From contig CAZMKX010000001.1 of assembly GCA_964566375.1 (NCBI GenBank), forward strand, positions 1 through 46,931: a DNA stretch of 46,931 nucleotides. Direction: 5' to 3'. The number at the start of each line of letters is the position of its first letter. Within the stretch, counting starts at the first letter, position 1. The notes under the pieces are model-generated. The model was not told where the DNA came from. It did not search any database and worked only from the letters and a program-made list of their open reading frames with translations. The DNA comes from an uncultured Myxococcales bacterium (GTDB taxonomy: Bacteria > Myxococcota_A > UBA9160 > SZUA-336). Below are positions 1 to 46,931 of this stretch, piece after piece. The position numbers were made by a program, and so were the translations under genes.

Positions 1-55
1 AGGTTGTTGAAGAACTTCTTCGCGCTCTTGAACCCGTCGTCGAACGCGTCGACGA
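1..55. repeat. Terminal direct repeat, copy 1 (circular-assembly overlap)
   Basis: aggttgttgaagaacttcttcgcgctcttgaacccgtcgtcgaacgcgtcgacga is identical to 46877..46931. Confidence 0.95.
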
Positions 56-1766
56 TCGCGTCCGCGAGCGCATCCTGGATCCCCTCGATCGCGTTGCGGA
101 TCGGCTCGAACTGGAGACGCGCGTTTTCCTTGGCCTGGCGCTCGCGCTCGCGCTCCGCAGCCTGCGCAGCCCGCTCGGACTCGCGCTCCGCGGCGGTCGT
201 CGCCGCCGTCGCCGCCTTCTGCGCGGCCTCCTGATCCCAGAGCACGCCGGTCAGGTCGAAGATCGCCTGCTGCTGATCGATCGTCGCCTGCGTCCCGCCC
301 TTGAGCGCGGCCTCCTGCTGGGCGATCGCAGCCGTGATCTGCGCGCGCGTGCGCTCGTCGAGCGCCCCCAGCGCGATCTGGCGCTTCGTGTCTTCGAGCT
401 GCTGGCCGATCGCTTCCTGCGCCTTCGCGGCGGCCTCTGAAAGTGCGGAGACGGAGGTCGCGGCGTGGTCGGCTGCGGAGCCCGTGCGAGTGAACGCGGT
501 GTCTCCGGTCTCGCCGGCCTTCGCCAGCTCGGCCTCGAGCTGAAGCACCGACGCTCGCAGCGCCGCGAGCTTCTGCGCCCGCTCCCGGTCTGCCTCGCGG
601 AGCTCCGGAACCTGCGACCGCGCTGCCGGACTGAGGAAGCTGTCCTTCTGCCTGGCGAGCTCGGCGGCGCGCTCTTTCTCGAGCATGGCCTTAGCGGCCG
701 AAAGCTGCGCTTCTGCGTTCGCGCGCGCGATCGGGATGCCGGCGCCCTGCGCCTCGTTCAGCTCGCGGGTCGCAGTCGCCGCTGCGGCCGTCGCATCGCG
801 AAGCAAGTCCGCCTGGGTCGCTGAGGCGATGAACGCGCCGCCGAGGGCGCCCGGGATGCCGGCAAGGCGGAAGCCGATGAGCGCCGCTAGGACAACGCGC
901 AGTTTCTCGGTGTTCGTCGCGGCCCACGCGGCGGCCTGAGCCACCTTGATGAGAGCGTCGGTGAGATTCGAGCCGAGCTGATCGATGCTCTGGCGCACAC
1001 CGGGGTCTTCAAGCGCCGAGATCAGTTTCTCGACTTCCGCGCGCACGCCGAGTAGCGCGTCCTGCTCGAGCAGATCGCCGGCGACGTTCTTCAGCGCCTC
1101 GAGCGACCCGCCGAGCGTGTTCCTGGCGGCGACCGCCGCGCCCTTGTAGCGGGCCTCGAGCTCGTCGAGCAGCAGCGACTGTGCCTCGACGATCCGGCCC
1201 TGCTCGGCCAGCGACTTGATCGTCGCCTTCGTCGACTCGCTGAGCGAGATGCCCGCACGGCCGAGCATCGACATGCCCTTGACGGGGTTGTCGAGTGCAC
1301 GCCCGAGCGTGCGCGCGGCCTCGCTCGCGTTGCGGCCGGTGAAGGCCGCGAAGTCGAGGATCGCCCGAGAGGCACGCGGCAGAACCTGCTCGCTGATGTT
1401 CTGGAACGGGAGAAGAGATGCGACGAGCGAGGAAACCGCTTCGTCGGAGAACGTCGTGACACGTTGCATGTCCGACGCGAACGCCTGAACTTCGGCGCTC
1501 GAAAGCCGCGCAGCGCGACCCGTGGTGGTGATCGCCTGCGCAAGCCGGATGGAGACGCGCTCGGCCTCGAGCGTCTCCCGAATGATTCCGCGACCGACGA
1601 GACCGATGCCGATCGTGGTCGCCGCGGCCGCGGCCGTGCTGGCGACGCCAGCGATCCGCTTCGAGGCCTGCGACACGCGGCGCTCGACCGAACGCAGCTG
1701 CGTCTGGAACTGCTTGTCGTCGAGCCCGAGGATCGCGCGCAGACGCGCAACCACAGCGTCCGCCAT
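1..1766 (-). CDS. Tail tape measure protein, N-terminal part (continues at 46876 across the contig junction)
   Basis: Absent from the ORF track because it runs off the window start. ATG at 1766 preceded by GGAGGG. Hand translation: MADAVVARLRAILGLDDKQF...TTFSDEAVSSLVASLLPFQNISEQ...GRALDNPVKGMSMLGRAGISLSESTKATIKSLAEQG..., a typical tape-measure core, followed by Ala/Gln/Glu-rich coiled coil. The frame joins 44884..46931 exactly (1252 codons in total). Confidence 0.85.
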   Translation of the reverse strand, partial: MADAVVARLRAILGLDDKQFQTQLRSVERRVSQASKRIAGVASTAAAAATTIGIGLVGRGIIRETLEAERVSIRLAQAITTTGRAARLSSAEVQAFASDMQRVTTFSDEAVSSLVASLLPFQNISEQVLPRASRAILDFAAFTGRNASEAARTLGRALDNPVKGMSMLGRAGISLSESTKATIKSLAEQGRIVEAQSLLLDELEARYKGAAVAARNTLGGSLEALKNVAGDLLEQDALLGVRAEVEKLISALEDPGVRQSIDQLGSNLTDALIKVAQAAAWAATNTEKLRVVLAALIGFRLAGIPGALGGAFIASATQADLLRDATAAAATATRELNEAQGAGIPIARANAEAQLSAAKAMLEKERAAELARQKDSFLSPAARSQVPELREADRERAQKLAALRASVLQLEAELAKAGETGDTAFTRTGSAADHAATSVSALSEAAAKAQEAIGQQLEDTKRQIALGALDERTRAQITAAIAQQEAALKGGTQATIDQQQAIFDLTGVLWDQEAAQKAATAATTAAERESERAAQAAERERERQAKENARLQFEPIRNAIEGIQDALADAIVDAFDDGFKSAKKFFNN

Positions 1767-1777
1767 CGGCGACCCTC

Positions 1778-2496
1778 CTACTCTGCGGTCGACTCGCCGC
1801 CCAGGAAGCGGCGCAGCAGCATCTCGTCGCGCGCGCCAGCCTCTTCTGGCGTCAGCTCAGGGGTAGGCTCGAAGTCGAGAAGGAAGTCCGAAAGCGACGG
1901 CTGCTCACCTTTGCAGCCGCCCGCCTGCCACGTCACCAGACCCACGCGCCACGCGACGAGCGCCGCGTGGAGATCGCCGCGCTGCTCGCCGAGCGGCTCG
2001 AGCGCGTAGAACGCGATCCACTCGACGATCTCGTCAGCGTCGACCCGAGCGAGCAGGTCTTGAAGAGACGCGAAGCCTAGGTCGCGGCAGAGCCTGCGGA
2101 GGAAGCGTCGGCGAGGGTCTCGCCGGAGCCTTTTCCCGCCTCTTCCACCGCACCCTTCTGGACCGAGGCGTTGAACTCCAGCGCCTGCTCGAACAGATAC
2201 CGGAGGTCCTCGTTCGCGATCGTGCCGAGCTCGTCCATCCCGCTCGACGCCTGGTCGTAGATCGCGGCGCCGTCCTCGTCGCACAGGCACAGCTCGAGCA
2301 GCTTCCGCCGGCTCGCGCGCTCCGTCTCGGGGTTCGAGACGTGCGCATGCCACTCCTCGGCGTCCGCGGCCGTGAGCTTCCGGATCCACACGGGGAAGTC
2401 CCAGCCGGGAACGTCCACCTGCTTCGTCCGGATCCCACTGCGCGTAGCGGCGATCCGCTCACGCAGACTCGGCATCTTCCCGTTGCCCTTCGCCAT
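1778..2496 (-). CDS. Tail assembly chaperone frameshift product (GT-like, -1 shift at 2131..2137)
   Basis: The -1 frame after GGGAAAA reads GKRLRRDPRRRFLRRLCRDLGFASLQDLLARVDADEIVEWIAFYALEP... and stops at TAG 1778, 9 nt before the tape measure ATG. This equals the C-terminal part of track ORF 1778..2389. Confidence 0.7.
2077..2496 (-). CDS. Tail assembly chaperone (G-like)
   Basis: 139 aa, acidic, ATG at 2496 with a GGAGAGGGG SD. Located between the tail tube and tape measure genes and contains a slippery heptamer near its 3-prime end. Confidence 0.8.
   Translation of the reverse strand: MAKGNGKMPSLRERIAATRSGIRTKQVDVPGWDFPVWIRKLTAADAEEWHAHVSNPETERASRRKLLELCLCDEDGAAIYDQASSGMDELGTIANEDLRYLFEQALEFNASVQKGAVEEAGKGSGETLADASSAGSAAT
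2131..2137 (-). promoter_or_regulatory. Programmed -1 ribosomal frameshift slippery heptamer G_GGA_AAA
   Basis: Plus strand ttttccc is GGGAAAA on the coding strand, with zero-frame codons GGA AAA (X_XXY_YYZ pattern). Same sequence class and position as the lambda G/GT site. Confidence 0.7.
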
Positions 2497-2515
2497 TCAG
2501 AGACCCCTCTCCGAC

Positions 2516-2932
2516 CTATGCGTAGGTCGGCGCGCCCGTGCAGCGGATCGTCAGCGTGCTCTTGAACACGCCGCTGACCGGCGCGGTCGGGATGAACCCC
2601 TTCACCCAGCCCGAGAACGTGCAGCTCTTCGTGCCGCTCAGGTACAGGATCTTCCAGTCCTGCGCGGTCTGCGACGCCGAGGACGCCAGCGCGAGCAGAG
2701 CCTGATGCACCGCGTTGCCGGCGACGTAGTTCACCTCGACCGAGATCTCGCCGTAGTCGATGTCTCCGGCCAGGAACTCCTTCGACCCGCTCGGCGAGTC
2801 CTGCGACGTGACGTCGATCTCCTCGCGGTTCGGACCGGGGAACGTGATGTCCCCGCACTCCGGGATCGTCGTGTAGACACCGGAGATCTTGAGCTGAAGA
2901 ACCGAGCCGCGAGAAAGAGCAGCGAGAGACAT
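2516..2932 (-). CDS. Major tail (tube) protein, TP901-1/GTA-like small type
   Basis: 138 aa. ...NREEIDVTSQDSPSGSKEFLAGDIDYGEISVEVNY... resembles the conserved core of roughly 135-aa major tail proteins. Lies immediately upstream of the G/GT chaperone. Confidence 0.8.
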   Translation of the reverse strand: MSLAALSRGSVLQLKISGVYTTIPECGDITFPGPNREEIDVTSQDSPSGSKEFLAGDIDYGEISVEVNYVAGNAVHQALLALASSASQTAQDWKILYLSGTKSCTFSGWVKGFIPTAPVSGVFKSTLTIRCTGAPTYA

Positions 2933-3036
2933 GGTGCCCTCCGATGCGAGATGGGTGAGCGCGCGTGGCTCTGCCGTTCAGGCGGAGCCCGACACTCCCT
3001 TGTGAACTTCGATGGATTGCGGAAAGCGGAGCGCGG

Positions 3037-3543
3037 CTAGGCGCTGGCTCCGATGATGATGATGTCGTACGTGGCCGACGCGCCCGAGGCGTTCGTGATC
3101 GTGATGGTGTCGTCGGTCGTCGCCGTCACGACGTATCCGGTCGCGTCGGGGTTGGTGACCATGAAGATGCCGCCAGGTCGCAGCGTGAGGCCGTCGCCAT
3201 CGGCGAGGAAGATCGACGTGCCGCTGGTCGCGACGCGCGTGACGGTGAGAACCGTCGTGTTCGCGTCTGCGGCCTTGATGATCACCGCCTTCACCCGCGC
3301 GAAAGTGAGCGTGGCGCCGAAGGCATCTGCGAGCGTCGCGACGAGATCGAGGTCCTCGCCCGCGCCAGTCGACAGCGTTCGCTGGTCGTGCCAGATGATG
3401 TCGGACTGGTTCGCGCCGGTGCCGCTCGAAAGCTGGATCAGGTACTCCTTCGACAGCGGGCACAGACGGCTCGCCAGGTCGAGCGTCTCCGTGTACGCCG
3501 CGTTGATCTTCAGGCTGATCGAGGTCTCGAGAGTCTTCGCCAT
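3037..3543 (-). CDS. Hypothetical virion protein (168 aa)
   Basis: ATG at 3543, good GC3 codon pattern, Thr/Ala/Gly-rich beta-type composition. Lies between the neck genes and the tube gene. No family recognised. Confidence 0.65.
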   Translation of the reverse strand: MAKTLETSISLKINAAYTETLDLASRLCPLSKEYLIQLSSGTGANQSDIIWHDQRTLSTGAGEDLDLVATLADAFGATLTFARVKAVIIKAADANTTVLTVTRVATSGTSIFLADGDGLTLRPGGIFMVTNPDATGYVVTATTDDTITITNASGASATYDIIIIGASA

Positions 3544-3550
3544 CTTCCCC

Positions 3551-4000
3551 TCAGGCCGACTCGGGCTGAACGATCAGCACGTCCGGCGTCGTGTTGGTGG
3601 TTGCGAACTCGAACTCGAAGGCGATCAGCGCCGCGAAGTAGTCGCGGTCGCCTGCCCCCGTGCGCGCGTACGTGGCGCCCGCATACCGCCGCTGAAGACC
3701 GATCCCGGTCGCAGCGATCAGCGCCTGCTTGATCTCGATCCCGACCTGGTCGCGCTCAGCCGGCGTCTTCCCGATCGCCGTGAAGCGAACGCGCAGCGCG
3801 TGGAGCTCGAGCCAGGTCCCCTCCTGCGACTCCGCAAGGCGCTGGATCTGGTCCTCGATCGGCTCGACCGCGATCGCCGGCACGCGCGCCCGAGCGAACG
3901 CGTGCGTCGGATCTTCGAAGACGTCAGCGCCCGTCGACGGAAGCCCCGTCACCGCGCCGATCAGCTCGTCGAGGATCTGCCGGACGGCGTCGACGCTCAC
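3551..4000 (-). CDS. Neck/tail-terminator-like protein (DUF3168-like)
   Basis: 149 aa. GTG start overlaps the upstream stop (GTGA). Position and overall pattern fit tail completion proteins; the family call is tentative. Confidence 0.55.
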   Translation of the reverse strand: MSVDAVRQILDELIGAVTGLPSTGADVFEDPTHAFARARVPAIAVEPIEDQIQRLAESQEGTWLELHALRVRFTAIGKTPAERDQVGIEIKQALIAATGIGLQRRYAGATYARTGAGDRDYFAALIAFEFEFATTNTTPDVLIVQPESA

Positions 4001-4302
4001 GAGGCCACGCGCAGGCGCAGCCGCGCCGTGCCGTGGCCGTCCGGGTGGACTTCGACGACGGTGTACTCGCGATTGCGGACGACCACCGTCTTACCCTGCT
4101 CGGCGCGGCCCATCGGAAGATCCGCGAGCACCACCGCACCCACCGGGCCGACACTCTCAACCGAGACGCCGTCAAGCCCGGCTTGAACGAACGCCTCGTC
4201 GAAGATCATCCGGACGCTCGCGCCGTCGTAGAGCGCCGACTCCTCGCAGAAGACGCCCTGCGTCGCTTCCTGCGCGAGGCCCGCGAGCTCGGACCAGTTC
4301 AC
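3997..4302 (-). CDS. Head-tail adaptor/head-closure-like protein
   Basis: 101 aa with a GTG start. C-terminal ...REYTVVEVHPDGHGTARLRL... resembles small head-tail joining proteins. Synteny supports the call. Confidence 0.55.
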   Translation of the reverse strand: MNWSELAGLAQEATQGVFCEESALYDGASVRMIFDEAFVQAGLDGVSVESVGPVGAVVLADLPMGRAEQGKTVVVRNREYTVVEVHPDGHGTARLRLRVAS

Positions 4303-4311
4303 CGTGGCGCG

Positions 4312-4683
4312 CTAGCTGTTCGTCGCGTTCCGAATGCCCTGGACGAGCAGCATGTTCACGGTCGTCTCGCCCGCACCGTTCGTTGTCGAGGAGACCGCTA
4401 TGCCGACTTCCTTCGTCGTGTTCGTCTTGTTCACGACCTTGCCGGAGTCGTCCCAGTAGAGCGCGTCGCCGATGCCGACGGCGAGCGAGCCGGTCTTCGT
4501 GATCTGCACGACGCCGCGCACGCGGAGCTGGCAGTCGACCGCCGCCGAGGTCGACGCGATGTCGTTCTCGGCCACGCCGAACAGGTTGCCGACGAGCACG
4601 CCGCCGCCGGCCGCCACGGAGGCCGAGGTCGAGAACGAAACCGGAATGACGTTCGCAACGTCCTGACGCACGTACTTGGACAT
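4312..4683 (-). CDS. DUF2190-family head decoration-like protein
   Basis: 123 aa. ...AGGGVLVGNLFGVAENDIASTSAAVDCQLRVRGVVQITKTGSLAVGIGDALYWDDSGKVV... matches the DUF2190 pattern recalled from many phage head modules. Confidence 0.75.
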   Translation of the reverse strand: MSKYVRQDVANVIPVSFSTSASVAAGGGVLVGNLFGVAENDIASTSAAVDCQLRVRGVVQITKTGSLAVGIGDALYWDDSGKVVNKTNTTKEVGIAVSSTTNGAGETTVNMLLVQGIRNATNS

Positions 4684-4744
4684 GGTTCCCCCCGAGCGGC
4701 CGCGACTAGCGGCCGGTTAGATGAATCGAGCCTGACTGGTCAGG

Positions 4745-5299
4745 TCACTTGAGCGCGATGAACGTCGCGCAGATGTCCTGGCACGCCTCGCGATAGAACA
4801 CCGAGGCGAACTGCTGGAACTCCTGGTTCCGCAGAACGATGTCCGGATGCAGCCGGTGCCCCCACTGAACCTCGAAGTCGCACGTGTAACAGAAGCACTC
4901 GGCCTGAGTCGCGCACACGCAATTCGCGATGTCCGAATGCGGTGCCTGCGTCTTGCGCCATGCGCGACCGAGGTACAGGAACCAGTGTTCCGACACCGGC
5001 GGCCACTGGTGCGTCAAGTCGCCGTAGGATCGACCGCTCGCCCAATGCGGAACGATGATCTCGGCCGTCGCGCCAGGCTTCAGCACCCGGTAGAGCTCGT
5101 TCGCGAAGTGGATCCGCTCGGGCGCCGTGAGGTGCTCGACGAACTGGTTGCAGTAGACCTCGTCGACCGACGAGTCGTCCCACTTCCACGGATTCCGCAG
5201 GTCGTGAACGACGATGTCCGTGCGCCCGTAGTCGCGCACGTCGACACCGACGAATCCTTCCTTCGGAGTCGGACCGCAGCCGAGATCGAGCTTCACCAC
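4745..5299 (-). CDS. Class I SAM-dependent methyltransferase
   Basis: VVKLDLGCGPTPKEGFVGVDV...VDEVYCNQFVEHL...LYRVLKPGATAEIIVP carries motif I, post-I and the LKPGG-like motif. GTG start overlaps the upstream TGA (GTGGTGA). The N-terminal two thirds of track ORF 4745..5965 is out-of-frame junk. Confidence 0.8.
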   Translation of the reverse strand: MVKLDLGCGPTPKEGFVGVDVRDYGRTDIVVHDLRNPWKWDDSSVDEVYCNQFVEHLTAPERIHFANELYRVLKPGATAEIIVPHWASGRSYGDLTHQWPPVSEHWFLYLGRAWRKTQAPHSDIANCVCATQAECFCYTCDFEVQWGHRLHPDIVLRNQEFQQFASVFYREACQDICATFIALK

Positions 5300-6006
5300 A
5301 CCACCCCATTGCCGTCGATGTGGCCGACCTTCACGTTGCAGTCCACCGCGCAGCGATACCCGAGCTGCCGCGCGTGGTGCCAGAAGTAGAGGTCCTGCGA
5401 CACGAGCGGGAACTTCTCGGTTTTGAACATCGGCGTCGGCATCCGCTGATCCCGGAACATCGAAAGGCGCCAGAGCGCGAACCCCATGCCCGTCGCGCAG
5501 CACTCGACGAGCTCGCCGTTCACCGGCGGCTGCGGCCGCATGTTCGGGATCGGATCCTTCGGATCCCCCCAGATCTGCGGATACCCGCCCGCGCCCTTCT
5601 GGAAATAGAGCCCCGAGATGCAGTGCAGCTCGGGGTGCGCCTCCATCCGCTCGACGAGCTGAAGCACGCCCGTCGGTCGCGGTAGGTTGTCGTGCTCGAT
5701 CGTGAGCATGTATTCCCAGTCGGACAGCGACGGCTCGGCGATGATCCCGCGCACGGCGTTCTCGTATGCCTCGCCGACTTCCATCCCGAGCGCGAGCACG
5801 CGCACGACTGCGTTGTTCGGCGGGAACCCGAGGTTCCAGATCGCGAGAGCCACCTTCGCCGGAATCGATTCGCCGCTCGGGATCACCACGACGATGCGCT
5901 GGCGCTTCCACGTAGCGCCCTCGATCACCCGGCAGCGGCCCTGCTCGAACTGGCCGTTGTGCCACCCGGAAAAATCCTGCACGATCAGTTGCGGGGGGGT
6001 CGACAC
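5293..6006 (-). CDS. Glycosyltransferase (GT-A/family 2-like), soluble
   Basis: RIVVVIPSGESIP... N-terminal strand, a DxD-position motif (YMLTIEHDNLP), and later CATGMGFALWRLSMF. No TM segment. Start is uncertain: GTG 6006 was chosen as the first start after the upstream stop at 6030. Confidence 0.6.
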   Translation of the reverse strand: MSTPPQLIVQDFSGWHNGQFEQGRCRVIEGATWKRQRIVVVIPSGESIPAKVALAIWNLGFPPNNAVVRVLALGMEVGEAYENAVRGIIAEPSLSDWEYMLTIEHDNLPRPTGVLQLVERMEAHPELHCISGLYFQKGAGGYPQIWGDPKDPIPNMRPQPPVNGELVECCATGMGFALWRLSMFRDQRMPTPMFKTEKFPLVSQDLYFWHHARQLGYRCAVDCNVKVGHIDGNGVVW

Positions 6007-6029
6007 TACTCCGTCCGCCTCCGATGAAA

Positions 6030-6644
6030 TCAGCGTGGCTGCGGTAGATTCGCAGGCCTCTTCAAGTGCTTCCAAGACCGACCGCTCTTGATGAACCGGA
6101 TCGCTTGATACCCGACACCGAAACGTCGCGAAACAGAAACGCAACCCTCGCCAGCAGCAAGACGTCGGATGACGCTTCGCGCCTGCGACTCGCTGAGCGT
6201 CGCCATCTTCGAACGCTCTCCGCAGATCAGACGACCATGCTTTCGCCGATCAGCAGCGTTCTGTTTCAAGGTTCCGTAAGCGAGATTCTTCGGACGATTG
6301 TCGAGGCGCTTCCCGTTCAGGTGCCGCAGGACAGCGCCGGACGGCCTCTTGCCGAGAAAGGCAAGCGCAACCAGCGTGTGTACATGAACACGCGATTGCG
6401 CTCTACCTTCCTTGCAGCGCGGATCAGAATCCGGCTTACGGATAGTGCAGTGCATGTAACCGTCCTGGCCGAGATAACAGCGCATCTGGCGCGGCGGACG
6501 TTCCGAGTATGGGATGCGCGACCCCACACTCGGAACGTCAGCACCACGCGATTTCGCGATGTATCTGTTCCAGAACCTTGACGAGTAGAGCAGCCCCCGC
6601 TCGTCCGCCCAGTAACCAGGGAACCCAGGGATTTCTTTTTTCAT
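6030..6644 (-). CDS. Free-standing HNH homing endonuclease (NUMOD4 + HNH_3 + C-terminal HTH)
   Basis: [17 protein letters not shown] (NUMOD4-like), [12 protein letters not shown]...[22 protein letters not shown] (HNH_3-like), [13 protein letters not shown]...[18 protein letters not shown] (HTH). Visibly lower GC than its flanks. Confidence 0.85.
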
Positions 6645-6664
6645 GCCCTGGATTATAGCGGGTG

Positions 6665-8713
6665 TTACGCTCCTGCGTTACAGTAGCCACCCCGCCAGTC
6701 GATGCCGCCCACGTAGAAGTCGAACGCGACCCGGAGCTCGACGCCCTCGACCTCGAAGCCCGAGCGGCTCATCACGCGCGGTCCGGCCGAGCCGGACAGC
6801 GAGCCGTAGGCGAAGTTCGGGAAGAGCGCCGGGTCGGCGAACAGCCACCAGCGGTTGCCCGAGAGGTTCGCGTCGAGGATCGGCTCGATCTTCCCGGCCC
6901 ACGGGTTCTGGCTCGTCGGCGCCGACGGCACGTAGGCCGCCGACGTGTACTGGAACGCCAGTTCCCGCTTGCCCGGAGCGGCGAGCAGGTAGCGCGGCAT
7001 GATGTTCAGCTTGATCCCGTCGCCCAGGTTGTCCGCGCCGATGCCGGTCTGCGACTGCATGAGCGTCGCGCCCACGGTGATGCTCGTCGCCGAGATCGCC
7101 GTGCCGCTCGAGGTGTAGTTCGCGTGACCGCCGGCCGTGGTGAGCGCCGTCGCGTTGAACATCGCGCCGGTGTCGCCGAGCGTCGGGCCGACCGTGCCCA
7201 GCAGGGTGAAGAACGCGGCGTTCTCGAAGTCGGCGATCCGCACGCCGTAGGCCCCGAGGACGCGGCCGAAGGCGTTCAGGTCGTCGTTCACGAGCATCTG
7301 GCGCGAGAACGCGAGGCGCCGGCCGTAGGTGCCGAGCGCGACCGTGTTCTTCTGCTCGGCGAAGTGCCCGAGCTTGATCTCGCCGTTCTCCCCGACCGCA
7401 AGCGGCTGCGGGAAGTCGCCGACGTTCAGGACCGACGCCGACTTGAAGTCGGGCAGGTCCTGCCGGATGCAGAGCTGCCGGTAGGTCGGAACCGCCGCCG
7501 CATAGGCCGGGAGCAGCACCTTGTTGCTGGCGTTCGCCAGCAGGTTCGGGTAGTCGCTCGTCGAGAGCGCGAGCTCGACCACGCGCGAGCGGTCGCGCTG
7601 ATCCACGCCGCGAGCGATGCGCAGGCTGCGGATCGTCTCGTAGGCGAGATCGATGAACCCGAACTGCGCGAACGCGCGCGCCTCGGCGGGCACTTCCTTC
7701 CGCACCGCGCGCGCCGCGAGGGCGACCGCCATGCGCTCGGACTTCGACTCCCAGGAGTCGTGGTCGTCGCCGACCGTGATGCTGCCGCGCGTCGGCGGCT
7801 CGCGCCGCTTGCGCTCCTCGGCGGCGAGCTGCATCAGCGCCTTGATCGGCGTGCCGAGGTTGATGTGCTTCTGGACCCACAGGTCGTCGAGCCCGTAATG
7901 CTCGCCGACCCGCTTCGCCTGCGCCGCGAGCTGCTGGTCGCGCTCGATCTCCTCGTCCACCAGGCGGGCGACCGTGCTCGGCGAATCCGCCGACTTCGGC
8001 TTCGCCTGCGTCTCGGTGTCCTTCGAGTGCAGCTTCACGTCGAAGGCACTCTCCTCGATCTCGACGATCTCGCCGAGCTTGCCGACGTCCTCGATGTCCG
8101 CGAGCAGCCGAACCTTCATGGCTTTCCCCCTGTGCGCGTCGGCATCGGCCGCTGCGCTGAAGTTGATCTGGCACGGAAACTTCTCTGCCGAGTCCGACAG
8201 AGCCTGGGCACCGGGATCGGCACCGACTGCGACGAGGGAGACTTCCATCGGCTCCCAGTCGATCGCGAGGAACTTCTTCGTGCGATCACCCTTCTCGGTG
8301 ATCTCTTTCATCTGGTGGACGACAGCGCCCATCGAGACGTTGCGGATGATCTTCGACTTCACGTCCTCGAAGATCGGGCCGACATCCTCGCGCTCGCTGA
8401 AGCGGACGACGCAGTGCCCCTTGCCAGAGTCGATCCATGCGTTCTCGACGACACCGATCACGTTCGAGAGGTCGTACTGCGCGTGCGAGTTGAGCAGCGG
8501 TGCACCGCTCTTCATCCGGTTCAGCCGAACCGCCTTCGGGTCCATGCTGAAGGCGAGCTCGTAGATCTCGCCGTCCCAGTAGTTGAAGCGAGTGACGAAC
8601 GCGCCCGTATACCAGAGCAGCTCGACGGTCCGCTTCTCGGCGTCAAGGCTCTGAACGTCGACGTTTCCGCTCGCGCGCAGCTTCGGGAGGCTCAGGTCAC
8701 GCTGCTTCGGCAT
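6665..8713 (-). CDS. Prohead protease - major capsid protein fusion
   Basis: ATG 8713 with a GGAGGA SD. The N-terminal roughly 170 aa resemble an HK97-type prohead protease (...APLLNSHA...VIGVVENAW...IIRNVSMG...). A charged linker/scaffold-like segment follows, then a C-terminal roughly 330-aa capsid-like domain ending ...[30 protein letters not shown]. Confidence 0.8.
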
Positions 8714-10208
8714 CGTCGTCCTCCGTCGGCTTCTTGGCGGGCTTCGCTGGCTCCACCTTCTGCTGCGTTCGCGCATCGCTCGTGAGCGTCAGGCCACGCT
8801 CATCGACCTCGCGCTTGAACTCTTCGATCTCGTCGAGCTTCTCGCGCCAGTCGTAGCCCTCGCGGCGAAGCGCGTTCGGGTAGCTGTCGATCCCAGCCTG
8901 GATCGCCTCGACCATCGCCGGGATCTCTTTCGCTGGATCGAGCAGACCGAAACGAGGCGGTGTATAGACCGCTGGCGTCCGCGGATTCACGGAACCGTCG
9001 AGCACGCCGAGCGCACCGACGAACGCTTCCCAGATCGGCCGGCAGAGCTGCGGCACCGTGAGCTGCCACTGGTCGGCCTCGACCATCCCGCGGAACTGCA
9101 CCAGGCCGCCGCGGTGACTCGTGTACGTCACCTGCGACAGATCTCCGGTCAGCAGCTCGTAAGGAACACCGAGACCCGCCGCAACCGCGTGAAGCTGCAC
9201 GCTGTTGAACGGCGAGTAATCGCTCGAGGGTCGCGGATCTGCGACCGTCACCGACTCGCCCGGCTTCAGGTATCCGACCATGCCCGGGCGCCACGACTCC
9301 TCGCGCGAGCCGTCCGTGCCCTGCGCCGTCGGGCCGATCGTCGCGCCGGGAAGTCCCTGCGGCGTCGTCACCCACGCGGCGAGACACGCCGCGATCTTCT
9401 TGCGCATCACCTCGGCGTCGTCGTAGTCGTCGAGCGCGCGAAGCCGGAGCATCACCGGCGCGAAGTCGGTCACACCGCGGCGCTGCCCAGCGCGCAGCGG
9501 CTTGAAGTAGTGGATCACCTCAGACGCAGGCACCCGCCGGCTCGCGTAGCCGCGCCGGATGCTCGCGACGATCGAGCTGTCGCCCGGGTGCGAGTCGAAC
9601 AGCCAGTAGGCGACCGGGCGCTCGCCCTGGTACTCGATCCCCTGCCGGATCTCGTGGTCCTCGCTGATCGCTTCGTTCCGGCTGCTGTCGATGAAGTCCG
9701 GCTCGAGCAGCTGCAGCCGAAGCGGCACGTCCCCATCGAACGCGGGGGCCGTCGCATAGAGCCTGACGAGCGACTCGCCGGCCTCGCTGCGCGTGCGCTC
9801 CGCGAGGCTCTGCATCCCGTAGAGATCGTGACACCGAGACACGTCGCAGACGTCGGCCCAGCGCTTCCACGAGTCGTCGATCCGTCGATTGATCCGCCGG
9901 TTCGGGCCCGCCGCCTGACACAGGATCCCCGTGCCGATCTTGTTCGAGACGATCACCGCGAGGCCCTTCGCGGCGTGCGGGTTGTTCCGCACCAGGTCTC
10001 GGGCGCGATCGCGCAGCAGTTCCTGATCGGCCGAGATCTCGGCGTCTGCCGACGTCGCGCCCGTCGACCAGCCATCCGTGCGGCGACCGCGGCGCGCGCC
10101 CTCGTAGGCGAGCATCGCCTGCATCACCGCGCGCGCCTGCGCGCGCTGCGCGCCTCGCACGGGAGAGAGCCAGCCGATCGTGCGATCGAGCCAGTTCAGG
10201 TCAGCCAC
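8697..10208 (-). CDS. Portal protein, lambda (gpB) family
   Basis: 503 aa with a GTG start. LNWLDRTIGWLSPVRGAQRAQARAV...YEGARRGRRTDGW...LRDRARDLVRNNPHAAKGLAVIVSNKIGTGI matches the lambda-family portal N-terminal pattern. Confidence 0.9.
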   Translation of the reverse strand: MADLNWLDRTIGWLSPVRGAQRAQARAVMQAMLAYEGARRGRRTDGWSTGATSADAEISADQELLRDRARDLVRNNPHAAKGLAVIVSNKIGTGILCQAAGPNRRINRRIDDSWKRWADVCDVSRCHDLYGMQSLAERTRSEAGESLVRLYATAPAFDGDVPLRLQLLEPDFIDSSRNEAISEDHEIRQGIEYQGERPVAYWLFDSHPGDSSIVASIRRGYASRRVPASEVIHYFKPLRAGQRRGVTDFAPVMLRLRALDDYDDAEVMRKKIAACLAAWVTTPQGLPGATIGPTAQGTDGSREESWRPGMVGYLKPGESVTVADPRPSSDYSPFNSVQLHAVAAGLGVPYELLTGDLSQVTYTSHRGGLVQFRGMVEADQWQLTVPQLCRPIWEAFVGALGVLDGSVNPRTPAVYTPPRFGLLDPAKEIPAMVEAIQAGIDSYPNALRREGYDWREKLDEIEEFKREVDERGLTLTSDARTQQKVEPAKPAKKPTEDDDAEAA

Positions 10209-10782
10209 GCGAGAAGGCGGCTTCCGTGAAGCGTCCAGCGAACCAGGTCTGCGTCGACTCGTTCACGGCTGCCTCCGTCTGCGCCCCGAGCGTCACGCTG
10301 AGCACCGGCCCGGCAGCCCCCTCGCTCGCGCCGTACTGGCGGCTTGCCGCGACGAGCGCATCGAGCTCGAGCACGAACGCCAGGCGCCCGCCCCACCCGG
10401 AGAGCGCGGCAACCGCGTTCACCGCGCTCGCGTTGATCGTGAGCACGACCGGAACGATCTCGGTCTCGACGACGGCCGCCGATGCGACGAGCGTCTTCCC
10501 GGCCGTCGTCGGAAGGTTCCCGTCGCCGAAGAGCGCGGCGCTCGCCGCCGGCACGATGTAGAGGCGCAGCGTCCCGCTACCGACCGCAGCGAGCTCGCCA
10601 GAGAGCGCCAGCGAGAGCGCCGTGAACTCGAAGCCGGTCGCAACGTCGAACACGAGGCCGGCGGGCCCCGCGGCGCCGAGCACCCGGAACGACACACCGC
10701 CCTCGATCCAGAGCCCGCTACCGAGCCACGGCGCCTCGGCCGAGTCGTGATACCCGTCCTGCGTCGCGCCGTAGTCGGGCAC
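10201..10782 (-). CDS. Hypothetical protein (193 aa) inserted between gpW-like and portal genes
   Basis: ATG 10782 lies 7 nt after the gpW-like stop, and the 3-prime end overlaps the portal start. High GC3. Ala/Gly/Val-rich. No family recognised. Confidence 0.6.
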   Translation of the reverse strand: MPDYGATQDGYHDSAEAPWLGSGLWIEGGVSFRVLGAAGPAGLVFDVATGFEFTALSLALSGELAAVGSGTLRLYIVPAASAALFGDGNLPTTAGKTLVASAAVVETEIVPVVLTINASAVNAVAALSGWGGRLAFVLELDALVAASRQYGASEGAAGPVLSVTLGAQTEAAVNESTQTWFAGRFTEAAFSRG

Positions 10783-10788
10783 GCCCGG

Positions 10789-10998
10789 CTACTCGCGCGA
10801 GAACGAGCCCACCGTGCTGCGACCGCACGATTCCGTCGTCGAGCTCCCAGCCGCGACCTCGGACCGCATGAGCGAGAGGAGCTTCATCATCTCGTCGAGC
10901 GAGTGGTACTGGACCGTGCGGTCCGCGTAGCTCACCCGCAGCACGCCGCTCTTGATCGCCGCCTCGAGAGCCGCGACGTCGCTCGCGCTGAACGCCAT
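10789..10998 (-). CDS. gpW-like head-tail joining protein
   Basis: 69 aa. MAFSASDVAALEAAIKSGVLRVSYADRTVQYHSLDEMMKLL fits the gpW pattern. Sits right after TerL as in lambda (A-W-B order). GGGAGG SD. Confidence 0.7.
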   Translation of the reverse strand: MAFSASDVAALEAAIKSGVLRVSYADRTVQYHSLDEMMKLLSLMRSEVAAGSSTTESCGRSTVGSFSRE

Positions 10999-11001
10999 CG
11001 G

Positions 11002-12978
11002 CTACCTCCCGAGCCATCCGCGCGTATCCCCGATCCAACCGCCGGAATCTTCGCGGCGTATGCGCGCGGCGGGAGCGACCGGAACGGGCGTTTCAGAAAC
11101 CGCTTGGCGCGGCGGCTCGTAGACCGGCCGCATCGGCAGCTTCGCGACCTCGACCTCTAGATCAAATCCCATCGCCCTAAGACCACACAGAGCCGCGTAG
11201 GCGTAGACCGCGCAGTCGAGCGGCTCGTTACGCGCGCCCGCCGCCTTCAGCTTCCACGTCCGCACGGGGAATCCCTTGCGGTTCGTCGTCATCTCGACCT
11301 TCTCGGAGACGAGCCCCGCCAGGAAGCGGTGATCGACCGAGTTCGGCAGATGCACGTAGCCAGGCCCCGGCTTCGCGATCGCAAGCCGCCCGTAGAGCTG
11401 TTCCTTCGCCGGATCCACCCGCAGAGGCCAGAGCGGGACCTTCGTAGTAACCCTGCTCGCCTGACGCGGCCACACGTCGCCGGAGCCAGCAAAGCCCTTA
11501 ACAGCGAACACGAACACTTGTCCGCCGTCCGGCGTCAGCCGCCGGAAGCGAGAGCCGCAAAAATCGTAGGCCGCCGCCGTGTGGTGGCCGCCCGTGTCGA
11601 TGCACGCTCCGCGGATGAAGTCGAAACCGCCGATCGCTCTCGGCCACGGCGCCAGCAGGTACTCGTCGAGTGCAGCCCACGTCGCGAGCGTCGAAGGATC
11701 CCCGTGGATCACCCGATGCTCGAGAAGCCACGACTCCTCGCAGGCGCCCCAGCCGTAGACCGAAACCTCGAGCCGCGCCGGCGCATCCTGCACGTCGACG
11801 CCCGCAGAGATCAGCGCCACCGGCGCCGGCACCTCGGGGCGCCCGCCGACTTCGATCAGCTGCTCGCGGCGCGACAGCAGGCCCGTTTCGTCGAGCGACT
11901 CGAACTGCTCCGACCACCACTCGGCCAAGACCGTGTTCTTGAACGCCTTCAACTGCTCGGGATTACCCTGCGCCTCGAGCCATTGCTGCGCCATCGGCGC
12001 GAGCTTGCGACCCAGCACAGCCATCGCCGGCAGCCGGAATCCGCGCCAGCCCGGCTTCGCCGCCTCGCGCGTCGGCCGGTACTCGCCGTCGCGTATCGCG
12101 CGCCACCGCTTCGCGTCGTCCCAGGTGACACCACAGCGCTCGCAGACATAGAGCGCCGTCTCTGGCCGGTGCCGACCTTCGGCATCCTTCTCCCACTGCA
12201 CCTGATCCCAGCGCAGATGCTGCGACGCCCCGCAGTCCGGGCAGGCGACGAAAAACTCGCTCTGGTCCGTCTGCTCCCAGAGGCCCCACGAGCGTCCGCC
12301 CTTCAAACCGGGCGAGGTGACCGCCGCCTCGCGCGCGTTCCAGAACGCCGACGTGCGCGCACGCGCGAGCGTGATCGGGTCTCCTTCCGTCCCAGCGCTC
12401 GGCGCGTAGCGGTCCACCTCGTCGAACAGCAGCACGCGGATCGGTCTCATCGCGAGCCCCGCGGCCGAGTTCGACCCGACGAGCGTGATGTGCCCGCCCG
12501 GGAACTCCTTGTGCCGAATCGTGTTCCCTGAATCTCGCGAGCGCGCTTCTGCGATCTTCCCCGCGAGCGCCGGAGTACCGCGCACCATCGGTGCGAGCCG
12601 GTCCTTCGACAGCCCCTCGGCCATCTCCACGTTCGGCTCGACCACCAAGATCGGGCTCGGCTCGTGGTCGATGTAGTAGCCCGCGGCGTTCAGCAAAATC
12701 TCTGTCTTGCCGCCACCCTGCGAGCATGCGATGTAGACCACGCCGGCCACCGCCGGATCCGTGATCGCATCGAGCACCTGCCGCTGGTACGGCCTGCTTC
12801 GCCAGCGCCCCGGCTCCGGGCTCGTGCCCACCGGAATCTGACGCCGCTCCTCGGCCCAGGCATTCCCGGTCAGCGGGCTAGGCGGTCGCAGCGTCCCTAG
12901 CGCGAGAATCGTCGCCCGATGCAGCCGCTCGTTCGGTGCGTAGAGGAGCGATCCATCGAGCTTCGGCGAGCTCCGCAA
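11002..12978 (-). CDS. Terminase large subunit, lambda GpA family
   Basis: ...RPPSPLTGNAWAEERRQIP...GRWRSRPYQRQVLDAI...VVYIACSQGGGKTEILLN (Walker A-like)...LLFDEVDRY..., then a zinc-ribbon CPDCG...CERCG as in GpA. Start is uncertain: TTG 12978 was chosen; alternatives run up to ATG 13065 but overlap TerS heavily. Confidence 0.9.
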   Translation of the reverse strand: MRSSPKLDGSLLYAPNERLHRATILALGTLRPPSPLTGNAWAEERRQIPVGTSPEPGRWRSRPYQRQVLDAITDPAVAGVVYIACSQGGGKTEILLNAAGYYIDHEPSPILVVEPNVEMAEGLSKDRLAPMVRGTPALAGKIAEARSRDSGNTIRHKEFPGGHITLVGSNSAAGLAMRPIRVLLFDEVDRYAPSAGTEGDPITLARARTSAFWNAREAAVTSPGLKGGRSWGLWEQTDQSEFFVACPDCGASQHLRWDQVQWEKDAEGRHRPETALYVCERCGVTWDDAKRWRAIRDGEYRPTREAAKPGWRGFRLPAMAVLGRKLAPMAQQWLEAQGNPEQLKAFKNTVLAEWWSEQFESLDETGLLSRREQLIEVGGRPEVPAPVALISAGVDVQDAPARLEVSVYGWGACEESWLLEHRVIHGDPSTLATWAALDEYLLAPWPRAIGGFDFIRGACIDTGGHHTAAAYDFCGSRFRRLTPDGGQVFVFAVKGFAGSGDVWPRQASRVTTKVPLWPLRVDPAKEQLYGRLAIAKPGPGYVHLPNSVDHRFLAGLVSEKVEMTTNRKGFPVRTWKLKAAGARNEPLDCAVYAYAALCGLRAMGFDLEVEVAKLPMRPVYEPPRQAVSETPVPVAPAARIRREDSGGWIGDTRGWLGR

Positions 12979-13402
12979 GCGCTTCGTCCTGGTGGCGCCG
13001 GATGATCGCTTCGACCTCGGCAATGCTCGCCGCCCCATGCGCCTCCGGTGCAGCCTTCGCCGCAAGCGCGCGCAGCCGCACCACCACGCCGGAAAGCAGC
13101 TTCACCAGCCAGCTCTCGACGAGCGCGCCGGGCACCAGCTCGCCGCGCGTCTCGGCATTCTCCATCGCCAGCTTGTCGGCCTGCTCGCACGCGAGTCGCG
13201 CGCGCTCGCTCGTCAGGTCTTTCCCGCTGCCGCCGTAGATCCTGCCGAGCGCGGCCTGCGGCTCGTACCACCGCGTGCGGCCGTCCTGCGCGATCGGCTC
13301 AAGCCCCTCAAGACGCTCGCGAATCGTCGCCGGCGCGCGGCCCGTGAGGCGCGCCAACTGGCTCAGCGACAGACGGTCGAGATCGTCTCGGTGGGTAGAC
13401 AC
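12878..13402 (-). CDS. Terminase small subunit, Nu1-like
   Basis: 174 aa with a GTG start. N-terminal HTH (LSLSQLARLTGRAPATIRERL), a coiled middle part, located directly upstream of the GpA-like gene. Confidence 0.7.
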   Translation of the reverse strand: MSTHRDDLDRLSLSQLARLTGRAPATIRERLEGLEPIAQDGRTRWYEPQAALGRIYGGSGKDLTSERARLACEQADKLAMENAETRGELVPGALVESWLVKLLSGVVVRLRALAAKAAPEAHGAASIAEVEAIIRRHQDEALAELAEARWIAPLRTERAAASGDDSRARDAATA

Positions 13403-13502
13403 TAAACCCCTAGATTTTCCAGCACCTTATGGGGTGCTGCCGCTAGCCGAAGCGCGCGCGCGTCGCGTCCCCGCTGGCGATTGTTGCGGTAAGGACCCGC
13501 CA
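13403..13502. other. Candidate packaging-recognition (cos/pac) region
   Basis: The only sizeable non-coding gap upstream of the Nu1-like gene. Contains a 7-bp inverted repeat, CAGCACC-N6-GGTGCTG (13420..13439). No ends can be mapped from sequence alone. Confidence 0.3.
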
Positions 13503-14117
13503 TCAGAGCCTGATCTTCGCGAACTCCTCGCGAACCTTCTGCGCTAACACGCGCTGAGCGGTGTCTCGGGCCACACGTTCGAAGTCGAACCGCGGCGCGA
13601 GCTTCGCCTGCGGTACGAGAGCGAACAACACCTTTACGGTCGATCGAGCGCCCTTGCCGACGCGCTGTAGGACGGCGCGCCCCGCCACGAACGCGCGCCC
13701 ACGCCGCTTGCCAACGCGCCCACGTGCGCTGCGCTTCGCAGCAACGGGTGTAGCAATCTGGCCTTCGATCGTGAGACGCTTCTCATCACCGCCCCGGATC
13801 GTGTCGCCGAACGCATGCGGCTCGAGCAGACGAGCCGTACCGGGTGCCGGCTGCAGCGACGCCTCGAGCCGGTCTGGCTTCGCGAGGCTGAAGCGAAATG
13901 CCTGGCCGCTGCCGCTGCTCTTCGTCAGGAACGAGCGCGTCGAAGGTCCGGCGAACTCGAACACTTTGCCAACATGCGCCGTTTCGGCATCGCGCATCTC
14001 GAACACCGTGCGGTTGAGCCCCTTGGCCAGGACGCGCTTCACATCCACATCACCGAAACGCTTGATCTGCTGGGCGAAGGCGGCGGTGTTGAGCTTGATC
14101 GAGACGAGGCCGGCCAT
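13503..14117 (-). CDS. Hypothetical protein (204 aa), basic C-terminal half
   Basis: ATG 14117 with an AAGGTGAGG SD and coherent codon usage. No family recognised. Confidence 0.6.
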   Translation of the reverse strand: MAGLVSIKLNTAAFAQQIKRFGDVDVKRVLAKGLNRTVFEMRDAETAHVGKVFEFAGPSTRSFLTKSSGSGQAFRFSLAKPDRLEASLQPAPGTARLLEPHAFGDTIRGGDEKRLTIEGQIATPVAAKRSARGRVGKRRGRAFVAGRAVLQRVGKGARSTVKVLFALVPQAKLAPRFDFERVARDTAQRVLAQKVREEFAKIRL

Positions 14118-14219
14118 CACCTCACCTTGGGTCTACGTGCTGTGCGGAGACGCTGCGGGCGAACGCGCGGCAGCCTCGTCAAATCTGCCGATTTCTAGGG
14201 GGGGATGCAAGATCTCAAA

Positions 14220-14288
14220 GCGGACAAGATAGGCCTGTTCTGTCCGCCTTACCCCCTCGAAACGGACATCTTGCCATCATTCTGTCCG
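14220..14288. promoter_or_regulatory. Two copies of CGGACA-N14-TGTCCG inverted repeat (candidate protein-binding sites or weak terminator)
   Basis: GCGGACA-N14-TGTCCGC at 14220..14247 and CGGACA-N14-TGTCCG at 14263..14288, centres 42 bp apart. They straddle the stop of the MerR-like gene, upstream of the 13503..14117 gene, in a lower-GC gap. Confidence 0.4.
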
Positions 14289-14575
14289 GCAATCGGCAGA
14301 GCCGCAGAAATCCGCCGCGCGAGCGCGGCATCGATGATCGGCAGCAGCTCAGCGGCTGTGTTCTTCGAAACACGCGTCGACATCCCGCGCGCCTTCAGCA
14401 CGCCGAGGATCTGCGCCTCGAGCACATCCTGGTGCGAGTAGCGTCGGTGCCCGCCGCTCGTGACGCGGCTCGGGGTCAGGACGGGAGGCTTCGCCTCGGC
14501 CCAGCGCCGCACGGTACGCGCGCGCACGCCCGCAAAACGCGCCACGTCGTCGACGCTGTACGTCGCTTCGTTCAA
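14249..14575 (-). CDS. MerR-family HTH DNA-binding protein
   Basis: YSVDDVARFAGVRARTVRRWAE...GGHRRYSHQDVLEAQIL is a typical MerR_1 N-terminal HTH. TTG start overlaps the upstream stop. Confidence 0.8.
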   Translation of the reverse strand: MNEATYSVDDVARFAGVRARTVRRWAEAKPPVLTPSRVTSGGHRRYSHQDVLEAQILGVLKARGMSTRVSKNTAAELLPIIDAALARRISAALPIAGQNDGKMSVSRG

Positions 14576-15165
14576 GCGCTCGCCTCACGATGCAGATTCA
14601 CCGCCGCCATCAACCAGCTCCCGTTCGGCGGCGACGCCCTCAGCTCCACCGTCTCGCGTGCAGAAGCGATCGCACGCCCGACCAGCACGGGCGTCCACTC
14701 GCGCGCCGATCGTGCGTCACGCGCGAAGAACGCCCCAATGCGTGCGGCCTCCGCGACGCTCGGGATCTGCGGATGCAGGTAGATCCGCCAGCAGTCGAGC
14801 TGGTACTGCCAGCGCCACGGACTCAGGCCGTGCGGGATGCGATCGAACACCGGCCGCAGGGCCTCGACCGGCGCGAACTGCTCCGCGAGCTGGTTCTCGA
14901 CGCGGTGCGCGCTGGTGTACGCGTCCGCCTTCCCACCGCCCTTGAACGTCGGCGTCGCGATCGCCACCTCCGCCCACGGCTTGTCACAGTCGGCGCAGCA
15001 GCGGATCCACTCGCCCTTCGCGTTGAGCCGCTTCGCCTGCGGGCCGCCGCACTTTCCACAGCGGACGCCGAGCACGACCGGGAGTGGCAGCGCTCTGAGC
15101 CCGCCGATGCGCTCTCGAGCATCGAAGTAGAAGCGCGCCAGGTCGTCCGCTGTGTCGAACTGCAT
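14572..15165 (-). CDS. Hypothetical protein with CxxC...CxxC zinc-ribbon
   Basis: ATG 15165 preceded by GGAGGTG and overlapping the upstream TGA (TGATG). RCGKCGG...CCADCDKPW. 197 aa. Confidence 0.6.
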   Translation of the reverse strand: MQFDTADDLARFYFDARERIGGLRALPLPVVLGVRCGKCGGPQAKRLNAKGEWIRCCADCDKPWAEVAIATPTFKGGGKADAYTSAHRVENQLAEQFAPVEALRPVFDRIPHGLSPWRWQYQLDCWRIYLHPQIPSVAEAARIGAFFARDARSAREWTPVLVGRAIASARETVELRASPPNGSWLMAAVNLHREASA

Positions 15166-15380
15166 CACGGCACCTCCGAGTGATAGATCCACCGAGAATC
15201 CGCATCGCCCACCTCGCGAACGTCGAGGATCATCCGGCGCTCTCTCAGGAATCCAACCGCATTCAACAGGTCAATTCGTTCGATCAGAGTGTGTTCCGGC
15301 TGCAAGGCAAGCAGCTCAGCGGCGGTCTTCTCTGGATTCTTACGAATCAGATCGAGCACACGCAGCTCGATTTCCGTCAT
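15165..15380 (-). CDS. Small winged-helix-like protein (71 aa)
   Basis: MTEIELRVLDLIRKNPEKTAAELLALQPEHTLIERIDLLNAVGFLRERRMI... is the plausible part of track ORF 15165..15644. ATG at 15380. Confidence 0.55.
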   Translation of the reverse strand: MTEIELRVLDLIRKNPEKTAAELLALQPEHTLIERIDLLNAVGFLRERRMILDVREVGDADSRWIYHSEVP

Positions 15381-15396
15381 CGGACGCCAGGTCACG

Positions 15397-15714
15397 CTAT
15401 GGCCCCTCCCGCAGCGCGCGCGCGTGCATCGCTGGCACCGTCTTGCGCTGCCGCTTCGGTCTCGGATCGCCGCGCCACTGCCGCACGATCCGCGACGGCT
15501 TGACCTCGATCTCCTCGGGCTCGAGCCGCCACATCTTCGCCAGCGCACGCACGCCAACGCAGTCGATGCACGAGCGCTTCGAGAGCAAGACCTGCGTCGA
15601 TCCCTCGCGCCGCGGATGCTTCGCGGCCTCCACCGCGAGCGCATTGAACTTCGCGCACGATTCCTCGCTCAAGCGCAGCGAGTACGGCGGGCACCAGTAG
15701 ACCTCGAAGCTCAT
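15397..15714 (-). CDS. Hypothetical Cys-containing protein (105 aa)
   Basis: ATGA overlap with the upstream gene at 15711..15714. Non-repetitive sequence. Confidence 0.5.
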   Translation of the reverse strand: MSFEVYWCPPYSLRLSEESCAKFNALAVEAAKHPRREGSTQVLLSKRSCIDCVGVRALAKMWRLEPEEIEVKPSRIVRQWRGDPRPKRQRKTVPAMHARALREGP

Positions 15715-16361
15715 GCGATTCTCGCCTTCATAGTAGCCGCGCTACCGTCACTTTCGTGCGTCGAACCCGAACCACGCGGCACGATACCGATCACAGCGAG
15801 CGCCTCCGCACCAGTGCGTACCACCGCGTCCGCCCTCGCCTGCGCCTTCGCCTTCCGTTGCTCGGACGGCTCGTGCGCCATCTGCTCGCGCCTCACCTTG
15901 GCGGCCGCGCGCCGCGCGATCTCGCGCTCGATGTCGGCTCGCGCGTACAGGTGCCGACGTCCGCTGCCGTAGGGCGTCTTCCACGCCTCAGTGCTCACCG
16001 GCTCGATCCCGGCCTCGTGCAGCCGCATCGAGCCGTTCGATGCGACGCTCCACCCGAGCATCACGGCGGCCTCGACCGCAGTGACGAGCTCGCTCTGCGC
16101 GCTCGCACCCTTGCGCTGCTTCCCGTGCGCGAGCGCCACGACACCCGGGCAGCCGTGGCAGGCTTCGACGCTCGACTCTGCGAGGTCAACACGCGCGGCG
16201 ATCTCGCTCTTCACGCGCTCGCGGTTGTCGTTGCAGGCGCGCACCGTGAGCGTCGCGCGCAGATACGGGCACGGGTAAACGGCGAGCCCGGCGCGGTCGG
16301 CGAGCTCGTGGACGCCGAGCGGGCGCTGGTAGTTGAGCAGCGGTGCGAGCTCGATCGTCAT
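15711..16361 (-). CDS. Hypothetical protein with excisionase/MerR-like HTH segment
   Basis: 216 aa. ATGA overlap with the rusA stop. ...LVTAVEAAVMLGWSVASNGSMRLHEAGIEPV...GRRHLYARADIERE resembles an HTH_17-type motif. Confidence 0.55.
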   Translation of the reverse strand: MTIELAPLLNYQRPLGVHELADRAGLAVYPCPYLRATLTVRACNDNRERVKSEIAARVDLAESSVEACHGCPGVVALAHGKQRKGASAQSELVTAVEAAVMLGWSVASNGSMRLHEAGIEPVSTEAWKTPYGSGRRHLYARADIEREIARRAAAKVRREQMAHEPSEQRKAKAQARADAVVRTGAEALAVIGIVPRGSGSTHESDGSAATMKARIA

Positions 16362-16774
16362 GCGCGCTCCGCGAGTTCGCTGACGAAGATCTCGACGCGC
16401 GGCGCCTCACCCTGCGCGCCGATGATCTTCTCGACCACAAGCCGAGACACCTGCCGGTCGTCGATCCAGAGCACACCAGTCGCCGCGTCGAGGCACGCTT
16501 TCCCGATGTTGTCGGCATCACCGCCGGCCTTCGCGTGCCAGCGCTGCCCGCGCGGATCGCGCTTGCGATGGTCCGTCGTGGGGCACGCGAACACCGCGAG
16601 GATCGTCACCGAGAGCGGGCCCGCGAGCGGCGCACCACCTCGCATCGCCTGCTGCATGTGGATCTGCGCGGCGCCCTTCCACGAGCGCGACTTCGCCGGG
16701 TCGATCACGCGAATCCCGAACGGCATGCGGACCGCGCGACCACGCCCCTGCGCGCACGGCGGGCCAGGCACCAC
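16358..16774 (-). CDS. rusA: RusA-family Holliday junction resolvase
   Basis: VVPGPPCAQGRGRAV...PAKSRSWKG...GPLSVTILAVF...KAGGDADNIGKACLDAATGVLWIDDRQVSRLVVEK matches RusA motifs. Start GTG 16774 or 16771 was chosen so as not to overlap the tRNA; the N-terminus of track ORF 16358..17014 is artefactual. Confidence 0.85.
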   Translation of the reverse strand: MVPGPPCAQGRGRAVRMPFGIRVIDPAKSRSWKGAAQIHMQQAMRGGAPLAGPLSVTILAVFACPTTDHRKRDPRGQRWHAKAGGDADNIGKACLDAATGVLWIDDRQVSRLVVEKIIGAQGEAPRVEIFVSELAERA

Positions 16775-16788
16775 GACATGCAGCGGCG

Positions 16789-16860
16789 TCGGGGCGGCGG
16801 GAATCGAACCCGCATCTGCTGCCCCCAAAGCAGCGGCTCGAGCCCTTGAGCTACGCCCCG
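16789..16860 (-). tRNA. tRNA-Pro(UGG): tRNA-Pro (anticodon UGG)
   Basis: Hand-folded cloverleaf. Acceptor CGGGGCG/CGCCCCG, D arm GCTC-AAGGGCTC-GAGC, anticodon arm GCTGC-TTTGGGG-GCAGC (U33, UGG, G37), 4-nt variable loop, T arm GCGGG-TTCGATT-CCCGC, discriminator A, no encoded CCA. Confidence 0.85.
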
Positions 16861-17124
16861 TCATGCCGCCTCCGGGTTCCTTCCGACCAGCGCGCCGTCG
16901 AGCATCTCGACCCCAGCGCACTCGTCGCGCAGGTGCTCGTTCAGGTCGTGCGCCGCGAGCGGGTTGCGGCCAAGCCGCGCCTGGTCGGCGAGATCGTCGA
17001 GCGCTGCGTTCCACTTGTCGTTCGTCTCGCGGCGCAGGGACACTAGCTGCGCGTCCTGCGGGCCGAGCTGCATCGGCAGGCGGTGATTCGCGGGGGCGAG
17101 CGGCGCGGGCTTGTCGTCACTCAT
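16861..17124 (-). CDS. Hypothetical protein (87 aa)
   Basis: The ORF ends exactly at the tRNA 5-prime end, and its start overlaps the methyltransferase stop by 8 nt. Confidence 0.5.
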   Translation of the reverse strand: MSDDKPAPLAPANHRLPMQLGPQDAQLVSLRRETNDKWNAALDDLADQARLGRNPLAAHDLNEHLRDECAGVEMLDGALVGRNPEAA

Positions 17125-17923
17125 CGAATAGCCTCGACTGCTGTTCGCTTTTCGGTGTCGGCTCGTCGAAGCGCATCACCGTCTGCGCGAGTCGCTTGGC
17201 GGCGATCTCGCAGTAACGCTCATCGAGCTCGATTCCGATGGCGCGGCGGCCGAGCTGCTTTGCGGCGACGAGGGTGGGGCCGGCACCAGCGAATGGATCG
17301 AGCACGATGTCTCCTCGATCGCTGTGTAGACGAATGAAGTGAGCGCATAGCGCGACTGGCTTTGGCGTAGGGTGATCGCTGGCTGTGGGCCTTATGCCGG
17401 AAAGCCTGATGACGTTCGAGGTCGTGAGACCGCCGTTCCACTTACACGGCCCGCCAGGCTTCATACCTACCAGCACCAGCTCGTAATTCCGTCGATAGTG
17501 CCAGCCCATCCCAAGCCCGCCCTTATCCCACACGACGGCGTGTTTGAATCCAAGCGCCTCGTCGAGCCAAAGCGACCAGCGTGCGAATTGAGGATCTGGA
17601 CCGCCGCCGCCGCCGCAGCAGCAGCAGCAGCAGCCGCCGCGCGCTAGGAGGCGAGCGGTTTCTCCGTAGAACCAGCGAACGAGGTAGTTCGCCTCAGGAC
17701 CATCGTTCGCAATCGGCCGCGCTTCTCCAGCTACCACCAACCCACGCTTGACTAGACCCAGGGCTTCTTCCCGACGATGCGCCAGGTCCCCGTTGTTGTT
17801 GTTGTGGCCGTATGGAGGATCTGTGAAGATGAAATCAACGGAGCCGTCACCAAACACCTGGAGAATGTCCCGGCAGTCCCCGTGGTAGATCGTGACCCCA
17901 TCCTCGTCGTAGTACGGCTTCAA
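17117..17923 (-). CDS. DNA methyltransferase (N6-adenine/N4-cytosine, N6_N4_Mtase type)
   Basis: FIFTDPPYGHNN (motif IV), ...HPTPKPVALCAHFIRLHSDRGDIVLDPFAGAGPTLVAAKQLGRRAIGIELDERY (motif I region). Confidence 0.9.
   Translation of the reverse strand: MKPYYDEDGVTIYHGDCRDILQVFGDGSVDFIFTDPPYGHNNNNGDLAHRREEALGLVKRGLVVAGEARPIANDGPEANYLVRWFYGETARLLARGGCCCCCCGGGGGPDPQFARWSLWLDEALGFKHAVVWDKGGLGMGWHYRRNYELVLVGMKPGGPCKWNGGLTTSNVIRLSGIRPTASDHPTPKPVALCAHFIRLHSDRGDIVLDPFAGAGPTLVAAKQLGRRAIGIELDERYCEIAAKRLAQTVMRFDEPTPKSEQQSRLFDE
17601..17639. repeat. Compound trinucleotide repeat (CCG)5(CAG)6(CCG)2 inside the methyltransferase gene
   Basis: ccgccgccgccgccgcagcagcagcagcagcagccgccg. In the coding frame it reads GGC GGC (TGC)6 (GGC)4 GGT, i.e. 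GGCCCCCCGGGGG. Confidence 0.95.
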
Positions 17924-17935
17924 GCGCTCACCACG

Positions 17936-18103
17936 TCATCCACGGAACAGCCCCCACAATTCCGCGAGCAGCGACAGCGGCTCGGGCTCCGGCTTCGCCT
18001 CCCCGAACCGCCGCAGCTCGCCGTCGCAGATTTCCAGGATCACCGGCATCGGACGCTCCTGCGCGCGCTCGACTTCTTCGAGGATCTCCTGCGACACCGT
18101 CAT
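17936..18103 (-). CDS. Small acidic hypothetical protein (55 aa)
   Basis: MTVSQEILEEVERAQERPMPVILEICDGELRRF... ATGA overlap with the upstream stop at 18100..18103. Confidence 0.5.
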   Translation of the reverse strand: MTVSQEILEEVERAQERPMPVILEICDGELRRFGEAKPEPEPLSLLAELWGLFRG

Positions 18104-18351
18104 GCTGGCCTCCCGCTGGTGACGCTCTTCACCAGCCGCAGATGGTCGAGGCAGTGGTCGACGTTCGGCGCCACGCGCCGCGAGTGCTCGGCGCACAGCG
18201 GCGCATCGCACGATCCGGTCGGCGTCGGGAAGTCGCACAGCCGAGTTGAGCGCGTCGTGCAGCCGGGGTGCGAGCACTTCGGCACACGGCTCGCGCGGCG
18301 GCGACACGCGAAGGTTACGTGATCTCGCTGGCGGTTGATTTCGCAGCCCAT
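18100..18351 (-). CDS. Cys/His-rich small protein (83 aa)
   Basis: MGCEINRQRDHVTFACRRR...KCSHPGCTTRSTRLCDF...SCDAPLCAEH...HCLDH. TGATG start/stop junction with the upstream gene. Confidence 0.55.
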   Translation of the reverse strand: MGCEINRQRDHVTFACRRRASRVPKCSHPGCTTRSTRLCDFPTPTGSCDAPLCAEHSRRVAPNVDHCLDHLRLVKSVTSGRPA

Positions 18352-18875
18352 CAGTCCCCCTCCGTCAGCATCGGCAGCGCGGTGGGGTAGCGCCGCTCGA
18401 TGTCGAGCTGACCGCGGTGAGCTCCAGAGCGCAGCTGCGGGAACGGCATGCCAGCGATCAGCGCCGCGGCGTTGCGACGCGCCCAGCGGATCTCCGCGTC
18501 GGGATCGAACACCACGCCGCGCTCTGGGTCGTAGTCGTTCGACGTGCTCGCGCCGGTCACGCGGTAGCGCAGCGCACGGATCTCGCGCGCAGCGGCGTGC
18601 CGGAGCTGACCGATGCTCGGGAGCCACGGCGAATCGGGGCCGCGCAGCAGCTTGCGGATCGCGGCCTCCAGCGCCTCCGGCGGCAGGTCGTCGAGCTGCC
18701 CGGCGTAGGTCTCGAGCTGAAGCGCGCGCTCGCCCTCTTCCATCCGCCGGCTCGGAAGCGAGGCGAACAGCGCCGCGAGTGCGGCCCGCCTGCGCGCTTC
18801 GTGCTCGGGCCGGTGCCAGCCGGATTCGCCCGACTCGGCGAAGAAGTCTCCGATCGAAACGCTCAACCGCTCCAT
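18351..18875 (-). CDS. Replication-associated protein (helicase-loader/G39P-like pattern, tentative)
   Basis: 174 aa. ...YAGQLDDLPPEALEAAIRKLLRGPDSPWLPSIGQLRHAA... resembles the loader-type motif seen next to phage replication organisers. Family call is tentative. Confidence 0.5.
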   Translation of the reverse strand: MERLSVSIGDFFAESGESGWHRPEHEARRRAALAALFASLPSRRMEEGERALQLETYAGQLDDLPPEALEAAIRKLLRGPDSPWLPSIGQLRHAAAREIRALRYRVTGASTSNDYDPERGVVFDPDAEIRWARRNAAALIAGMPFPQLRSGAHRGQLDIERRYPTALPMLTEGD

Positions 18876-19639
18876 CCGCGTGCCCCCCGTGCTCCTCGTG
18901 CGACGAACTCAGCGAGCACGCCGCCACCGGCTTTCGCTGGCGTCGCGGCTTGCATCTCGCCGGCCTTGCGGATCCAGTTCCGCACCGCGGCGAGCCACGA
19001 CTTGACGTGCTTGCCCTTGCTGCGATGCCAGTCGCCGCATCGCTCGGCCTGGTCGAGCAGCCACGCGGGGTCGCGCGCGCGGTCGGTGATCTTGCCGGCG
19101 GCGGCGGCCTCTTCGGCCCACGCGCGAAGGTCGGACCACTCGCGATCGGTCAGGGGTCCGTGGGTCTTGGCGGGACTCTCGGGCCTGGCGACTTGCTCGC
19201 TGGCCGGCGCAGCCGGCGGCGAAGGCGAAGGCGAAGGCGAAGGCGAAGGCGAAGGCTGACTAGTTTTGTGCTCGTCGCGTGCTAGCACGCAGCTAGCATC
19301 ATCGTAACAATCGAGAAACACTCGCTTTTGTTTGGCGAGAACGCGGCTCACTGTCTGATCTGCATGATCGGGCCAGTCATGGACACGGAGCCGGTGACAC
19401 GCGCAGCGGTCAAGCCATCCAGACGAGATGAGCGCTGAAATCAGGCGCTCCGCATCGCCTGCCCAGCCCACTGCTCTGGCGATCGCGGCATCCGAGAATC
19501 GTCCGATGTCTCCAGCGTGCGAGTAGCTCGCGGCGAAGTGGATGACGCTTTCTACGATCCCGACGGCGCCCCAGCGATCGAGATTCAGCTCGGCCGCGAG
19601 CGCATGCATCTTCGGGTGGTCGGGCGTCCCGCGCTTCAT
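18863..19639 (-). CDS. Putative replication organiser/initiator with (Ser-Pro)6 linker
   Basis: ATG 19639 in an ATGA overlap with the HNH stop. MKRGTPDHPKMHALAAELNLDRWGAVGIVESVIHFAASY...GWLD, then SQPSPSPSPSPSPSPP, then a C-terminal basic domain ...WHRSKGKHVKSWLAAVRNWIRKAGE. Confidence 0.55.
   Translation of the reverse strand: MKRGTPDHPKMHALAAELNLDRWGAVGIVESVIHFAASYSHAGDIGRFSDAAIARAVGWAGDAERLISALISSGWLDRCACHRLRVHDWPDHADQTVSRVLAKQKRVFLDCYDDASCVLARDEHKTSQPSPSPSPSPSPSPPAAPASEQVARPESPAKTHGPLTDREWSDLRAWAEEAAAAGKITDRARDPAWLLDQAERCGDWHRSKGKHVKSWLAAVRNWIRKAGEMQAATPAKAGGGVLAEFVARGARGARGWSG
19221..19256. repeat. Perfect hexanucleotide tandem repeat (GAAGGC)6
   Basis: gaaggc x6 on the plus strand, encoding (SP)6 on the coding strand of 18863..19639. 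Confidence 0.95.
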
Positions 19640-20229
19640 GCCTTTTCCACCCGCTCCGGCTGCCCGCGTAATCCGAGCTCGGTGGCACGCGTCCAACAGA
19701 CACCGCAGAAATACTTCCATCGCTGGCTCGGGTAGCTGCACTTGGCGAAGGCGATCTCACTGGCGATCACCACTTCCTCGAGTCCGAGCAGCTCGATGAA
19801 TTTCTCCGTCTGCCTTCGGCAGCGACCACCCCACTCGTCGTTCGGATTCCACGTTGAGTCGCCCCCCCAGAACCGCCGGCCCACGTCGTCGATTGCAGCG
19901 TCGATCTCTGCGCGAAGGCGCTGGACGTTGGCGCGATATGCCGCGAGCTGTTCGGCCCTCTGCGCGGCGTCTTCCGACATCGACGCGTAGTCGCGCGGCA
20001 CCGCGCGGGGCTCGATGACACGATCTCGTTTACCCGCGTTGCACGCAAGGCACGACGTCCACAGGTTCTCTTCGTTGTTCTGGCCGCCCTTCGACACTGG
20101 AAGGACGTGGTCGATCTGAAGGATGACTGCCGGCGGCGTGCGCCCGCAGTACTGACACCGGAACCCGTCGCGCTCGAAGATTCGGAAACGCTTCGCGTTC
20201 CCGATCCCCTTGCGAGTCGCCACCCTCAC
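19636..20229 (-). CDS. HNH endonuclease (classical HNHc) with C-terminal extension
   Basis: RIFERDGFRCQYCGRTPPAVILQIDHVLPVSKGGQNNEENLWTSCLACNAGK is a canonical HNH motif. 197 aa with a GTG start. Confidence 0.85.
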   Translation of the reverse strand: MRVATRKGIGNAKRFRIFERDGFRCQYCGRTPPAVILQIDHVLPVSKGGQNNEENLWTSCLACNAGKRDRVIEPRAVPRDYASMSEDAAQRAEQLAAYRANVQRLRAEIDAAIDDVGRRFWGGDSTWNPNDEWGGRCRRQTEKFIELLGLEEVVIASEIAFAKCSYPSQRWKYFCGVCWTRATELGLRGQPERVEKA

Positions 20230-20264
20230 CCCCCAGCGAGCAGCCGCAATCCGAACGCCGCGCC

Positions 20265-20474
20265 TCAGAAGCGCGGATCGATGATCGTCTCCACCGCCGG
20301 CGCAGCCTTCGCACCCGGCTTGCCCACGCCGCGAATCTCGCGCTCAATCGACTCCACCTGGCGCACGGCTCGCGCGATCTCTTGGTCGCCGCGGTCCTGG
20401 CGTCTCACCCGCGCCAGGTTGACGACGGCGCGCTTGTAGCGGCGCTTCAGGTGGCGCAGGTCGGCGGTGTTCAT
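20265..20474 (-). CDS. Small basic hypothetical protein (69 aa)
   Basis: ATGA overlap with the upstream stop. Helical, Arg/Lys-rich. Confidence 0.45.
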   Translation of the reverse strand: MNTADLRHLKRRYKRAVVNLARVRRQDRGDQEIARAVRQVESIEREIRGVGKPGAKAAPAVETIIDPRF

Positions 20475-20821
20475 GCGCGCTTCCTCGTCGTCGCACCTGC
20501 GTCGCGCTCGACCTTCGCGAGCTGGCGCTGGCGCTTCTGTTCTTCGCCGACCCAGCGCAGCGTCCGTTGCATCTCACCCACCTGCTCGACGAGTTCGGCG
20601 TAGACCTTCTCGGGGTCGAGGGCGCGCCGGCGCGGCGGCTCGAATCCAAGCGCCTCGCTGATGATGCGCAGCACCGTGTCGGGGTCGTTCGCAAGGATCT
20701 CGTCGAGCACGGGCCAGGTCGGCGAGAGATCGCCACCATCCCCTCCGTCGAGGATCCGGCTCAGCTTCTTCGCCGCGGTGTACGGCTCGTTCGCCGGGAA
20801 CGCCTCGATCGCGATCGCCAT
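20471..20821 (-). CDS. Hypothetical early protein (116 aa)
   Basis: MAIAIEAFPANEPYTAAKKLSRILDGGDGG... is the credible C-terminal part of track ORF 20471..21538. ATG 20821 with a purine-rich SD. Confidence 0.5.
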   Translation of the reverse strand: MAIAIEAFPANEPYTAAKKLSRILDGGDGGDLSPTWPVLDEILANDPDTVLRIISEALGFEPPRRRALDPEKVYAELVEQVGEMQRTLRWVGEEQKRQRQLAKVERDAGATTRKRA

Positions 20822-21046
20822 CTGCTTCCCCTCGGCGGCTGCCGCAAAGGCCCGCCGCGCGATGGAATCCCGCCTCGTCATGCGGCTCCTGGGGCGAGCT
20901 GGGGGCCATTCCCAGCGCTTCCCAGGAAGCGCCTCGGATACAGAAAAGCGTCGTGGCGAACGCTCTTGAAAAGCTCCCGGCCGGCCCCGCATCCTGCCGG
21001 GAGGTGACCACGAAGCAGGCCGCGAGGCCGGCGCGGGAGGAGAGCC

Positions 21047-21319
21047 TTGGAAGTCGTTCTCGTCGCTCTGGTGATCCTCGGCGGCTGGGTGTCGATCGCG
21101 ATCGTCACGGGCGTGATCGCTCGCGAGCGAGGTCGCAGTGCGTTCGGCTGGCTGCTGCTCGGACTCGCGTTCAGCGTGCTCGCGCTCGTGCTGGTGCTCG
21201 CGCTGCCGCGACTCGACGAGTATCCGGAGGGGTACGGCACCTGCCCGAAGTGCTTCGGCCGTGTCGACCTGCGGGCCTCGATCTGTCCGCACTGCCGGTC
21301 GCCGAAGCCGGGAACGTGA
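21047..21319 (+). CDS. Small membrane protein with C-terminal zinc-ribbon, antisense to the leftward early operon
   Basis: TTG start with a GGGAGGAG SD 5 nt upstream. Two hydrophobic helices (VVLVALVILGGWVSIAIVTGVI, WLLLGLAFSVLALVLVLAL), then CPKC...CPHC. The opposite-strand ORF here looks non-coding. Confidence 0.65.
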   Translation: MEVVLVALVILGGWVSIAIVTGVIARERGRSAFGWLLLGLAFSVLALVLVLALPRLDEYPEGYGTCPKCFGRVDLRASICPHCRSPKPGT

Positions 21320-21329
21320 GCGGCGAGGT

Positions 21330-21599
21330 TCATGCGGCGGCTCCGCTGCCGTCGGCGATCTTCGCGTCCGCCAGTCGCTCGCGGACCTGCGCGAGGTCGC
21401 GTCGCGCCTCCTTCGACATGGGGAGGTCCTCGGCGCGAACCAGCCCGCCCGTCGCCGCCTCGATGCGGAGCGCGAGGCCGAGCCCCGCCCTGCGCTGCCT
21501 TCGCCGCAGGCGGTTGACCGTTGACTGATCGACGCCAACCGCCGCCGCGAGGCGCTCCTCGGTCCAGTCCGGCTCTTTCAAAAGACGATCCAGCGTCAT
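21330..21599 (-). CDS. Cro/YdaS-like HTH regulator, first gene of the leftward operon
   Basis: MTLDRLLKEPDWTEERLAAAVGVDQSTVNRLRR...ALRIEAATGGLVRAEDL fits the YdaS/Cro-type HTH pattern. An alternative ATG at 21626 lies inside the predicted promoter spacer and operator. Confidence 0.7.
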   Translation of the reverse strand: MTLDRLLKEPDWTEERLAAAVGVDQSTVNRLRRRQRRAGLGLALRIEAATGGLVRAEDLPMSKEARRDLAQVRERLADAKIADGSGAAA

Positions 21600-21607
21600 C
21601 GCCGGCG

Positions 21608-21637
21608 AGTCTATGCGATATCGCATGGACTCGTCAA
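21608..21637 (-). promoter_or_regulatory. Leftward early promoter (TTGACG - 18 nt - TAGACT)
   Basis: On the minus strand, the -35 TTGACG is at 21637..21632 and the -10 TAGACT at 21613..21608. The spacer carries a perfect operator palindrome. The predicted start is about 1-3 nt before ATG 21599. Confidence 0.5.
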
Positions 21638-21689
21638 CGGCCTCGCTGTGCGTTTTCGCGCGGCCTCGCCGCTGAATGCCGTAAGGCAT
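21613..21689. promoter_or_regulatory. Operator cluster 1 (three 14-bp ATGCG-N4-CGCAT-type sites)
   Basis: ATGCGATATCGCAT 21613..21626 (perfect palindrome); GTGCGTTTTCGCGC 21648..21661 (degenerate); ATGCCGTAAGGCAT 21676..21689 (near-palindrome). They lie between the divergent Cro-like and repressor-like genes. Confidence 0.6.
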
Positions 21690-21705
21690 ACGATTGAAGG
21701 CGGCA

Positions 21706-22227
21706 ATGCTAGAAGCCAAGTTCCGGAAATACCTAGACAAACACTTCCCGGCCGAGAAGGGACGCGAGGCGAAGATCGCGCGAGCGCTCGGCAAGCATCA
21801 GAGCCGGATCAACCGCTGGCTGCGCGGGAAGGAGCCGCTGCACGTCTCGCTGCGGGACCTCCAGCACCTGGCGCGCTGGCGCGGGCTCCCGGTCTGGAAG
21901 GTGATGCGGGAGATCGACTCCGAGACGGTCGACCGCAGCAAGTCGAACGTGGCGTCCGGGCTCGACGACAACTACCTGCTCGAGCTCGAAGAGATCATGG
22001 ACGGCGACCGCGTGAGGAGCCAGCGCCTCCTCGTGAATCTCCGACAGCAACGCAAGCTCGGGTACATCGACCTCGTGTCGGACGTGGCGCGCCTGATCAT
22101 CAACCGCGGCGCCGCCGAGTCGGCGATCGACGTCGCGAACCTGCTGTCGAAGCACCAGGAGAAGAAGACCGCTTCGATCACGAAACTCCGCGCGCAAATG
22201 GCCGCCGAGTTTGAGGAAATCGACTAG
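21706..22227 (+). CDS. Repressor-like HTH protein (CI analogue, no S24 peptidase domain)
   Basis: MLEAKFRKYLDKHFPAEKGREAKIARALGKHQSRINRWLRGKE (HTH) plus a helical C-terminal half. Divergent from the Cro-like gene, flanked by both operator clusters, and lower in GC. The track start is TTG 21694; ATG 21706 is preferred. Confidence 0.65.
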   Translation: MLEAKFRKYLDKHFPAEKGREAKIARALGKHQSRINRWLRGKEPLHVSLRDLQHLARWRGLPVWKVMREIDSETVDRSKSNVASGLDDNYLLELEEIMDGDRVRSQRLLVNLRQQRKLGYIDLVSDVARLIINRGAAESAIDVANLLSKHQEKKTASITKLRAQMAAEFEEID

Positions 22228-22239
22228 CCGCCGGGGCGT

Positions 22240-22288
22240 GTGCGAAATCGCATAATCCCCCGTTGACAGTCTCAATGCGTTAACGCAT
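22240..22288. promoter_or_regulatory. Operator cluster 2 (two ATGCG-N4-CGCAT-type sites)
   Basis: GTGCGAAATCGCAT 22240..22253 and the perfect palindrome ATGCGTTAACGCAT 22275..22288. Centre spacing is 35 bp, the same as between sites 1 and 2 of cluster 1. Confidence 0.6.
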
Positions 22289-22291
22289 ACT
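22263..22291 (+). promoter_or_regulatory. Rightward early promoter (TTGACA - 17 nt - CATACT)
   Basis: Consensus -35 at 22263..22268, a 17-nt spacer holding the perfect operator palindrome, and -10 CATACT at 22286..22291. Located 25 nt upstream of ATG 22316. Confidence 0.6.
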
Positions 22292-22313
22292 GGCCTCCGT
22301 TCGATCGGAGGCC
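22292..22313 (+). promoter_or_regulatory. 8-bp stem hairpin that includes the SD of the first rightward gene
   Basis: GGCCTCCG-ttcgat-CGGAGGCC. The 3-prime arm contains the GGAGG that serves ATG 22316. Confidence 0.45.
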
Positions 22314-22315
22314 AC

Positions 22316-22753
22316 ATGGCGACCGCCCTCACCGCTCCCGAAGTTCCCGCCCCCGCCGAGCGCTGCGTGATGTGCGCCGGCCGCGGCGCTTCGTGCTGCG
22401 ACGGCCGCGGCACGCGCGAGGCGCGCGAGGCGGTGATCGCGCGGCTCGACGCTGCGCGCATCGAGAAGCAGAGCCGAACCTGCGTCGAGTGCGGCGCGCG
22501 CTTCCTGCCGCCGTACATGAGCGACACGAGGATCTGTCCCGCGTGCGGCGACGCGCGCGACGCCCGCGAGCGTGACTCGCGCCGCCCGCGCGCGCCAGAA
22601 GGACACGACGCCGAGACGTGGCGCCGGCTCCAGTGGAGCGCGCACGCCGGCGCGACCGCCTGCTGCGGCGACGCCCGCATCGCCGGCTGTTACTGCCGGA
22701 TCTCGACCCTCTGCCCCACGCACGGCCGGCGGTGCTGGGGCAGCCACGACTAA
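22316..22753 (+). CDS. Cys-rich hypothetical protein (145 aa, several CxxC pairs)
   Basis: ATG with a GGAGG SD. CVMCAGRG..CC, CVECG...CPACG, CC...CYC...CPTHGRRC. Confidence 0.6.
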   Translation: MATALTAPEVPAPAERCVMCAGRGASCCDGRGTREAREAVIARLDAARIEKQSRTCVECGARFLPPYMSDTRICPACGDARDARERDSRRPRAPEGHDAETWRRLQWSAHAGATACCGDARIAGCYCRISTLCPTHGRRCWGSHD

Positions 22754-22769
22754 CAGAGGAGCGCCCACC

Positions 22770-22907
22770 ATGAACGCGATCACGACCGCCACCGAGAACA
22801 CCTCCGACCCGCTCTGCGGCGACTGCCACGTCCCGGCCGACGAGCATGGCCTGTGCCCGCACTGCGACGTTCGCATCGCGAGCGTCGACGAGGACGCGGG
22901 CCGGTGA
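22770..22907 (+). CDS. Zinc-ribbon mini-protein (45 aa)
   Basis: ATG 22770 with a GAGGAG SD. MNAITTATENTSDPLCGDCHVPADEHGLCPHCDV... Confidence 0.55.
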   Translation: MNAITTATENTSDPLCGDCHVPADEHGLCPHCDVRIASVDEDAGR

Positions 22908-23290
22908 GCGAAACCCTCGACCGAGCCGCGCGCGACTACCAGCTCTTCTACGCGAACCGGACGCCGGAGCAGGAGATCGAGCTCGCGCAGCGCGACGATG
23001 CGCAGCGGGCCGATCGCTGGAACGAGGACGCGATCCGCACGCTTCGCGAGAAGGGCATCGGGTTCAAGGTCCGCGTGTGCTCGCTGTGCGGCGCGGCGAG
23101 CGTCGAGCAGGCCGAGCCGTGCCGGTTCGGCGAGTCGCTCGCTGTGGGGCTCGTCTCGCACGGAATCTGCGACCCGTGCAACGAGGCGCAGCAGCGCGAG
23201 GCGGACCGGGAAGACGCGGCCGAGCTGGCCGAGCGCAAGCGGCTCGCGCGCGCGGACTACGAGGCGAGCGGCTGGGAGCGTCCGCTGTGA
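22904..23290 (+). CDS. Hypothetical protein (128 aa) with Cys cluster
   Basis: GTG start overlapping the upstream TGA (GTGA). VSETLDRAARDYQLFYANRTPEQEIELAQ...VCSLCG...ICDPCNEA. Confidence 0.55.
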   Translation: MSETLDRAARDYQLFYANRTPEQEIELAQRDDAQRADRWNEDAIRTLREKGIGFKVRVCSLCGAASVEQAEPCRFGESLAVGLVSHGICDPCNEAQQREADREDAAELAERKRLARADYEASGWERPL

Positions 23291-23559
23291 GGCGCGCGCT
23301 TCGCTGGATCGCAGTCCTGGACTGGCGCGGTGTCGGCCGCACGCTGCTCGTGCTGCTCGGATTCGTCGCCATCGGCCTGTCCTACGGCGTCGCGCTCGGC
23401 GCGTGCCAGAAGCGCGAGATGGCCGAGCCCATCGCCGTGCTCGCGCCGGGCGAGAGCCTGCGGATGTGCTTCTCGTGCGACTCCGAGACCGGCGTGTGCG
23501 GCCCGGTCGAGTGCGAGCAGGCGGCTGGAGGCGAGACGGCGGAGGGAGCGGCGCTGTGA
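23287..23559 (+). CDS. Small membrane protein (90 aa)
   Basis: GTGA-coupled start. TM segment TLLVLLGFVAIGLSYGVALGA, then CFSCDSETGVCGPVEC. Confidence 0.55.
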   Translation: MRRALRWIAVLDWRGVGRTLLVLLGFVAIGLSYGVALGACQKREMAEPIAVLAPGESLRMCFSCDSETGVCGPVECEQAAGGETAEGAAL

Positions 23560-23861
23560 GCGAGGCGCAGGCCGAACTCGATAAGGCGGTGATGGATGGC
23601 GCGGAGAAGGTCTTCGCGCAGCACCTTCATGACCCGCTCCTGACGTGGATTCAGCAACCGACGGAGTGCATCTGCGCCGTTTGCGTCCCGGTGCGCGCGC
23701 GCCGCAAGGCGATGCGACCCACGAAGCTCGAAGTGCTGTTCAAGATCATCAACGAGTGGCAAATCGCCGGCAGGATTGCGCTGCTCGGTGACAAGGACAG
23801 CGCCAGACTCAAGAGCGACCTCGCCCGCATCCTGGCCGCTCCCGACGAGGCGAAGCCGTGA
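23556..23861 (+). CDS. Hypothetical protein (101 aa)
   Basis: GTGA-coupled start. VSEAQAELDKAVMDGAEKVFAQHLHDPLLTWIQ... Confidence 0.5.
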   Translation: MSEAQAELDKAVMDGAEKVFAQHLHDPLLTWIQQPTECICAVCVPVRARRKAMRPTKLEVLFKIINEWQIAGRIALLGDKDSARLKSDLARILAAPDEAKP

Positions 23862-24070
23862 GCCGCACCGCCCCGACCGTCTGGCTGCGCGGCGGCTTCC
23901 GAGAGGAGCGGCTTGCGTTCACTTCCGAGCAGCTCTCGCAGGTGATCGCGCAGAAGGATGCGCGGATCGCGGCGCTGGAACGCCAGAACGCGACGCTGAT
24001 CGAGCTGCTGCGCGAGTACCGCATGGACGATCGCGACGCATCCAAGCGTCGCCTGCGGGTGGCGTCGTGA
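23858..24070 (+). CDS. Small coiled-coil hypothetical protein (70 aa)
   Basis: GTGA-coupled start. ...EQLSQVIAQKDARIAALERQNATLIELLREY... Confidence 0.5.
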   Translation: MSRTAPTVWLRGGFREERLAFTSEQLSQVIAQKDARIAALERQNATLIELLREYRMDDRDASKRRLRVAS

Positions 24071-24134
24071 GTCAACTGGGGCGAGCCGGCAATTCTGAGA
24101 AGCGGACGCCGGCGCCCCGAGTTCAGAGGAGAGC

Positions 24135-25037
24135 GTGATGATGGAAGCCTTCGAGCGGATTTGCAGCTCCACCGCGCGCGAGCCGTGGCTTGCGGCGCGC
24201 CTCTCCGGCATCGGGTCGAGCGACGCCCCCGGCATCCTCGGCGTCTCGCCGTTCGCGTCCCCGCTCTCGGTGTATGCCGACAAGCTCGGGCTCGCTGAAG
24301 ACCGCGAGCAGAGCGAGGCGATGAAGTGGGGCTCGATCCTCGAGCCGCTGATCGTGCAGGAGTTCGCCGCGGAGACGGGCCGCAAGGCCGAGCGCGCGGG
24401 CGAGCTGCTGCGCAGCCGCGCGAATCCGTTCCAGCTCGCGACGCTCGACGCGGTGCAGTTCGCGGAGAAGCACGAGGGGCCCGGCGACCTGGAGATCAAG
24501 GCGACGGGCTGGCGCGCGGGCGACTGGACCGAGGGCGTGCCCGAGCACGTCTTCGTGCAGGTACAGCACCAGCTCAGCGTCACCGGCTGGGGTTGGGCGA
24601 GCGTCGCCGTCCTGATCGGCGGCTGCAAGCTCCTGTGGGCGGACGTCGAGCGCGACGACCGCTTCATCGACGACGTGCTGCTGCCGGCCGAGGCAGAGTT
24701 CTGGCGCCGCGTCGAGGCTCGCGAGCCGGTCGGAGCCGACGCGAGCGAGGCGACGGCGCGCGCGCTCAAGGCGCTCTACCCGAAGGACAGCGGCGCGGTG
24801 ATCGCGCTGCCCGGCTCGCTGATCGAGCTCGACCACGAGCGCGTCGAGCTGGCCGCGCAGGTCAAGGCCCTGGAGACGCGCAAGGCCGGGATCGACAACG
24901 AGATCAAGCTCGCGCTCGGCGAGGCGTCGATCGGCATGCTCGCCAACGGCGTCACCTACACCCACAAGCTCCAGCGGCGCGCGGCGTTCTCGGTCAAGGC
25001 GACCGAGTTTCGGGTGCTGCGGCGCAGCGCGAAGTAG
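24135..25037 (+). CDS. YqaJ-type viral recombinase exonuclease (PD-(D/E)XK)
   Basis: ...EPWLAARLSGIGSSDAPGILGVSPFASPLSVYADKLG...MKWGSILEPLIVQEF...LDAV...GDLEIKAT... is the typical YqaJ/lambda-Exo-like pattern. AGAGGAGAG SD. Located upstream of recT. Confidence 0.85.
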   Translation: MMMEAFERICSSTAREPWLAARLSGIGSSDAPGILGVSPFASPLSVYADKLGLAEDREQSEAMKWGSILEPLIVQEFAAETGRKAERAGELLRSRANPFQLATLDAVQFAEKHEGPGDLEIKATGWRAGDWTEGVPEHVFVQVQHQLSVTGWGWASVAVLIGGCKLLWADVERDDRFIDDVLLPAEAEFWRRVEAREPVGADASEATARALKALYPKDSGAVIALPGSLIELDHERVELAAQVKALETRKAGIDNEIKLALGEASIGMLANGVTYTHKLQRRAAFSVKATEFRVLRRSAK

Positions 25038-25048
25038 AGGAGACCCCC

Positions 25049-25825
25049 ATGTCCGAGATGGTTCCCGCGAAGAAGGCGACGATGAGCGTGGTCGACGTGC
25101 TCCAGTCGCCGCAGATGCTCGCGCAGATCAAGATGGCGCTGCCGAAGCACATCACGGCCGAGCGGCTCGCGCGCATCGCGCTGACCCAGCTGCGGCAGAC
25201 GCCGAAGCTGCTCGAATGCACGCGCGAGTCGCTGCTCGGCGCGATCATGCAGTGCGCGCAGCTCGGGCTCGAGCCCGGCACGCTCGGCCAGTGCTGGCTG
25301 ATCCCCTACGGCAAGGAAGCGACGTTCATCCTCGGCTACCGCGGGATGGCGCAGCTCGCGTGGCGCTCGTCGCAGATCGCGTCCATCGCGGCGCGTGCGG
25401 TGTTCGAGGGCGATGTGTTCGCCTACGACTTCGGCACCGACGAGATCAAGCACCAGCCCGGCGGGACCACCGACCCGGCGAAGCTGACGCACGTCTACGC
25501 GATCGTGCGCACGTCGAATGGCGGGCGGCTCTGGGACGTGATGACGCGCGCGGAGGTCGAGGCGATCCGCAAGCGCTCGCGGGCGGGCGAGAGCGGGCCG
25601 TGGAAGACGGACTACGCCGAGATGGCAAAGAAGACCGTCATGCGGCGGCTCTTCAAGATCGCGCCGCTCTCCGCGGAGCTTCAGACCGCGATGGCGCTCG
25701 ACGACGCGGCGGACCAAGGGATCTCGCAGGGGCTCGACTTCGACCTGCCGGAGCCGGAGGTCAAGGACGTCACCCCGAAGACGAACGGAGCCGCCGATCC
25801 GGCGGCGCAGCAGGAGGCATCGTGA
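25049..25825 (+). CDS. recT: RecT-family single-strand annealing protein
   Basis: ATG 25049 with a GAGGAGA SD. ...LLGAIMQCAQLGLEPG...QCWLIPYGKEATFILGYRGMAQLAWRS... and PWKTDYAEMAKKTVMRRLFK are RecT hallmarks. Confidence 0.9.
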   Translation: MSEMVPAKKATMSVVDVLQSPQMLAQIKMALPKHITAERLARIALTQLRQTPKLLECTRESLLGAIMQCAQLGLEPGTLGQCWLIPYGKEATFILGYRGMAQLAWRSSQIASIAARAVFEGDVFAYDFGTDEIKHQPGGTTDPAKLTHVYAIVRTSNGGRLWDVMTRAEVEAIRKRSRAGESGPWKTDYAEMAKKTVMRRLFKIAPLSAELQTAMALDDAADQGISQGLDFDLPEPEVKDVTPKTNGAADPAAQQEAS

Positions 25826-26880
25826 GCGAGGCCCTTCGATACGAGATCGAGAACGTCGGCGGCATCGAGCGCGCCGACCTGATCCTCAAGCCCGGCGTCA
25901 GCGTGCTGCGCGGCCGCAATGGCGCCGGGAAGACGTCGGCATTCCGTGCGATCTCGCGCGCGCAGGGCGCCGACATCGAGCTGGAGCGCCGGGATGGCGC
26001 GCAGTTCGGCGAGGTGCGCGGCCCGGGGGTGACGCTCCGCGTCGGCAAGGTGGTGCGCGCCACCGGCCACGCCGAGCTGTCGCTGGCCGACGTCTCGCCG
26101 CTTTCGACGCTGATCGACCCGCAGATCAAGGACTCGGACGCCGCGGCACGCGCGCGCCTGCGCGCCCTGGTCGAGCTGCTCGGGCTCGCGGTCGACGACG
26201 ACGCTGTGGCGCTGCTGTGCGGTGGCGATGCGGCGGTCGCGAAGTGGGTCGCTGACGAGGTGCGCGCCGAGGCGATCGACGACCTGATGGTCGCCTCCGA
26301 GAAGGCGCGCGGCCGCATGCACGCGCTGGCCCGCGAGAGCGAGCAGGCGATCGAAGGGGCGAAGGCGCGGCGCGAGGCGGCGAGCGGGCGCATGGCGTCG
26401 ATCCTCGCGGAGATCGGCGGCGCGCAGGCGCTCGTCGACACGCCGATCGAGGTCGCGCGCGCAGCCGTCTCGGAGGGTGGGCGCGAGTACGAGCGGGCCG
26501 TCGCGCAGCACGACGCCCGCACCCAGCTGGAGGAACGACAGGCGGCGCTCCGCGCGTCGATCGGCCCGCGTCCGGACGACGCGCCGCACCTGGAGCTGGC
26601 ACACGCCCTCCAGCGCGAGGTGGTCGGCGCAGACCTTCGGGTCGACGACCTGGAGAGGCGGATCCGCAAGCTCCAGGCAGAGCTGGGCATCGCGCGCGAG
26701 CTGCGCGCCGCGAAGGCTGCCGAGCGCAGCGCGGCGCTCGACGCGGCGGCCGAGGCGCTCGATCAAGGCGACGAGATCGAGCCCGGAAGGCGCGTGCATG
26801 CCGGCATCGAATTCCGCTTCGAGATGGATGGCGTCTGGCCGGTGCTGAAGACCGTGATGCCTGCGAAGGGGGGAGCATGA
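25822..26880 (+). CDS. SMC/RecN/Rad50-head-like P-loop ATPase (N-terminal half only) with coiled coil
   Basis: GTGA-coupled start. IENVGGIERADLILKPGVSVLRGRNGAGKTSAFRAI (Walker A) followed by a long Ala/Glu/Arg coiled coil. I could not find a signature (LSGG) motif or a Walker B motif. Confidence 0.6.
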   Translation: MSEALRYEIENVGGIERADLILKPGVSVLRGRNGAGKTSAFRAISRAQGADIELERRDGAQFGEVRGPGVTLRVGKVVRATGHAELSLADVSPLSTLIDPQIKDSDAAARARLRALVELLGLAVDDDAVALLCGGDAAVAKWVADEVRAEAIDDLMVASEKARGRMHALARESEQAIEGAKARREAASGRMASILAEIGGAQALVDTPIEVARAAVSEGGREYERAVAQHDARTQLEERQAALRASIGPRPDDAPHLELAHALQREVVGADLRVDDLERRIRKLQAELGIARELRAAKAAERSAALDAAAEALDQGDEIEPGRRVHAGIEFRFEMDGVWPVLKTVMPAKGGA

Positions 26881-27245
26881 ACGCCCGCGAACGCGCATCT
26901 GGCGACGAGCCCGGGACGCTGGCGATCCTGAACGTGGGCGCCGGTGATCTCAAGATCTCGTTCCGCCCGGACGCGCCCGAGGGAGAGATCGAGCAGGCCC
27001 GCCACCTGGTCGAGAAGATGCTGCGCGAGGGCTACGCGCTGCTCGTCGAGACCGAAGACGGCAGCTACGCGCGCGCCACCGGCTTCGACCGGGAGACGCG
27101 CAGCTACATCGTCTCCGCGCTGCCTGCCGCGCCGGAGCCGGCGGCCAAGGGCGGGACGCCCGTCAAGAAGAAGCGCGGGCGGCCGCGCAAGGTCGCTGCC
27201 AGCGGCGCGCGCGCAGTCGCCATCGGCCGGTCGGCGGGAGGCTGA
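26877..27245 (+). CDS. Hypothetical protein with C-terminal AT-hook-like motif
   Basis: ATGA-coupled start. 122 aa. ...GGTPVKKKRGRPRKVAA... has an RGRP core flanked by basic residues. Confidence 0.55.
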   Translation: MNARERASGDEPGTLAILNVGAGDLKISFRPDAPEGEIEQARHLVEKMLREGYALLVETEDGSYARATGFDRETRSYIVSALPAAPEPAAKGGTPVKKKRGRPRKVAASGARAVAIGRSAGG

Positions 27246-27248
27246 TCG

Positions 27249-27983
27249 GTGCTCACCTGGGAAAGCATCCGCAACACCTTGCATAATCTCGCGCTCGAGC
27301 GTGGCGAGATCGCCGGCTACCCGATGCCGATCGAGGGGCATGAGCTCCGCGTAGCGAAGGGCGTCAACTTCTCGCACCTCGAAGGCGCGCGCCTGGACTC
27401 GCCCGAGTCTGAGTGGGTGTGCTCGAAAGACGATCTCGCCTGGGTCGAGCGCACGAGCTGGTGGTGCGCGAAGCGGCGTGCGCGGATCATCATCTGCCAG
27501 CGCCAGCGCGCCGACGGAAGTCTCGAGCTCGACTGGTGCGCTGATCCTCCGTTCGGCGTCGAGCTCGAGCCGCTCCGCCGTTTCTACTTCCTGCAGCAGA
27601 CGCTCGACGCTGGCATCAAGGCGTGGGACTTCGACGCCGAAGCCCGAGCCGTCGAGACGCTGAAGACGCTCATCTCGAAGCCGCAGATGGATCGCTATTC
27701 CACGCTCGGAATGTTCGTGGAGTCGTCGAAGCGCAGCGGCGCCGTCTATCTCTTCCGGCGCTGCCGCCCGACGCTGGTGCTGCTGCGCACGAGCGGCGGG
27801 AACTTCCGACCCTCAGTCGCGCTCTGCCTGCATCCGCTCGCGTACTACGGCCACACGTTCGCGGGCGGGATGGTGCCCAGCGACGACGTGATCGCCCACC
27901 TGATGCTGATGCGTGGTGACGAGCACGGCTTCTGGAAGCGCGCGAATCAGCACCCGATCGATCGCCTGGAGGCTGGCCTGTGA
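27249..27983 (+). CDS. Hypothetical protein (244 aa)
   Basis: GTG start with coherent coding pattern. Conserved-looking C-terminus ...LCLHPLAYYGHTFAGGMVPSDDVIAHLMLMRGDEHGFWKRANQH. No family named. Confidence 0.6.
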   Translation: MLTWESIRNTLHNLALERGEIAGYPMPIEGHELRVAKGVNFSHLEGARLDSPESEWVCSKDDLAWVERTSWWCAKRRARIIICQRQRADGSLELDWCADPPFGVELEPLRRFYFLQQTLDAGIKAWDFDAEARAVETLKTLISKPQMDRYSTLGMFVESSKRSGAVYLFRRCRPTLVLLRTSGGNFRPSVALCLHPLAYYGHTFAGGMVPSDDVIAHLMLMRGDEHGFWKRANQHPIDRLEAGL

Positions 27984-29374
27984 GCAGCACCAGCTCGATC
28001 GAGTGGACAGATGCGACCTGGAACCCGGTTCGCGGCTGCGCCCGCGTATCACCTGGCTGTGGCGGCGCCGACGGCGGCGGCTGTTACGCCGAGCGAATGG
28101 CGCACCGCTTCTCCGGACCGGGCGGGCCCTATGAAGGCCTCACGCGTATGACGGCGCACGGCCCGCGCTGGACCGGCAAGGTTCGGCTCGTGCCCGAGCT
28201 GCTCGACTGGCCGCTGAGCAAGCGGAAGCCGCTCAAGATCTTCGTCAATTCGATGGCCGACTTGTTCCACGACGACGTGCCGGACGAGTTCATCGCGCGC
28301 GTCTGGCAGATCATGGGTGCTGCGTCCTGGCATACCTACCAGATTCTGACGAAGCGACCGGAGAGAATGCGCTCCTGGGTCGTCCGCTGGTACGCCGGAG
28401 AGATCACAGAGCCCCACTCCGTGCTCCCGGTGCCCGGCTATCCAGGCTACTCCGTGACCACGCACGGCCAGGTTCTGGGGAAGCGCGCAGATACGAGCAG
28501 TGGGCTCTCGTTCGACGTCGGCGAGCAGGGGCACCGGCGCGTCACGATGCACCGCGACAGCTCACCCAAGAGCGGCGAGCGCGAGCTCGTGCACCGCCTC
28601 GTGCTGGAGGCGTTCGCCCGACCTGCGCGCGCTGGCGAGCAGGCGTGCCATCGCAACGGAGACCCAGGCGACAATCGCCTCTCGAATCTCTACTGGGGAA
28701 CGCAGGAGAGCAACTGGCGAGACCGGATCAGCCACGGGCGCGGGCGCGCGTATGCGAAGCTGACTGCTGCCGACGTCGCGAAGATTCGCTCCCGATGCGC
28801 CTCCGGAGAACCGGCGGCATCCGTCGCTAGTGACTTTGCAGTCTCGGATACCCAGATCAGGAACATCGCGAGTGGTAGGCAGTGGTCGACGCCTGCCGGG
28901 GAGCGGCCGTCCGGCCCGCCGACGCGCGTGATTCTCGATTCGGTTTGGCTCGGCGTCTCCGTCGAGGATCAGGAGCGCGCCGACGAGCGGATCCCGCTGC
29001 TGTTGCAGACGCCGGCCGCGGTGCGGTTCATCTCGGCCGAGCCGCTGCTCGGCGGGCTCGACCTGACGCCGTGGGTTCATGCGTTCAACGCTGACCACGA
29101 CGGGCGCGGCTGCTGCGAGACTCCGCGAGGGCTGCTGCATTGGGTGATCGTCGGCGGCGAGAGCGGGCCCGGCGCGCGCGAGTGCCGCGTCGATTGGATC
29201 CGCAGCATCCTCGCGCAGTGCCACGCGGCCGGCGTCCCCGCGTTCTGCAAGCAGCTTGGATCGAAGCCAACCATGAGCGCGAGCGACTGGACGCACAACC
29301 GCGAGCGCGGCGGGAAGGGGGACGATCCCGAGCAGTGGCCGCCCGATCTGCGCGTGCAGGAGTTCCCGTCGTGA
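27980..29374 (+). CDS. DUF5131 (phage Gp37/Gp68 family) protein interrupted in frame by a NUMOD4-HNH-HTH module
   Basis: N-terminal part IEWTDATWNPVRGC...CYAERMA...IFVNSMADLFHDDVPDEFI...WHTYQILTKRPERM, and C-terminal part VWLGVSVEDQERADERIPLL...VRFISAEPLLGGLDL...WVIVGGESGPGAR...AGVPAFCKQLG, look like the two halves of a DUF5131 protein. Residues about 141..316 look like an HNH endonuclease (VPGYPGYSVTTHG...LVHRLVLEAF...CHRNGDPGDNRLSNLYWGT..N...HTH). Confidence 0.8.
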   Translation: MSSTSSIEWTDATWNPVRGCARVSPGCGGADGGGCYAERMAHRFSGPGGPYEGLTRMTAHGPRWTGKVRLVPELLDWPLSKRKPLKIFVNSMADLFHDDVPDEFIARVWQIMGAASWHTYQILTKRPERMRSWVVRWYAGEITEPHSVLPVPGYPGYSVTTHGQVLGKRADTSSGLSFDVGEQGHRRVTMHRDSSPKSGERELVHRLVLEAFARPARAGEQACHRNGDPGDNRLSNLYWGTQESNWRDRISHGRGRAYAKLTAADVAKIRSRCASGEPAASVASDFAVSDTQIRNIASGRQWSTPAGERPSGPPTRVILDSVWLGVSVEDQERADERIPLLLQTPAAVRFISAEPLLGGLDLTPWVHAFNADHDGRGCCETPRGLLHWVIVGGESGPGARECRVDWIRSILAQCHAAGVPAFCKQLGSKPTMSASDWTHNRERGGKGDDPEQWPPDLRVQEFPS

Positions 29375-29874
29375 GCATCATCGAACGCCTGCTGACGCGG
29401 GGCTTCGGCGCGCCCGAAGAGATCAACGGCGGCGAGCGTTGCCCGACCTACATGTTCCGCTGGCACGTCTTCAAGTGGCCGCGGAACGCGGAGCCGACGG
29501 TCGACGAGCGCGAGCTCGGCGAGCCGCCCGAGCACTCCGGCGGCGATCGGCTGCGCGTCTACGTGCACAAGTTCGTCGCCGACGACTGGTCGCGCGATCT
29601 GCACGACCACCCGAAGCGGTTCATCTCGATCGGGCTCTGGGGCTCGTACATCGAGGAGACGCCGCAGGGCGAGCGCGTCTACCGAGCTCCGTGGATCCGC
29701 ACGTTCCCGGCAGAGCACGTTCACCGCCTGCGCCTGCGCTCGCGGGTCTGCTGGACGCTCGTCATCACGCTGCGCGCGGTGCGGCCGTGGGGCTTCTATC
29801 ACGAGGGCGCCTGGGTGCCGTGGCGCGAGTACGTCGAGGGTAGCGCTGCCGACGCGCGGGTGTCGTGCGAATGA
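29371..29874 (+). CDS. Hypothetical protein (167 aa)
   Basis: GTGA-coupled start. ...CPTYMFRWHVFKWP...RLRVYVHKFVADDWSRDLHDHPKRFISIGLWGSY... No family named. Confidence 0.55.
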   Translation: MSIIERLLTRGFGAPEEINGGERCPTYMFRWHVFKWPRNAEPTVDERELGEPPEHSGGDRLRVYVHKFVADDWSRDLHDHPKRFISIGLWGSYIEETPQGERVYRAPWIRTFPAEHVHRLRLRSRVCWTLVITLRAVRPWGFYHEGAWVPWREYVEGSAADARVSCE

Positions 29875-30284
29875 AGGCCGCATCCGATACGCAGCAGACC
29901 GACCTCTTCGCCCGCGCGCGCACCGCCGACCCCGCGTCGTCTCACGCCGCCGCCGAGCGCGTCGAAGCGTCGGGCGAAGCGAAGATCCAGCGCGAGGTCG
30001 CCGCGGCGCTCGTCGCGCGACACCCCGGCGCCACCACGCGCGAGCTCTCGGCCTGCCATCCGCCCGGAGAGAACCGCGAGTCGTTCTACCACACGCTCGC
30101 GCGCCGCCTGCCCGAGCTCGAGAGAGCGAAGCGCGTCTACGCCGTGTCGACCGGAAGGGACTCGCTCCGCTGGCGGCCGGGGCGCAAGCCGGGGTCGATC
30201 TGCCCGCACCACCGCTGCGGAGAGCGGAGGCCGTGCGGGGTGCATGCGGTCGAGGCGAGTCGAGAGGAGAGGTTTCAGGGGTGA
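29871..30284 (+). CDS. Winged-helix-like hypothetical protein (137 aa)
   Basis: ATGA-coupled start. ...IQREVAAALVARHPGATTRELSA...SFYHTLARRLPELERAKRVY... Confidence 0.5.
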   Translation: MKAASDTQQTDLFARARTADPASSHAAAERVEASGEAKIQREVAAALVARHPGATTRELSACHPPGENRESFYHTLARRLPELERAKRVYAVSTGRDSLRWRPGRKPGSICPHHRCGERRPCGVHAVEASREERFQG

Positions 30285-30946
30285 TCCTGCCCGGCCACAA
30301 GCATCCCGCGCCCCACGGCACGCATGCTCGCTACGTACACGGCTGCCGCTGTACCGATTGCCGCGCCGGACATGCCGCGACCGTGCGCGCTCGGATTGCT
30401 CGTGGGCGAGCCGCCGCGCGAGAGCTTGGCCCGGCGATTCCCGGCACGCTCTGCCCCGGCGTGAACGGTGCTCCCTGCAAGCGCGGCCGGAAGCTGCGCG
30501 CCGGCAGCCTCGCCGTCTGCTTCGATTGCCGCGGCTCGCTGGTGTGGAACGGCCTCGTCGATGCGGCTCCCGCGCGCCGTCACATGCGGAAGCTCTCGCG
30601 GCGAGGCGTCGGGTTCCGGGCCGTGGCGGCGGTGACGGATATCGGCCTGACGACGATCCAGAAGATCCGCAACGGCAAGCGCCGGCGCATCCGAAAGGCG
30701 GTCGCGGATCGCATCCTCGCGGTGACGGCCGCGGAGGTTTCCGACGGCGCGCTCGTCCCGGCAGGCGAGACCAACCGCATGCTGCGCGAGCTGGTGACGG
30801 AGTACTTCACGCGCGGCGAGGTCGCGCGGCAGCTCGGGTACAAGTCGCTCGCGCTCCAGATCGGGAAGAACGGGCTCGTGCTCGCGCGGACGGAGCAGCG
30901 GGTGCGGAGGCTGTACCGGCGGGCGATGGGGGAGGAGGCGGCGTGA
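30281..30946 (+). CDS. DNA-binding protein upstream of integrase (possible recombination directionality factor)
   Basis: GTGA-coupled start. HGTHARYVHGCRCTDCRAGHA motif, then HTH-like segments (...VTDIGLTTIQKIRNGKRR..., ...RGEVARQLGYKSLALQIGKNG...). Overlaps the int start. Confidence 0.5.
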   Translation: MILPGHKHPAPHGTHARYVHGCRCTDCRAGHAATVRARIARGRAAARELGPAIPGTLCPGVNGAPCKRGRKLRAGSLAVCFDCRGSLVWNGLVDAAPARRHMRKLSRRGVGFRAVAAVTDIGLTTIQKIRNGKRRRIRKAVADRILAVTAAEVSDGALVPAGETNRMLRELVTEYFTRGEVARQLGYKSLALQIGKNGLVLARTEQRVRRLYRRAMGEEAA

Positions 30947-32181
30947 CGGCTGCGGCCCTCCACTCTTCCCGGGCCGCCCCTGTCCGTGGTATCGACTGGT
31001 CCGTGAGCGAGGACTTCGGGCACGTCCGCCAGCGCCGCGACGGCCGCTGGTACGTCGACTGCGGCAGGTTCGGCCGCGTCTACAGCAGCAAGGGCGCGAA
31101 ATTCGAGCGGCGCCGCGACGCCGAGCACGTCCTCAACGCCATCCGCTCGGTAATCGCGGAGGGCAAGCCCAAGGCTCAGGCCGTCGACGCCTGGATGCCG
31201 ACCACATCGGCCGCGCACCGGGTGGACGTGTGGCTGGCGCGCTGGCTGAAGCGCATGAGCGAGCTCCAGGCGGCCGGCGAGCGCAGCAAGGAGTACGTCG
31301 ACGAGCTGCGCCGCTGGTGCGCGAAGGGAGGGAAGCACGCGCACCTCGCCGGCTACTGGGGCCGGCGCAGCGTGCTCGAGATCGACTACGCGGGACTCGA
31401 GGAGTGGTGCGCGTGGCTCGAGCAGCGCGGGCTCTCGGCGAAGACGCGGCACAACGTCGTCTCCGCGATGAGCGCCTTCCTCGGCTGGCTGCGAAAGCTT
31501 GAGGAGATACCCCGCGTGCCGGTGATCCCGTGGCCGAAGGTCGCCGAGCACGCGCCGCGGATCCTCGCGCCAGCGGCGCAGGCTCGAGTGCTCGAGCAGA
31601 TCCCCGTCGGCGCCCGCGGAATCTTCATGGCGCTCGCGCTGCTCGGCCTGCGCCCGAGCGAGGCGCAGCGGCTCCGCGCGCAGGACTACTCGCCCGGCGA
31701 GCCCGGCTGGCTGACCGTGACCCGCACGAAGAACGGCCAGGTGAAGCGGCTGCCGGTGCCGAGCGATCTGGCCGACTGGATCGCCGAGCACGTCGAGCTC
31801 GACCCGCTGAAGGGGGCAGCGCCGCTGTTCTCGATCCCGTACTTCGGCAGAGGCATCCGATCGACCCGCGGCTGGAATCCGACGAGCCTGCGGATGACGT
31901 GGGCGAAGGCGTGCCGCGCGGCAGGCGTGCGCGCATCGCTCTACGAAGGGACGAAGCACAGCCGCGCGACCGACCTGCTGCGCCAGGGCGTTCCCGAGCG
32001 CGTGCTGCAAGCGATCCTGGGCCACAAGGATCCGCGATCGACCCGCCGGTACGCGCGGCTCGCCGATCAGGCCGTGGTGGAGGCTTTGTGGCTCCGACGT
32101 GACTCCGGCTCTGGCGTGGCTCCGGAGGCTCCGAAGGCAGCGTCGCAAGTGCGCGTAATCAAACGAGGTACGGAAAAGTGA
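30943..32181 (+). CDS. int: Tyrosine integrase
   Basis: GTGA-coupled start, 412 aa. SAM-like N-domain (...SAKTRHNVVSAMSAFLGWL...). Catalytic-domain motifs: ALLGLRPSEAQRL (Arg), KHSRATDLL (His-x-x-Arg), ILGHKDPRSTRRYARL (His...Tyr). Confidence 0.9.
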   Translation: MTAAALHSSRAAPVRGIDWSVSEDFGHVRQRRDGRWYVDCGRFGRVYSSKGAKFERRRDAEHVLNAIRSVIAEGKPKAQAVDAWMPTTSAAHRVDVWLARWLKRMSELQAAGERSKEYVDELRRWCAKGGKHAHLAGYWGRRSVLEIDYAGLEEWCAWLEQRGLSAKTRHNVVSAMSAFLGWLRKLEEIPRVPVIPWPKVAEHAPRILAPAAQARVLEQIPVGARGIFMALALLGLRPSEAQRLRAQDYSPGEPGWLTVTRTKNGQVKRLPVPSDLADWIAEHVELDPLKGAAPLFSIPYFGRGIRSTRGWNPTSLRMTWAKACRAAGVRASLYEGTKHSRATDLLRQGVPERVLQAILGHKDPRSTRRYARLADQAVVEALWLRRDSGSGVAPEAPKAASQVRVIKRGTEK

Positions 32182-32183
32182 GA

Positions 32184-32232
32184 TGGTGGAGGCGGCGGGA
32201 ATCGAACCCGCGAACGCGCGAAGGCGCGCGGA
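32184..32232 (-). other. tRNA 3-prime fragment (T arm + acceptor + CCA + long variable arm) = candidate attP core
   Basis: The minus strand reads ...CGCGCG-CCTT-CGCGCG-TTC-GCGGG-TTCGATT-CCCGC-CGCCTCC-A-CCA. No matching 5-prime acceptor strand (GGAGGCG) lies upstream, so it is not an intact tRNA. It begins 3 nt after the int stop. Confidence 0.6.
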
Positions 32233-32280
32233 TGAATCCTGAGCAGAATCAAGCGGGCGCGATGGATGTCGTCTGCGCAG

Positions 32281-32326
32281 CCACGTGGCTCCGGCGTGGA
32301 TCCACGGTGGCTGGTTCCACGTGACC
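32281..32326. repeat. Three CCACG(G)TG-type repeats (candidate integrase arm-type sites)
   Basis: ccacgtggct 32281..32290, ccacggtggct 32302..32312, ccacgtgacc 32317..32326, in the non-coding stretch next to the attP core candidate. Confidence 0.4.
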
Positions 32327-32394
32327 CACCCGACCCTCGGACAGGCCGGCGGCGCCGCCGTCCGCATCAACGTCACCATACGAAAGGACACACG

Positions 32395-32805
32395 ATGGGC
32401 GCAGCCCTGAGCCTTCTCGTCTCGCTCACCTCGATCGACTGCGGAAAGTGCGGCGGCGTCTACGCGATCAGCGAACGCTACCGCGCGCACGCGCAGGAGC
32501 ATGGGCTCACCTGGAACTGCCCGTACTGCCAGATCCCTTGGGGCTTCGTGAAGAGCGAGGCCGCCAAGCTCCGCGAGCAGCTCGCCCAGGCCGACGCTGC
32601 GATCGCGAAGCAGCGCGCCGAGCTCGAGCGCGAGCGCAGCCGCATCGCGATGGAACGGAACAGCAATCGAGTCCTGCGCGGCCACTTGACCCGCCACAAG
32701 AAGCGCGCCGCCGCAGGCGTCTGCCCGTGCTGTCAGCGCACGTTCGAGAACGTCGCGCGCCACATGAAGACGAAACACCCTCACTACGCGAAGGAGCCCG
32801 CATGA
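32395..32805 (+). CDS. Zinc-finger/coiled-coil hypothetical protein (136 aa)
   Basis: ATG 32395 with an AAAGGA SD. CGKCGG...CPYC, a coiled coil, then a C2H2-like CPCCQRTFENVARHMKTKH. Confidence 0.6.
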   Translation: MGAALSLLVSLTSIDCGKCGGVYAISERYRAHAQEHGLTWNCPYCQIPWGFVKSEAAKLREQLAQADAAIAKQRAELERERSRIAMERNSNRVLRGHLTRHKKRAAAGVCPCCQRTFENVARHMKTKHPHYAKEPA

Positions 32806-33134
32806 ACCGTATCGCACTCGTCTCCCTGCTGACCCTCGCCTGCGCCGCCCACGCCGAGCCGCCGAAGGCCGAGACGACGCCCGCGCTGCCCCGCGATCCC
32901 GTCGTCGTGCTGAACGTACCGATGCCGATCGCTGCGGTCTGCACGATCACCCCGACCGATCAGGGGAACGTGTACGCCCGCGGCCCGGCCTACGCGGGCA
33001 TGAGCTGCGCGGAGTTCGGCCGCGCGCTCCAGCAGATCGAAGCGCGCTTCGGGCCCGGCGCGACGCGGGTCGACGTGTGCGTGCCGCTCGAGCCGTGCTT
33101 CGCGGAGCAGGCGAAGGCCGCGGAGAATCAGTAA
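32802..33134 (+). CDS. Secreted small protein (110 aa, signal peptide)
   Basis: ATGA-coupled start. MNRIALVSLLTLACAAHA / EPPKAE... is a typical Sec signal peptide with an AHA cleavage motif. Confidence 0.6.
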   Translation: MNRIALVSLLTLACAAHAEPPKAETTPALPRDPVVVLNVPMPIAAVCTITPTDQGNVYARGPAYAGMSCAEFGRALQQIEARFGPGATRVDVCVPLEPCFAEQAKAAENQ

Positions 33135-33205
33135 TCCTCGGTCGTCCAACGGCAGGACAGCCGGCCTTGACCCGGCGAATGGTGGTTCGAGTCCATCCCT
33201 AGGAA
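33135..33205 (+). tRNA. tRNA-Gln(UUG)-like gene with atypical C33 and one acceptor-stem mismatch
   Basis: Hand fold. Acceptor TCCTCGG/CCTAGGA (one C-U mismatch), D arm GTCC-AACGGCA-GGAC, anticodon arm GCCGG-CCTTGAC-CCGGC, variable loop GAAT, T arm GGTGG-TTCGAGT-CCATC (one G-U pair), discriminator A. Begins right after the stop codon at 33134. Confidence 0.5.
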
Positions 33206-33207
33206 CG

Positions 33208-33849
33208 CTAGCCCCTCGCCTCCGCGATGATCGCCCGCAGCTGCGAGGCCGCCTCGGCCTTGTCGTCGTTCACGATCGCGTAGTCGAAGTCGGCACTTGA
33301 GGCTATCTGCCGACGCGCGATCTCGAGCCGCCGCGCGATCTCGACCGTCTCCATGCTGCCGCGCGCCTGCATCCGCTCGGCCAGCACCCAGAAGGCCGGC
33401 GGGTGGATGAAGATCAGGCGAGCGTCTGGCCGCAGCGCGCGGATCGCGAGCGCGCCGTTGTCTTCCATCTCGCAGAGGATGTCGAGGTCGTCGCGGAAGA
33501 ACTCGGCCTTGGAGGCGCCGTAGAGCTGGCCGGCGTAGGTCGCCGTCTCGACGAACTCGCCCGCCAAGTCGAGCTGGTGGAACTTCTCGCGTGAGACGAA
33601 GTGGTAGGCGACGCCATCGGCCTCGAGCTCGCGCCGAATCCGCGTCGTATGCGAGACGAGCGTGCGCAGCTTCGGGTCGCCTTCACAGAGCAGCCGGCAC
33701 AGCGTCGACTTGCCGACGCCGCTCGGGCCGATCAGCACGAACGGGATGCCTGCGCGCTGCGCGAGGTGCGGCATGCTCCACGTCGCCGCGTCGTAGGCTG
33801 CGCGGGCCTGCGCCTTGCGGGCGGCGTCGGTCACGTCAGCGGTCACCAC
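33208..33849 (-). CDS. gmk: Guanylate kinase homologue
   Basis: FVLIGPSGVGKSTL (P-loop), VSHTTRIRRELEADGVAYHFVSREKF, GEFVETATYAGQLYGAS, and C-terminal DYAIVNDDKAEAASQLRAIIAEAR closely parallel bacterial Gmk motifs. GTG start overlaps the upstream TGA. Confidence 0.8.
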   Translation of the reverse strand: MVTADVTDAARKAQARAAYDAATWSMPHLAQRAGIPFVLIGPSGVGKSTLCRLLCEGDPKLRTLVSHTTRIRRELEADGVAYHFVSREKFHQLDLAGEFVETATYAGQLYGASKAEFFRDDLDILCEMEDNGALAIRALRPDARLIFIHPPAFWVLAERMQARGSMETVEIARRLEIARRQIASSADFDYAIVNDDKAEAASQLRAIIAEARG

Positions 33850-34259
33850 GACTCCGAGTCCGCGCGCCCGCCGCCGTCTTCCATCTTGGCGCTGATCTCG
33901 CCGAGCATCGCGTAGAACTCCGGCCCGTGGTGCGGCATCTCCTCGCGCTCTAGACGTTGCTCCCAGCGCGCAGAGGCGGGCCAGAGGGCGCAATGCCCGT
34001 GCTCGTGATAGAGCAGGTCCACCGCCCACGAGAACGGCGCGCGCGAGTCGATCCTGACGACGAGGTGATCGTCGGCGCGGTACGTCTCGGCCACCGATTG
34101 CAGCGTCGGGGAGAGACGCTCGAAGCGCAGGCGCACCGGGAACGGCGTCGGCCAGTGTGCGGCGAGATAGCGCGCGATCTGACGAAGCCGGCGCTTGCCA
34201 TCGTTGTCCAGCGGTCGCCAGAAGCGCGGCGCGTCGGTGTCGAGGTGGTCGGGTCTCAC
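33843..34259 (-). CDS. SprT-like zinc metalloprotease domain protein
   Basis: 138 aa with a GTGA-coupled start. LLYHEHGHCALW (HExxH) followed by HHGPEFYAMLGEI, the HExxH...HGPEF...M..I spacing recalled from SprT/Spartan-type proteases. Confidence 0.6.
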   Translation of the reverse strand: MRPDHLDTDAPRFWRPLDNDGKRRLRQIARYLAAHWPTPFPVRLRFERLSPTLQSVAETYRADDHLVVRIDSRAPFSWAVDLLYHEHGHCALWPASARWEQRLEREEMPHHGPEFYAMLGEISAKMEDGGGRADSESW

Positions 34260-35356
34260 GCCGCGCGCCGCCGCACACGCTGCGGCCGCCGTTCCTTCGG
34301 GTCGCAGAGGAAGACCTGGTGGTCGGCGATCACGCCCTGGTCGCGGTCGTAGAACTGGAGCCGCTGCGAAGGCCAGCCGCAGGCCTTCATCTGCTCCTGC
34401 GCGTAGACGTTCCCGCTCTCCGGCGATGCGGTCGCGTAGAACGTGCGGTAGTTCAGCACCGCCGAGGCGTGCTGGTGGAAGTGCCCGAAGTAGAGGTTGT
34501 CCCACTCCTCGGGGATGGAGTCGATCCAGCCCCACGCGGACTTCGCGGTGCCGTACCACGGGAAGCCGGCGAACCCGCCGCGGATCTGGTCTCCGTGCAC
34601 GAGCAGCGCGCCCCAGTCGTAGGCGTAGGCGATCGCGTAGAAGCTCGGCGAGATGTTGAACGTGAGCCGGTCCGCGAGCTCGCGGCGCGGGTTCTCGTCG
34701 GTGCCGAGCAGGATGTTCCGCGTCGTCTGGTAGGCGACGCGATCCCAGTTCGTGTGCGGGTGCGCGCCCATCGACTTGAGGCCTGGCCGGCCGTGGTTCC
34801 CGCACACGCTCTCGACGCGAACCCGCTTGAAGGTCGCGAGCAGCGAGAGGATCAGGCGGACGAAGACCGCGGGCGCCGTCTTGCATGCCTGCTCGAAGAG
34901 GCCCTGGTCGATCTGGAACGCCTGCGAGGGGAAGATGTTCTCGCCCTCGACCATGTCGCCGCCGAGGAGCAGGATGCACTCGTCGATCGAGGCCGCGCTG
35001 CGCCGGATCTCGGTGATGTGCGCGGCCTTGCGCGCGAGCATCGAGAGGCGCGTCTCGGCGACGGCCGACGAGTAGGTCTCGGTCAGCTTCCCGATCTGCG
35101 TGTCGGTGACGTGGAGCAGCGCGATCTCCTGGCGGCGCTTGCGCTCTAGCTTCGGTGCCGGCGGCACGCTGAGATCGGGGCGCTCCTCCCACGCCTGCTG
35201 CACCGCCTGGAGGATGATCTCCTCGCCGCCGCGAGCTGCGTCGAGCCGACGCTTGAGCACGTCGTTCTCGCGGCGCAGCGCGCGGATCTCGACGGGCTCT
35301 GCGACGGGCGGCGAGTAGACCTCCGTCGGCGGCGCCGGCCTATCCCTTCGCTTCAT
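34256..35356 (-). CDS. Calcineurin-like metallophosphoesterase (Mre11/SbcD-like motif set) with N-terminal coiled coil
   Basis: ATG 35356. LLHVTDTQIG, LLLGGDMVEG, SVCGNHG, LLVHGD, FGHFH are the five phosphoesterase motifs in order. The N-terminal 57 aa of track ORF 34256..35527 are not credible. Confidence 0.75.
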   Translation of the reverse strand: MKRRDRPAPPTEVYSPPVAEPVEIRALRRENDVLKRRLDAARGGEEIILQAVQQAWEERPDLSVPPAPKLERKRRQEIALLHVTDTQIGKLTETYSSAVAETRLSMLARKAAHITEIRRSAASIDECILLLGGDMVEGENIFPSQAFQIDQGLFEQACKTAPAVFVRLILSLLATFKRVRVESVCGNHGRPGLKSMGAHPHTNWDRVAYQTTRNILLGTDENPRRELADRLTFNISPSFYAIAYAYDWGALLVHGDQIRGGFAGFPWYGTAKSAWGWIDSIPEEWDNLYFGHFHQHASAVLNYRTFYATASPESGNVYAQEQMKACGWPSQRLQFYDRDQGVIADHQVFLCDPKERRPQRVRRRAA

Positions 35357-35636
35357 CGTCCCAGAGCTTCCAGTTGGGGTCGTGGCCGAGATTGAGGTGT
35401 CGAGCGAGCATGGAGTTGGAGATCGTTTCCCCCCACGCTTTGGCTGCGCGACGCGCGAGGGTCGCGATGGGATACTGGGGAAGCCCCTGCGCGAAGGTGT
35501 CCGCGAGACACTTCGAGATCCACGCACTGACCTCCGGCAGCTGATCGCAGAGCCGACACTTCCCGGAGACGCCGCACCGGCTCGGGTCGTAGACCTCGGT
35601 CGGGGGGGCCTTCGTCGCGGTTGCCTTCTTCGCCAT
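35340..35636 (-). CDS. Hypothetical small protein (98 aa), possible HTH
   Basis: ATG 35636 with a GAGG SD. MAKKATATKAPPTEVYDPSRCGVSGKCRLCDQ...ISNSMLARHLNLGHD... Confidence 0.5.
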   Translation of the reverse strand: MAKKATATKAPPTEVYDPSRCGVSGKCRLCDQLPEVSAWISKCLADTFAQGLPQYPIATLARRAAKAWGETISNSMLARHLNLGHDPNWKLWDDEAKG

Positions 35637-35646
35637 CGTCACCTCG

Positions 35647-36096
35647 CTACGCCGGCCACTTCGGGTCGGTCGCGTCGCTGTAGCTGCGGTACGCGCGCCA
35701 TCCGCCGACGCGGACTCCGGCCCAGCCGAGCCACGCGCGGACGGGGCCGACGTGCTTGCTGCCGCTGCGCGCGACGAGCCAGAACACATAGTCGGCGACG
35801 TCGCGAGCTACCTGCACGCGGTAACACCAATCGTGCAGGAGCCCCGCGGTCTCGAATCGTTCACGGGGACCCATCACCCACGAGAGCACCGCAAGCGAGG
35901 GGATGGACGCGCCGTCATATACGAAGCCGGCCGGCACGGTGAGGATCGTCGTCTGATCGGGCGAGAGGACCGCGAAGGCGTCGAGGCAGGCGACACGCTC
36001 GCAGAGATCGACGGATACTTCTCGCGCGAGCACGCGGCGGCCGTCGTCGTCGAACTCGACGAGCGGGCGGCCGGTCAGGAGGCGTGCAGTAGGCAT
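35647..36096 (-). CDS. DUF1353-family protein
   Basis: ATG 36096. ...TVPAGFVYDGASIPSLAV...ETAGLLHDWCYR...ARDVADYVFW... matches the DUF1353 pattern. Confidence 0.7.
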   Translation of the reverse strand: MPTARLLTGRPLVEFDDDGRRVLAREVSVDLCERVACLDAFAVLSPDQTTILTVPAGFVYDGASIPSLAVLSWVMGPRERFETAGLLHDWCYRVQVARDVADYVFWLVARSGSKHVGPVRAWLGWAGVRVGGWRAYRSYSDATDPKWPA

Positions 36097-36097
36097 C

Positions 36098-36316
36098 TCA
36101 CCACCCCCGGAGCGTGGCGTCGCCGACGAGCGAGACGGTGTAGATCGCCTGCCGATCGCGCAGGAGCGCTGCGCGCGCGCGGGATCTGGCACGCAACCGA
36201 TCGGCATTACCGCGGCAGCGATGGCAGCGGTACGGTTTCCCATTGTAGGCTGGGCGAGCCGAGTCTTCCTGCCCGCAGCCACCCGAGCACAAGCGGTGCG
36301 TAGAGCGTCGGCTCAT
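36098..36316 (-). CDS. Small zinc-ribbon-like protein (72 aa)
   Basis: ATGA overlap with the upstream stop (36313..36316), and its own stop lies 1 nt before the next ATG. CSGGC...CHRC. Confidence 0.5.
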   Translation of the reverse strand: MSRRSTHRLCSGGCGQEDSARPAYNGKPYRCHRCRGNADRLRARSRARAALLRDRQAIYTVSLVGDATLRGW

Positions 36317-36705
36317 TCCTTCGAGCCTCCGGCTTCCAGCTTCTCGACAACCGCCTTGAGCTTCGCCGCCTTCGACGCCGCGTCTCCGGCCGCGCTCACG
36401 CCCTGCCCTGCGGCGCCGACACCCGTGCCAGCGATCACGCCGCGCACGATCGCCTCGGTCACGACGCCGCCGAACTTCACGCCGTTGTCCGAGATCCCCG
36501 TGTCCTTCGTGCTGTAGACGAACGCCTCGCAGCCGGCGGTGGCGATCTCCGTCTCGCCGGTGCCGAGCACCGTGGACGTGGTGTACTGGCGCTCGAGCGT
36601 TCCGGTGTCTTCGTTCCAGTCGCAGATCCGGGTCGCGTGCGCGCAGCCGAGCGCGAGCAGCAGCAGCGCGATCGTCAGCAGCCGAATTCGTGATAGAGCG
36701 CCCAT
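36313..36705 (-). CDS. Lipoprotein (130 aa)
   Basis: ATG 36705 with a GGAGGGA SD. MGALSRIRLLTIALLLLALGC is a signal peptide plus lipobox (LALG-C). Confidence 0.65.
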   Translation of the reverse strand: MGALSRIRLLTIALLLLALGCAHATRICDWNEDTGTLERQYTTSTVLGTGETEIATAGCEAFVYSTKDTGISDNGVKFGGVVTEAIVRGVIAGTGVGAAGQGVSAAGDAASKAAKLKAVVEKLEAGGSKE

Positions 36706-37055
36706 GCTCCCATCCCTCCGGTGATCCATCCGAGCAGGTCGACGGCGCGGTCGAGCAGGTGCGGCGGGTGATCGCCGGCGCGCGCGACCTGGTAGAGCTC
36801 GCGCACCGCGCCCGGCCCGAGCGAGAACGCGACCGCGAAGCCTGGACCGCAGCGGCCGGTGGCGTAGCGCCCGGCGGTGGCCGTGGCGGCGCCCGCCGCG
36901 GCGTGGAGCGCGAAGTCGCGCGCCGCCTTGCGGCCTTCGTTCGCGGTCAGCTTGTCGAGCCCGAGCCACCAGTCTCGCCGGTCGGCGGGTGGCGGCGTGC
37001 TCGAGCACGAGAACAGGGCCGCGGCGAGGGCAGCGACCGCGATGCCGCGCGCCAT
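36675..37055 (-). CDS. Probable lipoprotein (126 aa)
   Basis: ATG 37055. MARGIAVAALAAALFSCSSTPPP has a lipobox-like LFS-C. Confidence 0.55.
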   Translation of the reverse strand: MARGIAVAALAAALFSCSSTPPPADRRDWWLGLDKLTANEGRKAARDFALHAAAGAATATAGRYATGRCGPGFAVAFSLGPGAVRELYQVARAGDHPPHLLDRAVDLLGWITGGMGAWALYHEFGC

Positions 37056-37105
37056 TCCCCCCGTCGTGGCGAACGCTCGGGCAGCGTCTCGCCGCGGCCG
37101 ATCCT

Positions 37106-37312
37106 TCAAGGCGCGCGTCGTCCGAGCGGCATGATCCCGCCGCCGTCGTAGGGGTATGTCGCCTCGACCGGGTAGATCACCGGCGGCGCGGCCAGCTCGG
37201 CACCAGACGCCGCGATCTGGAGCGTGCAGCGCGAGCACCCGCCGGTCGACTCGACGCGCTCGCCGCAGCGCAGGCAGCGGCCGAAGACGTCGCAGGCAGG
37301 AGCCGCGCTCAC
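37106..37312 (-). CDS. Small zinc-ribbon protein (68 aa)
   Basis: GTG start in a GTGA overlap with the upstream stop. High GC3. CDVFGRCLRCG...GGCSRC. Confidence 0.5.
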   Translation of the reverse strand: MSAAPACDVFGRCLRCGERVESTGGCSRCTLQIAASGAELAAPPVIYPVEATYPYDGGGIMPLGRRAP

Positions 37313-38058
37313 GGCGCGCAGGGGCCCGACGGGACCGCCGTCCCGCGCGCGCCGAACGTGATGCAGCGGCCGAACTCGCCGGACGCGCGCGTCACGTCCG
37401 CCACGCTCACGGGTGCGCTGCCGTCGAGGTCAGGGCTCGCGAGGAAGCGCACGGTGGCCGAGACGTCCGATAGCGGACCGGGAGCCGCGCCGCTGCCCGG
37501 CGCCAGCGGTTCGACGCGCACCTCGACCGTCTCCCCCAGCCGGCTCGAGATCGTCGCCTCCGGCGCGGTGACGGCCGCCGCGAGCGTGTAGGCGCCGCCG
37601 TTGCGGGAGGCGTACACGTTGTAGGCGGTCGCGTTCTCGGCCGGCGTCCACGTCCAGCGGCCGATCACGGGAGCGCTCGGCACGTAGACCGGCAGCGTGT
37701 CGGCGCGCGCGTCGAACGCGAGGCCGGGGCCACCGATGACGATCAGCACCAGCAGCGCGGCGCGCAGCGGGGCCGCGAGCGGGAGCGTGCCGGCGCCGGG
37801 CACCGCGACGAGCGCCGCGCCATCCGGCCGAGCGAGCTTCCAGACGAGCAGCGCCGCCGCGTAGGCGTCGATCAGAGCCGCGCCGAGGCCCGCGTCGCCG
37901 GTGACGGCGTTCAGCAGCCCCGTCAGCCAGTCGAGCGTCAGGAACGCCGGCAGGTGCAGGCCGAACGACTGCGCGAGCGCGTCGCCGGCCTGAAGCAGAA
38001 GGATCAGCGCGGCCTGGACCGCGCGCGAGCGCAGGAAGAACTTCGATTTGTCGGGCAT
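37309..38058 (-). CDS. Multi-pass membrane protein with C-terminal FN3-like and Ca-loop (dockerin/EF-hand-like) segments
   Basis: AAGGAG SD. About 3 hydrophobic helices in the first 130 aa, then GRWTWTPAENATAYNVYASRNGG... (FN3-like) and SPDLDGSAPVSVADVTRASGEFG. A holin-like role is possible but unproven. Confidence 0.6.
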   Translation of the reverse strand: MPDKSKFFLRSRAVQAALILLLQAGDALAQSFGLHLPAFLTLDWLTGLLNAVTGDAGLGAALIDAYAAALLVWKLARPDGAALVAVPGAGTLPLAAPLRAALLVLIVIGGPGLAFDARADTLPVYVPSAPVIGRWTWTPAENATAYNVYASRNGGAYTLAAAVTAPEATISSRLGETVEVRVEPLAPGSGAAPGPLSDVSATVRFLASPDLDGSAPVSVADVTRASGEFGRCITFGARGTAVPSGPCAP

Positions 38059-38062
38059 GGGG

Positions 38063-38317
38063 TCACTCCTTCGTGGTGCCGGTCTCGACCGGCGTGAAGT
38101 CGACGTAGTAGTCCTGACCGGGCTGGAAGTGGTCGGCGCGGATCGTGGTGAGCTTCAGCGATCCTCCGGGCGAGGCCTTCCAGAAGGCCTTGTTCTCGTC
38201 GCTGCCGCTGACGACGGGAGAGAACTCCGCGTCGTAGACGAACCCCTCGTTGTCCGGCGCGCCGGCCCATGCCTTGCGCTTCGTGACCGCGTTGCAGGTG
38301 AACTTCGCGCGCGTCAT
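38063..38317 (-). CDS. Conserved-looking small phage protein (84 aa)
   Basis: ATG 38317 with an AAGGAG SD. MTRAKFTCNAVTKRKAW...SGSDENKAFWKASPGGSLKLTTI...GQDYYVDFTPVE. Confidence 0.6.
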   Translation of the reverse strand: MTRAKFTCNAVTKRKAWAGAPDNEGFVYDAEFSPVVSGSDENKAFWKASPGGSLKLTTIRADHFQPGQDYYVDFTPVETGTTKE

Positions 38318-38319
38318 CT

Positions 38320-38907
38320 CTACTCCTTCGTGTGGAACTCGCGCCCGATGCGGATGGCGCGGTTTTTGAAACCCTTCTCGCACCAGAGGCCGGCCTTCAC
38401 GCGCACCGGATGGCCGAGCGCGTACTCGATGCCGTCGATCTTGTCGGGCGCGAACTTTCCGAGGCGGAACCCCTCGGACCAGGCGTCGGTTCGCATGCGC
38501 AGGATCCGATAGGCGGTCTCGACGTTCCCGTGCTCGGCCGCGTAGGCCTGCATCTTGCGGATCGTCTCGTCGCCGCTCCGGCCGTCGACCTTCGCGCCGA
38601 TGAGCCCCTGAATGAGCTTCTCGCACCAGCTCTGATAGCGGGGGTCGCTGCTGTGGATGTACCAGTCGTAGGCGGCGAGGCTCACCGGCCAGGGGAAGCC
38701 ATCGCAGCCGCCGGGGATCCAGTACCGCGCGTAGCGGATCTCGCGCGCGCCTTCGGCCGTCAGCGTCGAGAGGTCGACGTCCGGGTGCGACGCGCTCGCG
38801 ATTCCGAAGCGGGTGCGTTTCCCGAGGTCGAAGGCGTGATCCGCCCAGCCGCCCTCTTCCGATGCCGTGAAGCGGTCGGCGTGGATGAACCCGGGGCTGT
38901 AGAGCAC
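38320..38907 (-). CDS. Endolysin, GH108-type muramidase with PG_binding_3-like C-terminal part
   Basis: ...FTASEEGGWADHAFDLGKRTRFGIASASHPDVDLSTLTAEGAREIRYARYW...LIGAKVDGRSGDETIRKM... matches the GH108 (E-G-G-x...D.GG.T..GI...YW) pattern. Confidence 0.75.
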   Translation of the reverse strand: MLYSPGFIHADRFTASEEGGWADHAFDLGKRTRFGIASASHPDVDLSTLTAEGAREIRYARYWIPGGCDGFPWPVSLAAYDWYIHSSDPRYQSWCEKLIQGLIGAKVDGRSGDETIRKMQAYAAEHGNVETAYRILRMRTDAWSEGFRLGKFAPDKIDGIEYALGHPVRVKAGLWCEKGFKNRAIRIGREFHTKE

Positions 38908-38908
38908 G

Positions 38909-39166
38909 TCAGGATCCGTTCATCACGCGGCGGTGTGTTTCGAGGTGCCGGTCGATGCGCTCGTGCGCGGCCCCGGCGGTGTCTCGCACCGCGCCGATCT
39001 CGCGGCCGAGGTCGCCCTTCGCCGCGGAGATGTCGTCCTTGACGTCGGCTTTCAGCTCGTCGAGCTTCGCGTGCAGGCTGCTCACGCTGCCGCGCAGCGC
39101 GCCGTAGGAGACTCCGGCCATCGCGGCCATCCCGACGAGCTGGAAGCCGATCTGAGCCCAGTCCAT
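38909..39166 (-). CDS. Small membrane-anchored coiled-coil protein (holin or i-spanin-like)
   Basis: 85 aa. N-terminal TM IGFQLVGMAAMAGVSYGAL followed by a charged helix. Lies immediately upstream of the endolysin. GGTGAGG SD. Confidence 0.55.
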   Translation of the reverse strand: MDWAQIGFQLVGMAAMAGVSYGALRGSVSSLHAKLDELKADVKDDISAAKGDLGREIGAVRDTAGAAHERIDRHLETHRRVMNGS

Positions 39167-39169
39167 CCG

Positions 39170-39631
39170 CTACCTCACCCACTCGTCACCGACGAGCCGT
39201 GAACCGAGCGCGTTCTGGAATCTCATGAGATCGCCGATCGACACGGTCCCGTCTTCGTTGAAGTCTGGGTAGCCACACCAGACGCGCCACGGACCCGGCT
39301 CGCGCTCACGCACCGTCGCGTCGGGCAGCCGGTCGTGGTATCGCATCGGGTCCGCGTCGATCTTCATCTCGTGGACCGCAAAGCGCGCCTTCACACAACG
39401 CGGCAGCGACACGACCGCACCCGTGTACCCGCGCGTCATCGCGACGACCTCCCACGCGGCGCTCTCGGCTGCGTCCTGCCGATAGATCGCGTAGGCGTTC
39501 ACGTCGGGATTCGGCGGCGCCGGAGCTTCCCACGAGAGCCAGAAGGTGCGCTGCGCCATGAGGCGAGGTTCCTGCGCGCTCGCGATGGATGCAGCCAACA
39601 CCACCGCTGCCACGAGACACGAGCGCATCAT
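39170..39631 (-). CDS. Secreted protein with FN3-like and dockerin/EF-hand-like loop
   Basis: Signal peptide MMRSCLVAAVVLAASIASA / QEP. LSWEAPAPPNPDVNAYAIYRQ (FN3-like). DFNEDGTVSIGDLMRFQNALG (dockerin-type Ca loop). Confidence 0.6.
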   Translation of the reverse strand: MMRSCLVAAVVLAASIASAQEPRLMAQRTFWLSWEAPAPPNPDVNAYAIYRQDAAESAAWEVVAMTRGYTGAVVSLPRCVKARFAVHEMKIDADPMRYHDRLPDATVREREPGPWRVWCGYPDFNEDGTVSIGDLMRFQNALGSRLVGDEWVR

Positions 39632-40911
39632 TCGACCGTGCAGACGGCCTCGAAGTAGACGCCGGAGTCAACTTCATCGCCACACGCGATCAGGTCCACC
39701 GTGTTATCGGCGGGGGTAGACGTACCGTACTTCTTCGCGCTGCCGGCCACGCAGGCGGAGGCGAAGGCGGGAGAGTCCGCGCCGTCGTACGAGGATTCCG
39801 AGTACTGAAGGTTGCAAAGCTCTTCGGCTGTGGTCAGGCTTCCGCTATTCGCGACCGCTCCGATGACTGGACCGCGCGCCGTGGTCGAGGCCGTCGATGC
39901 GGTCACGCTGCGCGGAATCGCGCGGAGCGGCAGAACGATGTTGCTCGTCAGATTGTAGGCTCCTGTACCCGTGACGCTGATGTACTGCACCGACCCGCCC
40001 GAGGCGTCCGACTTCTCTCGAAACCGCAGGATCGAACCAGCGCCGGACGTCGATGGCAGGTAGGAGGTCGAGCCGATGATGGCTCCGCTGTCCGTGAACG
40101 TCGCGCCGTCTGCCGTCACCGGAAGCGCGCCCGTTCCGCTCCACGAGCCCGAGCTCGTCATGTTCGCGGTGAGGCTAGCCTCTGGCGTCCAGGTGTTCGA
40201 CGCGGTGCAGCGGCAGATTGCTCCGTTGAACGCCGTGGTGCAGTCGGTGTCGCTCGACGTGTCCTGCTCGAAAAAGATGTCCCCGACGGAGCACGTAGAC
40301 GGCGGGTCCGCGCCAGCGAACAGGAACACACCGCCGCCGCCATTCGACCCGGCCGCTGCGTTGCTCGTCGAGAGGTACGCCGCCGGGATGTTGACGTAGC
40401 CGTTGGTGTAGTCGTACTTGAAAATCGTGTCCGTGCCTGCCCCGCCGGTCCCCGTCTCGCGCATGAAGACGACGCCCTGCGCGTGCCCCGTCCCGCCAGC
40501 CCCCGCGAGCCGCAGCACGATGTCGTCATTACCATCGCCTTGCAGCAGATGCAGCTGGTTCGTGTCGCCGGTGCCGTTCTTGATCCAGAGCTTCCCGTAG
40601 CCCGTCGCCGTCGATGGCGCGCTCGAGGTCTCGGGGATGGCGAGCACCGATGCCGTCGACAGCACGCCGCTGACCACGTCTGGCGTGATCGTGCAGACGG
40701 TCTTTCCGCCGGCGTCAGCGCAGTTGATCGACGTGCCGACGAAGTTCAGGCTGGTGCGCGGTGTGAGCGGAGTCCCCTCGTTCTCGACGGTGTGCCCGCC
40801 GCTTCCGAGCGAGATCGGAACGCCACCGCCCTGGGCGAGCGCAAGAGACGGCACCAGCAGACCCGCCACGACGAGGACCGCGAGAAGTAGTCGAGTGCGC
40901 ATCGGCTTCAC
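39628..40911 (-). CDS. Fibre-like Cys/Gly/Thr/Ser-rich protein with N-terminal signal-peptide-like segment
   Basis: MKPMRTRLLLAVLVVAGLLVPSLALA / QGGG, then ...VENEGTPLTPRTSLNFVGTSINC..., a motif recalled from phage fibre proteins. 427 aa. Start is GTG 40911 or ATG 40902. Confidence 0.6.
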   Translation of the reverse strand: MKPMRTRLLLAVLVVAGLLVPSLALAQGGGVPISLGSGGHTVENEGTPLTPRTSLNFVGTSINCADAGGKTVCTITPDVVSGVLSTASVLAIPETSSAPSTATGYGKLWIKNGTGDTNQLHLLQGDGNDDIVLRLAGAGGTGHAQGVVFMRETGTGGAGTDTIFKYDYTNGYVNIPAAYLSTSNAAAGSNGGGGVFLFAGADPPSTCSVGDIFFEQDTSSDTDCTTAFNGAICRCTASNTWTPEASLTANMTSSGSWSGTGALPVTADGATFTDSGAIIGSTSYLPSTSGAGSILRFREKSDASGGSVQYISVTGTGAYNLTSNIVLPLRAIPRSVTASTASTTARGPVIGAVANSGSLTTAEELCNLQYSESSYDGADSPAFASACVAGSAKKYGTSTPADNTVDLIACGDEVDSGVYFEAVCTVE

Positions 40912-40912
40912 C

Positions 40913-41269
40913 TCACGAGTCCTTGAAGATCTGCTGCTGGGAGACCGCAGCGACGAGCACGCCGGACGTGACGTCGAGCGTGAACGATGCGAGGCCCGTC
41001 ACCGGATTCGTGAAGCGCCGTGCGTTCCACGTCGAGGTCTTGAAGAGCGTGCTCGCGGCGATCTCGACCTCGCGCGACGGGTACGGCCCGAAGTCGGAGT
41101 CGCGAGCGCTCGCCATCGTCAAGGTGATCGCCGACGCGGTGTTATTGTGGACCCAGATCGCAACCGAGCCGTCGTTCGCGAACGTGTGCCCCGCCGCGTC
41201 GGCCGCGACGAACAGCGGTCCGCTCGGCCCGAGGCTCTGCTCGAACTGGATCGCGAGATTGAGTGCCAA
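40913..41269 (-). CDS. Hypothetical structural-module protein (118 aa)
   Basis: TTG start with a GGGAGGAG SD 6 nt upstream. Lies between two fibre-like genes. Confidence 0.55.
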   Translation of the reverse strand: MALNLAIQFEQSLGPSGPLFVAADAAGHTFANDGSVAIWVHNNTASAITLTMASARDSDFGPYPSREVEIAASTLFKTSTWNARRFTNPVTGLASFTLDVTSGVLVAAVSQQQIFKDS

Positions 41270-41358
41270 GACGAACTCCTCCCGATGCCGCGCTCGCGCG
41301 CAGCGAATCGAGCTGCTTGTGCTGGTGGATTGGGACTACGTGCTCAGGCCGAAGGCCG

Positions 41359-42429
41359 TCAGGCGAAGGCGATGAACGTCACGGTCCACTTCGTCGGGTC
41401 GATGTCGCCAGTGTTTCCAACGCTTCCGCCCGACTTCTGAGGGATCTGATACACCGGGGTCCCGCTTGCGAAGCGCACGTTGATGTTCGTCGTGTCCGTA
41501 TAGATCGCGTGGCCGCGGTTCTGGTTCTCCGAGGACGCCACTCCTGATCCGATCTCGACCGTATCGCCAGCGGACCATGCGAGATCGGTCGACGTGCACG
41601 TCAGCCGCGCGATCACCAGCTTCGGTTTCACACCGAGGCCGTGCGCTAGCGTCAGCAAGCCGGCCGCCGTGATCGTCTGGGCGCTGCTCGTGTACGACTT
41701 CGAGAATGCGTTCGAGAACTGCGTGTCGTGTGTCGCGAGCGCCGTGCCAGCCGAATCGAGCACGGCCTCGACGTCCGAACCGGACAGCGGTGAGACCGCG
41801 CTCGCCACCGAAACGTCCGCTGCCGCCAGCACCGCCGCCAGCCAGGCGCTGCCGTTCGACCGGATCACGCGCCCGCTCGTGTGCGATAGTGCAGCGATCG
41901 CGGCCAGGTCTGCGTCGTAGGCCTGGACGTCGCTCCCGATCGAAAGCCCGAGAGTCGCGCGCTGCGCAGCGGCGTTCGCATCGTCGAGCAACGCCGCTGC
42001 CGCCGCGCCCAGCGTCACGAGCCCGACTTCATAGGCCGCCGTCTTGTTCAGCAACCCGTTCGACCCGCTCGCGAGCACCGTGATCAGCGAGTAGAGCTGC
42101 ATCGAGATCGGCGCCAGCCAGATCGTCTTCGTCCCCGCCCCCCAGTTCACTGGCACGCCGAAGCCGTCGCTGCTCTGGAAGATCGTGTCGCGCGAAACCG
42201 TGTCCGGCGTGCCAGCGGTCAGAATGCCGATCCCGACCTCGCGCTGCGCGCCCGTGCCGCGGCAGATGTAAGTCACCGGCCACGGACCGACGAGATCTCC
42301 GCTCACGTCCTGCATCGCCTCGACGAGCTCCGCGTAGCCGTCCGGAGGCGACGTCGGGCTGCTGTTCAGCGAGTAGGGCAGCGCATCGGTCTGCGTGTCC
42401 GTCGTCTGGAGTGCACGATCACCGAACAT
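41359..42429 (-). CDS. Tail fibre protein
   Basis: 356 aa. ...AAAALLDDANAAAQRATLGLSIGSDVQAYDADLAAIAAL... is a motif typical of phage fibre proteins. Beta-rich C-terminal domain. Confidence 0.7.
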   Translation of the reverse strand: MFGDRALQTTDTQTDALPYSLNSSPTSPPDGYAELVEAMQDVSGDLVGPWPVTYICRGTGAQREVGIGILTAGTPDTVSRDTIFQSSDGFGVPVNWGAGTKTIWLAPISMQLYSLITVLASGSNGLLNKTAAYEVGLVTLGAAAAALLDDANAAAQRATLGLSIGSDVQAYDADLAAIAALSHTSGRVIRSNGSAWLAAVLAAADVSVASAVSPLSGSDVEAVLDSAGTALATHDTQFSNAFSKSYTSSAQTITAAGLLTLAHGLGVKPKLVIARLTCTSTDLAWSAGDTVEIGSGVASSENQNRGHAIYTDTTNINVRFASGTPVYQIPQKSGGSVGNTGDIDPTKWTVTFIAFA

Positions 42430-43230
42430 TCACGGCAGCTCCATCTCCTCGAGCAGGTACGACTTCAACCACTGACTTCGCGTCACCGCCTCCGTCGGCT
42501 GGAGATCGGCGAACGTCGCGAAGATCGAGCGGTCCATGAATCGATTCGCATTCTCGGTGTCGAGCATCAGCAGCACATCGCGCGCGGTTCCCCGGAGACG
42601 CTCGATCGTCTCAGCCCCCTCGATGAACTCGTCCTCGCTGACCGTGCTGCGGATCGTGAACCCGACCTCGCGCCAGATCCCGTTGCTGAGCGCGTAGAGC
42701 TGACCACCGATCGACCGCACCCGGCGGACCGACTCGCTGAACGCGATCCGGCTGCCGAAGTCGAGGCCTCGCGGGAAGAACCACGGCGAGTCCATGAAGA
42801 GGCGGCCCGCCTCGTAGTAGACGCCGCCGTCGTTGTCGACGTCGATCTGCCAGTAGCGGTAGGCGACGGGCCCCTCGAGCAGCACGATCGCGTGCGTGCG
42901 CTCCCAGCTCGACAGGTCTCCGTTCCCAGGCCAGTGCCGAAGTTCGCCCGTATCGAGCGACGGCGCGCTGGTGATGTTCGCGAGCGTGTCAGTCGCGCGA
43001 ACCCGCACCGTCGCGTCTGCCGTCGCGTTCGTGTAGCCGAGCGCGACGCCGCGCACGGTCTTAGACGAACCGAGGTCGACGCTGATCGTGCACGTCGGAT
43101 CCGTTCGGTAGGTCTTCGTCGGCTGCATCGTGAGCAGGTTCGAGATCCCGAAGTCGTCGCCGAGCTCGGCCGTTCCGGTCAGCACCGCCGCGTCCGACTT
43201 GATCGGAGTCCACAGACAGGGGCGCCCCAC
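42430..43230 (-). CDS. Tail tip/baseplate-associated hypothetical protein (266 aa)
   Basis: GTG start 3 nt after the upstream stop. Position between the minor tail and fibre genes. No family named. Confidence 0.55.
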   Translation of the reverse strand: MGRPCLWTPIKSDAAVLTGTAELGDDFGISNLLTMQPTKTYRTDPTCTISVDLGSSKTVRGVALGYTNATADATVRVRATDTLANITSAPSLDTGELRHWPGNGDLSSWERTHAIVLLEGPVAYRYWQIDVDNDGGVYYEAGRLFMDSPWFFPRGLDFGSRIAFSESVRRVRSIGGQLYALSNGIWREVGFTIRSTVSEDEFIEGAETIERLRGTARDVLLMLDTENANRFMDRSIFATFADLQPTEAVTRSQWLKSYLLEEMELP

Positions 43231-43233
43231 CGA

Positions 43234-44877
43234 TCACCCCCACAGCTCGAAGTCGTTCGTCCTCTGGTGGCCGACCTCGGCCACCCCCACCGCGAGGAGG
43301 TTTCTGCCTCCCGAGAGATCGCTGTCGCCAGATACGACCTCGATCACCTCGCCCGGGGCTCGCTGCAGCACCGTCCGCTCGCGCGTCAGGCTGTAACGGC
43401 GTCGGCGCTTGCCGAGCATCGCGAGCGTCTCGTCCGCAAGGTCCTGCGCGTCGGCCTGGTCGACGTAGAGCGAATCGTGCGTGATCGCACGCGCGTCGGG
43501 ATGCAGCGTCTTGATCGAGGCGTCCTCGGCGATCGCGTAGCGGTACTGCGTCGAGAGCCTCAGGCGATCCGCGGCGGACACGCTACTGGCAAGCGAGTCG
43601 GCGTCCTGGACGAGGCACGTCTCGTCGTACCCGACCTTCACGCTCCACACGGGCGCGAGCTCGGTTCCCTCTGACAGCGACGAGATCTGCGCGTCGGTGA
43701 ACGTCGCGACGGGATCCTGATCCTCGGGCGCCGCGAAGCGACCGATCGCCAGCCGCGCGAGACGAGTGACGCGGTGCCAGCCGCGATCTCCATGCAGCAG
43801 GCGCTCGAGCGCGTCGGCGACCGTCTCCTCGTCGTCCGAGTGGAAGCCGACCTCGCGCAGCGGCTCGTAGTTCGCAAACGTGCCGCCGTCGAGCTCGGTC
43901 GGATCGACCACCTCACCCTTCCACGTCGCGATCCGCTTCGCGATCCCCGGCGTCGTGTCCACGTAGCCGCCCACGTTGTCACCGCGCACGTCCGCCGTCA
44001 CCTCGCCGTCCGGCGTCGCGCCGAGCCGGAACAGTCCGAGCGAGAGGCACGAGACCCAGTGGCCGGGAGCGACCGAGATGGTGATCAGACCGATGTAGCT
44101 CGCGACGTCGCGATCGAACGTGCCGACCGGCACGCCGCGGATCTTCACGGCGTCGATCGCGTGCACGCTGCGCTCGTGCACCTGGTAGACGAGGAAGGTC
44201 GGGTCGACGAGAAACGCCTTCCGGTTGCGGCGCCGGCCGAACGTGAGCGGCTTCTGCACGCCCGTCAGCTCGGCCGGCCCCTCACCGAGGCCAGCCCCGG
44301 AATACCGTGTGCTCTGAAGCGGACGGTCGAGCTTTCCGAGGCCCTCGCGCAGCCGGATGTGGATCCGGCCGCTCTCGGAGCTCACGCCGTCGACCGTGGC
44401 CCGCAGCGCGAGCCCGTACTCCGCATAGAGCAGCGTGCGCTCGTTCGCGCGCCCGCGGCCGAGCGTGCCACCCACCTTCACGTCGAACTGCCGCCCCTCG
44501 AACGACTTCGAGAGCAGGCTGTTCAGCGCTCCGTCCTCGTTCCGGATCTCGACGTCGCCGAACCCGATCGATCCCGTCGAGTCCTCGCCGTCGGGGAGCG
44601 GAATCCGCGACTCGTAGTTGAGCGGCGTCTCGAGCCGAGCGTCCCAGCTCGTGTGCTCGGGGGACTCCCCGTCGCCCGTCGTGAACCCGCGGTCCGAGAG
44701 CCGCAGCATCTCGCCGTCCGGATCGCCTTCGGTCCCGGGCGAGGTCTCAGCCAGGAACCGCAGATCGTTCTCGTCGTCGGCGAGCAGCGTCTCGAGCGCG
44801 CCGGCGACCGACAGCAGGTCCGCCGGGTCGATCGCCGCCATCGGCACGACGCCGACGGCATAGGCACCGGGATGCAC
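43234..44877 (-). CDS. Minor tail protein (547 aa) immediately downstream of tape measure
   Basis: GTG 44877 lies 7 nt after the tape measure stop. Size and position fit a distal tail/tip protein. No family named. Confidence 0.6.
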   Translation of the reverse strand: MHPGAYAVGVVPMAAIDPADLLSVAGALETLLADDENDLRFLAETSPGTEGDPDGEMLRLSDRGFTTGDGESPEHTSWDARLETPLNYESRIPLPDGEDSTGSIGFGDVEIRNEDGALNSLLSKSFEGRQFDVKVGGTLGRGRANERTLLYAEYGLALRATVDGVSSESGRIHIRLREGLGKLDRPLQSTRYSGAGLGEGPAELTGVQKPLTFGRRRNRKAFLVDPTFLVYQVHERSVHAIDAVKIRGVPVGTFDRDVASYIGLITISVAPGHWVSCLSLGLFRLGATPDGEVTADVRGDNVGGYVDTTPGIAKRIATWKGEVVDPTELDGGTFANYEPLREVGFHSDDEETVADALERLLHGDRGWHRVTRLARLAIGRFAAPEDQDPVATFTDAQISSLSEGTELAPVWSVKVGYDETCLVQDADSLASSVSAADRLRLSTQYRYAIAEDASIKTLHPDARAITHDSLYVDQADAQDLADETLAMLGKRRRRYSLTRERTVLQRAPGEVIEVVSGDSDLSGGRNLLAVGVAEVGHQRTNDFELWG

Positions 44878-44883
44878 CTGGCG

Positions 44884-46931
44884 CTACCTGCGCGCGCGCC
44901 GCGAGGCGAGCGCGGCCACCCGCGCGAGCTGCGCCTGCTGCCGGTCGAGACGGTCGCTGAAGCCGCGGAGCTCGATCAGCTGCGCACGGTTCCCGGCCTC
45001 GCGCTGCGCGTTGCCATCTTCGATCGCTGCCGCGAGGCTCGTGAAGTTCTGGGCCGCCTCGGCCTGCTGCGCGCGCGTCGAGATCGCGACGCGCTCACCA
45101 CCCGAGACCCGGAACAGCGGCACCACGTTGTCGCGCCCGGCACCGGGGACCGTGAAGCCGCCGCCCGTCGCGAAGCCCGGCAAGGCCTGCGTCGAGCCCG
45201 CCGGCAGCAGGTTCTCGAGCTGCCGCAGCACGAACTCGCGGCGCTGGAAGAACTGCTCCGTGCTCGCGAACACCTGCAGCGAGACCGTCAGCAGGTTCCG
45301 CGCTGCCTCGGCGATCTCGTCGAGCTGGCTGCGATCGCCGCCCTGCGCCTGCGCGACGAGGGTGCCGAAGCGCGACTCGGCCGCGGCGAGAACGTCCGTC
45401 GGCGAGAGCTGGCTCGCGAGCGTCGTCTTGAGATCCGTGAGCAGGTCCGTGATCGGCTTGTTCGCCTCGCGGGCGATCCGCTCGCGCTCGAGCTGCCCGA
45501 GGTAGGCGACGCGCGTCAGGTCCGCCTCGTAGTCAACGGCGTTACGTAGCCGCTCGGCCTGGATGCGCTCCTGCTCGCGCATGGCGAGCGCGCCCGGATC
45601 CAGCATCGCGAGGATCTGGTCCTCGATGGAGGTCGCGAAGCCTTCCTTCAGCTTCGCGATCGCCGCTGCGCGGCCTTCCTCTGCGCGCGCCATCTCGGCC
45701 GTCGTGAAGCCGAGCAGCTTCATCCGTTCGATCAAATCGTCGAAGTGGCGGTTGACGTCTCGAATCGACTTCGCCGCGTCGGAGAGCTGGTTCTCCCCGA
45801 GCACGTCGTCGAGCTCCTGAATGATGGCCGCGCGCTCCTCGAGGAATCCGAGCAGGCCGGACACGACCTCGTCGATGCTCTTCAGCTTGTCGGGGAGCGT
45901 CCCCAGGAAATCCGCGACCGCCTCGCTGTCGAACAGGCCCTCGAAGCTTGCCGCGAAGCGCGCCTTGAGCACCTTCACGATCTCGTTGTCGATGACGATC
46001 CCGCGACGGCTGAACTCGCTATCCGCGAGCGTCTCGCGAACGATCTGGCGCTGGCGTTCCGTGAGCAGTTCCGAGACGCGCTTGTCGAAGCTGACGAAGA
46101 ACTCTGTGATCGCCTCGGTCTGCTTGATCGGGATGTGCTCGCTGCCCTCGCGAGACAGACCGACGAAGCCGAACGGGCTCTCTCCACGGATGCCGTGCTG
46201 GAACTGCGTCGCGAGGTCCGCGACGCGCGTCGCCACCGAGACCGCTGCCTTCTCCGCGCCGATCAGGCTCGTGACGAGAATCGTGATCGGGTCGCCGGAG
46301 AGCGCGGCGATGCCCTGCCCCCAGCGGCGCGACGTGCTCGCGTTCTGCTGGAACTTCCCGAGCGTGTTCCCGAGGAACCCACCGAGCGCGCCGCCGATCG
46401 CACCGCCAGTGGCACCTGACCCAGCAAGCCACTGCCCGAGCACGGCGCCGAAGAGCGCGCCGACGCTACCGCCGAGCATCGTGTAGATACCGCTGCGCGA
46501 GCCAGCGAGCGGGCTGTTCACGTTGTTCGGGCGCATAGAAGACGCGATCGCGATCCCGCCGGCGATCCCAGTCAGGATCTTCGCGATGCCCTTGAGGCCG
46601 CCGATCGCCTGACCGATCTGACTCGACGTCGTCGTCGGATTCGTGTTCGGGTCGTCGTCGCCTGGGTCGAAGATCCCGCCGAGCCGCCGACCGATCCGGT
46701 CGAGGAAGCTCTGCTCGTCGGACTGGCCGCTCTGACTCTCGCCGCCGATCCCGAGCGCGCGGCCGACGAGGCCGCCGATCATGCCGCCACCCTTCTGGCC
46801 GGTGCCAGAACCGACGACGCTCGACATGAACTGTTTCGACAGCAGCTCCGCGATCGTTCGCTTGCCGAGCGTCAGCAGGTTGTTGAAGAACTTCTTCGCG
46901 CTCTTGAACCCGTCGTCGAACGCGTCGACGA
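44884..46931 (-). CDS. Tail tape measure protein, C-terminal part
   Basis: Track ORF 44884..46827 stays open upstream to the window end (...FFNNLLTLGKRTIAELLSKQFMSS...). Gly-rich and coiled-coil composition. Sits directly downstream of the G/GT chaperone once the circle is closed. Confidence 0.85.
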   Translation of the reverse strand, partial: VDAFDDGFKSAKKFFNNLLTLGKRTIAELLSKQFMSSVVGSGTGQKGGGMIGGLVGRALGIGGESQSGQSDEQSFLDRIGRRLGGIFDPGDDDPNTNPTTTSSQIGQAIGGLKGIAKILTGIAGGIAIASSMRPNNVNSPLAGSRSGIYTMLGGSVGALFGAVLGQWLAGSGATGGAIGGALGGFLGNTLGKFQQNASTSRRWGQGIAALSGDPITILVTSLIGAEKAAVSVATRVADLATQFQHGIRGESPFGFVGLSREGSEHIPIKQTEAITEFFVSFDKRVSELLTERQRQIVRETLADSEFSRRGIVIDNEIVKVLKARFAASFEGLFDSEAVADFLGTLPDKLKSIDEVVSGLLGFLEERAAIIQELDDVLGENQLSDAAKSIRDVNRHFDDLIERMKLLGFTTAEMARAEEGRAAAIAKLKEGFATSIEDQILAMLDPGALAMREQERIQAERLRNAVDYEADLTRVAYLGQLERERIAREANKPITDLLTDLKTTLASQLSPTDVLAAAESRFGTLVAQAQGGDRSQLDEIAEAARNLLTVSLQVFASTEQFFQRREFVLRQLENLLPAGSTQALPGFATGGGFTVPGAGRDNVVPLFRVSGGERVAISTRAQQAEAAQNFTSLAAAIEDGNAQREAGNRAQLIELRGFSDRLDRQQAQLARVAALASRRARR
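46877..46931. repeat. Terminal direct repeat, copy 2 (circular-assembly overlap)
   Basis: Identical to 1..55. It lies inside the tape measure reading frame, so it is an assembly overlap rather than a biological end. Confidence 0.95.

Follow-up and report, generated by a model that had tools for sequence, protein, structure and literature searches.

Within the literature we compared, mycobacteriophages are the only tailed phages whose virions are described as covalently glycosylated; in these, the glycans weaken recognition by antibodies. Virion glycosylation genes are found in Che8 as well as in Corndog and the other phages of cluster O (PMC11600133, PMC12619734), and in cluster O an O-methyltransferase gene adjoins three glycosyltransferase genes, with both capsid and tail tube being modified (PMC11600133). 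These systems operate in actinobacterial hosts, employ several glycosyltransferases and place their glycans on the C-terminal parts of capsid or tail-tube subunits. The summaries of the cluster O methyltransferase and its three tandem glycosyltransferases reportedly go back to Freeman et al. 2023.

Further points of comparison come from other viruses and from bacteria. The A064R protein of the chlorovirus PBCV-1 has two glycosyltransferase domains and a methyltransferase domain, which assemble the rhamnose portion of the capsid glycan and methylate it. For A197 of the archaeal virus STIV, the presumed substrate is the glycosylated capsid protein. Bacterial adhesin glycosyltransferases are encoded beside the genes of their substrates (e.g., HMW1C/HMW1, Aah/AIDA-I, GtfA-B/serine-rich repeat proteins), and the Gtr proteins of prophage O-antigen conversion (gtrABC) are membrane-bound, and the prophage expresses them from positions close to att or tail genes.

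Here, we analysed a stretch of 46,931 nt from a contig of an uncultured Myxococcales bacterium (the window). The window holds a lambda-like phage, which is temperate given its integrase at 30244-32181 and whose terminase is of the lambda gpA type with a nuclease domain of its own. In its head module, the minus-strand gene order is protease-MCP fusion, HNH, glycosyltransferase (GT), methyltransferase (MT) and DUF2190 decoration, with the following features:

6665-8776, minus strand: prohead protease-scaffold-major capsid protein fusion gene (phrog_4523 'major head and protease protein', E 8e-155; Phage_capsid_4, E 6e-40); an internal ATG at about 8713 is probably the true start
6030-6644, minus strand: free-standing HNH_3 homing-type endonuclease gene, 204 aa (HNH_3, E 4.6e-11; phrog_59, E 2e-26)
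5293-6006, minus strand: gene of the soluble GT-A-fold glycosyltransferase (GT), 237 aa, assigned by AF2 and Foldseek
4745-5296, minus strand: gene of the class I SAM-dependent methyltransferase (MT), 183 aa, assigned by Methyltransf_11, phrog_6636 (E 2e-14) and AF2 fold
5293-5296, minus strand: GTGA overlap of the MT start codon and the GT stop codon, read directly from the sequence
4684-4744, minus strand: MT-decoration intergenic region with hairpins at 4731-4744 and 4697-4715 and the decoration-gene ribosome-binding site GGGGGGAA
4312-4683, minus strand: DUF2190/Phage_cement_2 decoration (cement) protein gene (Phage_cement_2, E 9e-18)

The original prediction had placed three genes without an expected role in morphogenesis between the capsid fusion and the DUF2190 gene, and all three (HNH, GT, MT) turned out to be real. 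The start/stop coupling it had read for GT and MT is confirmed by the overlap: the MT start GTG covers 5296-5294 and the GT stop TGA 5295-5293, such that the two genes are translationally coupled; an alternative GTG start of the MT gene is located at 5299. A scan of the window sequence for promoter-like or terminator-like sites between GT-MT and the head genes found none, which supports the proposed co-transcription with the head genes.

With regard to the GT, no GT2 or other glycosyltransferase profile of Pfam or NCBIfam matches, its family is without a Pfam model, and the match to phrog_12406 is weak (E 6e-4). The AF2 model (pLDDT 81.8, pTM 0.81), on the other hand, has 164 Foldseek matches in the PDB at E<=1e-3, the best 50 of which are almost all GT-A enzymes. 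The best structural match is STIV A197 (PDB 2c0n; E 6e-10, TM 0.60/0.73), which like the window GT is a small, soluble, virus-encoded GT-A enzyme but belongs to another virus lineage, has no MT partner and shares 14% sequence identity. The LH3 GT domain, COLGALT1 and mimivirus R699 also rank high (E 2.5e-8 to 8e-8), i.e., GT-A enzymes with repetitive structural proteins as their substrates. In contrast to the collagen glycosyltransferases, the window system has no lysyl hydroxylase partner, and neither its decoration protein nor the repeat protein X600 discussed below is collagen-like. SpsA, Mnn9, hyaluronan synthase, TarP (a wall-teichoic-acid GT) and polysaccharide synthases are found among the matches as well. 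When compared with BFVD, the model matches phage GT-A proteins, and the PBCV-1 protein Q98454 is among the weak matches. The GT family profile matches SpsA with E 0.08 over a range that spans the DxD region; here, TDDN of SpsA is aligned with EHDN of the GT, in which E104, D106 and N107 are invariant and H105 is near-invariant, a putative variant of the metal/nucleotide-binding DxD motif after beta4. As modelled, the GT is a GT-A enzyme by fold (a single Rossmann-like alpha/beta/alpha domain) and not by profile. That is, the original GT-A-type call holds with regard to the fold (AF2, Foldseek) but gains no curated Pfam or NCBIfam profile; we set aside the missing profile as a refutation of the call, since fold and family profile both favour GT-A.

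For the MT, both profile and model agree with the class I SAM methyltransferase that had been proposed. Methyltransf_11 scores 30.0 bits at a cut-off of 21.2, motif I (LDLGCG) is located N-terminally at residues 3-8 and is near-invariant across the family, and the AF2 model (pLDDT 90.0) has the seven-stranded, Rossmann-like class I fold. Among its 301 Foldseek matches in the PDB at E<=1e-3, the best 50 are almost all class I methyltransferases, with generic small-molecule enzymes as well as sugar O-methyltransferases such as RebM being represented. We thus predict class I SAM-dependent methyltransferase activity. The proposed cassette of a cytoplasmic virus-encoded GT-A enzyme and a SAM methyltransferase acting successively on a capsid glycan is similar in its logic to PBCV-1 A064R; A064R differs in that it comes from a eukaryotic giant virus and has its domains fused in one protein.

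Neither GT nor MT was found to have a hydrophobic segment or a Gtr-like profile match. The maximal 19-residue Kyte-Doolittle hydropathy is 1.65 for the GT and 0.89 for the MT, which agrees with the earlier expectation of soluble rather than membrane-bound enzymes. The window shares with gtrABC-type conversion the presence of GT genes on a temperate phage, while its GT and MT are soluble and encoded within the late head operon.

The GT family comprises at least 4054 homolog clusters (about 55-80% identity, near-identical protein lengths), represented by 465 sequences at 50% clustering; a search among cultured phages found no carrier. An MT gene is located near the GT gene in 85 of 86 loci, and in 52 within 150 nt. 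Based on relatives with annotated neighbours, this GT-MT cassette resides in head modules across unrelated phage lineages, podovirus-like contigs included. Genes identified beside it encode terminase, portal, scaffold and head closure proteins, and the capsid proteins encoded there fall into at least four families that are unrelated to each other. Among GT-MT-positive relatives, the closest ones have it between the portal and capsid genes and away from the decoration gene; in the window, the decoration gene follows directly downstream. Like the mycobacteriophage systems, which put glycans on surface proteins of the virion, the family combines phage-encoded soluble glycosyltransferase and methyltransferase genes. 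It differs from them in that one Pfam-less GT-A enzyme and a small MT form a fixed pair in lambda- or podovirus-like uncultured phages, and in that this pair goes with a repeat or cement protein.

The repeat protein X600 consists to about 60% of Ser, Thr, Asn, Gly and Ala. In 69 of 77 loci its gene precedes that of the GT, the median distance being 33 nt. We also performed the reverse test, using one X600 protein as query, where the X600 alignment has no conserved stretch: both GT and MT were present in each of the 16 X600-found loci with enough downstream DNA. The association of X600 and cassette holds both ways. A tblastn search found no homology of X600 to the window sequence, its hhalign probability with regard to the decoration protein is at most 0.14%, no PDB sequence matches, matches to PHROG are fragmentary only, and no Pfam family is on record. 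Judged from its sequence, X600 looks like a glycoprotein substrate that is absent from the window's lambda-like clade. A repetitive Ser/Thr/Asn-rich surface protein beside a dedicated cytoplasmic GT is also what characterises the adhesin systems; these, in contrast, are bacterial, use GT-B, GT41 or heptosyltransferase folds and have no MT, and the window itself is without X600. In 6 loci, RmlB-like 4,6-dehydratase and RmlD/epimerase-like genes are placed between GT and MT, which points to a nucleotide-sugar donor, possibly of a 6-deoxyhexose. The uncultured podovirus MW202524 has three extra GTs and a second MT beside its cassette.

We also compared the window with 8 GT-MT-positive and 6 GT-MT-negative loci. 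With regard to the positive relatives, the identity to the window is 71-77% for GT, 66-72% for MT and 65-84% for the decoration protein, compared to 40-48% for the capsid and 52-59% for the portal protein. The negative relatives are closer to the window in their capsid and portal genes (up to 60% and 69%, respectively), while their decoration proteins show 32-41% identity. That is, one DUF2190 decoration subfamily co-varies with GT-MT in the lambda-like clade. Mosaic inheritance, and not function, could be the cause of this co-variation. What sets the subfamily apart is modest, i.e., an SSTSNGAGETT loop and a C-terminal RNATNS, and the decoration protein was found to have no striking Ser/Thr-rich tail. 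When the range 4000-9000 was searched with blastn against cultured phages, Bordetella and Pseudomonas phage matches of about 71% identity appeared inside the decoration gene. We rejected them as spurious, because the one match examined, Bordetella phage PBb001 (H1), lies on the strand opposite to the capsid-fusion gene, and nothing corresponds to it at the protein level. The search of the capsid fusion protein against genome contigs resulted in no match.

Given the soluble enzymes, their position in the head operon and structural neighbours that include protein-glycosylating GT-A enzymes and a viral one presumed to act on a capsid protein, virion glycosylation and methylation is the best-supported reading. 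We give a little less than an even chance to its specific form, i.e., cytoplasmic glycosylation of a capsid-surface protein with subsequent methylation of that sugar; a protein as the acceptor, the identity of this protein and of the sugar, and the placement of the methyl group on the sugar are what we infer here. The cassette would be expressed along with the head genes, late in infection. The GT would transfer a sugar from a nucleotide-sugar donor to Ser/Thr (or Asn) of a capsid-surface accessory protein in the cytoplasm and the MT would methylate the added sugar, resulting in a methylated glycan on the head exterior. For most cassette-bearing phages, the acceptor would be X600, encoded just upstream, and for the window's lambda-like clade the DUF2190 cement/decoration protein, whose subfamily would be co-inherited with the cassette. 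The wider claim that GT and MT are the core of an undescribed, very widespread capsid glycoprotein system centred on X600, which was retargeted to the DUF2190 cement in the window's clade, is conceivable but rather doubtful. Several observations count against the virion reading: X600, the strongest candidate acceptor, is absent from the window, the Ser/Thr-rich loops of the decoration subfamily are modest, its co-variation may be due to mosaic inheritance, the fold matches of the MT are generic, such that a protein or another molecule may be the methyl acceptor, and soluble GT-A enzymes also make lipid-linked cell-surface glycans. If the prediction is true, surface glycans would be common on environmental phage capsids beyond the actinobacteriophages, with a bearing on particle stability, matrix or mucus adsorption and immune recognition, and the cassette would provide a small system of two enzymes and one substrate with which glycosylated capsids could be engineered. 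For the window, the decoration protein (4312-4683) becomes a concrete candidate acceptor.

The enzymes might instead have the capsid, portal or tail-tube protein as their target, or the MT might directly methylate a protein side chain, the linkage to decoration protein and X600 being merely positional. The portal-capsid placement of the cassette in the closest positive relatives, away from the decoration gene, and the lack of sugar specificity in the MT fold matches would agree with such a target, as would the mycobacteriophage glycans on capsid and tail-tube subunits (PMC12619734, PMC11600133). We consider it unlikely, because it is the decoration protein that co-varies with the cassette while capsid, portal and tail-tube proteins do not. 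Furthermore, the capsid families found with the cassette are unrelated and number at least four, although the enzymes are conserved at 60% or more, which argues against a capsid-specific enzyme, and GT and MT are almost never apart, which favours sequential action on one product. As a further alternative, GT and MT might modify a host envelope glycan, i.e., intermediates of LPS O-antigen, capsule or EPS on the cytoplasmic side of the envelope, while the phage infects its host or is lysogenic. The purpose would then be to block superinfection or to prevent re-adsorption of progeny, and the head-module position would be incidental. Soluble GT-A enzymes and SAM methyltransferases often build or cap O-antigens, the window phage carries an integrase, the Foldseek matches of its GT include TarP and polysaccharide synthases, and some cassettes hold Rml-like sugar genes. 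Still, the coupled genes are without a promoter of their own inside a late head operon, podovirus-like contigs have the cassette in the head module too, GtrA/GtrB/flippase-type partners are absent, and the cassette is tied to the repeat protein and a decoration subfamily instead of integrase, att or tail-fibre regions; both the envelope target and the purpose assigned to it are, in our view, distinctly unlikely. Finally, DNA glucosylation is the best-known role of phage glycosyltransferases, and the cassette is located near packaging genes. A recent study reports glycosyltransferases by which phage DNA is hypermodified with diverse glycans (10.1101/2023.12.21.572611). That GT and MT modify phage DNA bases during synthesis or packaging is nevertheless extremely improbable: no hydroxymethylase, TET/JBP-type dioxygenase or DNA C5/N6-methyltransferase, i.e., no base-activating gene, was found among the window ORFs scanned (part of the small ORFs included), the MT is of the Methyltransf_11 small-molecule type, and the linkage is to repeat and decoration proteins and not to replication genes.

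A separate question is whether the cassette belongs to a lower-GC island together with the HNH gene. The segment 4745-6644 has a GC content of 0.627 compared to the window mean of 0.686 and is the lowest-GC 1.9-kb stretch of the window (0.1% quantile). This is due to the HNH gene (GC 0.587, GC3 0.64), while the GC3 values of GT (0.90) and MT (0.86) match those of the flanking head genes (0.87-0.93). The low GC of the segment was thus seen correctly in the original prediction, but GT and MT are not compositionally foreign, i.e., the compositional island is the HNH gene only. The segment is made of two unrelated things, a selfish HNH gene and the GT-MT cassette. The call of an HNH endonuclease itself stands, with HNH_3 scoring 42.6 bits at a Pfam cut-off of 24.8; a weak HTH-like match is found at the C-terminus. 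Locus L091, which is the closest relative and has no GT-MT, carries a 43%-identical HNH at the same site after the capsid gene; this site has no HNH in L095 and in L001-type relatives. Such sporadic occurrence at one site among related genomes in combination with foreign composition is as for homing endonucleases, and two other HNH genes are found in different parts of the window, of which one is a paralog with 31% identity. Every other locus fetched (>100) has GT-MT without the window-type HNH. We therefore regard the HNH gene as a putative selfish element of the homing type, with predicted homing activity, at a recurrent site just 3' of the capsid gene and separate from GT-MT. A role in packaging as in HK97-type HNH/terminase pairs is unlikely, since the gene is of the HNH_3 homing type and polymorphic and the gpA-type terminase has a nuclease domain.

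That HNH, GT and MT entered as a single mobile island which spreads by HNH-mediated homing, as had been suggested, is very improbable in view of these data. In the window, the HNH gene directly adjoins GT-MT, the GT-MT(-decoration) block has a history different from that of the flanking capsid and portal genes, and the position of the cassette is unlike that in all relatives. Other homing-type nuclease genes reside inside the cassettes of L001, L101, L008 and L074, such that nuclease-triggered co-conversion of flanking DNA is conceivable. On the other hand, L091 keeps the same type of HNH at the same site but has no GT-MT, which largely refutes the single-island model; the differing GC3 values, the many cassettes lacking this HNH and the additional HNH genes in the window point in the same direction. 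In some relatives, Endonuclease_7 or GIY-YIG genes are placed between GT and MT, which suggests that the conserved cassette attracts such elements.

The 7-bp GC hairpin at 4697-4715, which had been taken as the boundary of the island, is present. We rejected its role as island boundary or terminator, since comparable hairpins are common in the window (56 vs. 40 +/- 7 in shuffles), it folds with an ordinary energy (z -0.69), it is without a U-tract, and it is also seen in relatives without GT-MT. Equivalent GC hairpins are found 5' of the decoration gene in L001, L007, L010, L011, L101, L091 and L095, i.e., in relatives both with and without GT-MT. The hairpin is thus a feature of the capsid/decoration intergenic region.

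The window (46,931 bp, 68.6% GC) represents a lambda-like temperate siphophage. It encodes a gpA-type large terminase and a lambda-family portal, a protease-capsid fusion, a DUF2190 cement protein and a head closure protein, a tail tube, a tail chaperone and a tape measure running across the contig ends, as well as a GH108 lysin and an integrase. The relevant part of the head module reads as follows.

8697-10208, minus strand: portal
6665-8776, minus strand: protease-capsid fusion
6030-6644, minus strand: HNH endonuclease (HNH_3, E 4.6e-11; phrog_59, E 2e-26)
5293-6006, minus strand: glycosyltransferase (GT), GT-A fold in its AF2 model
4745-5296, minus strand: SAM methyltransferase (MT), Methyltransf_11 above threshold, N-terminal LDLGCG
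4312-4683, minus strand: decoration gene (DUF2190 cement protein)

The three gene identities originally proposed are borne out, i.e., HNH and MT by profile and GT by fold, and so is the start/stop coupling of GT and MT, whose stop and start codons overlap in GTGA at 5296-5293. Between the capsid and decoration genes of the window, no promoter-like or terminator-like site was found. While the GT has no Pfam or NCBIfam match, Foldseek relates its model (pLDDT 81.8) to GT-A enzymes, namely STIV A197 as the best match (E 6e-10), with the LH3 collagen glucosyltransferase domain, mimivirus R699, SpsA and COLGALT1 ranking next. In the family profile, the invariant EHDN (residues 104-107) aligns with the DD motif of SpsA. 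The MT model (pLDDT 90) matches class I small-molecule and sugar methyltransferases. The N-terminal ~27 residues of the GT (window 5902-6006 covers residues 1-35) are predicted to be disordered (pLDDT <50) and hold the nearly invariant Q10, D11, G14, H16, N17 and R26; this segment may dock to the acceptor or to the MT. The MT of the window has a 13-residue Cys-rich insertion (residues ~124-137, 4880-4925; IANCVCATQAECF) in a lower-confidence part of its model, shared among 36 aligned homologs with P0122 only.

HNH, GT and MT had been read as one lower-GC island that arrived or spreads by homing. At 0.627 (0.1% quantile), the 1.9-kb segment indeed has a lower GC than any other stretch of this length in the window, but this is due to the HNH gene, whose GC3 is 0.64 compared to 0.90 for GT and 0.86 for MT, which resemble the flanking head genes. 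The 7-bp hairpin at 4697-4715 exists but is statistically ordinary, and relatives carry stronger GC hairpins 5' of the decoration gene whether GT-MT is present or absent. The 'island' is composite.

A single HNH-driven island is also unsupported by related loci. The window's closest head relative, locus L091 (portal 69%, capsid 60% identity), has the order portal, capsid, HNH, hairpin, decoration and neither GT nor MT; its HNH is 43% identical to that of the window, starts a few bases from the capsid stop codon and also shows lowered GC3. In L095 (capsid 52%), which lacks both HNH and GT-MT, decoration directly follows capsid, and the window-type HNH is absent from all other GT-MT loci fetched. 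The window genome holds three HNH genes in all. An in-frame HNH_3 insert interrupts the profile match of a DUF5131 (Gp37/Gp68-type) gene (27980-29374, plus strand), leaving two parts; the insert shares its architecture with the capsid-side HNH (31% identity over 188 aa) and resembles a homing nuclease that has become fused to its host gene. A PF01844/HNH_5 type gene lies in the early region (19636-20229, minus strand, E 1e-11). The capsid-side HNH thus counts among several selfish nuclease genes; it is inserted at the capsid/decoration junction and, judged from sequence, is independent of GT-MT. In several relatives, Endonuclease_7 or GIY-YIG genes sit exactly between GT and MT (L001:4878-5345, L101:4784-5248, L008:1364-2092, cluster c66 in L074). 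Homing-type nuclease genes seem to insert preferentially into the conserved cassette.

The GT-MT pair itself is conserved. MT (1238 homolog clusters) adjoins GT in 85/86 fetched loci, usually directly downstream. Clustering of the GT homologs at 90% identity gives 4054 clusters; those ranked in the top 120 are all ~230-245 aa long, 60-80% identical and free of Pfam domains. At 50% clustering only 465 representatives remain at E<=1e-3 (48 at E<=1e-30), and the GT core family is therefore unusually tight. Among 50,697 phage records searched, no cultured phage carries the GT; the only carriers are three uncultured podovirus genomes.

Within the window's clade, L001, L007, L009-L013, L088-L090 and L101 share the order portal, GT, MT, capsid, decoration; the order capsid, HNH, GT, MT, decoration is seen in the window only. 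GT-MT-positive relatives are 39-61% (terL), 52-59% (portal) and 40-48% (capsid) identical to the window, while GT (71-77%), MT (66-72%) and decoration (72-84%) are closer. For the GT-MT-negative relatives (L091, L095-L099) the respective values are 25-47%, 35-69% and 33-60%, with decoration at only 32-41%. The decoration subfamily is small (55 clusters, 54 at 65-93% identity, then a drop to 50%), and the cassette is present in 8/8 members with assessable upstream DNA. In L106, decoration protein (65%) and MT (52%) diverge in parallel. Given these discordant identities and the co-occurrence, the decoration protein has the history of GT-MT rather than that of the adjoining capsid gene. The three genes form a single contiguous block in the window (4312-6006), and subfamily-specific residues of the decoration protein comprise an N-terminal MSxxVRQxxANV, an SSTSNGAGETT loop and a C-terminal RNATNS.

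In other loci, a repetitive protein (X600; 245-1300 aa) is encoded just 5' of GT, i.e., in 69/77 loci with enough upstream DNA (median gap 33 nt). It has a median Ser/Thr/Asn/Gly/Ala content of 60% compared to 33% background and no Pfam, PHROG-function or PDB match. A reverse search from X600 alone yielded 19 new loci, with GT and MT in 16/16 that had enough downstream DNA. X600 is absent from the lambda-like cassette carriers, i.e., the window's clade.

The best-supported reading is that, late in infection, the GT would glycosylate a capsid-surface accessory protein in the cytoplasm and the MT would then methylate the added sugar. The usual acceptor would be X600, and the cement protein in the window's clade; activities, sugar, acceptor and methyl position are all inferred. 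The virion glycosylation originally proposed is in this sense the best available reading, now with comparative evidence behind it. Apart from the composite island, the original observation is largely correct. Alternatively, GT and MT might act on a host glycan. Neither protein has a membrane segment, and the genes identified around the cassette encode terminases, portals, scaffolds and head-closure proteins as well as capsid proteins from four or more unrelated families. Another virion target, direct protein methylation or DNA modification are further rivals. Genes found between GT and MT encode, besides GIY-YIG and Endonuclease_7 nucleases, RmlB-like 4,6-dehydratases and RmlD/epimerase-like proteins (e.g., L042:9469-10515 and L016:8469-9275; clusters c57 and c43, six loci on podovirus-like contigs). 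Such sugar-nucleotide genes support a sugar-transfer function and hint at a 6-deoxyhexose. Cluster O mycobacteriophages offer a known parallel for pairing GT with MT (PMC11600133). Chlorovirus A064R is another. The cassette belongs to a known type of system, of which it is an uncharacterised version.

An uncultured podovirus from Manatee Spring (L087, MW202524.1 1672-20379) encodes extra enzymes between its capsid and tail genes, in the order three extra GT genes, X600-like protein, second MT and GT-MT pair, and the annotation given to its GT is 'has synthase'. In the linker that joins the protease and capsid parts of the window's capsid fusion, residues 220-241 (~8054-8119) form a short stretch matching the N-terminal domain of ribosomal protein L9 (E 5e-4, slightly under the Pfam cut-off). 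An ORF of 193 aa (10201-10782, minus strand), rich in Ala, Gly and Ser and with a native GC3 of 0.90, lies between portal and the gpW-like gene; it has no Pfam match and no counterpart in any related head module compared. Between the tail-fibre and lysis genes, a 427-aa protein (39628-40911, minus strand; 52% Ser/Thr/Gly/Ala) without Pfam or PHROG match and unrelated to X600 has a signal-peptide-like N-terminus; this protein may be secreted or surface-exposed, or may serve as a further glycosylation target.

Follow-up and report, generated by a model that had tools for sequence, protein, structure and literature searches.

In the textbook view, a homing endonuclease that lies inside an essential or useful gene needs an intron or an intein for its removal. 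I-HmuI of Bacillus phage SPO1 is made as a separate protein from the open reading frame (ORF) of a group I intron that splicing removes from the host mRNA. Free-standing homing endonucleases have also been described in phages, such as T4 mobE and the mobile endonuclease that splits the nrdA gene (PMC2790892; PMC3045599). Recent computational reports on actinophage DNA methylases indicated that some endonucleases simply remain in the protein, with in-frame insertions represented by the lone LAGLIDADG of Taj gp79 and by the ShiLan domain (PMC9957025; PMC11855218). The ShiLan domain showed a disjunct distribution and within-gene recombination, and the in-frame LAGLIDADG of the methylases, present in nine related phages, was judged to be mostly vertical (PMC9957025; PMC11855218). 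The DUF5131 locus analyzed here is part of a much larger and older example of such unspliced endonucleases. The gene poses the question of whether a homing endonuclease can persist and move without splicing, and of what the host protein pays or gains.

The window, which is the whole stretch of DNA that was analyzed, comprises 46,931 nt from an uncultured Myxococcales bacterium. With 69% G+C, it contains many long spurious ORFs. A preliminary description made from the sequence alone had read the ORF at 27980..29374 as two halves of one DUF5131 protein, with no stop or frame change at either junction. Profile searches bore this out. The frame ran without interruption over 464 aa, and the Pfam family DUF5131 (PF07505) matched in two stretches representing both halves of the profile (E 2.9e-75; 253.4 bits against a cut-off of 28.9), the top stretch aligning aa 5-135 with profile positions 2-121 of 243. 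PHROG 2045 gave one match over aa 1-438 in which the middle was skipped, and local HMMs of the N- and C-terminal halves matched in the correct order. The features of the ORF are listed in Table 1.

Table 1. Coordinates of the DUF5131 ORF, its two halves and the parts of the nested nuclease module in the window.
Feature	Coordinates	Strand	Description
DUF5131 radical-SAM-superfamily ORF with nested HNH endonuclease	27980..29374	+	Complete, 464 aa; read as a single polypeptide
N-terminal DUF5131 half, aa 1-134	27980..28381	+	C20/C27/C35 motif; LTKRPERM ending beside the insertion point; 75% identity to P0098 aa 1-129
Insert, aa 135-318	28382..28933	+	Replaces a 10-residue loop of P0098; variable linkers flank the nuclease module on both sides
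N-terminal beta domain of nuclease module, aa 148-203 (PGYPGY, NUMOD4-like)	28421..28588	+	HNH PHROGs; I-HmuI alignment
HNH catalytic core, aa 204-253	28589..28738	+	HNH_3 at aa 203-245; H224 codon 28649..28651; Asn232, Asn236, Asn245
C-terminal HTH DNA-binding domain of module, aa 260-302	28757..28885	+	Modelled helices; weak HTH profile matches
C-terminal DUF5131 half, aa 319-464	28934..29374	+	Begins with VWLGVSVED strand; aligns with P0098 aa 140-302

Both halves carried the conserved residues of the family. Across 115 homologs, most of them interrupted, C20, C27, C35, K125, R126, R129 and M130 were invariant or nearly so, and G325, R337, E354, G392, E394-G396 and R400 were invariant in the C-terminal half. 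The three cysteines make up the triad characteristic of DUF5131 and are the presumed 4Fe-4S ligands. Their spacing in the window's copy, C-x6-C-x7-C, is a minority variant: 103 of 110 homologs have C-x6-C-x2-C, and in 7 of 110 the second and third cysteines are separated by seven or eight residues. Against known defense systems, the halves matched two candidate components, PDC-M41B and PDC-M30B, and nothing else, and the genes adjoining the ORF had no match to those systems.

The boundaries of the insert were defined with P0098, the closest uninterrupted homolog, as the reference. The preliminary description had placed an insert of about 175 residues at 28400-28927, which was essentially right: the alignment to P0098, in which query aa 1-134 corresponded to its residues 1-129 and query aa 319-464 to 140-302, gave an insert of 184 residues (552 nt) in place of a surface loop of 10 residues, and thus a net gain of 174 codons. 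At the DNA level, the flank alignment stopped at 28381 and resumed from 28943. In an alignment of 99 inserts, the linker columns were variable and rich in gaps.

The insert is by prediction a complete I-HmuI-like HNH endonuclease consisting of a beta domain, an H-N-N core and an HTH domain. HNH PHROGs spanned aa 148-305, and HNH_3 (PF13392) matched at 26.2 bits against a Pfam cut-off of 24.8. The sequence profile of the family matched I-HmuI at E 5.5e-17, with I-HmuI residues 2-120 aligned to profile positions 145-267. The AF2 model of the full ORF (pLDDT 91.9, pTM 0.90), a check proposed in the preliminary description, located the insert after helix 127-138 and before strand 322-327, and Foldseek matched the modelled insert to I-HmuI (1u3e) at E 4.8e-7 over 172 columns of a 174-residue chain. 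The modelled HTH helices were at aa 263-274, 279-286 and 290-297. Free-standing HNH proteins of 157-175 aa covered 92% of the insert. The module had been called NUMOD4-HNH-HTH; its HNH_3, its HTH and an I-HmuI-like N-terminal domain were recovered, but Pfam NUMOD4 had no match at E ≤ 1 in the window's copy, while it was matched in the inserts P0045, P0073, P0082, P0089 and P0057.

Conservation among the 99 inserts extended over all three parts. Within the core, H224, N236 and N245 were present in every insert (99/99), N232 in 98 and H205 in 97; we propose His224 as the general base. Conservation of at least 90% was observed for G156, Y157, G163, G184, H185, R187 and V188 in the beta domain and for S289, T291, Q292, N295 and W302 in the HTH domain.

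The window also contains a free-standing HNH gene at 6030..6644, which had been described as sharing the three-part architecture of the insert. Alignment with insert aa 151-314 confirmed this for all three parts including the HTH end (31% identity, E 4e-16). This level of identity and the very different third-position G+C content (GC3) of the free-standing gene, 0.64, ruled out the insert as its recent duplicate. Free-standing members of this HNH family were found about 0.3-2.5 kb from DUF5131 genes in Twister6, EnalisNailo, L007, L011, L040 and L056. The insert probably descends from such free-standing genes, which repeatedly adjoin uninterrupted DUF5131 genes.

An intein was rejected. No Hint or intein profile matched the ORF in Pfam at E ≤ 1, and the Foldseek search of the insert returned I-HmuI only. 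Among the 99 inserts, neither a junction Cys/Ser/Ala, nor a terminal His-Asn, nor a +1 Cys/Ser/Thr was conserved; position 132 was variable (S46/E21/A14), and the C-terminal side ended in Trp or Pro followed by Leu319, without a conserved Asn. Because the Hint domain, the junction nucleophiles and the terminal His-Asn are all missing, the insert cannot excise itself by known chemistry, in agreement with the preliminary description, which had noticed no intein signature.

A read-through intron was rejected as well. The search for a group I intron fold proposed in the preliminary description found none: an Rfam 15 scan of 27700..29600 gave no group I or group II intron at E ≤ 10, only four unrelated weak matches. 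No excess RNA structure was found, the folding z score being +0.85 compared with +0.31 for a control ORF. Almost all of the 552 nt are protein-coding under strong purifying selection (dN/dS about 0.1), and therefore there is no room for a ribozyme core. In addition, the N-terminal part, the insert and the C-terminal part shared a common frame in 18 of 18 loci, and at least nine different spacings between the N-terminal part and the insert were seen in IMG/VR loci with the frame always kept. Such retention of the downstream frame through many linker lengths argues against an intron, which needs no such frame.

Other signals around the insert were also searched for. Transposon-like ends were rejected, as only short GC-rich chance repeats and no target-site duplication were present. 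No internal promoter or terminator of relevance was found at the insert. Met130, preceded by GGAG, was considered as an internal start for a separate nuclease and rejected, because this methionine is a conserved DUF5131 residue that is present in uninterrupted genes too. From these sequence comparisons we infer that the gene product is one polypeptide from which nothing is spliced out.

Selection and composition both marked the host frame as that of the nuclease. In three pairs, the host-frame dN/dS of the insert was 0.086-0.11 and thus no higher than that of the flanks, which was 0.13-0.27 between the window's copy and P0003. The GC3 of the insert was 0.81, which indicates that the host frame is the coding frame of the HNH module; the flanks had 0.84 and 0.89. 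Over 18 loci, the GC3 of the insert tracked that of the flanks (r = 0.82) through a range of 0.60-0.92, and insert subtypes were partly clustered on the flank tree, with 10 state changes compared with 18.6 at random. The GC3 of the insert following the host and the clustering of its subtypes indicate long vertical residence, a point against a mobile cassette. The window's copy reads as an old, compositionally ameliorated resident, not a recent arrival.

The preliminary description considered such an insert unusual for the family and held that its routine presence in other DUF5131 members would speak against this. Routine presence was found in part. A homologous insert was present at the same site in about 95 of the best 120 homologs, the insert-bearing genes formed about 47-49 clusters at 50% identity, and the nested design recurred in more than 100 related phage genes or sequence clusters. 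The carriers were phage and prophage contigs from several bacterial phyla. The insert-bearing form is still a minority form of DUF5131, and the nested architecture was found in none of the 418 DUF5131-bearing records among 50,697 GenBank phage records. No description of a DUF5131 or Gp37/Gp68 protein combined with HNH was found in the literature searched. The nesting of the nuclease in DUF5131 is real and recurrent, and undescribed in this literature.

In uninterrupted DUF5131 relatives, the loop at the insertion site varied from 8 to 67 residues. On the flank tree, uninterrupted and interrupted genes were intermixed, and the flank identity of the uninterrupted genes to the query was 63-70%, compared with 49-67% for interrupted homologs. 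A few inserts were incomplete, with P0075 lacking the N-terminal domain and P0078 the HTH. In L006, the N-terminal DUF5131 half was frameshifted, with the HNH module and the C-terminal half intact. The longer family members showed no second mobile element in Pfam. The same module was looked for in other host proteins and was seen in none of the best 150 representatives, where the non-DUF5131 matches were HNH modules only.

Exchange of the insert was examined by comparison of insert and flanks. Bootstrapped NJ trees of the insert and the flanks had only 4 supported splits in common and 7 supported conflicts. The N-terminus of P0019 was 97% identical to that of P0035, and its insert grouped with P0031. 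Different insert types were found on sister flanks in P0037 and P0118, and in P0095 and P0084/P0089. Correlations of segment distances in the first hit list, which was chosen by total score and so possibly biased, seemingly decoupled the insert from the distal flanks and gave r = 0.26 between N- and C-terminal flanks; with representatives picked by the insert alone there was little phylogenetic signal, even the insert halves reaching only about 0.2. A pair with near-identical flanks with and without the insert was searched for and not found, the best pair having about 75% flank identity.

The clearest case was the pair L001 and L061, two contigs that are unrelated otherwise. Nucleotide comparison revealed an 833-nt block of 86% identity that covered codons ~76-353 and so the insert and its proximal flanks; beyond this block, the two contigs shared over 7-13 kb only two short and weak stretches of similarity deeper in the gene. 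The identity at third positions of shared codons was mostly 0.7-0.89 over codons ~74-283 and about 0.5 elsewhere, and dS was 0.42-0.68 across the block and 0.48 in the insert, compared with 1.0-1.3 in the distal flanks. Both genes carry the insert, and the most similar core ends within it (~aa 283-298), so that ordinary homologous recombination or phage mosaicism could also have produced the block. Patchiness among close host alleles and discordance between insert and host gene, as expected for a mobile element, were both observed. The tree conflicts and the insert-centered block of shared DNA favor an element with present or past mobility. The comparisons show recombination of the cassette between DUF5131 genes; homing into empty alleles driven by the nuclease is what we infer from them.

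We consider it probable that the module is a homing endonuclease that remains in frame without being spliced, that a permissive loop accommodates it, and that its copies are exchanged through gene conversion. Judging from the sequence, the whole gene would be transcribed and translated into one 464-residue polypeptide. Tolerance by the host may be due to the position of the module, which is predicted to lie in an alpha-to-beta loop of the (beta/alpha) barrel right after LTKRPxRM, and the insertion appears to leave the host's own conserved residues intact. In TIM barrels, alpha-to-beta loops are on the face opposite to the catalytic face. Given the intact and strongly conserved active site of the nuclease, the fusion protein most likely still nicks or cuts DNA. 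The nuclease would provoke gene conversion at alleles without the cassette or with a different version of it, and the cassette with some proximal flank would be exchanged between otherwise diverged DUF5131 genes. The window's copy probably resides in a lambda-like temperate phage or prophage.

The main rival to this reading is a domesticated bifunctional enzyme, in which a single ancient capture of the module was followed by vertical inheritance as an internal nuclease or DNA-binding domain beside the radical-SAM domain, the tree conflicts being general phage mosaicism. We regard this as possible, though distinctly less likely than a homing endonuclease exchanged by gene conversion. Among selfish endonucleases, decayed copies are usually common. 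The invariance of the catalytic residues across the 99 divergent inserts, where structural residues are conserved too, is therefore a hint of host benefit that counts against the selfish reading. Domestication would also suit the low dN/dS of the insert, at or below that of the host halves, its GC3 following the host, and the restriction of all its closest relatives to DUF5131 among host proteins. The poor correlation between the N- and C-terminal flanks makes mosaicism general, and the pTM of the model points to a defined inter-domain geometry and suggests a fixed, possibly co-evolved interface between the domains. Spore photoproduct lyase acts in DNA repair. It shares its radical-SAM megacluster group, Megacluster-5, with DUF5131 (PMC9477430), and this again would agree with domestication. 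Single capture, however, would need many precise losses to account for the interleaved uninterrupted genes, some of which are nearest to the query, and it does not predict sister flanks with different insert types or a shared block centered on the insert of L001 and L061 within unshared surroundings. The truncated inserts of P0075 and P0078 are unexpected for an essential domain, and most DUF5131 proteins function without the insert. Among the three readings offered in the preliminary description, the read-through intron fell to the Rfam, folding, frame and dN/dS results, and the domesticated domain and the intein-less mobile insertion were both compatible with the data.

Two further explanations are far less probable. 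A spliced element, either a group I/II intron with a read-through ORF or an atypical intein, might be suspected because many HNH enzymes of the I-HmuI type are intron-encoded, HNH domains occur inside inteins (bioRxiv 10.1101/2025.01.02.630785), and the insertion adjoins a conserved host motif, as is typical of introns and inteins. The Rfam null, RNA folding no better than that of shuffled sequence, the coding constraint, the retained downstream frame, the absence of a Hint profile and of intein junction residues, and a modelled fold that resembles I-HmuI only make it the least probable of the explanations. It is also very improbable that the gene is functionally broken, with an inactivated radical-SAM enzyme, decaying DUF5131 halves, and an ORF left open by the scarcity of stops at 69% G+C or by a nuclease that uses the host's translation signals. 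Long spurious ORFs across the high-GC window, the frameshifted L006 and the unusual cysteine spacing of the window's copy would fit such decay; yet the flanks of interrupted genes retain every invariant DUF5131 residue and are under purifying selection, their GC3 of 0.84-0.89 marks a true coding frame, this frame is kept in all 18 loci despite linker indels, and the C-x7-C variant is also found in the uninterrupted P0087.

The nested nuclease provides a first functional handle on DUF5131, an uncharacterized subgroup of radical-SAM proteins often encountered in the replication and recombination modules of phages, and it hints that the family may act on DNA. Speculatively, the HNH-HTH module could be the DNA-targeting and nicking arm of a bifunctional enzyme, bringing DNA into position for radical-SAM chemistry or opening it, or it could couple the cutting of rival alleles to expression of the host enzyme; we hold this to be rather unlikely. 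If the bifunctional reading were true, the family would constitute a novel class of composite radical-SAM enzymes that act on DNA, and its homing endonuclease would have been freed from the need for splicing by becoming a structural domain.

Compared with known systems, the insert is like I-HmuI (PDB 1u3e) in its domain order of beta domain, H-N-N core and HTH, but it has neither its own start and stop nor an intron, and it would stay in the host polypeptide; in the model, the subdomain arrangement also differs from that of DNA-bound I-HmuI (rmsd 9.9 A). HNH-carrying inteins share with it a nuclease that is in frame and translated with the host protein, and differ in having the Hint domain, junction nucleophiles and terminal His-Asn that the DUF5131 insert lacks. 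The T4 mobE and nrdA elements belong to the same nuclease superfamily, and likeness extends to gene conversion with co-conversion of flanks and to the free-standing relatives beside uninterrupted DUF5131 genes. These elements, however, are separate ORFs, and their insertion within a gene splits it into two polypeptides, whereas the DUF5131 frame runs through.

In architecture, there is also a likeness to the insertions of Taj gp79 and ShiLan, which are in frame and stop-free within a non-essential phage enzyme, have no detectable intein or intron, and are predicted to form a lobe of their own with the host fold intact. The DUF5131 insert is likewise in frame and stop-free, with no splicing signature, and is also predicted to be a lobe of its own. 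A scattered distribution and recombination within the gene are further points of likeness to the ShiLan domain. The ShiLan HNH nuclease is encoded in a frame other than that of its host, with its own start and stop, whereas the DUF5131 HNH uses the host frame. Compared with the LAGLIDADG of the methylases, the host here is a radical-SAM protein, the nuclease is I-HmuI-like, and the architecture extends over more than 100 clusters from several bacterial phyla.

The DUF5131 gene with the nested HNH module was an unbroken ORF of 464 residues, in which the Pfam profile DUF5131 matched two separate stretches (E 2.9e-75) and HNH_3 scored slightly above its gathering threshold at residues 203-245. 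The nested arrangement noticed in the preliminary description was thereby confirmed. With PHROG profiles, residues 1-438 gave one match to PHROG 2045, a phage family of unknown function, with the middle skipped, and residues 148-305 were matched by several HNH PHROGs. The closest uninterrupted homologue, P0098 (305 aa), aligned with residues 1-134 at 75% identity and again with residues 319-464; residues 135-318 therefore replace a 10-residue loop. At the DNA level, the flanks matched up to 28381 and resumed from 28943. The protein and DNA limits therefore defined the insert as listed in the table, a net gain of 174 codons, and its coordinates and character had been described essentially correctly. 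This copy had no close relative, the best being 63% identical overall.

Features of the window discussed in the text
Feature	Coordinates	Strand	Remarks
Free-standing NUMOD4/HNH/HTH gene	6030..6644	-	head module, immediately downstream of capsid gene
Capsid gene	6665..8776	-	head module
ORF	27249..27983	+	no Pfam, NCBIfam or PADLOC match
DUF5131 gene with nested HNH module	27980..29374	+	
Cysteine motif	28037..28084		aa 20-35
Insert	28382..28933		aa 135-318
Variable loop HDGRGCCETPR	29090..29122		aa 371-381
ORF	29371..29874	+	no Pfam, NCBIfam or PADLOC match
ORF	29865..30284	+	no Pfam, NCBIfam or PADLOC match
ORF	30233..30946	+	no Pfam, NCBIfam or PADLOC match
Tyrosine integrase	about 30943..32181		~1.6 kb downstream of the DUF5131 gene

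The insert constitutes an entire homing endonuclease. Over 92% of its length it aligned with free-standing HNH proteins of 157-175 residues, and the free-standing HNH gene of the window matched residues 151-314 (31% identity, E 4e-16). With 115 homologues as input, AlphaFold2 gave a very confident model (pLDDT 91.9, pTM 0.90), whose sole significant PDB match was I-HmuI, the HNH homing endonuclease of phage SPO1 (172 columns against a 174-residue chain, E 4.8e-7). I-HmuI was also matched by the sequence profile of the nested family (E 5.5e-17), and almost all top matches among predicted viral structures were free-standing HNH homing endonucleases. Structure prediction and profile searches, both proposed in the preliminary description, thus led to I-HmuI and HNH_3 and to no Hint domain. 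Residues H224, N232, N236 and N245 of the HNH core were kept in 98-99 of 99 inserts, and in each of the three sub-domains many structural positions were also >90% conserved. The insert of P0075 was shortened to 134 aa without the N-terminal beta domain, and that of P0078 ended after the HNH core without the HTH; these may be decaying copies. A longer subtype of ~230-239 aa (P0039, P0061, P0066, P0070, P0092 and others) carried ~40 extra residues with C-x2-C ... C-S-x2-C within the nuclease N-terminal domain, a pattern that looks like a zinc ribbon.

We then considered removal by splicing. Pfam gave no Hint or intein profile in the protein even at E <= 1, and neither a Cys/Ser/Thr nucleophile nor a terminal His-Asn was conserved at the junctions of the 99 homologous inserts, where the columns were variable. 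The intein reading was rejected on these grounds, and the earlier claim of no intein signature was borne out. An intron whose ORF reads through had been offered as one explanation, with a search for group I intron folds; a permissive Rfam scan gave no intron family, and the RNA fold of the insert was no better than shuffled (z = +0.85, against +0.31 for a control ORF), so this explanation was also rejected. No flanking repeats were found around the insert. The two flanks had GC3 values of 0.84 and 0.89 and the insert 0.81, which marks the host frame as the one used in translation. In that frame, the dN/dS of the insert was 0.086-0.11 in three pairwise comparisons, no higher than that of the DUF5131 halves. 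Both DUF5131 halves and the insert shared one frame in 18 of 18 loci with DNA, and the frame was kept across at least nine different N-to-insert spacings among IMG/VR loci. The straightforward reading of these sequence data would be one polypeptide made without splicing.

The insert had been called unusual for this family, which needs correction: a homologous insert of 134-239 residues was present at the same site in ~95 of the best 120 homologues (40-63% identity), while uninterrupted homologues had a variable loop of 8-67 residues there. A search with the insert alone, covering 1.84 billion cluster representatives, gave 47 clusters with E < 1e-30. Among its best 150 matches, ~49 were nested in DUF5131, the rest were HNH modules alone, single or tandem, and no other host protein was found. 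Many of the nearest relatives outside DUF5131 were single polypeptides of 230-760 aa in which the HNH module matched two to six times in tandem (P0164, P0169, P0171, P0178, P0227 and many others). The nested form was found on 13 IMG/VR viral contigs, in MAGs labelled Actinomycetes, Deltaproteobacteria, Sorangium and Thermoguttaceae, and in NCBI-listed proteins of Streptomyces sp. and Ferviditalea candida, and in none of 50,697 GenBank phage records, 418 of which have DUF5131. It is a recurrent minority architecture. In the library searched, the one paper naming DUF5131 lists it as a radical-SAM subgroup (PMC9477430), and the nested architecture seems undescribed.

The model placed the insert in an alpha-to-beta connection of the (beta/alpha) barrel, flanked by helix 127-138 and strand 322-327. 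In TIM barrels such connections generally lie on the side opposite the catalytic face, which would explain why loops of any length are tolerated here. The cysteine triad and ~15 other residues of DUF5131 were invariant or nearly so in 115 proteins, mostly interrupted. Both nuclease and host look functional. The cysteine motif read C-x6-C-x7-C, where C-x6-C-x2-C is usual, and had an extension of 5 residues rich in Gly (GCGGADGGGCY). Longer spacing occurred in 7 of 110 members examined, six of which had seven residues and one eight; the uninterrupted P0087 was among the 7. The variable loop of the C-terminal half, with two adjacent cysteines, was the sole part of the model with pLDDT below 50. 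On the JGI metagenome contig Ga0642624_14882 (L006, 3654..5077; P0052), the N-terminal DUF5131 half was spread over three frames with at least two frameshifts, while the HNH module and the C-terminal half were still one intact ORF of 358 residues. Possible explanations are decay of the host gene while the nuclease lives on, or a mistake in the assembly. With PADLOC, the DUF5131 halves matched the 'B' components of the candidate anti-phage systems PDC-M41B (E 1.5e-63) and PDC-M30B (E 8.2e-60), and neighbouring genes matched none of the partner components.

The 46.9-kb window, the full length of the contig under which the collection lists this protein, resembles a temperate lambda-like phage or prophage, with terminase gpA and a lambda-family portal in the head module and a YqaJ-type exonuclease and SMC-like ATPase just upstream of the DUF5131 gene. 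Overlaps of a few bases link the genes directly around it, an arrangement resembling a densely packed early phage operon with the integrase at its end. The nested copy is an old resident, because its composition matches the host. GC3 of the free-standing HNH gene was 0.64 against ~0.8-0.9 in neighbouring genes, which suggests that it arrived much later than the nested copy. At six loci, free-standing HNH genes of the same family lay within ~0.3-2.5 kb of DUF5131 genes: Gordonia phages Twister6 and EnalisNailo, two IMG/VR contigs (L040, L056) with the HNH directly downstream of an uninterrupted gene, and MAG contigs L007 and L011, the former with one HNH upstream of an already interrupted gene. 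This proximity fits a path in which a neighbouring free-standing endonuclease would become nested in frame.

Uninterrupted genes were as close to the flanks of our copy (63-70% identity) as interrupted ones (49-67%) or closer, and mapping insert presence on the flank tree needed ~10 changes. In bootstrapped neighbour-joining trees, 21 splits were supported for the insert but 13 for the flanks; only 4 of them were common to both trees, and 7 pairs were in conflict. P0019 was 97% identical to P0035 at the N-terminus, yet its insert grouped with P0031, and P0037 and P0118 had sister flanks with different insert subtypes. The main rival explanation, which we consider rather unlikely, is a domesticated bifunctional enzyme whose tree conflicts are ordinary phage mosaicism. 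Several results spoke against frequent long-range movement: insert GC3 followed flank GC3 (r = 0.82, 18 loci) while staying ~8 points lower throughout, insert subtypes were partly clustered on the flank tree, and no two near-identical flanks were found that differed in the presence of the insert. An earlier segment-correlation test was possibly biased by hit selection, and the unbiased set had too little signal.

The clearest exchange case was P0003 against P0004, on contigs L001 and L061 (13.5 and 7.2 kb), whose nucleotide similarity was confined to the DUF5131::HNH gene. The main match (833 nt, 86% identity) covered codons ~76-353, the insert and proximal flanks, with two further short weak matches deeper into the gene. 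Third-position identity of shared codons was mostly 0.7-0.89 over codons ~74-283 and ~0.5 outside, and dS, which was 1.0-1.3 in the distal flanks, was as low as 0.42-0.68 across the block, the insert itself having 0.48. This pattern looks like gene conversion centred on the insert, although both alleles already carry it. Cassette exchange between DUF5131 genes was thus shown; nuclease-driven homing into empty alleles is an inference. We regard it as probable that a homing endonuclease in frame stays unspliced in its host protein, is tolerated by a permissive DUF5131 loop and is exchanged as a cassette by gene conversion, the window copy being an old resident.

I-HmuI is the same type of enzyme as the nested module, but it is made from an intron ORF, whereas the module here is part of the DUF5131 polypeptide. 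HNH domains are known inside inteins too (bioRxiv 10.1101/2025.01.02.630785), from which the nested insert differs in having no Hint domain. Among published cases, the nearest parallels come from two computational studies of actinophage methylases (PMC9957025; PMC11855218). Taj gp79 and eight relatives have a LAGLIDADG endonuclease domain nested in frame; its inheritance was assessed as largely vertical, and it was predicted to fold as a separate lobe (PMC9957025). The ShiLan domain is an in-frame insert without splicing signature and with disjunct distribution, and its HNH is read in a frame other than the host's (PMC11855218), whereas the HNH here is in the host frame. The host in our case is not a methylase but a radical-SAM protein, and its family far exceeds these parallels in size and spans a wider range of taxa. 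The nested DUF5131-HNH is a further variant of this recently recognised kind of insertion, and its family offers a large, clonable system to test homing without splicing.

Follow-up and report, generated by a model that had tools for sequence, protein, structure and literature searches.

Mre11-Rad50/SbcCD nucleases operate together with a partner that binds DNA and are able to act on ends blocked by protein, and Spartan/Wss1 proteases likewise work on protein-blocked DNA. Phage proteins may share short terminal peptides: T4 internal proteins share a capsid targeting sequence, and T7 gp2.5 and gp4 have acidic C-terminal tails. In each case, use of a common receptor accounts for the short peptide shared by different proteins of one phage. 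Among phage-encoded phosphoesterases, gp47 of Bxb1 is predicted to have an Mre11/DP1-like structure; the phage requires it for DNA replication, and its 3' exonuclease activity is limited and weak (PMC11795197). A serine integrase also uses gp47 as its directionality factor. A10ZJ24 Gp48, also a cluster A phosphoesterase, damages host DNA as counter-defence (PMC12287305). TtaP, encoded in the typhoid toxin islet, is a DUF1353 protein experimentally shown to be a phospholipase A2 (PLA2), with residues H70/D71/D85 (PMC11525133).

The window, meaning the whole stretch of DNA analysed here, is the complete circular genome (46.9 kb) of a temperate siphovirus with a tyrosine integrase. The initial annotation described a cassette of six ORFs at the distal end of the leftward structural/lysis block (~34 kb); we found all six, tightly packed on the minus strand (Table 1), and their placement holds. 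The block converges on a tRNA-Gln gene and the integrase arm. The tRNA gene starts 1 nt past the stop of a 110-aa lipoprotein gene and ends 1 nt short of the stop of the guanylate kinase homologue (Gmk), marking the convergence point. At the other end of the cassette, the overlap of g72 with its upstream lipoprotein gene lies at 36313–36316. Gaps of 1 and 10 nt separate g72 from the DUF1353 gene and the latter from g98, and g98 overlaps the phosphoesterase gene by 17 nt. The remaining junctions are a GTGA overlap (phosphoesterase/SprT-like) and a 7 nt overlap, GTGGTGA (SprT-like/Gmk). A self-trained codon model recovered five of the six; their stops agree with the listed ones and so, g98 excepted, do their starts. 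For g98 it chose GTG at 35642, two codons upstream of the listed start. Five of the cassette genes are solid; the 72-codon ORF is doubtful.

Table 1. Features of the cassette and the adjoining tRNA gene (window coordinates)
Feature	Coordinates	Strand	Evidence or remarks
tRNA-Gln(UUG)	33135..33206	+	ARAGORN; Rfam RF00005 47.2 bits, E 4.8e-9
Guanylate kinase homologue (Gmk), 213 aa, 33-aa N-terminal extension	33208..33849	-	PF00625 5e-32
SprT-like mini-zincin, 138 aa	33843..34259	-	Iterative search; HEHGH (residues 85-89) and HHGPEF with the third His, H111
Calcineurin-fold metallophosphoesterase, 366 aa	34256..35356	-	phrog_284 'exonuclease' 7e-34
N-terminal tag of phosphoesterase, APPTEVYSP, residues 8-16	35309..35335	-	
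g98, small Cys/His helix-turn-helix protein	35340..35636	-	Profile match and conserved position
N-terminal tag of g98, APPTEVYDP, residues 10-18	35583..35609	-	
DUF1353 protein, 149 aa	35647..36096	-	PF07087 E=1e-14; phrog_1158 1.2e-14
g72, 72-codon ORF with CxxC...CxxC	36098..36316	-	ATGA overlap with upstream lipoprotein gene

We interpret the cassette as a mosaic that contains a conserved three-gene core with a matched peptide tag (probability about 0.85). Eighty-eight related loci were compared, 86 by iterative searches, with the later-fetched L087 and L088 added in a single-pass search. The six genes had been read as a single module, which the comparison does not bear out: three have no relatives near the phosphoesterase in the 88 loci. 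No relative of the DUF1353 protein, Gmk or the 72-aa product occurs within ~6–8 kb of the phosphoesterase in the 86 iteratively searched loci, nor near it in the single-pass search that includes L087 and L088, and these three look like independent additions. PADLOC defence models match no cassette protein. The genes that do recur together are those for the g98-type partner, the phosphoesterase and, in a subset, the SprT-like protease. Of 55 dereplicated locus groups, 13 have the SprT-like gene immediately downstream of the phosphoesterase (36–70% phosphoesterase identity), including 9 of the 14 groups at ≥47% identity; in all loci except two it begins inside the phosphoesterase gene or just past its end. 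It is not essential to the module, since about three quarters of the groups are without it. Elsewhere the phosphoesterase neighbours genes for DNA polymerase, helicase, primase, Rad52/ERF annealing, endonuclease VII and nucleotide metabolism. In the window phage and one distant clade the pair is located after the endolysin, a position that a late-expressed or virion-delivered protein would fit as well.

The phosphoesterase has a presumably disordered N-terminal tag, a long helix (residues 22–57 of the AF2 model, pLDDT 83) and a DP1/Mre11-like catalytic domain. Its sequence alone gives no match in Pfam, and it has at least 1446 homologous clusters. As the initial annotation reported, the five calcineurin motifs are present, in invariant or nearly invariant columns (D85 with Q87, D134, N187-H188, H254, H292/H294). 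The label 'Mre11/SbcD-like' is no more than approximate: in Foldseek searches of the PDB the best match for the catalytic domain is archaeal PolD DP1, a 3'-5' proofreading exonuclease (1.5e-9), followed by GpdQ (4.6e-8) and Mre11 (1.6e-7). Matches in BFVD are phage proteins annotated as DP1-like (TM 0.6–0.73), those annotated as SbcD being far poorer (TM ~0.4). Structural matches to GpdQ, Rv0805, the Ap4A hydrolase SapH and LpxH nearly equal those to DP1 and Mre11. Motif I reads D-x-Q in place of D-x-H in >90% of the family and motif III reads GNHG in place of GNH[DE], so the chemistry may differ. The family occurs almost exclusively on phage contigs; 185,579 species genomes yielded only four matches.

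Set against the described systems, the phosphoesterase shares with the cluster A proteins a phage-encoded single-domain calcineurin fold and the Mre11/DP1-like predicted structure. The cluster A proteins, however, are ~255 aa and have neither the N-terminal tag nor the long helix; tblastn and hhalign detect no sequence relationship, and neither a tag-sharing helix-turn-helix partner nor a SprT-like neighbour has been described for them. The serine integrase served by Bxb1 gp47 also contrasts with the tyrosine integrase here. As for PolD DP1, the label 'DNA polymerase II small subunit' is attached to many of the phage relatives, but the TM-score to DP1 is just 0.45–0.47, motif I is D-x-Q, the DP2 polymerase partner is absent and the model shows no OB-fold domain. 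With Mre11-Rad50/SbcCD the phosphoesterase has the fold and five-motif active site in common, but not a linked Rad50/SbcC gene. An SMC-like gene (25822–26880) lies 7 kb from the phosphoesterase in a separate operon; no comparable gene is near the phosphoesterase in other loci.

In nearly all related loci the end of a small protein gene meets the phosphoesterase start, and 54–57 of these upstream partners group into a single profile family, which has no entry in Pfam or PHROGs. Partner profiles built from related loci without the window ranked g98 first among 722 six-frame window ORFs (E 0.001–0.011), in an alignment spanning the CxxC, helix-turn-helix and RH motifs. Its AF2 model is all-alpha (pLDDT 70), with weak, non-significant Foldseek matches to winged-helix proteins (E>0.6). 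These modest E-values, together with position, identify g98 as the putative conserved upstream partner of the phosphoesterase. The initial annotation had overlooked it in this role.

The peptide shared by the two proteins, by contrast, had been noticed, and it is real: APPTEVY occupies residues 10–16 of g98 and 8–14 of the phosphoesterase. The tags agree at 8 of 9 residues, three of the identical residues being encoded by different codons, and the 15-nt core agrees at 14 of 15 bases. Of 5000 shuffles, one produced a 7-mer in common. Allowing up to two mismatches, the 15-mer has four matches in the window against 0.41 expected, two of which are the exact g98 and phosphoesterase copies; the genome holds no third copy of the tag. 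Both AF2 models place it in a low-confidence, presumably disordered tail. What had been missed is that the family in general shows such sharing. Partner and phosphoesterase from the same locus are significantly similar in their tags at 14 of 65 loci (p≤0.01; 23 at p≤0.05), with lineage-specific peptides such as MSLRDEI, DIDAILAA, DFDVxQWA, DTPxxxDFLA, EPLLxP and DVRxWAK. The two copies often use different codons for residues that are identical (five of eight in L043). In many lineages, partner and phosphoesterase of one phage share an N-terminal peptide whose sequence varies by lineage, and the shared tag is maintained at the protein level, by selection on the peptide. The T4 and T7 terminal peptides differ from this arrangement, which has exactly two carriers, encoded side by side, and a tag that changes between lineages.

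By itself, the SprT-like protein of the window matches no family model, and the SprT/Spartan-type call stands at the family level only. Iterative searching ties it to 100–125-aa proteins directly downstream of the phosphoesterase elsewhere; 10 of 12 family members match PF10263 (best 1.7e-9), and the family profile matches the Spartan SprT domain 6mdx at 1.6e-4. H85, E86, H89 and H111 are invariant. Like SprT, Spartan and Wss1 (PF10263), the family has HExxH and a third His in H-G-x-E-F/W, but it is minimal: at 100–138 aa it has no recognisable regulatory domain or DNA-binding domain like those of Spartan/Wss1.

The other three genes fall outside this core. g72 has a negative per-codon coding score (-0.10) and a GC3 of 0.77, against 0.82–0.95 in neighbouring genes. 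Pfam, PHROGs and NCBIfam contain no family that matches it, and a search of 1.84 billion representative proteins gave only short segments of long repetitive proteins. It is a doubtful gene or an orphan, outside the conserved module. The DUF1353 assignment was confirmed (Table 1), and this family is now a phospholipase-A2-class domain. The window protein shares the Pfam domain with TtaP and has an H-D pair followed by a downstream Asp (H88-D89 and D99/D102), but its similarity to TtaP is low and its PLA2 class is predicted. RefSeq gives the phage homologues the label 'tail assembly chaperone'. The gene is an independent accessory gene beside the lysis region. Gmk, too, is an independent accessory gene and a clear guanylate kinase homologue: it just reaches the TIGR03263 cut-off (160.8 bits; cut-off 160.45), matches its best solved Gmk structure at 8.6e-33 and keeps the P-loop and TTRxxRxxE residues. 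It had been called a close homologue, which does not hold because the nearest copies in phage records are only 35–40% identical. Its start codon is ambiguous: choosing the ATG at codon 26 would abolish the overlap with the SprT-like gene, although the 25-codon extension ahead of that ATG scores as coding.

Several other explanations were weighed. If the main hypothesis of the initial annotation is narrowed to the conserved pair, phosphoesterase and protease could jointly remove covalent protein-DNA adducts (trapped topoisomerases, recombinases or defence proteins), the protease trimming the protein before the Mre11-like nuclease takes off the remnant. The conserved adjacency of the two genes, the PF10263 and Spartan matches and the Mre11/DP1-like fold suit such a division of labour. 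We nevertheless consider it unlikely: in about three quarters of the groups the phosphoesterase and its small partner occur without the protease, the mini-zincin has no recognisable Spartan/Wss1-like DNA-binding domain, the pair is not joined by an SbcC/Rad50 gene elsewhere, and DUF1353 and Gmk stand outside the module. Somewhat less probable again is a counter-defence nuclease that, as A10ZJ24 Gp48, cuts host DNA early and so silences defence genes. That phage metallophosphoesterase disrupts the genomic DNA of the host and is required when the host is defended (PMC12287305), and the nearly phage-only distribution of our family would suit a cell-toxic protein. But hhalign finds no detectable relationship to the cluster A phosphoesterases (probability 0.3%), the tblastn matches include no mycobacteriophage, and the genes lie at the end of the late block here, not among early genes.

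A nucleotide-directed counter-defence, in which the phosphoesterase would hydrolyse cyclic or linear nucleotide signals or nucleotides and, with Gmk, shield or rewire guanine-nucleotide pools against host defences, is improbable. Its appeal lies in the significant structural matches to the glycerophosphodiesterase GpdQ, the cAMP phosphodiesterase Rv0805 and SapH, and in a MazG-like dGTP_diPhyd_N gene in three related contexts, either 1–2 kb upstream of the phosphoesterase or directly after the SprT-like gene, which is Gmk's place here; IMPDH-like, adenylosuccinate-lyase-like, dUTPase and dCMP deaminase genes are other neighbours. Yet the constant partner is a helix-turn-helix protein rather than a nucleotide enzyme, Gmk is unlinked to the phosphoesterase in other loci, the MazG-like gene occurs in just 3 of 56 groups, the top fold matches are DNA exonucleases, and neither PurZ nor other base-modification genes were detected in the window. 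Chance packing of six unrelated morons, with the shared peptide a recent functionless local duplication, would explain why three genes are unlinked elsewhere and why the 15-mer copies are nearly identical. It is very improbable, and for the core three genes already contradicted: the g98/phosphoesterase/SprT order recurs in distant lineages, as does tag sharing with other peptides and synonymous differences between copies.

The preferred reading of the core (33843–35636), g98 and the phosphoesterase plus the SprT-like protease in a subset of phages, is a phage DNA-processing nuclease with two or three subunits. We give even odds to the specific model that the phosphoesterase is a DNA nuclease recruited by its tag-matched DNA-binding partner g98. 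The tag would be a docking peptide, both carriers fitting one common receptor groove, most simply on the partner itself; DNA-bound g98 would then recruit the phosphoesterase through it. The SprT-like protease may join as a third, optional subunit and remove or process protein at those DNA sites. Outside the core, the DUF1353 gene (PLA2 class), Gmk and the doubtful 72-codon ORF are separate accessory genes that happen to share its transcription unit, which follows the lysis genes. The core is a widespread, unstudied phage module of a small, predicted DNA-binding protein, an Mre11/PolD-DP1-like phosphoesterase and a SprT-like protease; its phosphoesterase, as a metal-dependent DNA exonuclease or end-processing nuclease, may serve to replicate or recombine phage DNA or to attack the DNA of the host.

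The six ORFs and their overlaps are present as the initial annotation described them. It put them at the far end of the late operon, beside the integration arm, and as to position this is correct, because a leftward and a rightward gene block converge on a tRNA-Gln gene (see the feature table). The window, which is an entire NCBI contig, has a G+C content of ~69% and carries an exact 55-nt direct repeat at its ends (1-55 and 46877-46931). The contig is thus a circular assembly of ~46.9 kb, and the tape measure region crosses the circular junction. The tRNA-Gln gene is squeezed, with 0-1 nt spacing, between the stops of a 110-aa lipoprotein gene (33134) and Gmk (33208). Within the cassette, a consensus scan detected neither a promoter nor a terminator.

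Features of the window, with strand where noted
Feature	Coordinates	Place and description
Leftward block	from ~20.9 kb over the contig ends to 33208	structural and lysis genes and the six ORFs
tRNA-Pro (UGG)	16788-16860 (-)	second tRNA; within leftward block, upstream of terminase region
Large terminase	11002-12831	leftward block
Portal	8697-10208	leftward block
Protease-capsid fusion	6665-8713	leftward block
Tape measure	3-1766 and 44884-46827	leftward block
Tail-tip genes		leftward block
GH108-type endolysin	38320-38907	leftward block
Several small membrane proteins and lipoproteins		leftward block
68-aa zinc-finger/ribbon-like protein	37106-37312 (-)	lysis region; CxxC...CxxC; no family assigned
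g72 (72-codon ORF)	36098-36316 (-)	six ORFs
DUF1353	35647-36096 (-)	six ORFs
g98 (small Cys/His helix-turn-helix protein)	35340-35636 (-)	six ORFs
Phosphoesterase	34256-35356 (-)	six ORFs
SprT-like protease	33843-34259 (-)	six ORFs
Gmk	33208-33849 (-)	six ORFs
tRNA-Gln(UUG)	33135-33206	full-length, well supported; convergence point of both blocks, ~1 kb from integrase
Rightward block	21.0-33.1 kb	HTH regulators, RecE-/RecT-like genes, SMC-like ATPase, HNH protein, tyrosine integrase
352-aa SMC-like protein	25822-26880 (+)	right after RecE-/RecT-like genes; SMC/Rad50-type N-terminal ATPase head, then coiled coil
Tyrosine integrase	31003-32181	rightward block; two small genes follow
136-aa zinc-finger/ribbon-like protein	32395-32805 (+)	after integrase; coiled coil and C2H2-like C-terminus; no family assigned

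Only part of this cassette is conserved. Coding statistics are good in five of the six ORFs; the exception, g72, has a coding score of -0.10 per codon and a GC3 of 0.77, and no credible homologue was found among 1.84 billion representative proteins. For comparison we drew on 88 related loci, taken from GenBank phages, IMG/VR and public assemblies. Iterative searches with each window protein found relatives of DUF1353, Gmk or g72 in none of 86 loci, and a single-pass search that included two later-added loci again found none. These three genes therefore lie outside any conserved unit, and the proposal that all six form one unit fails. The phosphoesterase and SprT-like genes do co-occur elsewhere: of 55 evaluable dereplicated locus groups, 13 have the SprT-like gene downstream, and among the 14 groups that share at least 47% identity with the window, 9 have it. 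The earlier interpretation is thus partly right, in that its phosphoesterase-protease link is real. The cassette DNA had no match in 50,697 phage records. Among PADLOC defence-system models, the sole match to the six proteins was a marginal one at the Gmk P-loop (E 0.009).

The DUF1353 ORF matches PF07087 (1e-14; cut-off 22.5 bits), so its label stands, and its reading shifts to the phospholipase-A2 class of which DUF1353 is the founding domain (TtaP; PMC11525133). TtaP has catalytic residues H70/D71/D85 (PMC11525133); the window protein has H88-D89 and D99/D102, a correspondence read by eye rather than aligned. The gene adjoins lysis genes. In RefSeq and PHROGs, phage DUF1353 proteins are called ‘tail assembly chaperone’, although TtaP, the one member to have been characterised, is a phospholipase A2. 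The chaperone name may derive from gene position and have spread without evidence.

Gmk matches PF00625 (5e-32) and passes the TIGR03263 equivalog cut-off by 0.3 bit (160.8 bits; cut-off 160.45). Aligned to 7u5f, it keeps the GPSGVGKST P-loop and the TTR..R..E GMP-binding residues. It had been called a close guanylate kinase homologue; it is a clear homologue, but the nearest copies in phage records are only 35-40% identical. Phage guanylate kinases were already known (phrog_1815; copies in Liberibacter, Bacillus and Lactococcus phage records). A Z-genome or other base modification, with Gmk acting alongside PurZ, was considered and rejected: the 352-aa gene after RecT encodes an SMC-like ATPase instead of PurZ, and the window ORFs searched yielded neither PurZ nor any other gene for base modification. 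Gmk is an unlinked accessory gene.

What remains is a conserved module of two or three genes that carries a matched N-terminal tag and whose function we infer below. Its central protein, the phosphoesterase, belongs to phrog_284, ‘exonuclease’ (7e-34). The family comprises at least 1446 homologous clusters at 90% identity, nearly all from phage-size metagenomic contigs. The protein carries the five motifs that define the calcineurin superfamily (DxH, GD, GNH[DE], H, GHxH), and all five are invariant or nearly so across 32 homologues, with D85, D134, N187-H188, H254, H292 and H294 invariant. Motif I deviates to D-x-Q (Q87 in >90%) and motif III to GNHG. One homologue has a precomputed PF00149 match.

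In the AlphaFold model of the phosphoesterase (AF2 pLDDT 83), a tail of low confidence (1-20) is followed by one long helix (22-57) and then by the catalytic domain, which is compact. The fold is an alpha/beta sandwich with 120 PDB matches at E<=0.001, the best 50 of which are all calcineurin-fold. PolD DP1 proofreading exonuclease ranks first (1.5e-9), followed by GpdQ, Mre11, the Ap4A hydrolase SapH, 5'-nucleotidases, LpxH and Rv0805. Among predicted viral structures, uncharacterised Caudovirales proteins match best, together with phage proteins that bear the name ‘DNA polymerase II small subunit’ or ‘calcineurin-like phosphoesterase’ (TM 0.6-0.73); phage proteins annotated SbcD reach only TM ~0.4. 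Single-sequence PDB searches with the phosphoesterase and the SprT-like protein gave chance matches only, and the phosphoesterase HMM profile found nothing significant in the PDB (DP1 E 0.32; Mre11 not found).

The phosphoesterase had been called Mre11/SbcD-like. The calcineurin fold and the five motifs are there, but the name is only approximate: DP1 outranks Mre11 in the PDB search. Mre11/SbcD also works with a Rad50/SbcC ATPase, whereas no Rad50/SbcC-like family occurs among the recurrent neighbours in 56 locus groups. The SMC-like gene was considered as a Rad50 partner and rejected, since it lies in another operon of the window and is unlinked to the phosphoesterase in other loci. Its product matches AAA_23 (8.6e-6), an archaeal SMC-related protein (6.6e-9) and, weakly, PtuA/LmuB/AriA, and is too short for a full Rad50. 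PolD DP1 differs as well: it has an OB-fold domain and a DP2 partner, whereas our model consists of the N-terminal helix and phosphoesterase domain only, and searches of the window's larger ORFs found no DP2-like or other DNA polymerase gene.

Nearly every locus has an ORF of 75-110 aa ending at the phosphoesterase start. Between 54 and 57 of these upstream partners form one profile family with CxxC, a helix, a helix-turn-helix and RHxxxC/H; neither Pfam nor PHROGs has a model for this family. When profiles were made from the partners of the closest phosphoesterases, leaving the window out, g98 came first of 722 six-frame window ORFs (E 0.001-0.011), and the alignment covers the whole domain. 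These narrower profiles were needed because with the broad 54-member profile g98 came only second among window ORFs (E 0.074). By eye, the partner in L087, whose phosphoesterase is the closest relative (70% identity), has the same pattern. The g98 model is all-alpha (pLDDT 70); a fold search matched winged-helix/HTH domains without significance. One clade, loci L033-L041 (IMG/VR), has an unrelated small acidic protein ending DDDE or DDE in place of the Cys/His partner. It likewise overlaps the phosphoesterase start, and the SprT-like gene is kept in L037, L038 and L041.

The PPTEVY peptide noted initially on g98 and the phosphoesterase is a genuine match. APPTEVY(D/S)P occupies residues 10-18 of g98 and 8-16 of the phosphoesterase, and a common 7-mer arose in 1 of 5000 shuffles. 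When partner and phosphoesterase were compared in every locus, we again found same-locus sharing of an N-terminal peptide, with a sequence that differs by lineage (see the peptide table). The shuffle test gave p<=0.01 in 14 of 65 loci (0.65 expected) and p<=0.05 in 23 of 65 (3.25 expected), counts in which the loci are not all independent.

N-terminal peptides of the upstream partner and the phosphoesterase in the same locus
Locus	Partner	Phosphoesterase
L043, L075	MSLRDEI	MSLRDEI
L081	DIDAILAA	DIDAILAA
L013	EDFDVEQWAKEQ	DDFDVQQWASAQ
L061	DTPDLEDFLA	DTPSVDDFLA
L022-24	DVRKWAK	DVRDWAK
L087	LEPLLAPP	REPLLVPE
L071	SDLTEFKTI	ADLSEFEGI

Identical tag residues often use different codons (window, 3 of 8; L043, 5 of 8; L081, 4 of 8), so selection acts on the peptide and not on a DNA repeat. 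These synonymous differences rule out a DNA or RNA repeat or gene conversion. In the eight loci for which it was measured, the distance between the two copies is 226-283 nt. No third copy was found in the window or related loci; a site with two mismatches (8715-8729) was rejected, being out of frame with ATG 8776 and upstream of the start at 8713. Tag sharing is independent of the SprT-like gene. Since it is equal in loci without the protease, cleavage of the tag by that enzyme is not favoured.

In the 13 groups that have it, the gene downstream of the phosphoesterase, whose stop is usually overlapped, encodes a 100-125-aa protein with HEWAH...H(G/D)xxW. Iterative search links the window's 138-aa protein to this family; a word-indexed search with it found one relative only. 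Residues H85, E86, H89 and H111 are invariant. Of 12 family members, 10 match PF10263 (SprT-like; best 1.7e-9), and a profile of the family hits the SprT domain of Spartan (6mdx, 1.6e-4). The window copy alone matches no model, so its membership comes through the family, and at that level the HExxH, third histidine and Pfam match uphold the SprT-like call.

Named phages with relatives of the phosphoesterase are Streptomyces phage Dagobah, Actinomycetia phage DSL-LC01, haloarchaeal tailed viruses, Caulobacter phage Cd1, Brevundimonas phages and cyanophage S-CBS1. Some contigs with the family are of jumbo size (106-183 kb; L010, L013, L026, L030). A search for prophage relatives in 185,579 species-representative bacterial and archaeal genomes gave just four weak matches, and the family seems almost confined to free or lytic phage genomes. 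This near-absence holds despite the integrase in the window phage. Elsewhere the phosphoesterase lies mostly among DNA replication, recombination or nucleotide metabolism genes. One distant clade has the pair behind genes for tape measure, tail and endolysin, which is also its place in the window.

Of the phosphoesterases of cluster A mycobacteriophages, Bxb1 gp47 is linked to phage DNA replication and has weak 3' exonuclease activity (PMC11795197), and A10ZJ24 Gp48 damages host DNA (PMC12287305). Homology to them was not detected (hhalign probability 0.3%), and Mycobacterium phages are absent among tblastn matches of the phosphoesterase in 50,697 phage records. By these sequence comparisons they are functional precedents, not detectable relatives. 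In Bxb1 (L093; NC_002656, 6876-7788), RefSeq names gp46 ‘recombination directionality factor’ and gp47 ‘metallo-phosphoesterase’, whereas in the literature the directionality factor is the phosphoesterase-like gp47. Neighbouring product names there also look shifted or odd (‘phosphofructokinase’, ‘sigma-K factor’).

From its fold, PHROG class, gene neighbourhoods and phage precedents, we favour a DNA exonuclease or end-processing enzyme as the role of the phosphoesterase. The most economical reading of a peptide that is identical on two co-inherited proteins and drifts between lineages is that it would bind a receptor co-evolving within the same phage. The receptor would most simply be a groove on the partner itself. 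The DNA-bound small protein would recruit the nuclease via the tag, and the SprT-like protease would be an optional extra component that acts on protein at the same DNA sites.

Other roles would fit parts of the evidence. The initial annotation suggested processing of protein-DNA adducts, and the phosphoesterase-protease pair may act in crosslink repair. Spartan and Wss1 carry out DNA-dependent proteolysis of DNA-bound proteins, whereas the SprT-like protein here has 138 aa and no visible DNA-binding domain. Early host-DNA degradation may also be the role; host-DNA damage is among the activities of the phage precedents. The phosphoesterase may instead hydrolyse nucleotides or second messengers, as also raised initially. 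A hint in this direction is a MazG-like dATP/dGTP diphosphohydrolase gene (PF18909; dGTP_diPhyd_N) in three related contexts: L001 (7399-7728), L087 (7195-7512) and L004 (4389-4937). It lies directly after the SprT-like gene, in the slot of Gmk here, or 1-2 kb upstream of the phosphoesterase. Guanine nucleotides are substrates of both the MazG-like enzyme and Gmk.

The tag itself invites comparison with the capsid targeting sequence of T4, an N-terminal peptide on several packaged proteins that is cleaved by the prohead protease; those proteins are found in virions. By analogy, the matched tag could be a targeting signal that brings both proteins, DNA binder and nuclease, into one compartment or complex. 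We consider this unlikely. In the window genome, a shared N-terminal peptide is present on two carriers only. A possible site is the procapsid, in which case both proteins may be injected with the DNA and act before phage gene expression.

The cassette reading is corrected, with DUF1353 moved to the phospholipase-A2 class and Gmk set apart from the module. The phosphoesterase family is large and almost phage-only, and PHROG's ‘exonuclease’ is its sole existing name. New here is that the enzyme is almost always accompanied by a small helix-turn-helix protein lacking annotation, and often by a SprT-like protease, and that an N-terminal peptide co-varies between enzyme and small partner. Among phage phosphoesterases of the DP1/Mre11 fold, this module is widespread and uncharacterised, with the matched tag as its unusual feature. 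It gives a common phage function a concrete architecture that can be tested, and the tag is a handle for finding the module's binding target. If the pair were indeed targeted to the procapsid, it would represent a new and widespread kind of two-component nuclease that is packaged in advance. In more general terms, matched tags of this sort would then be a means, not described before, by which phages keep a nuclease and its DNA-binding adaptor paired.
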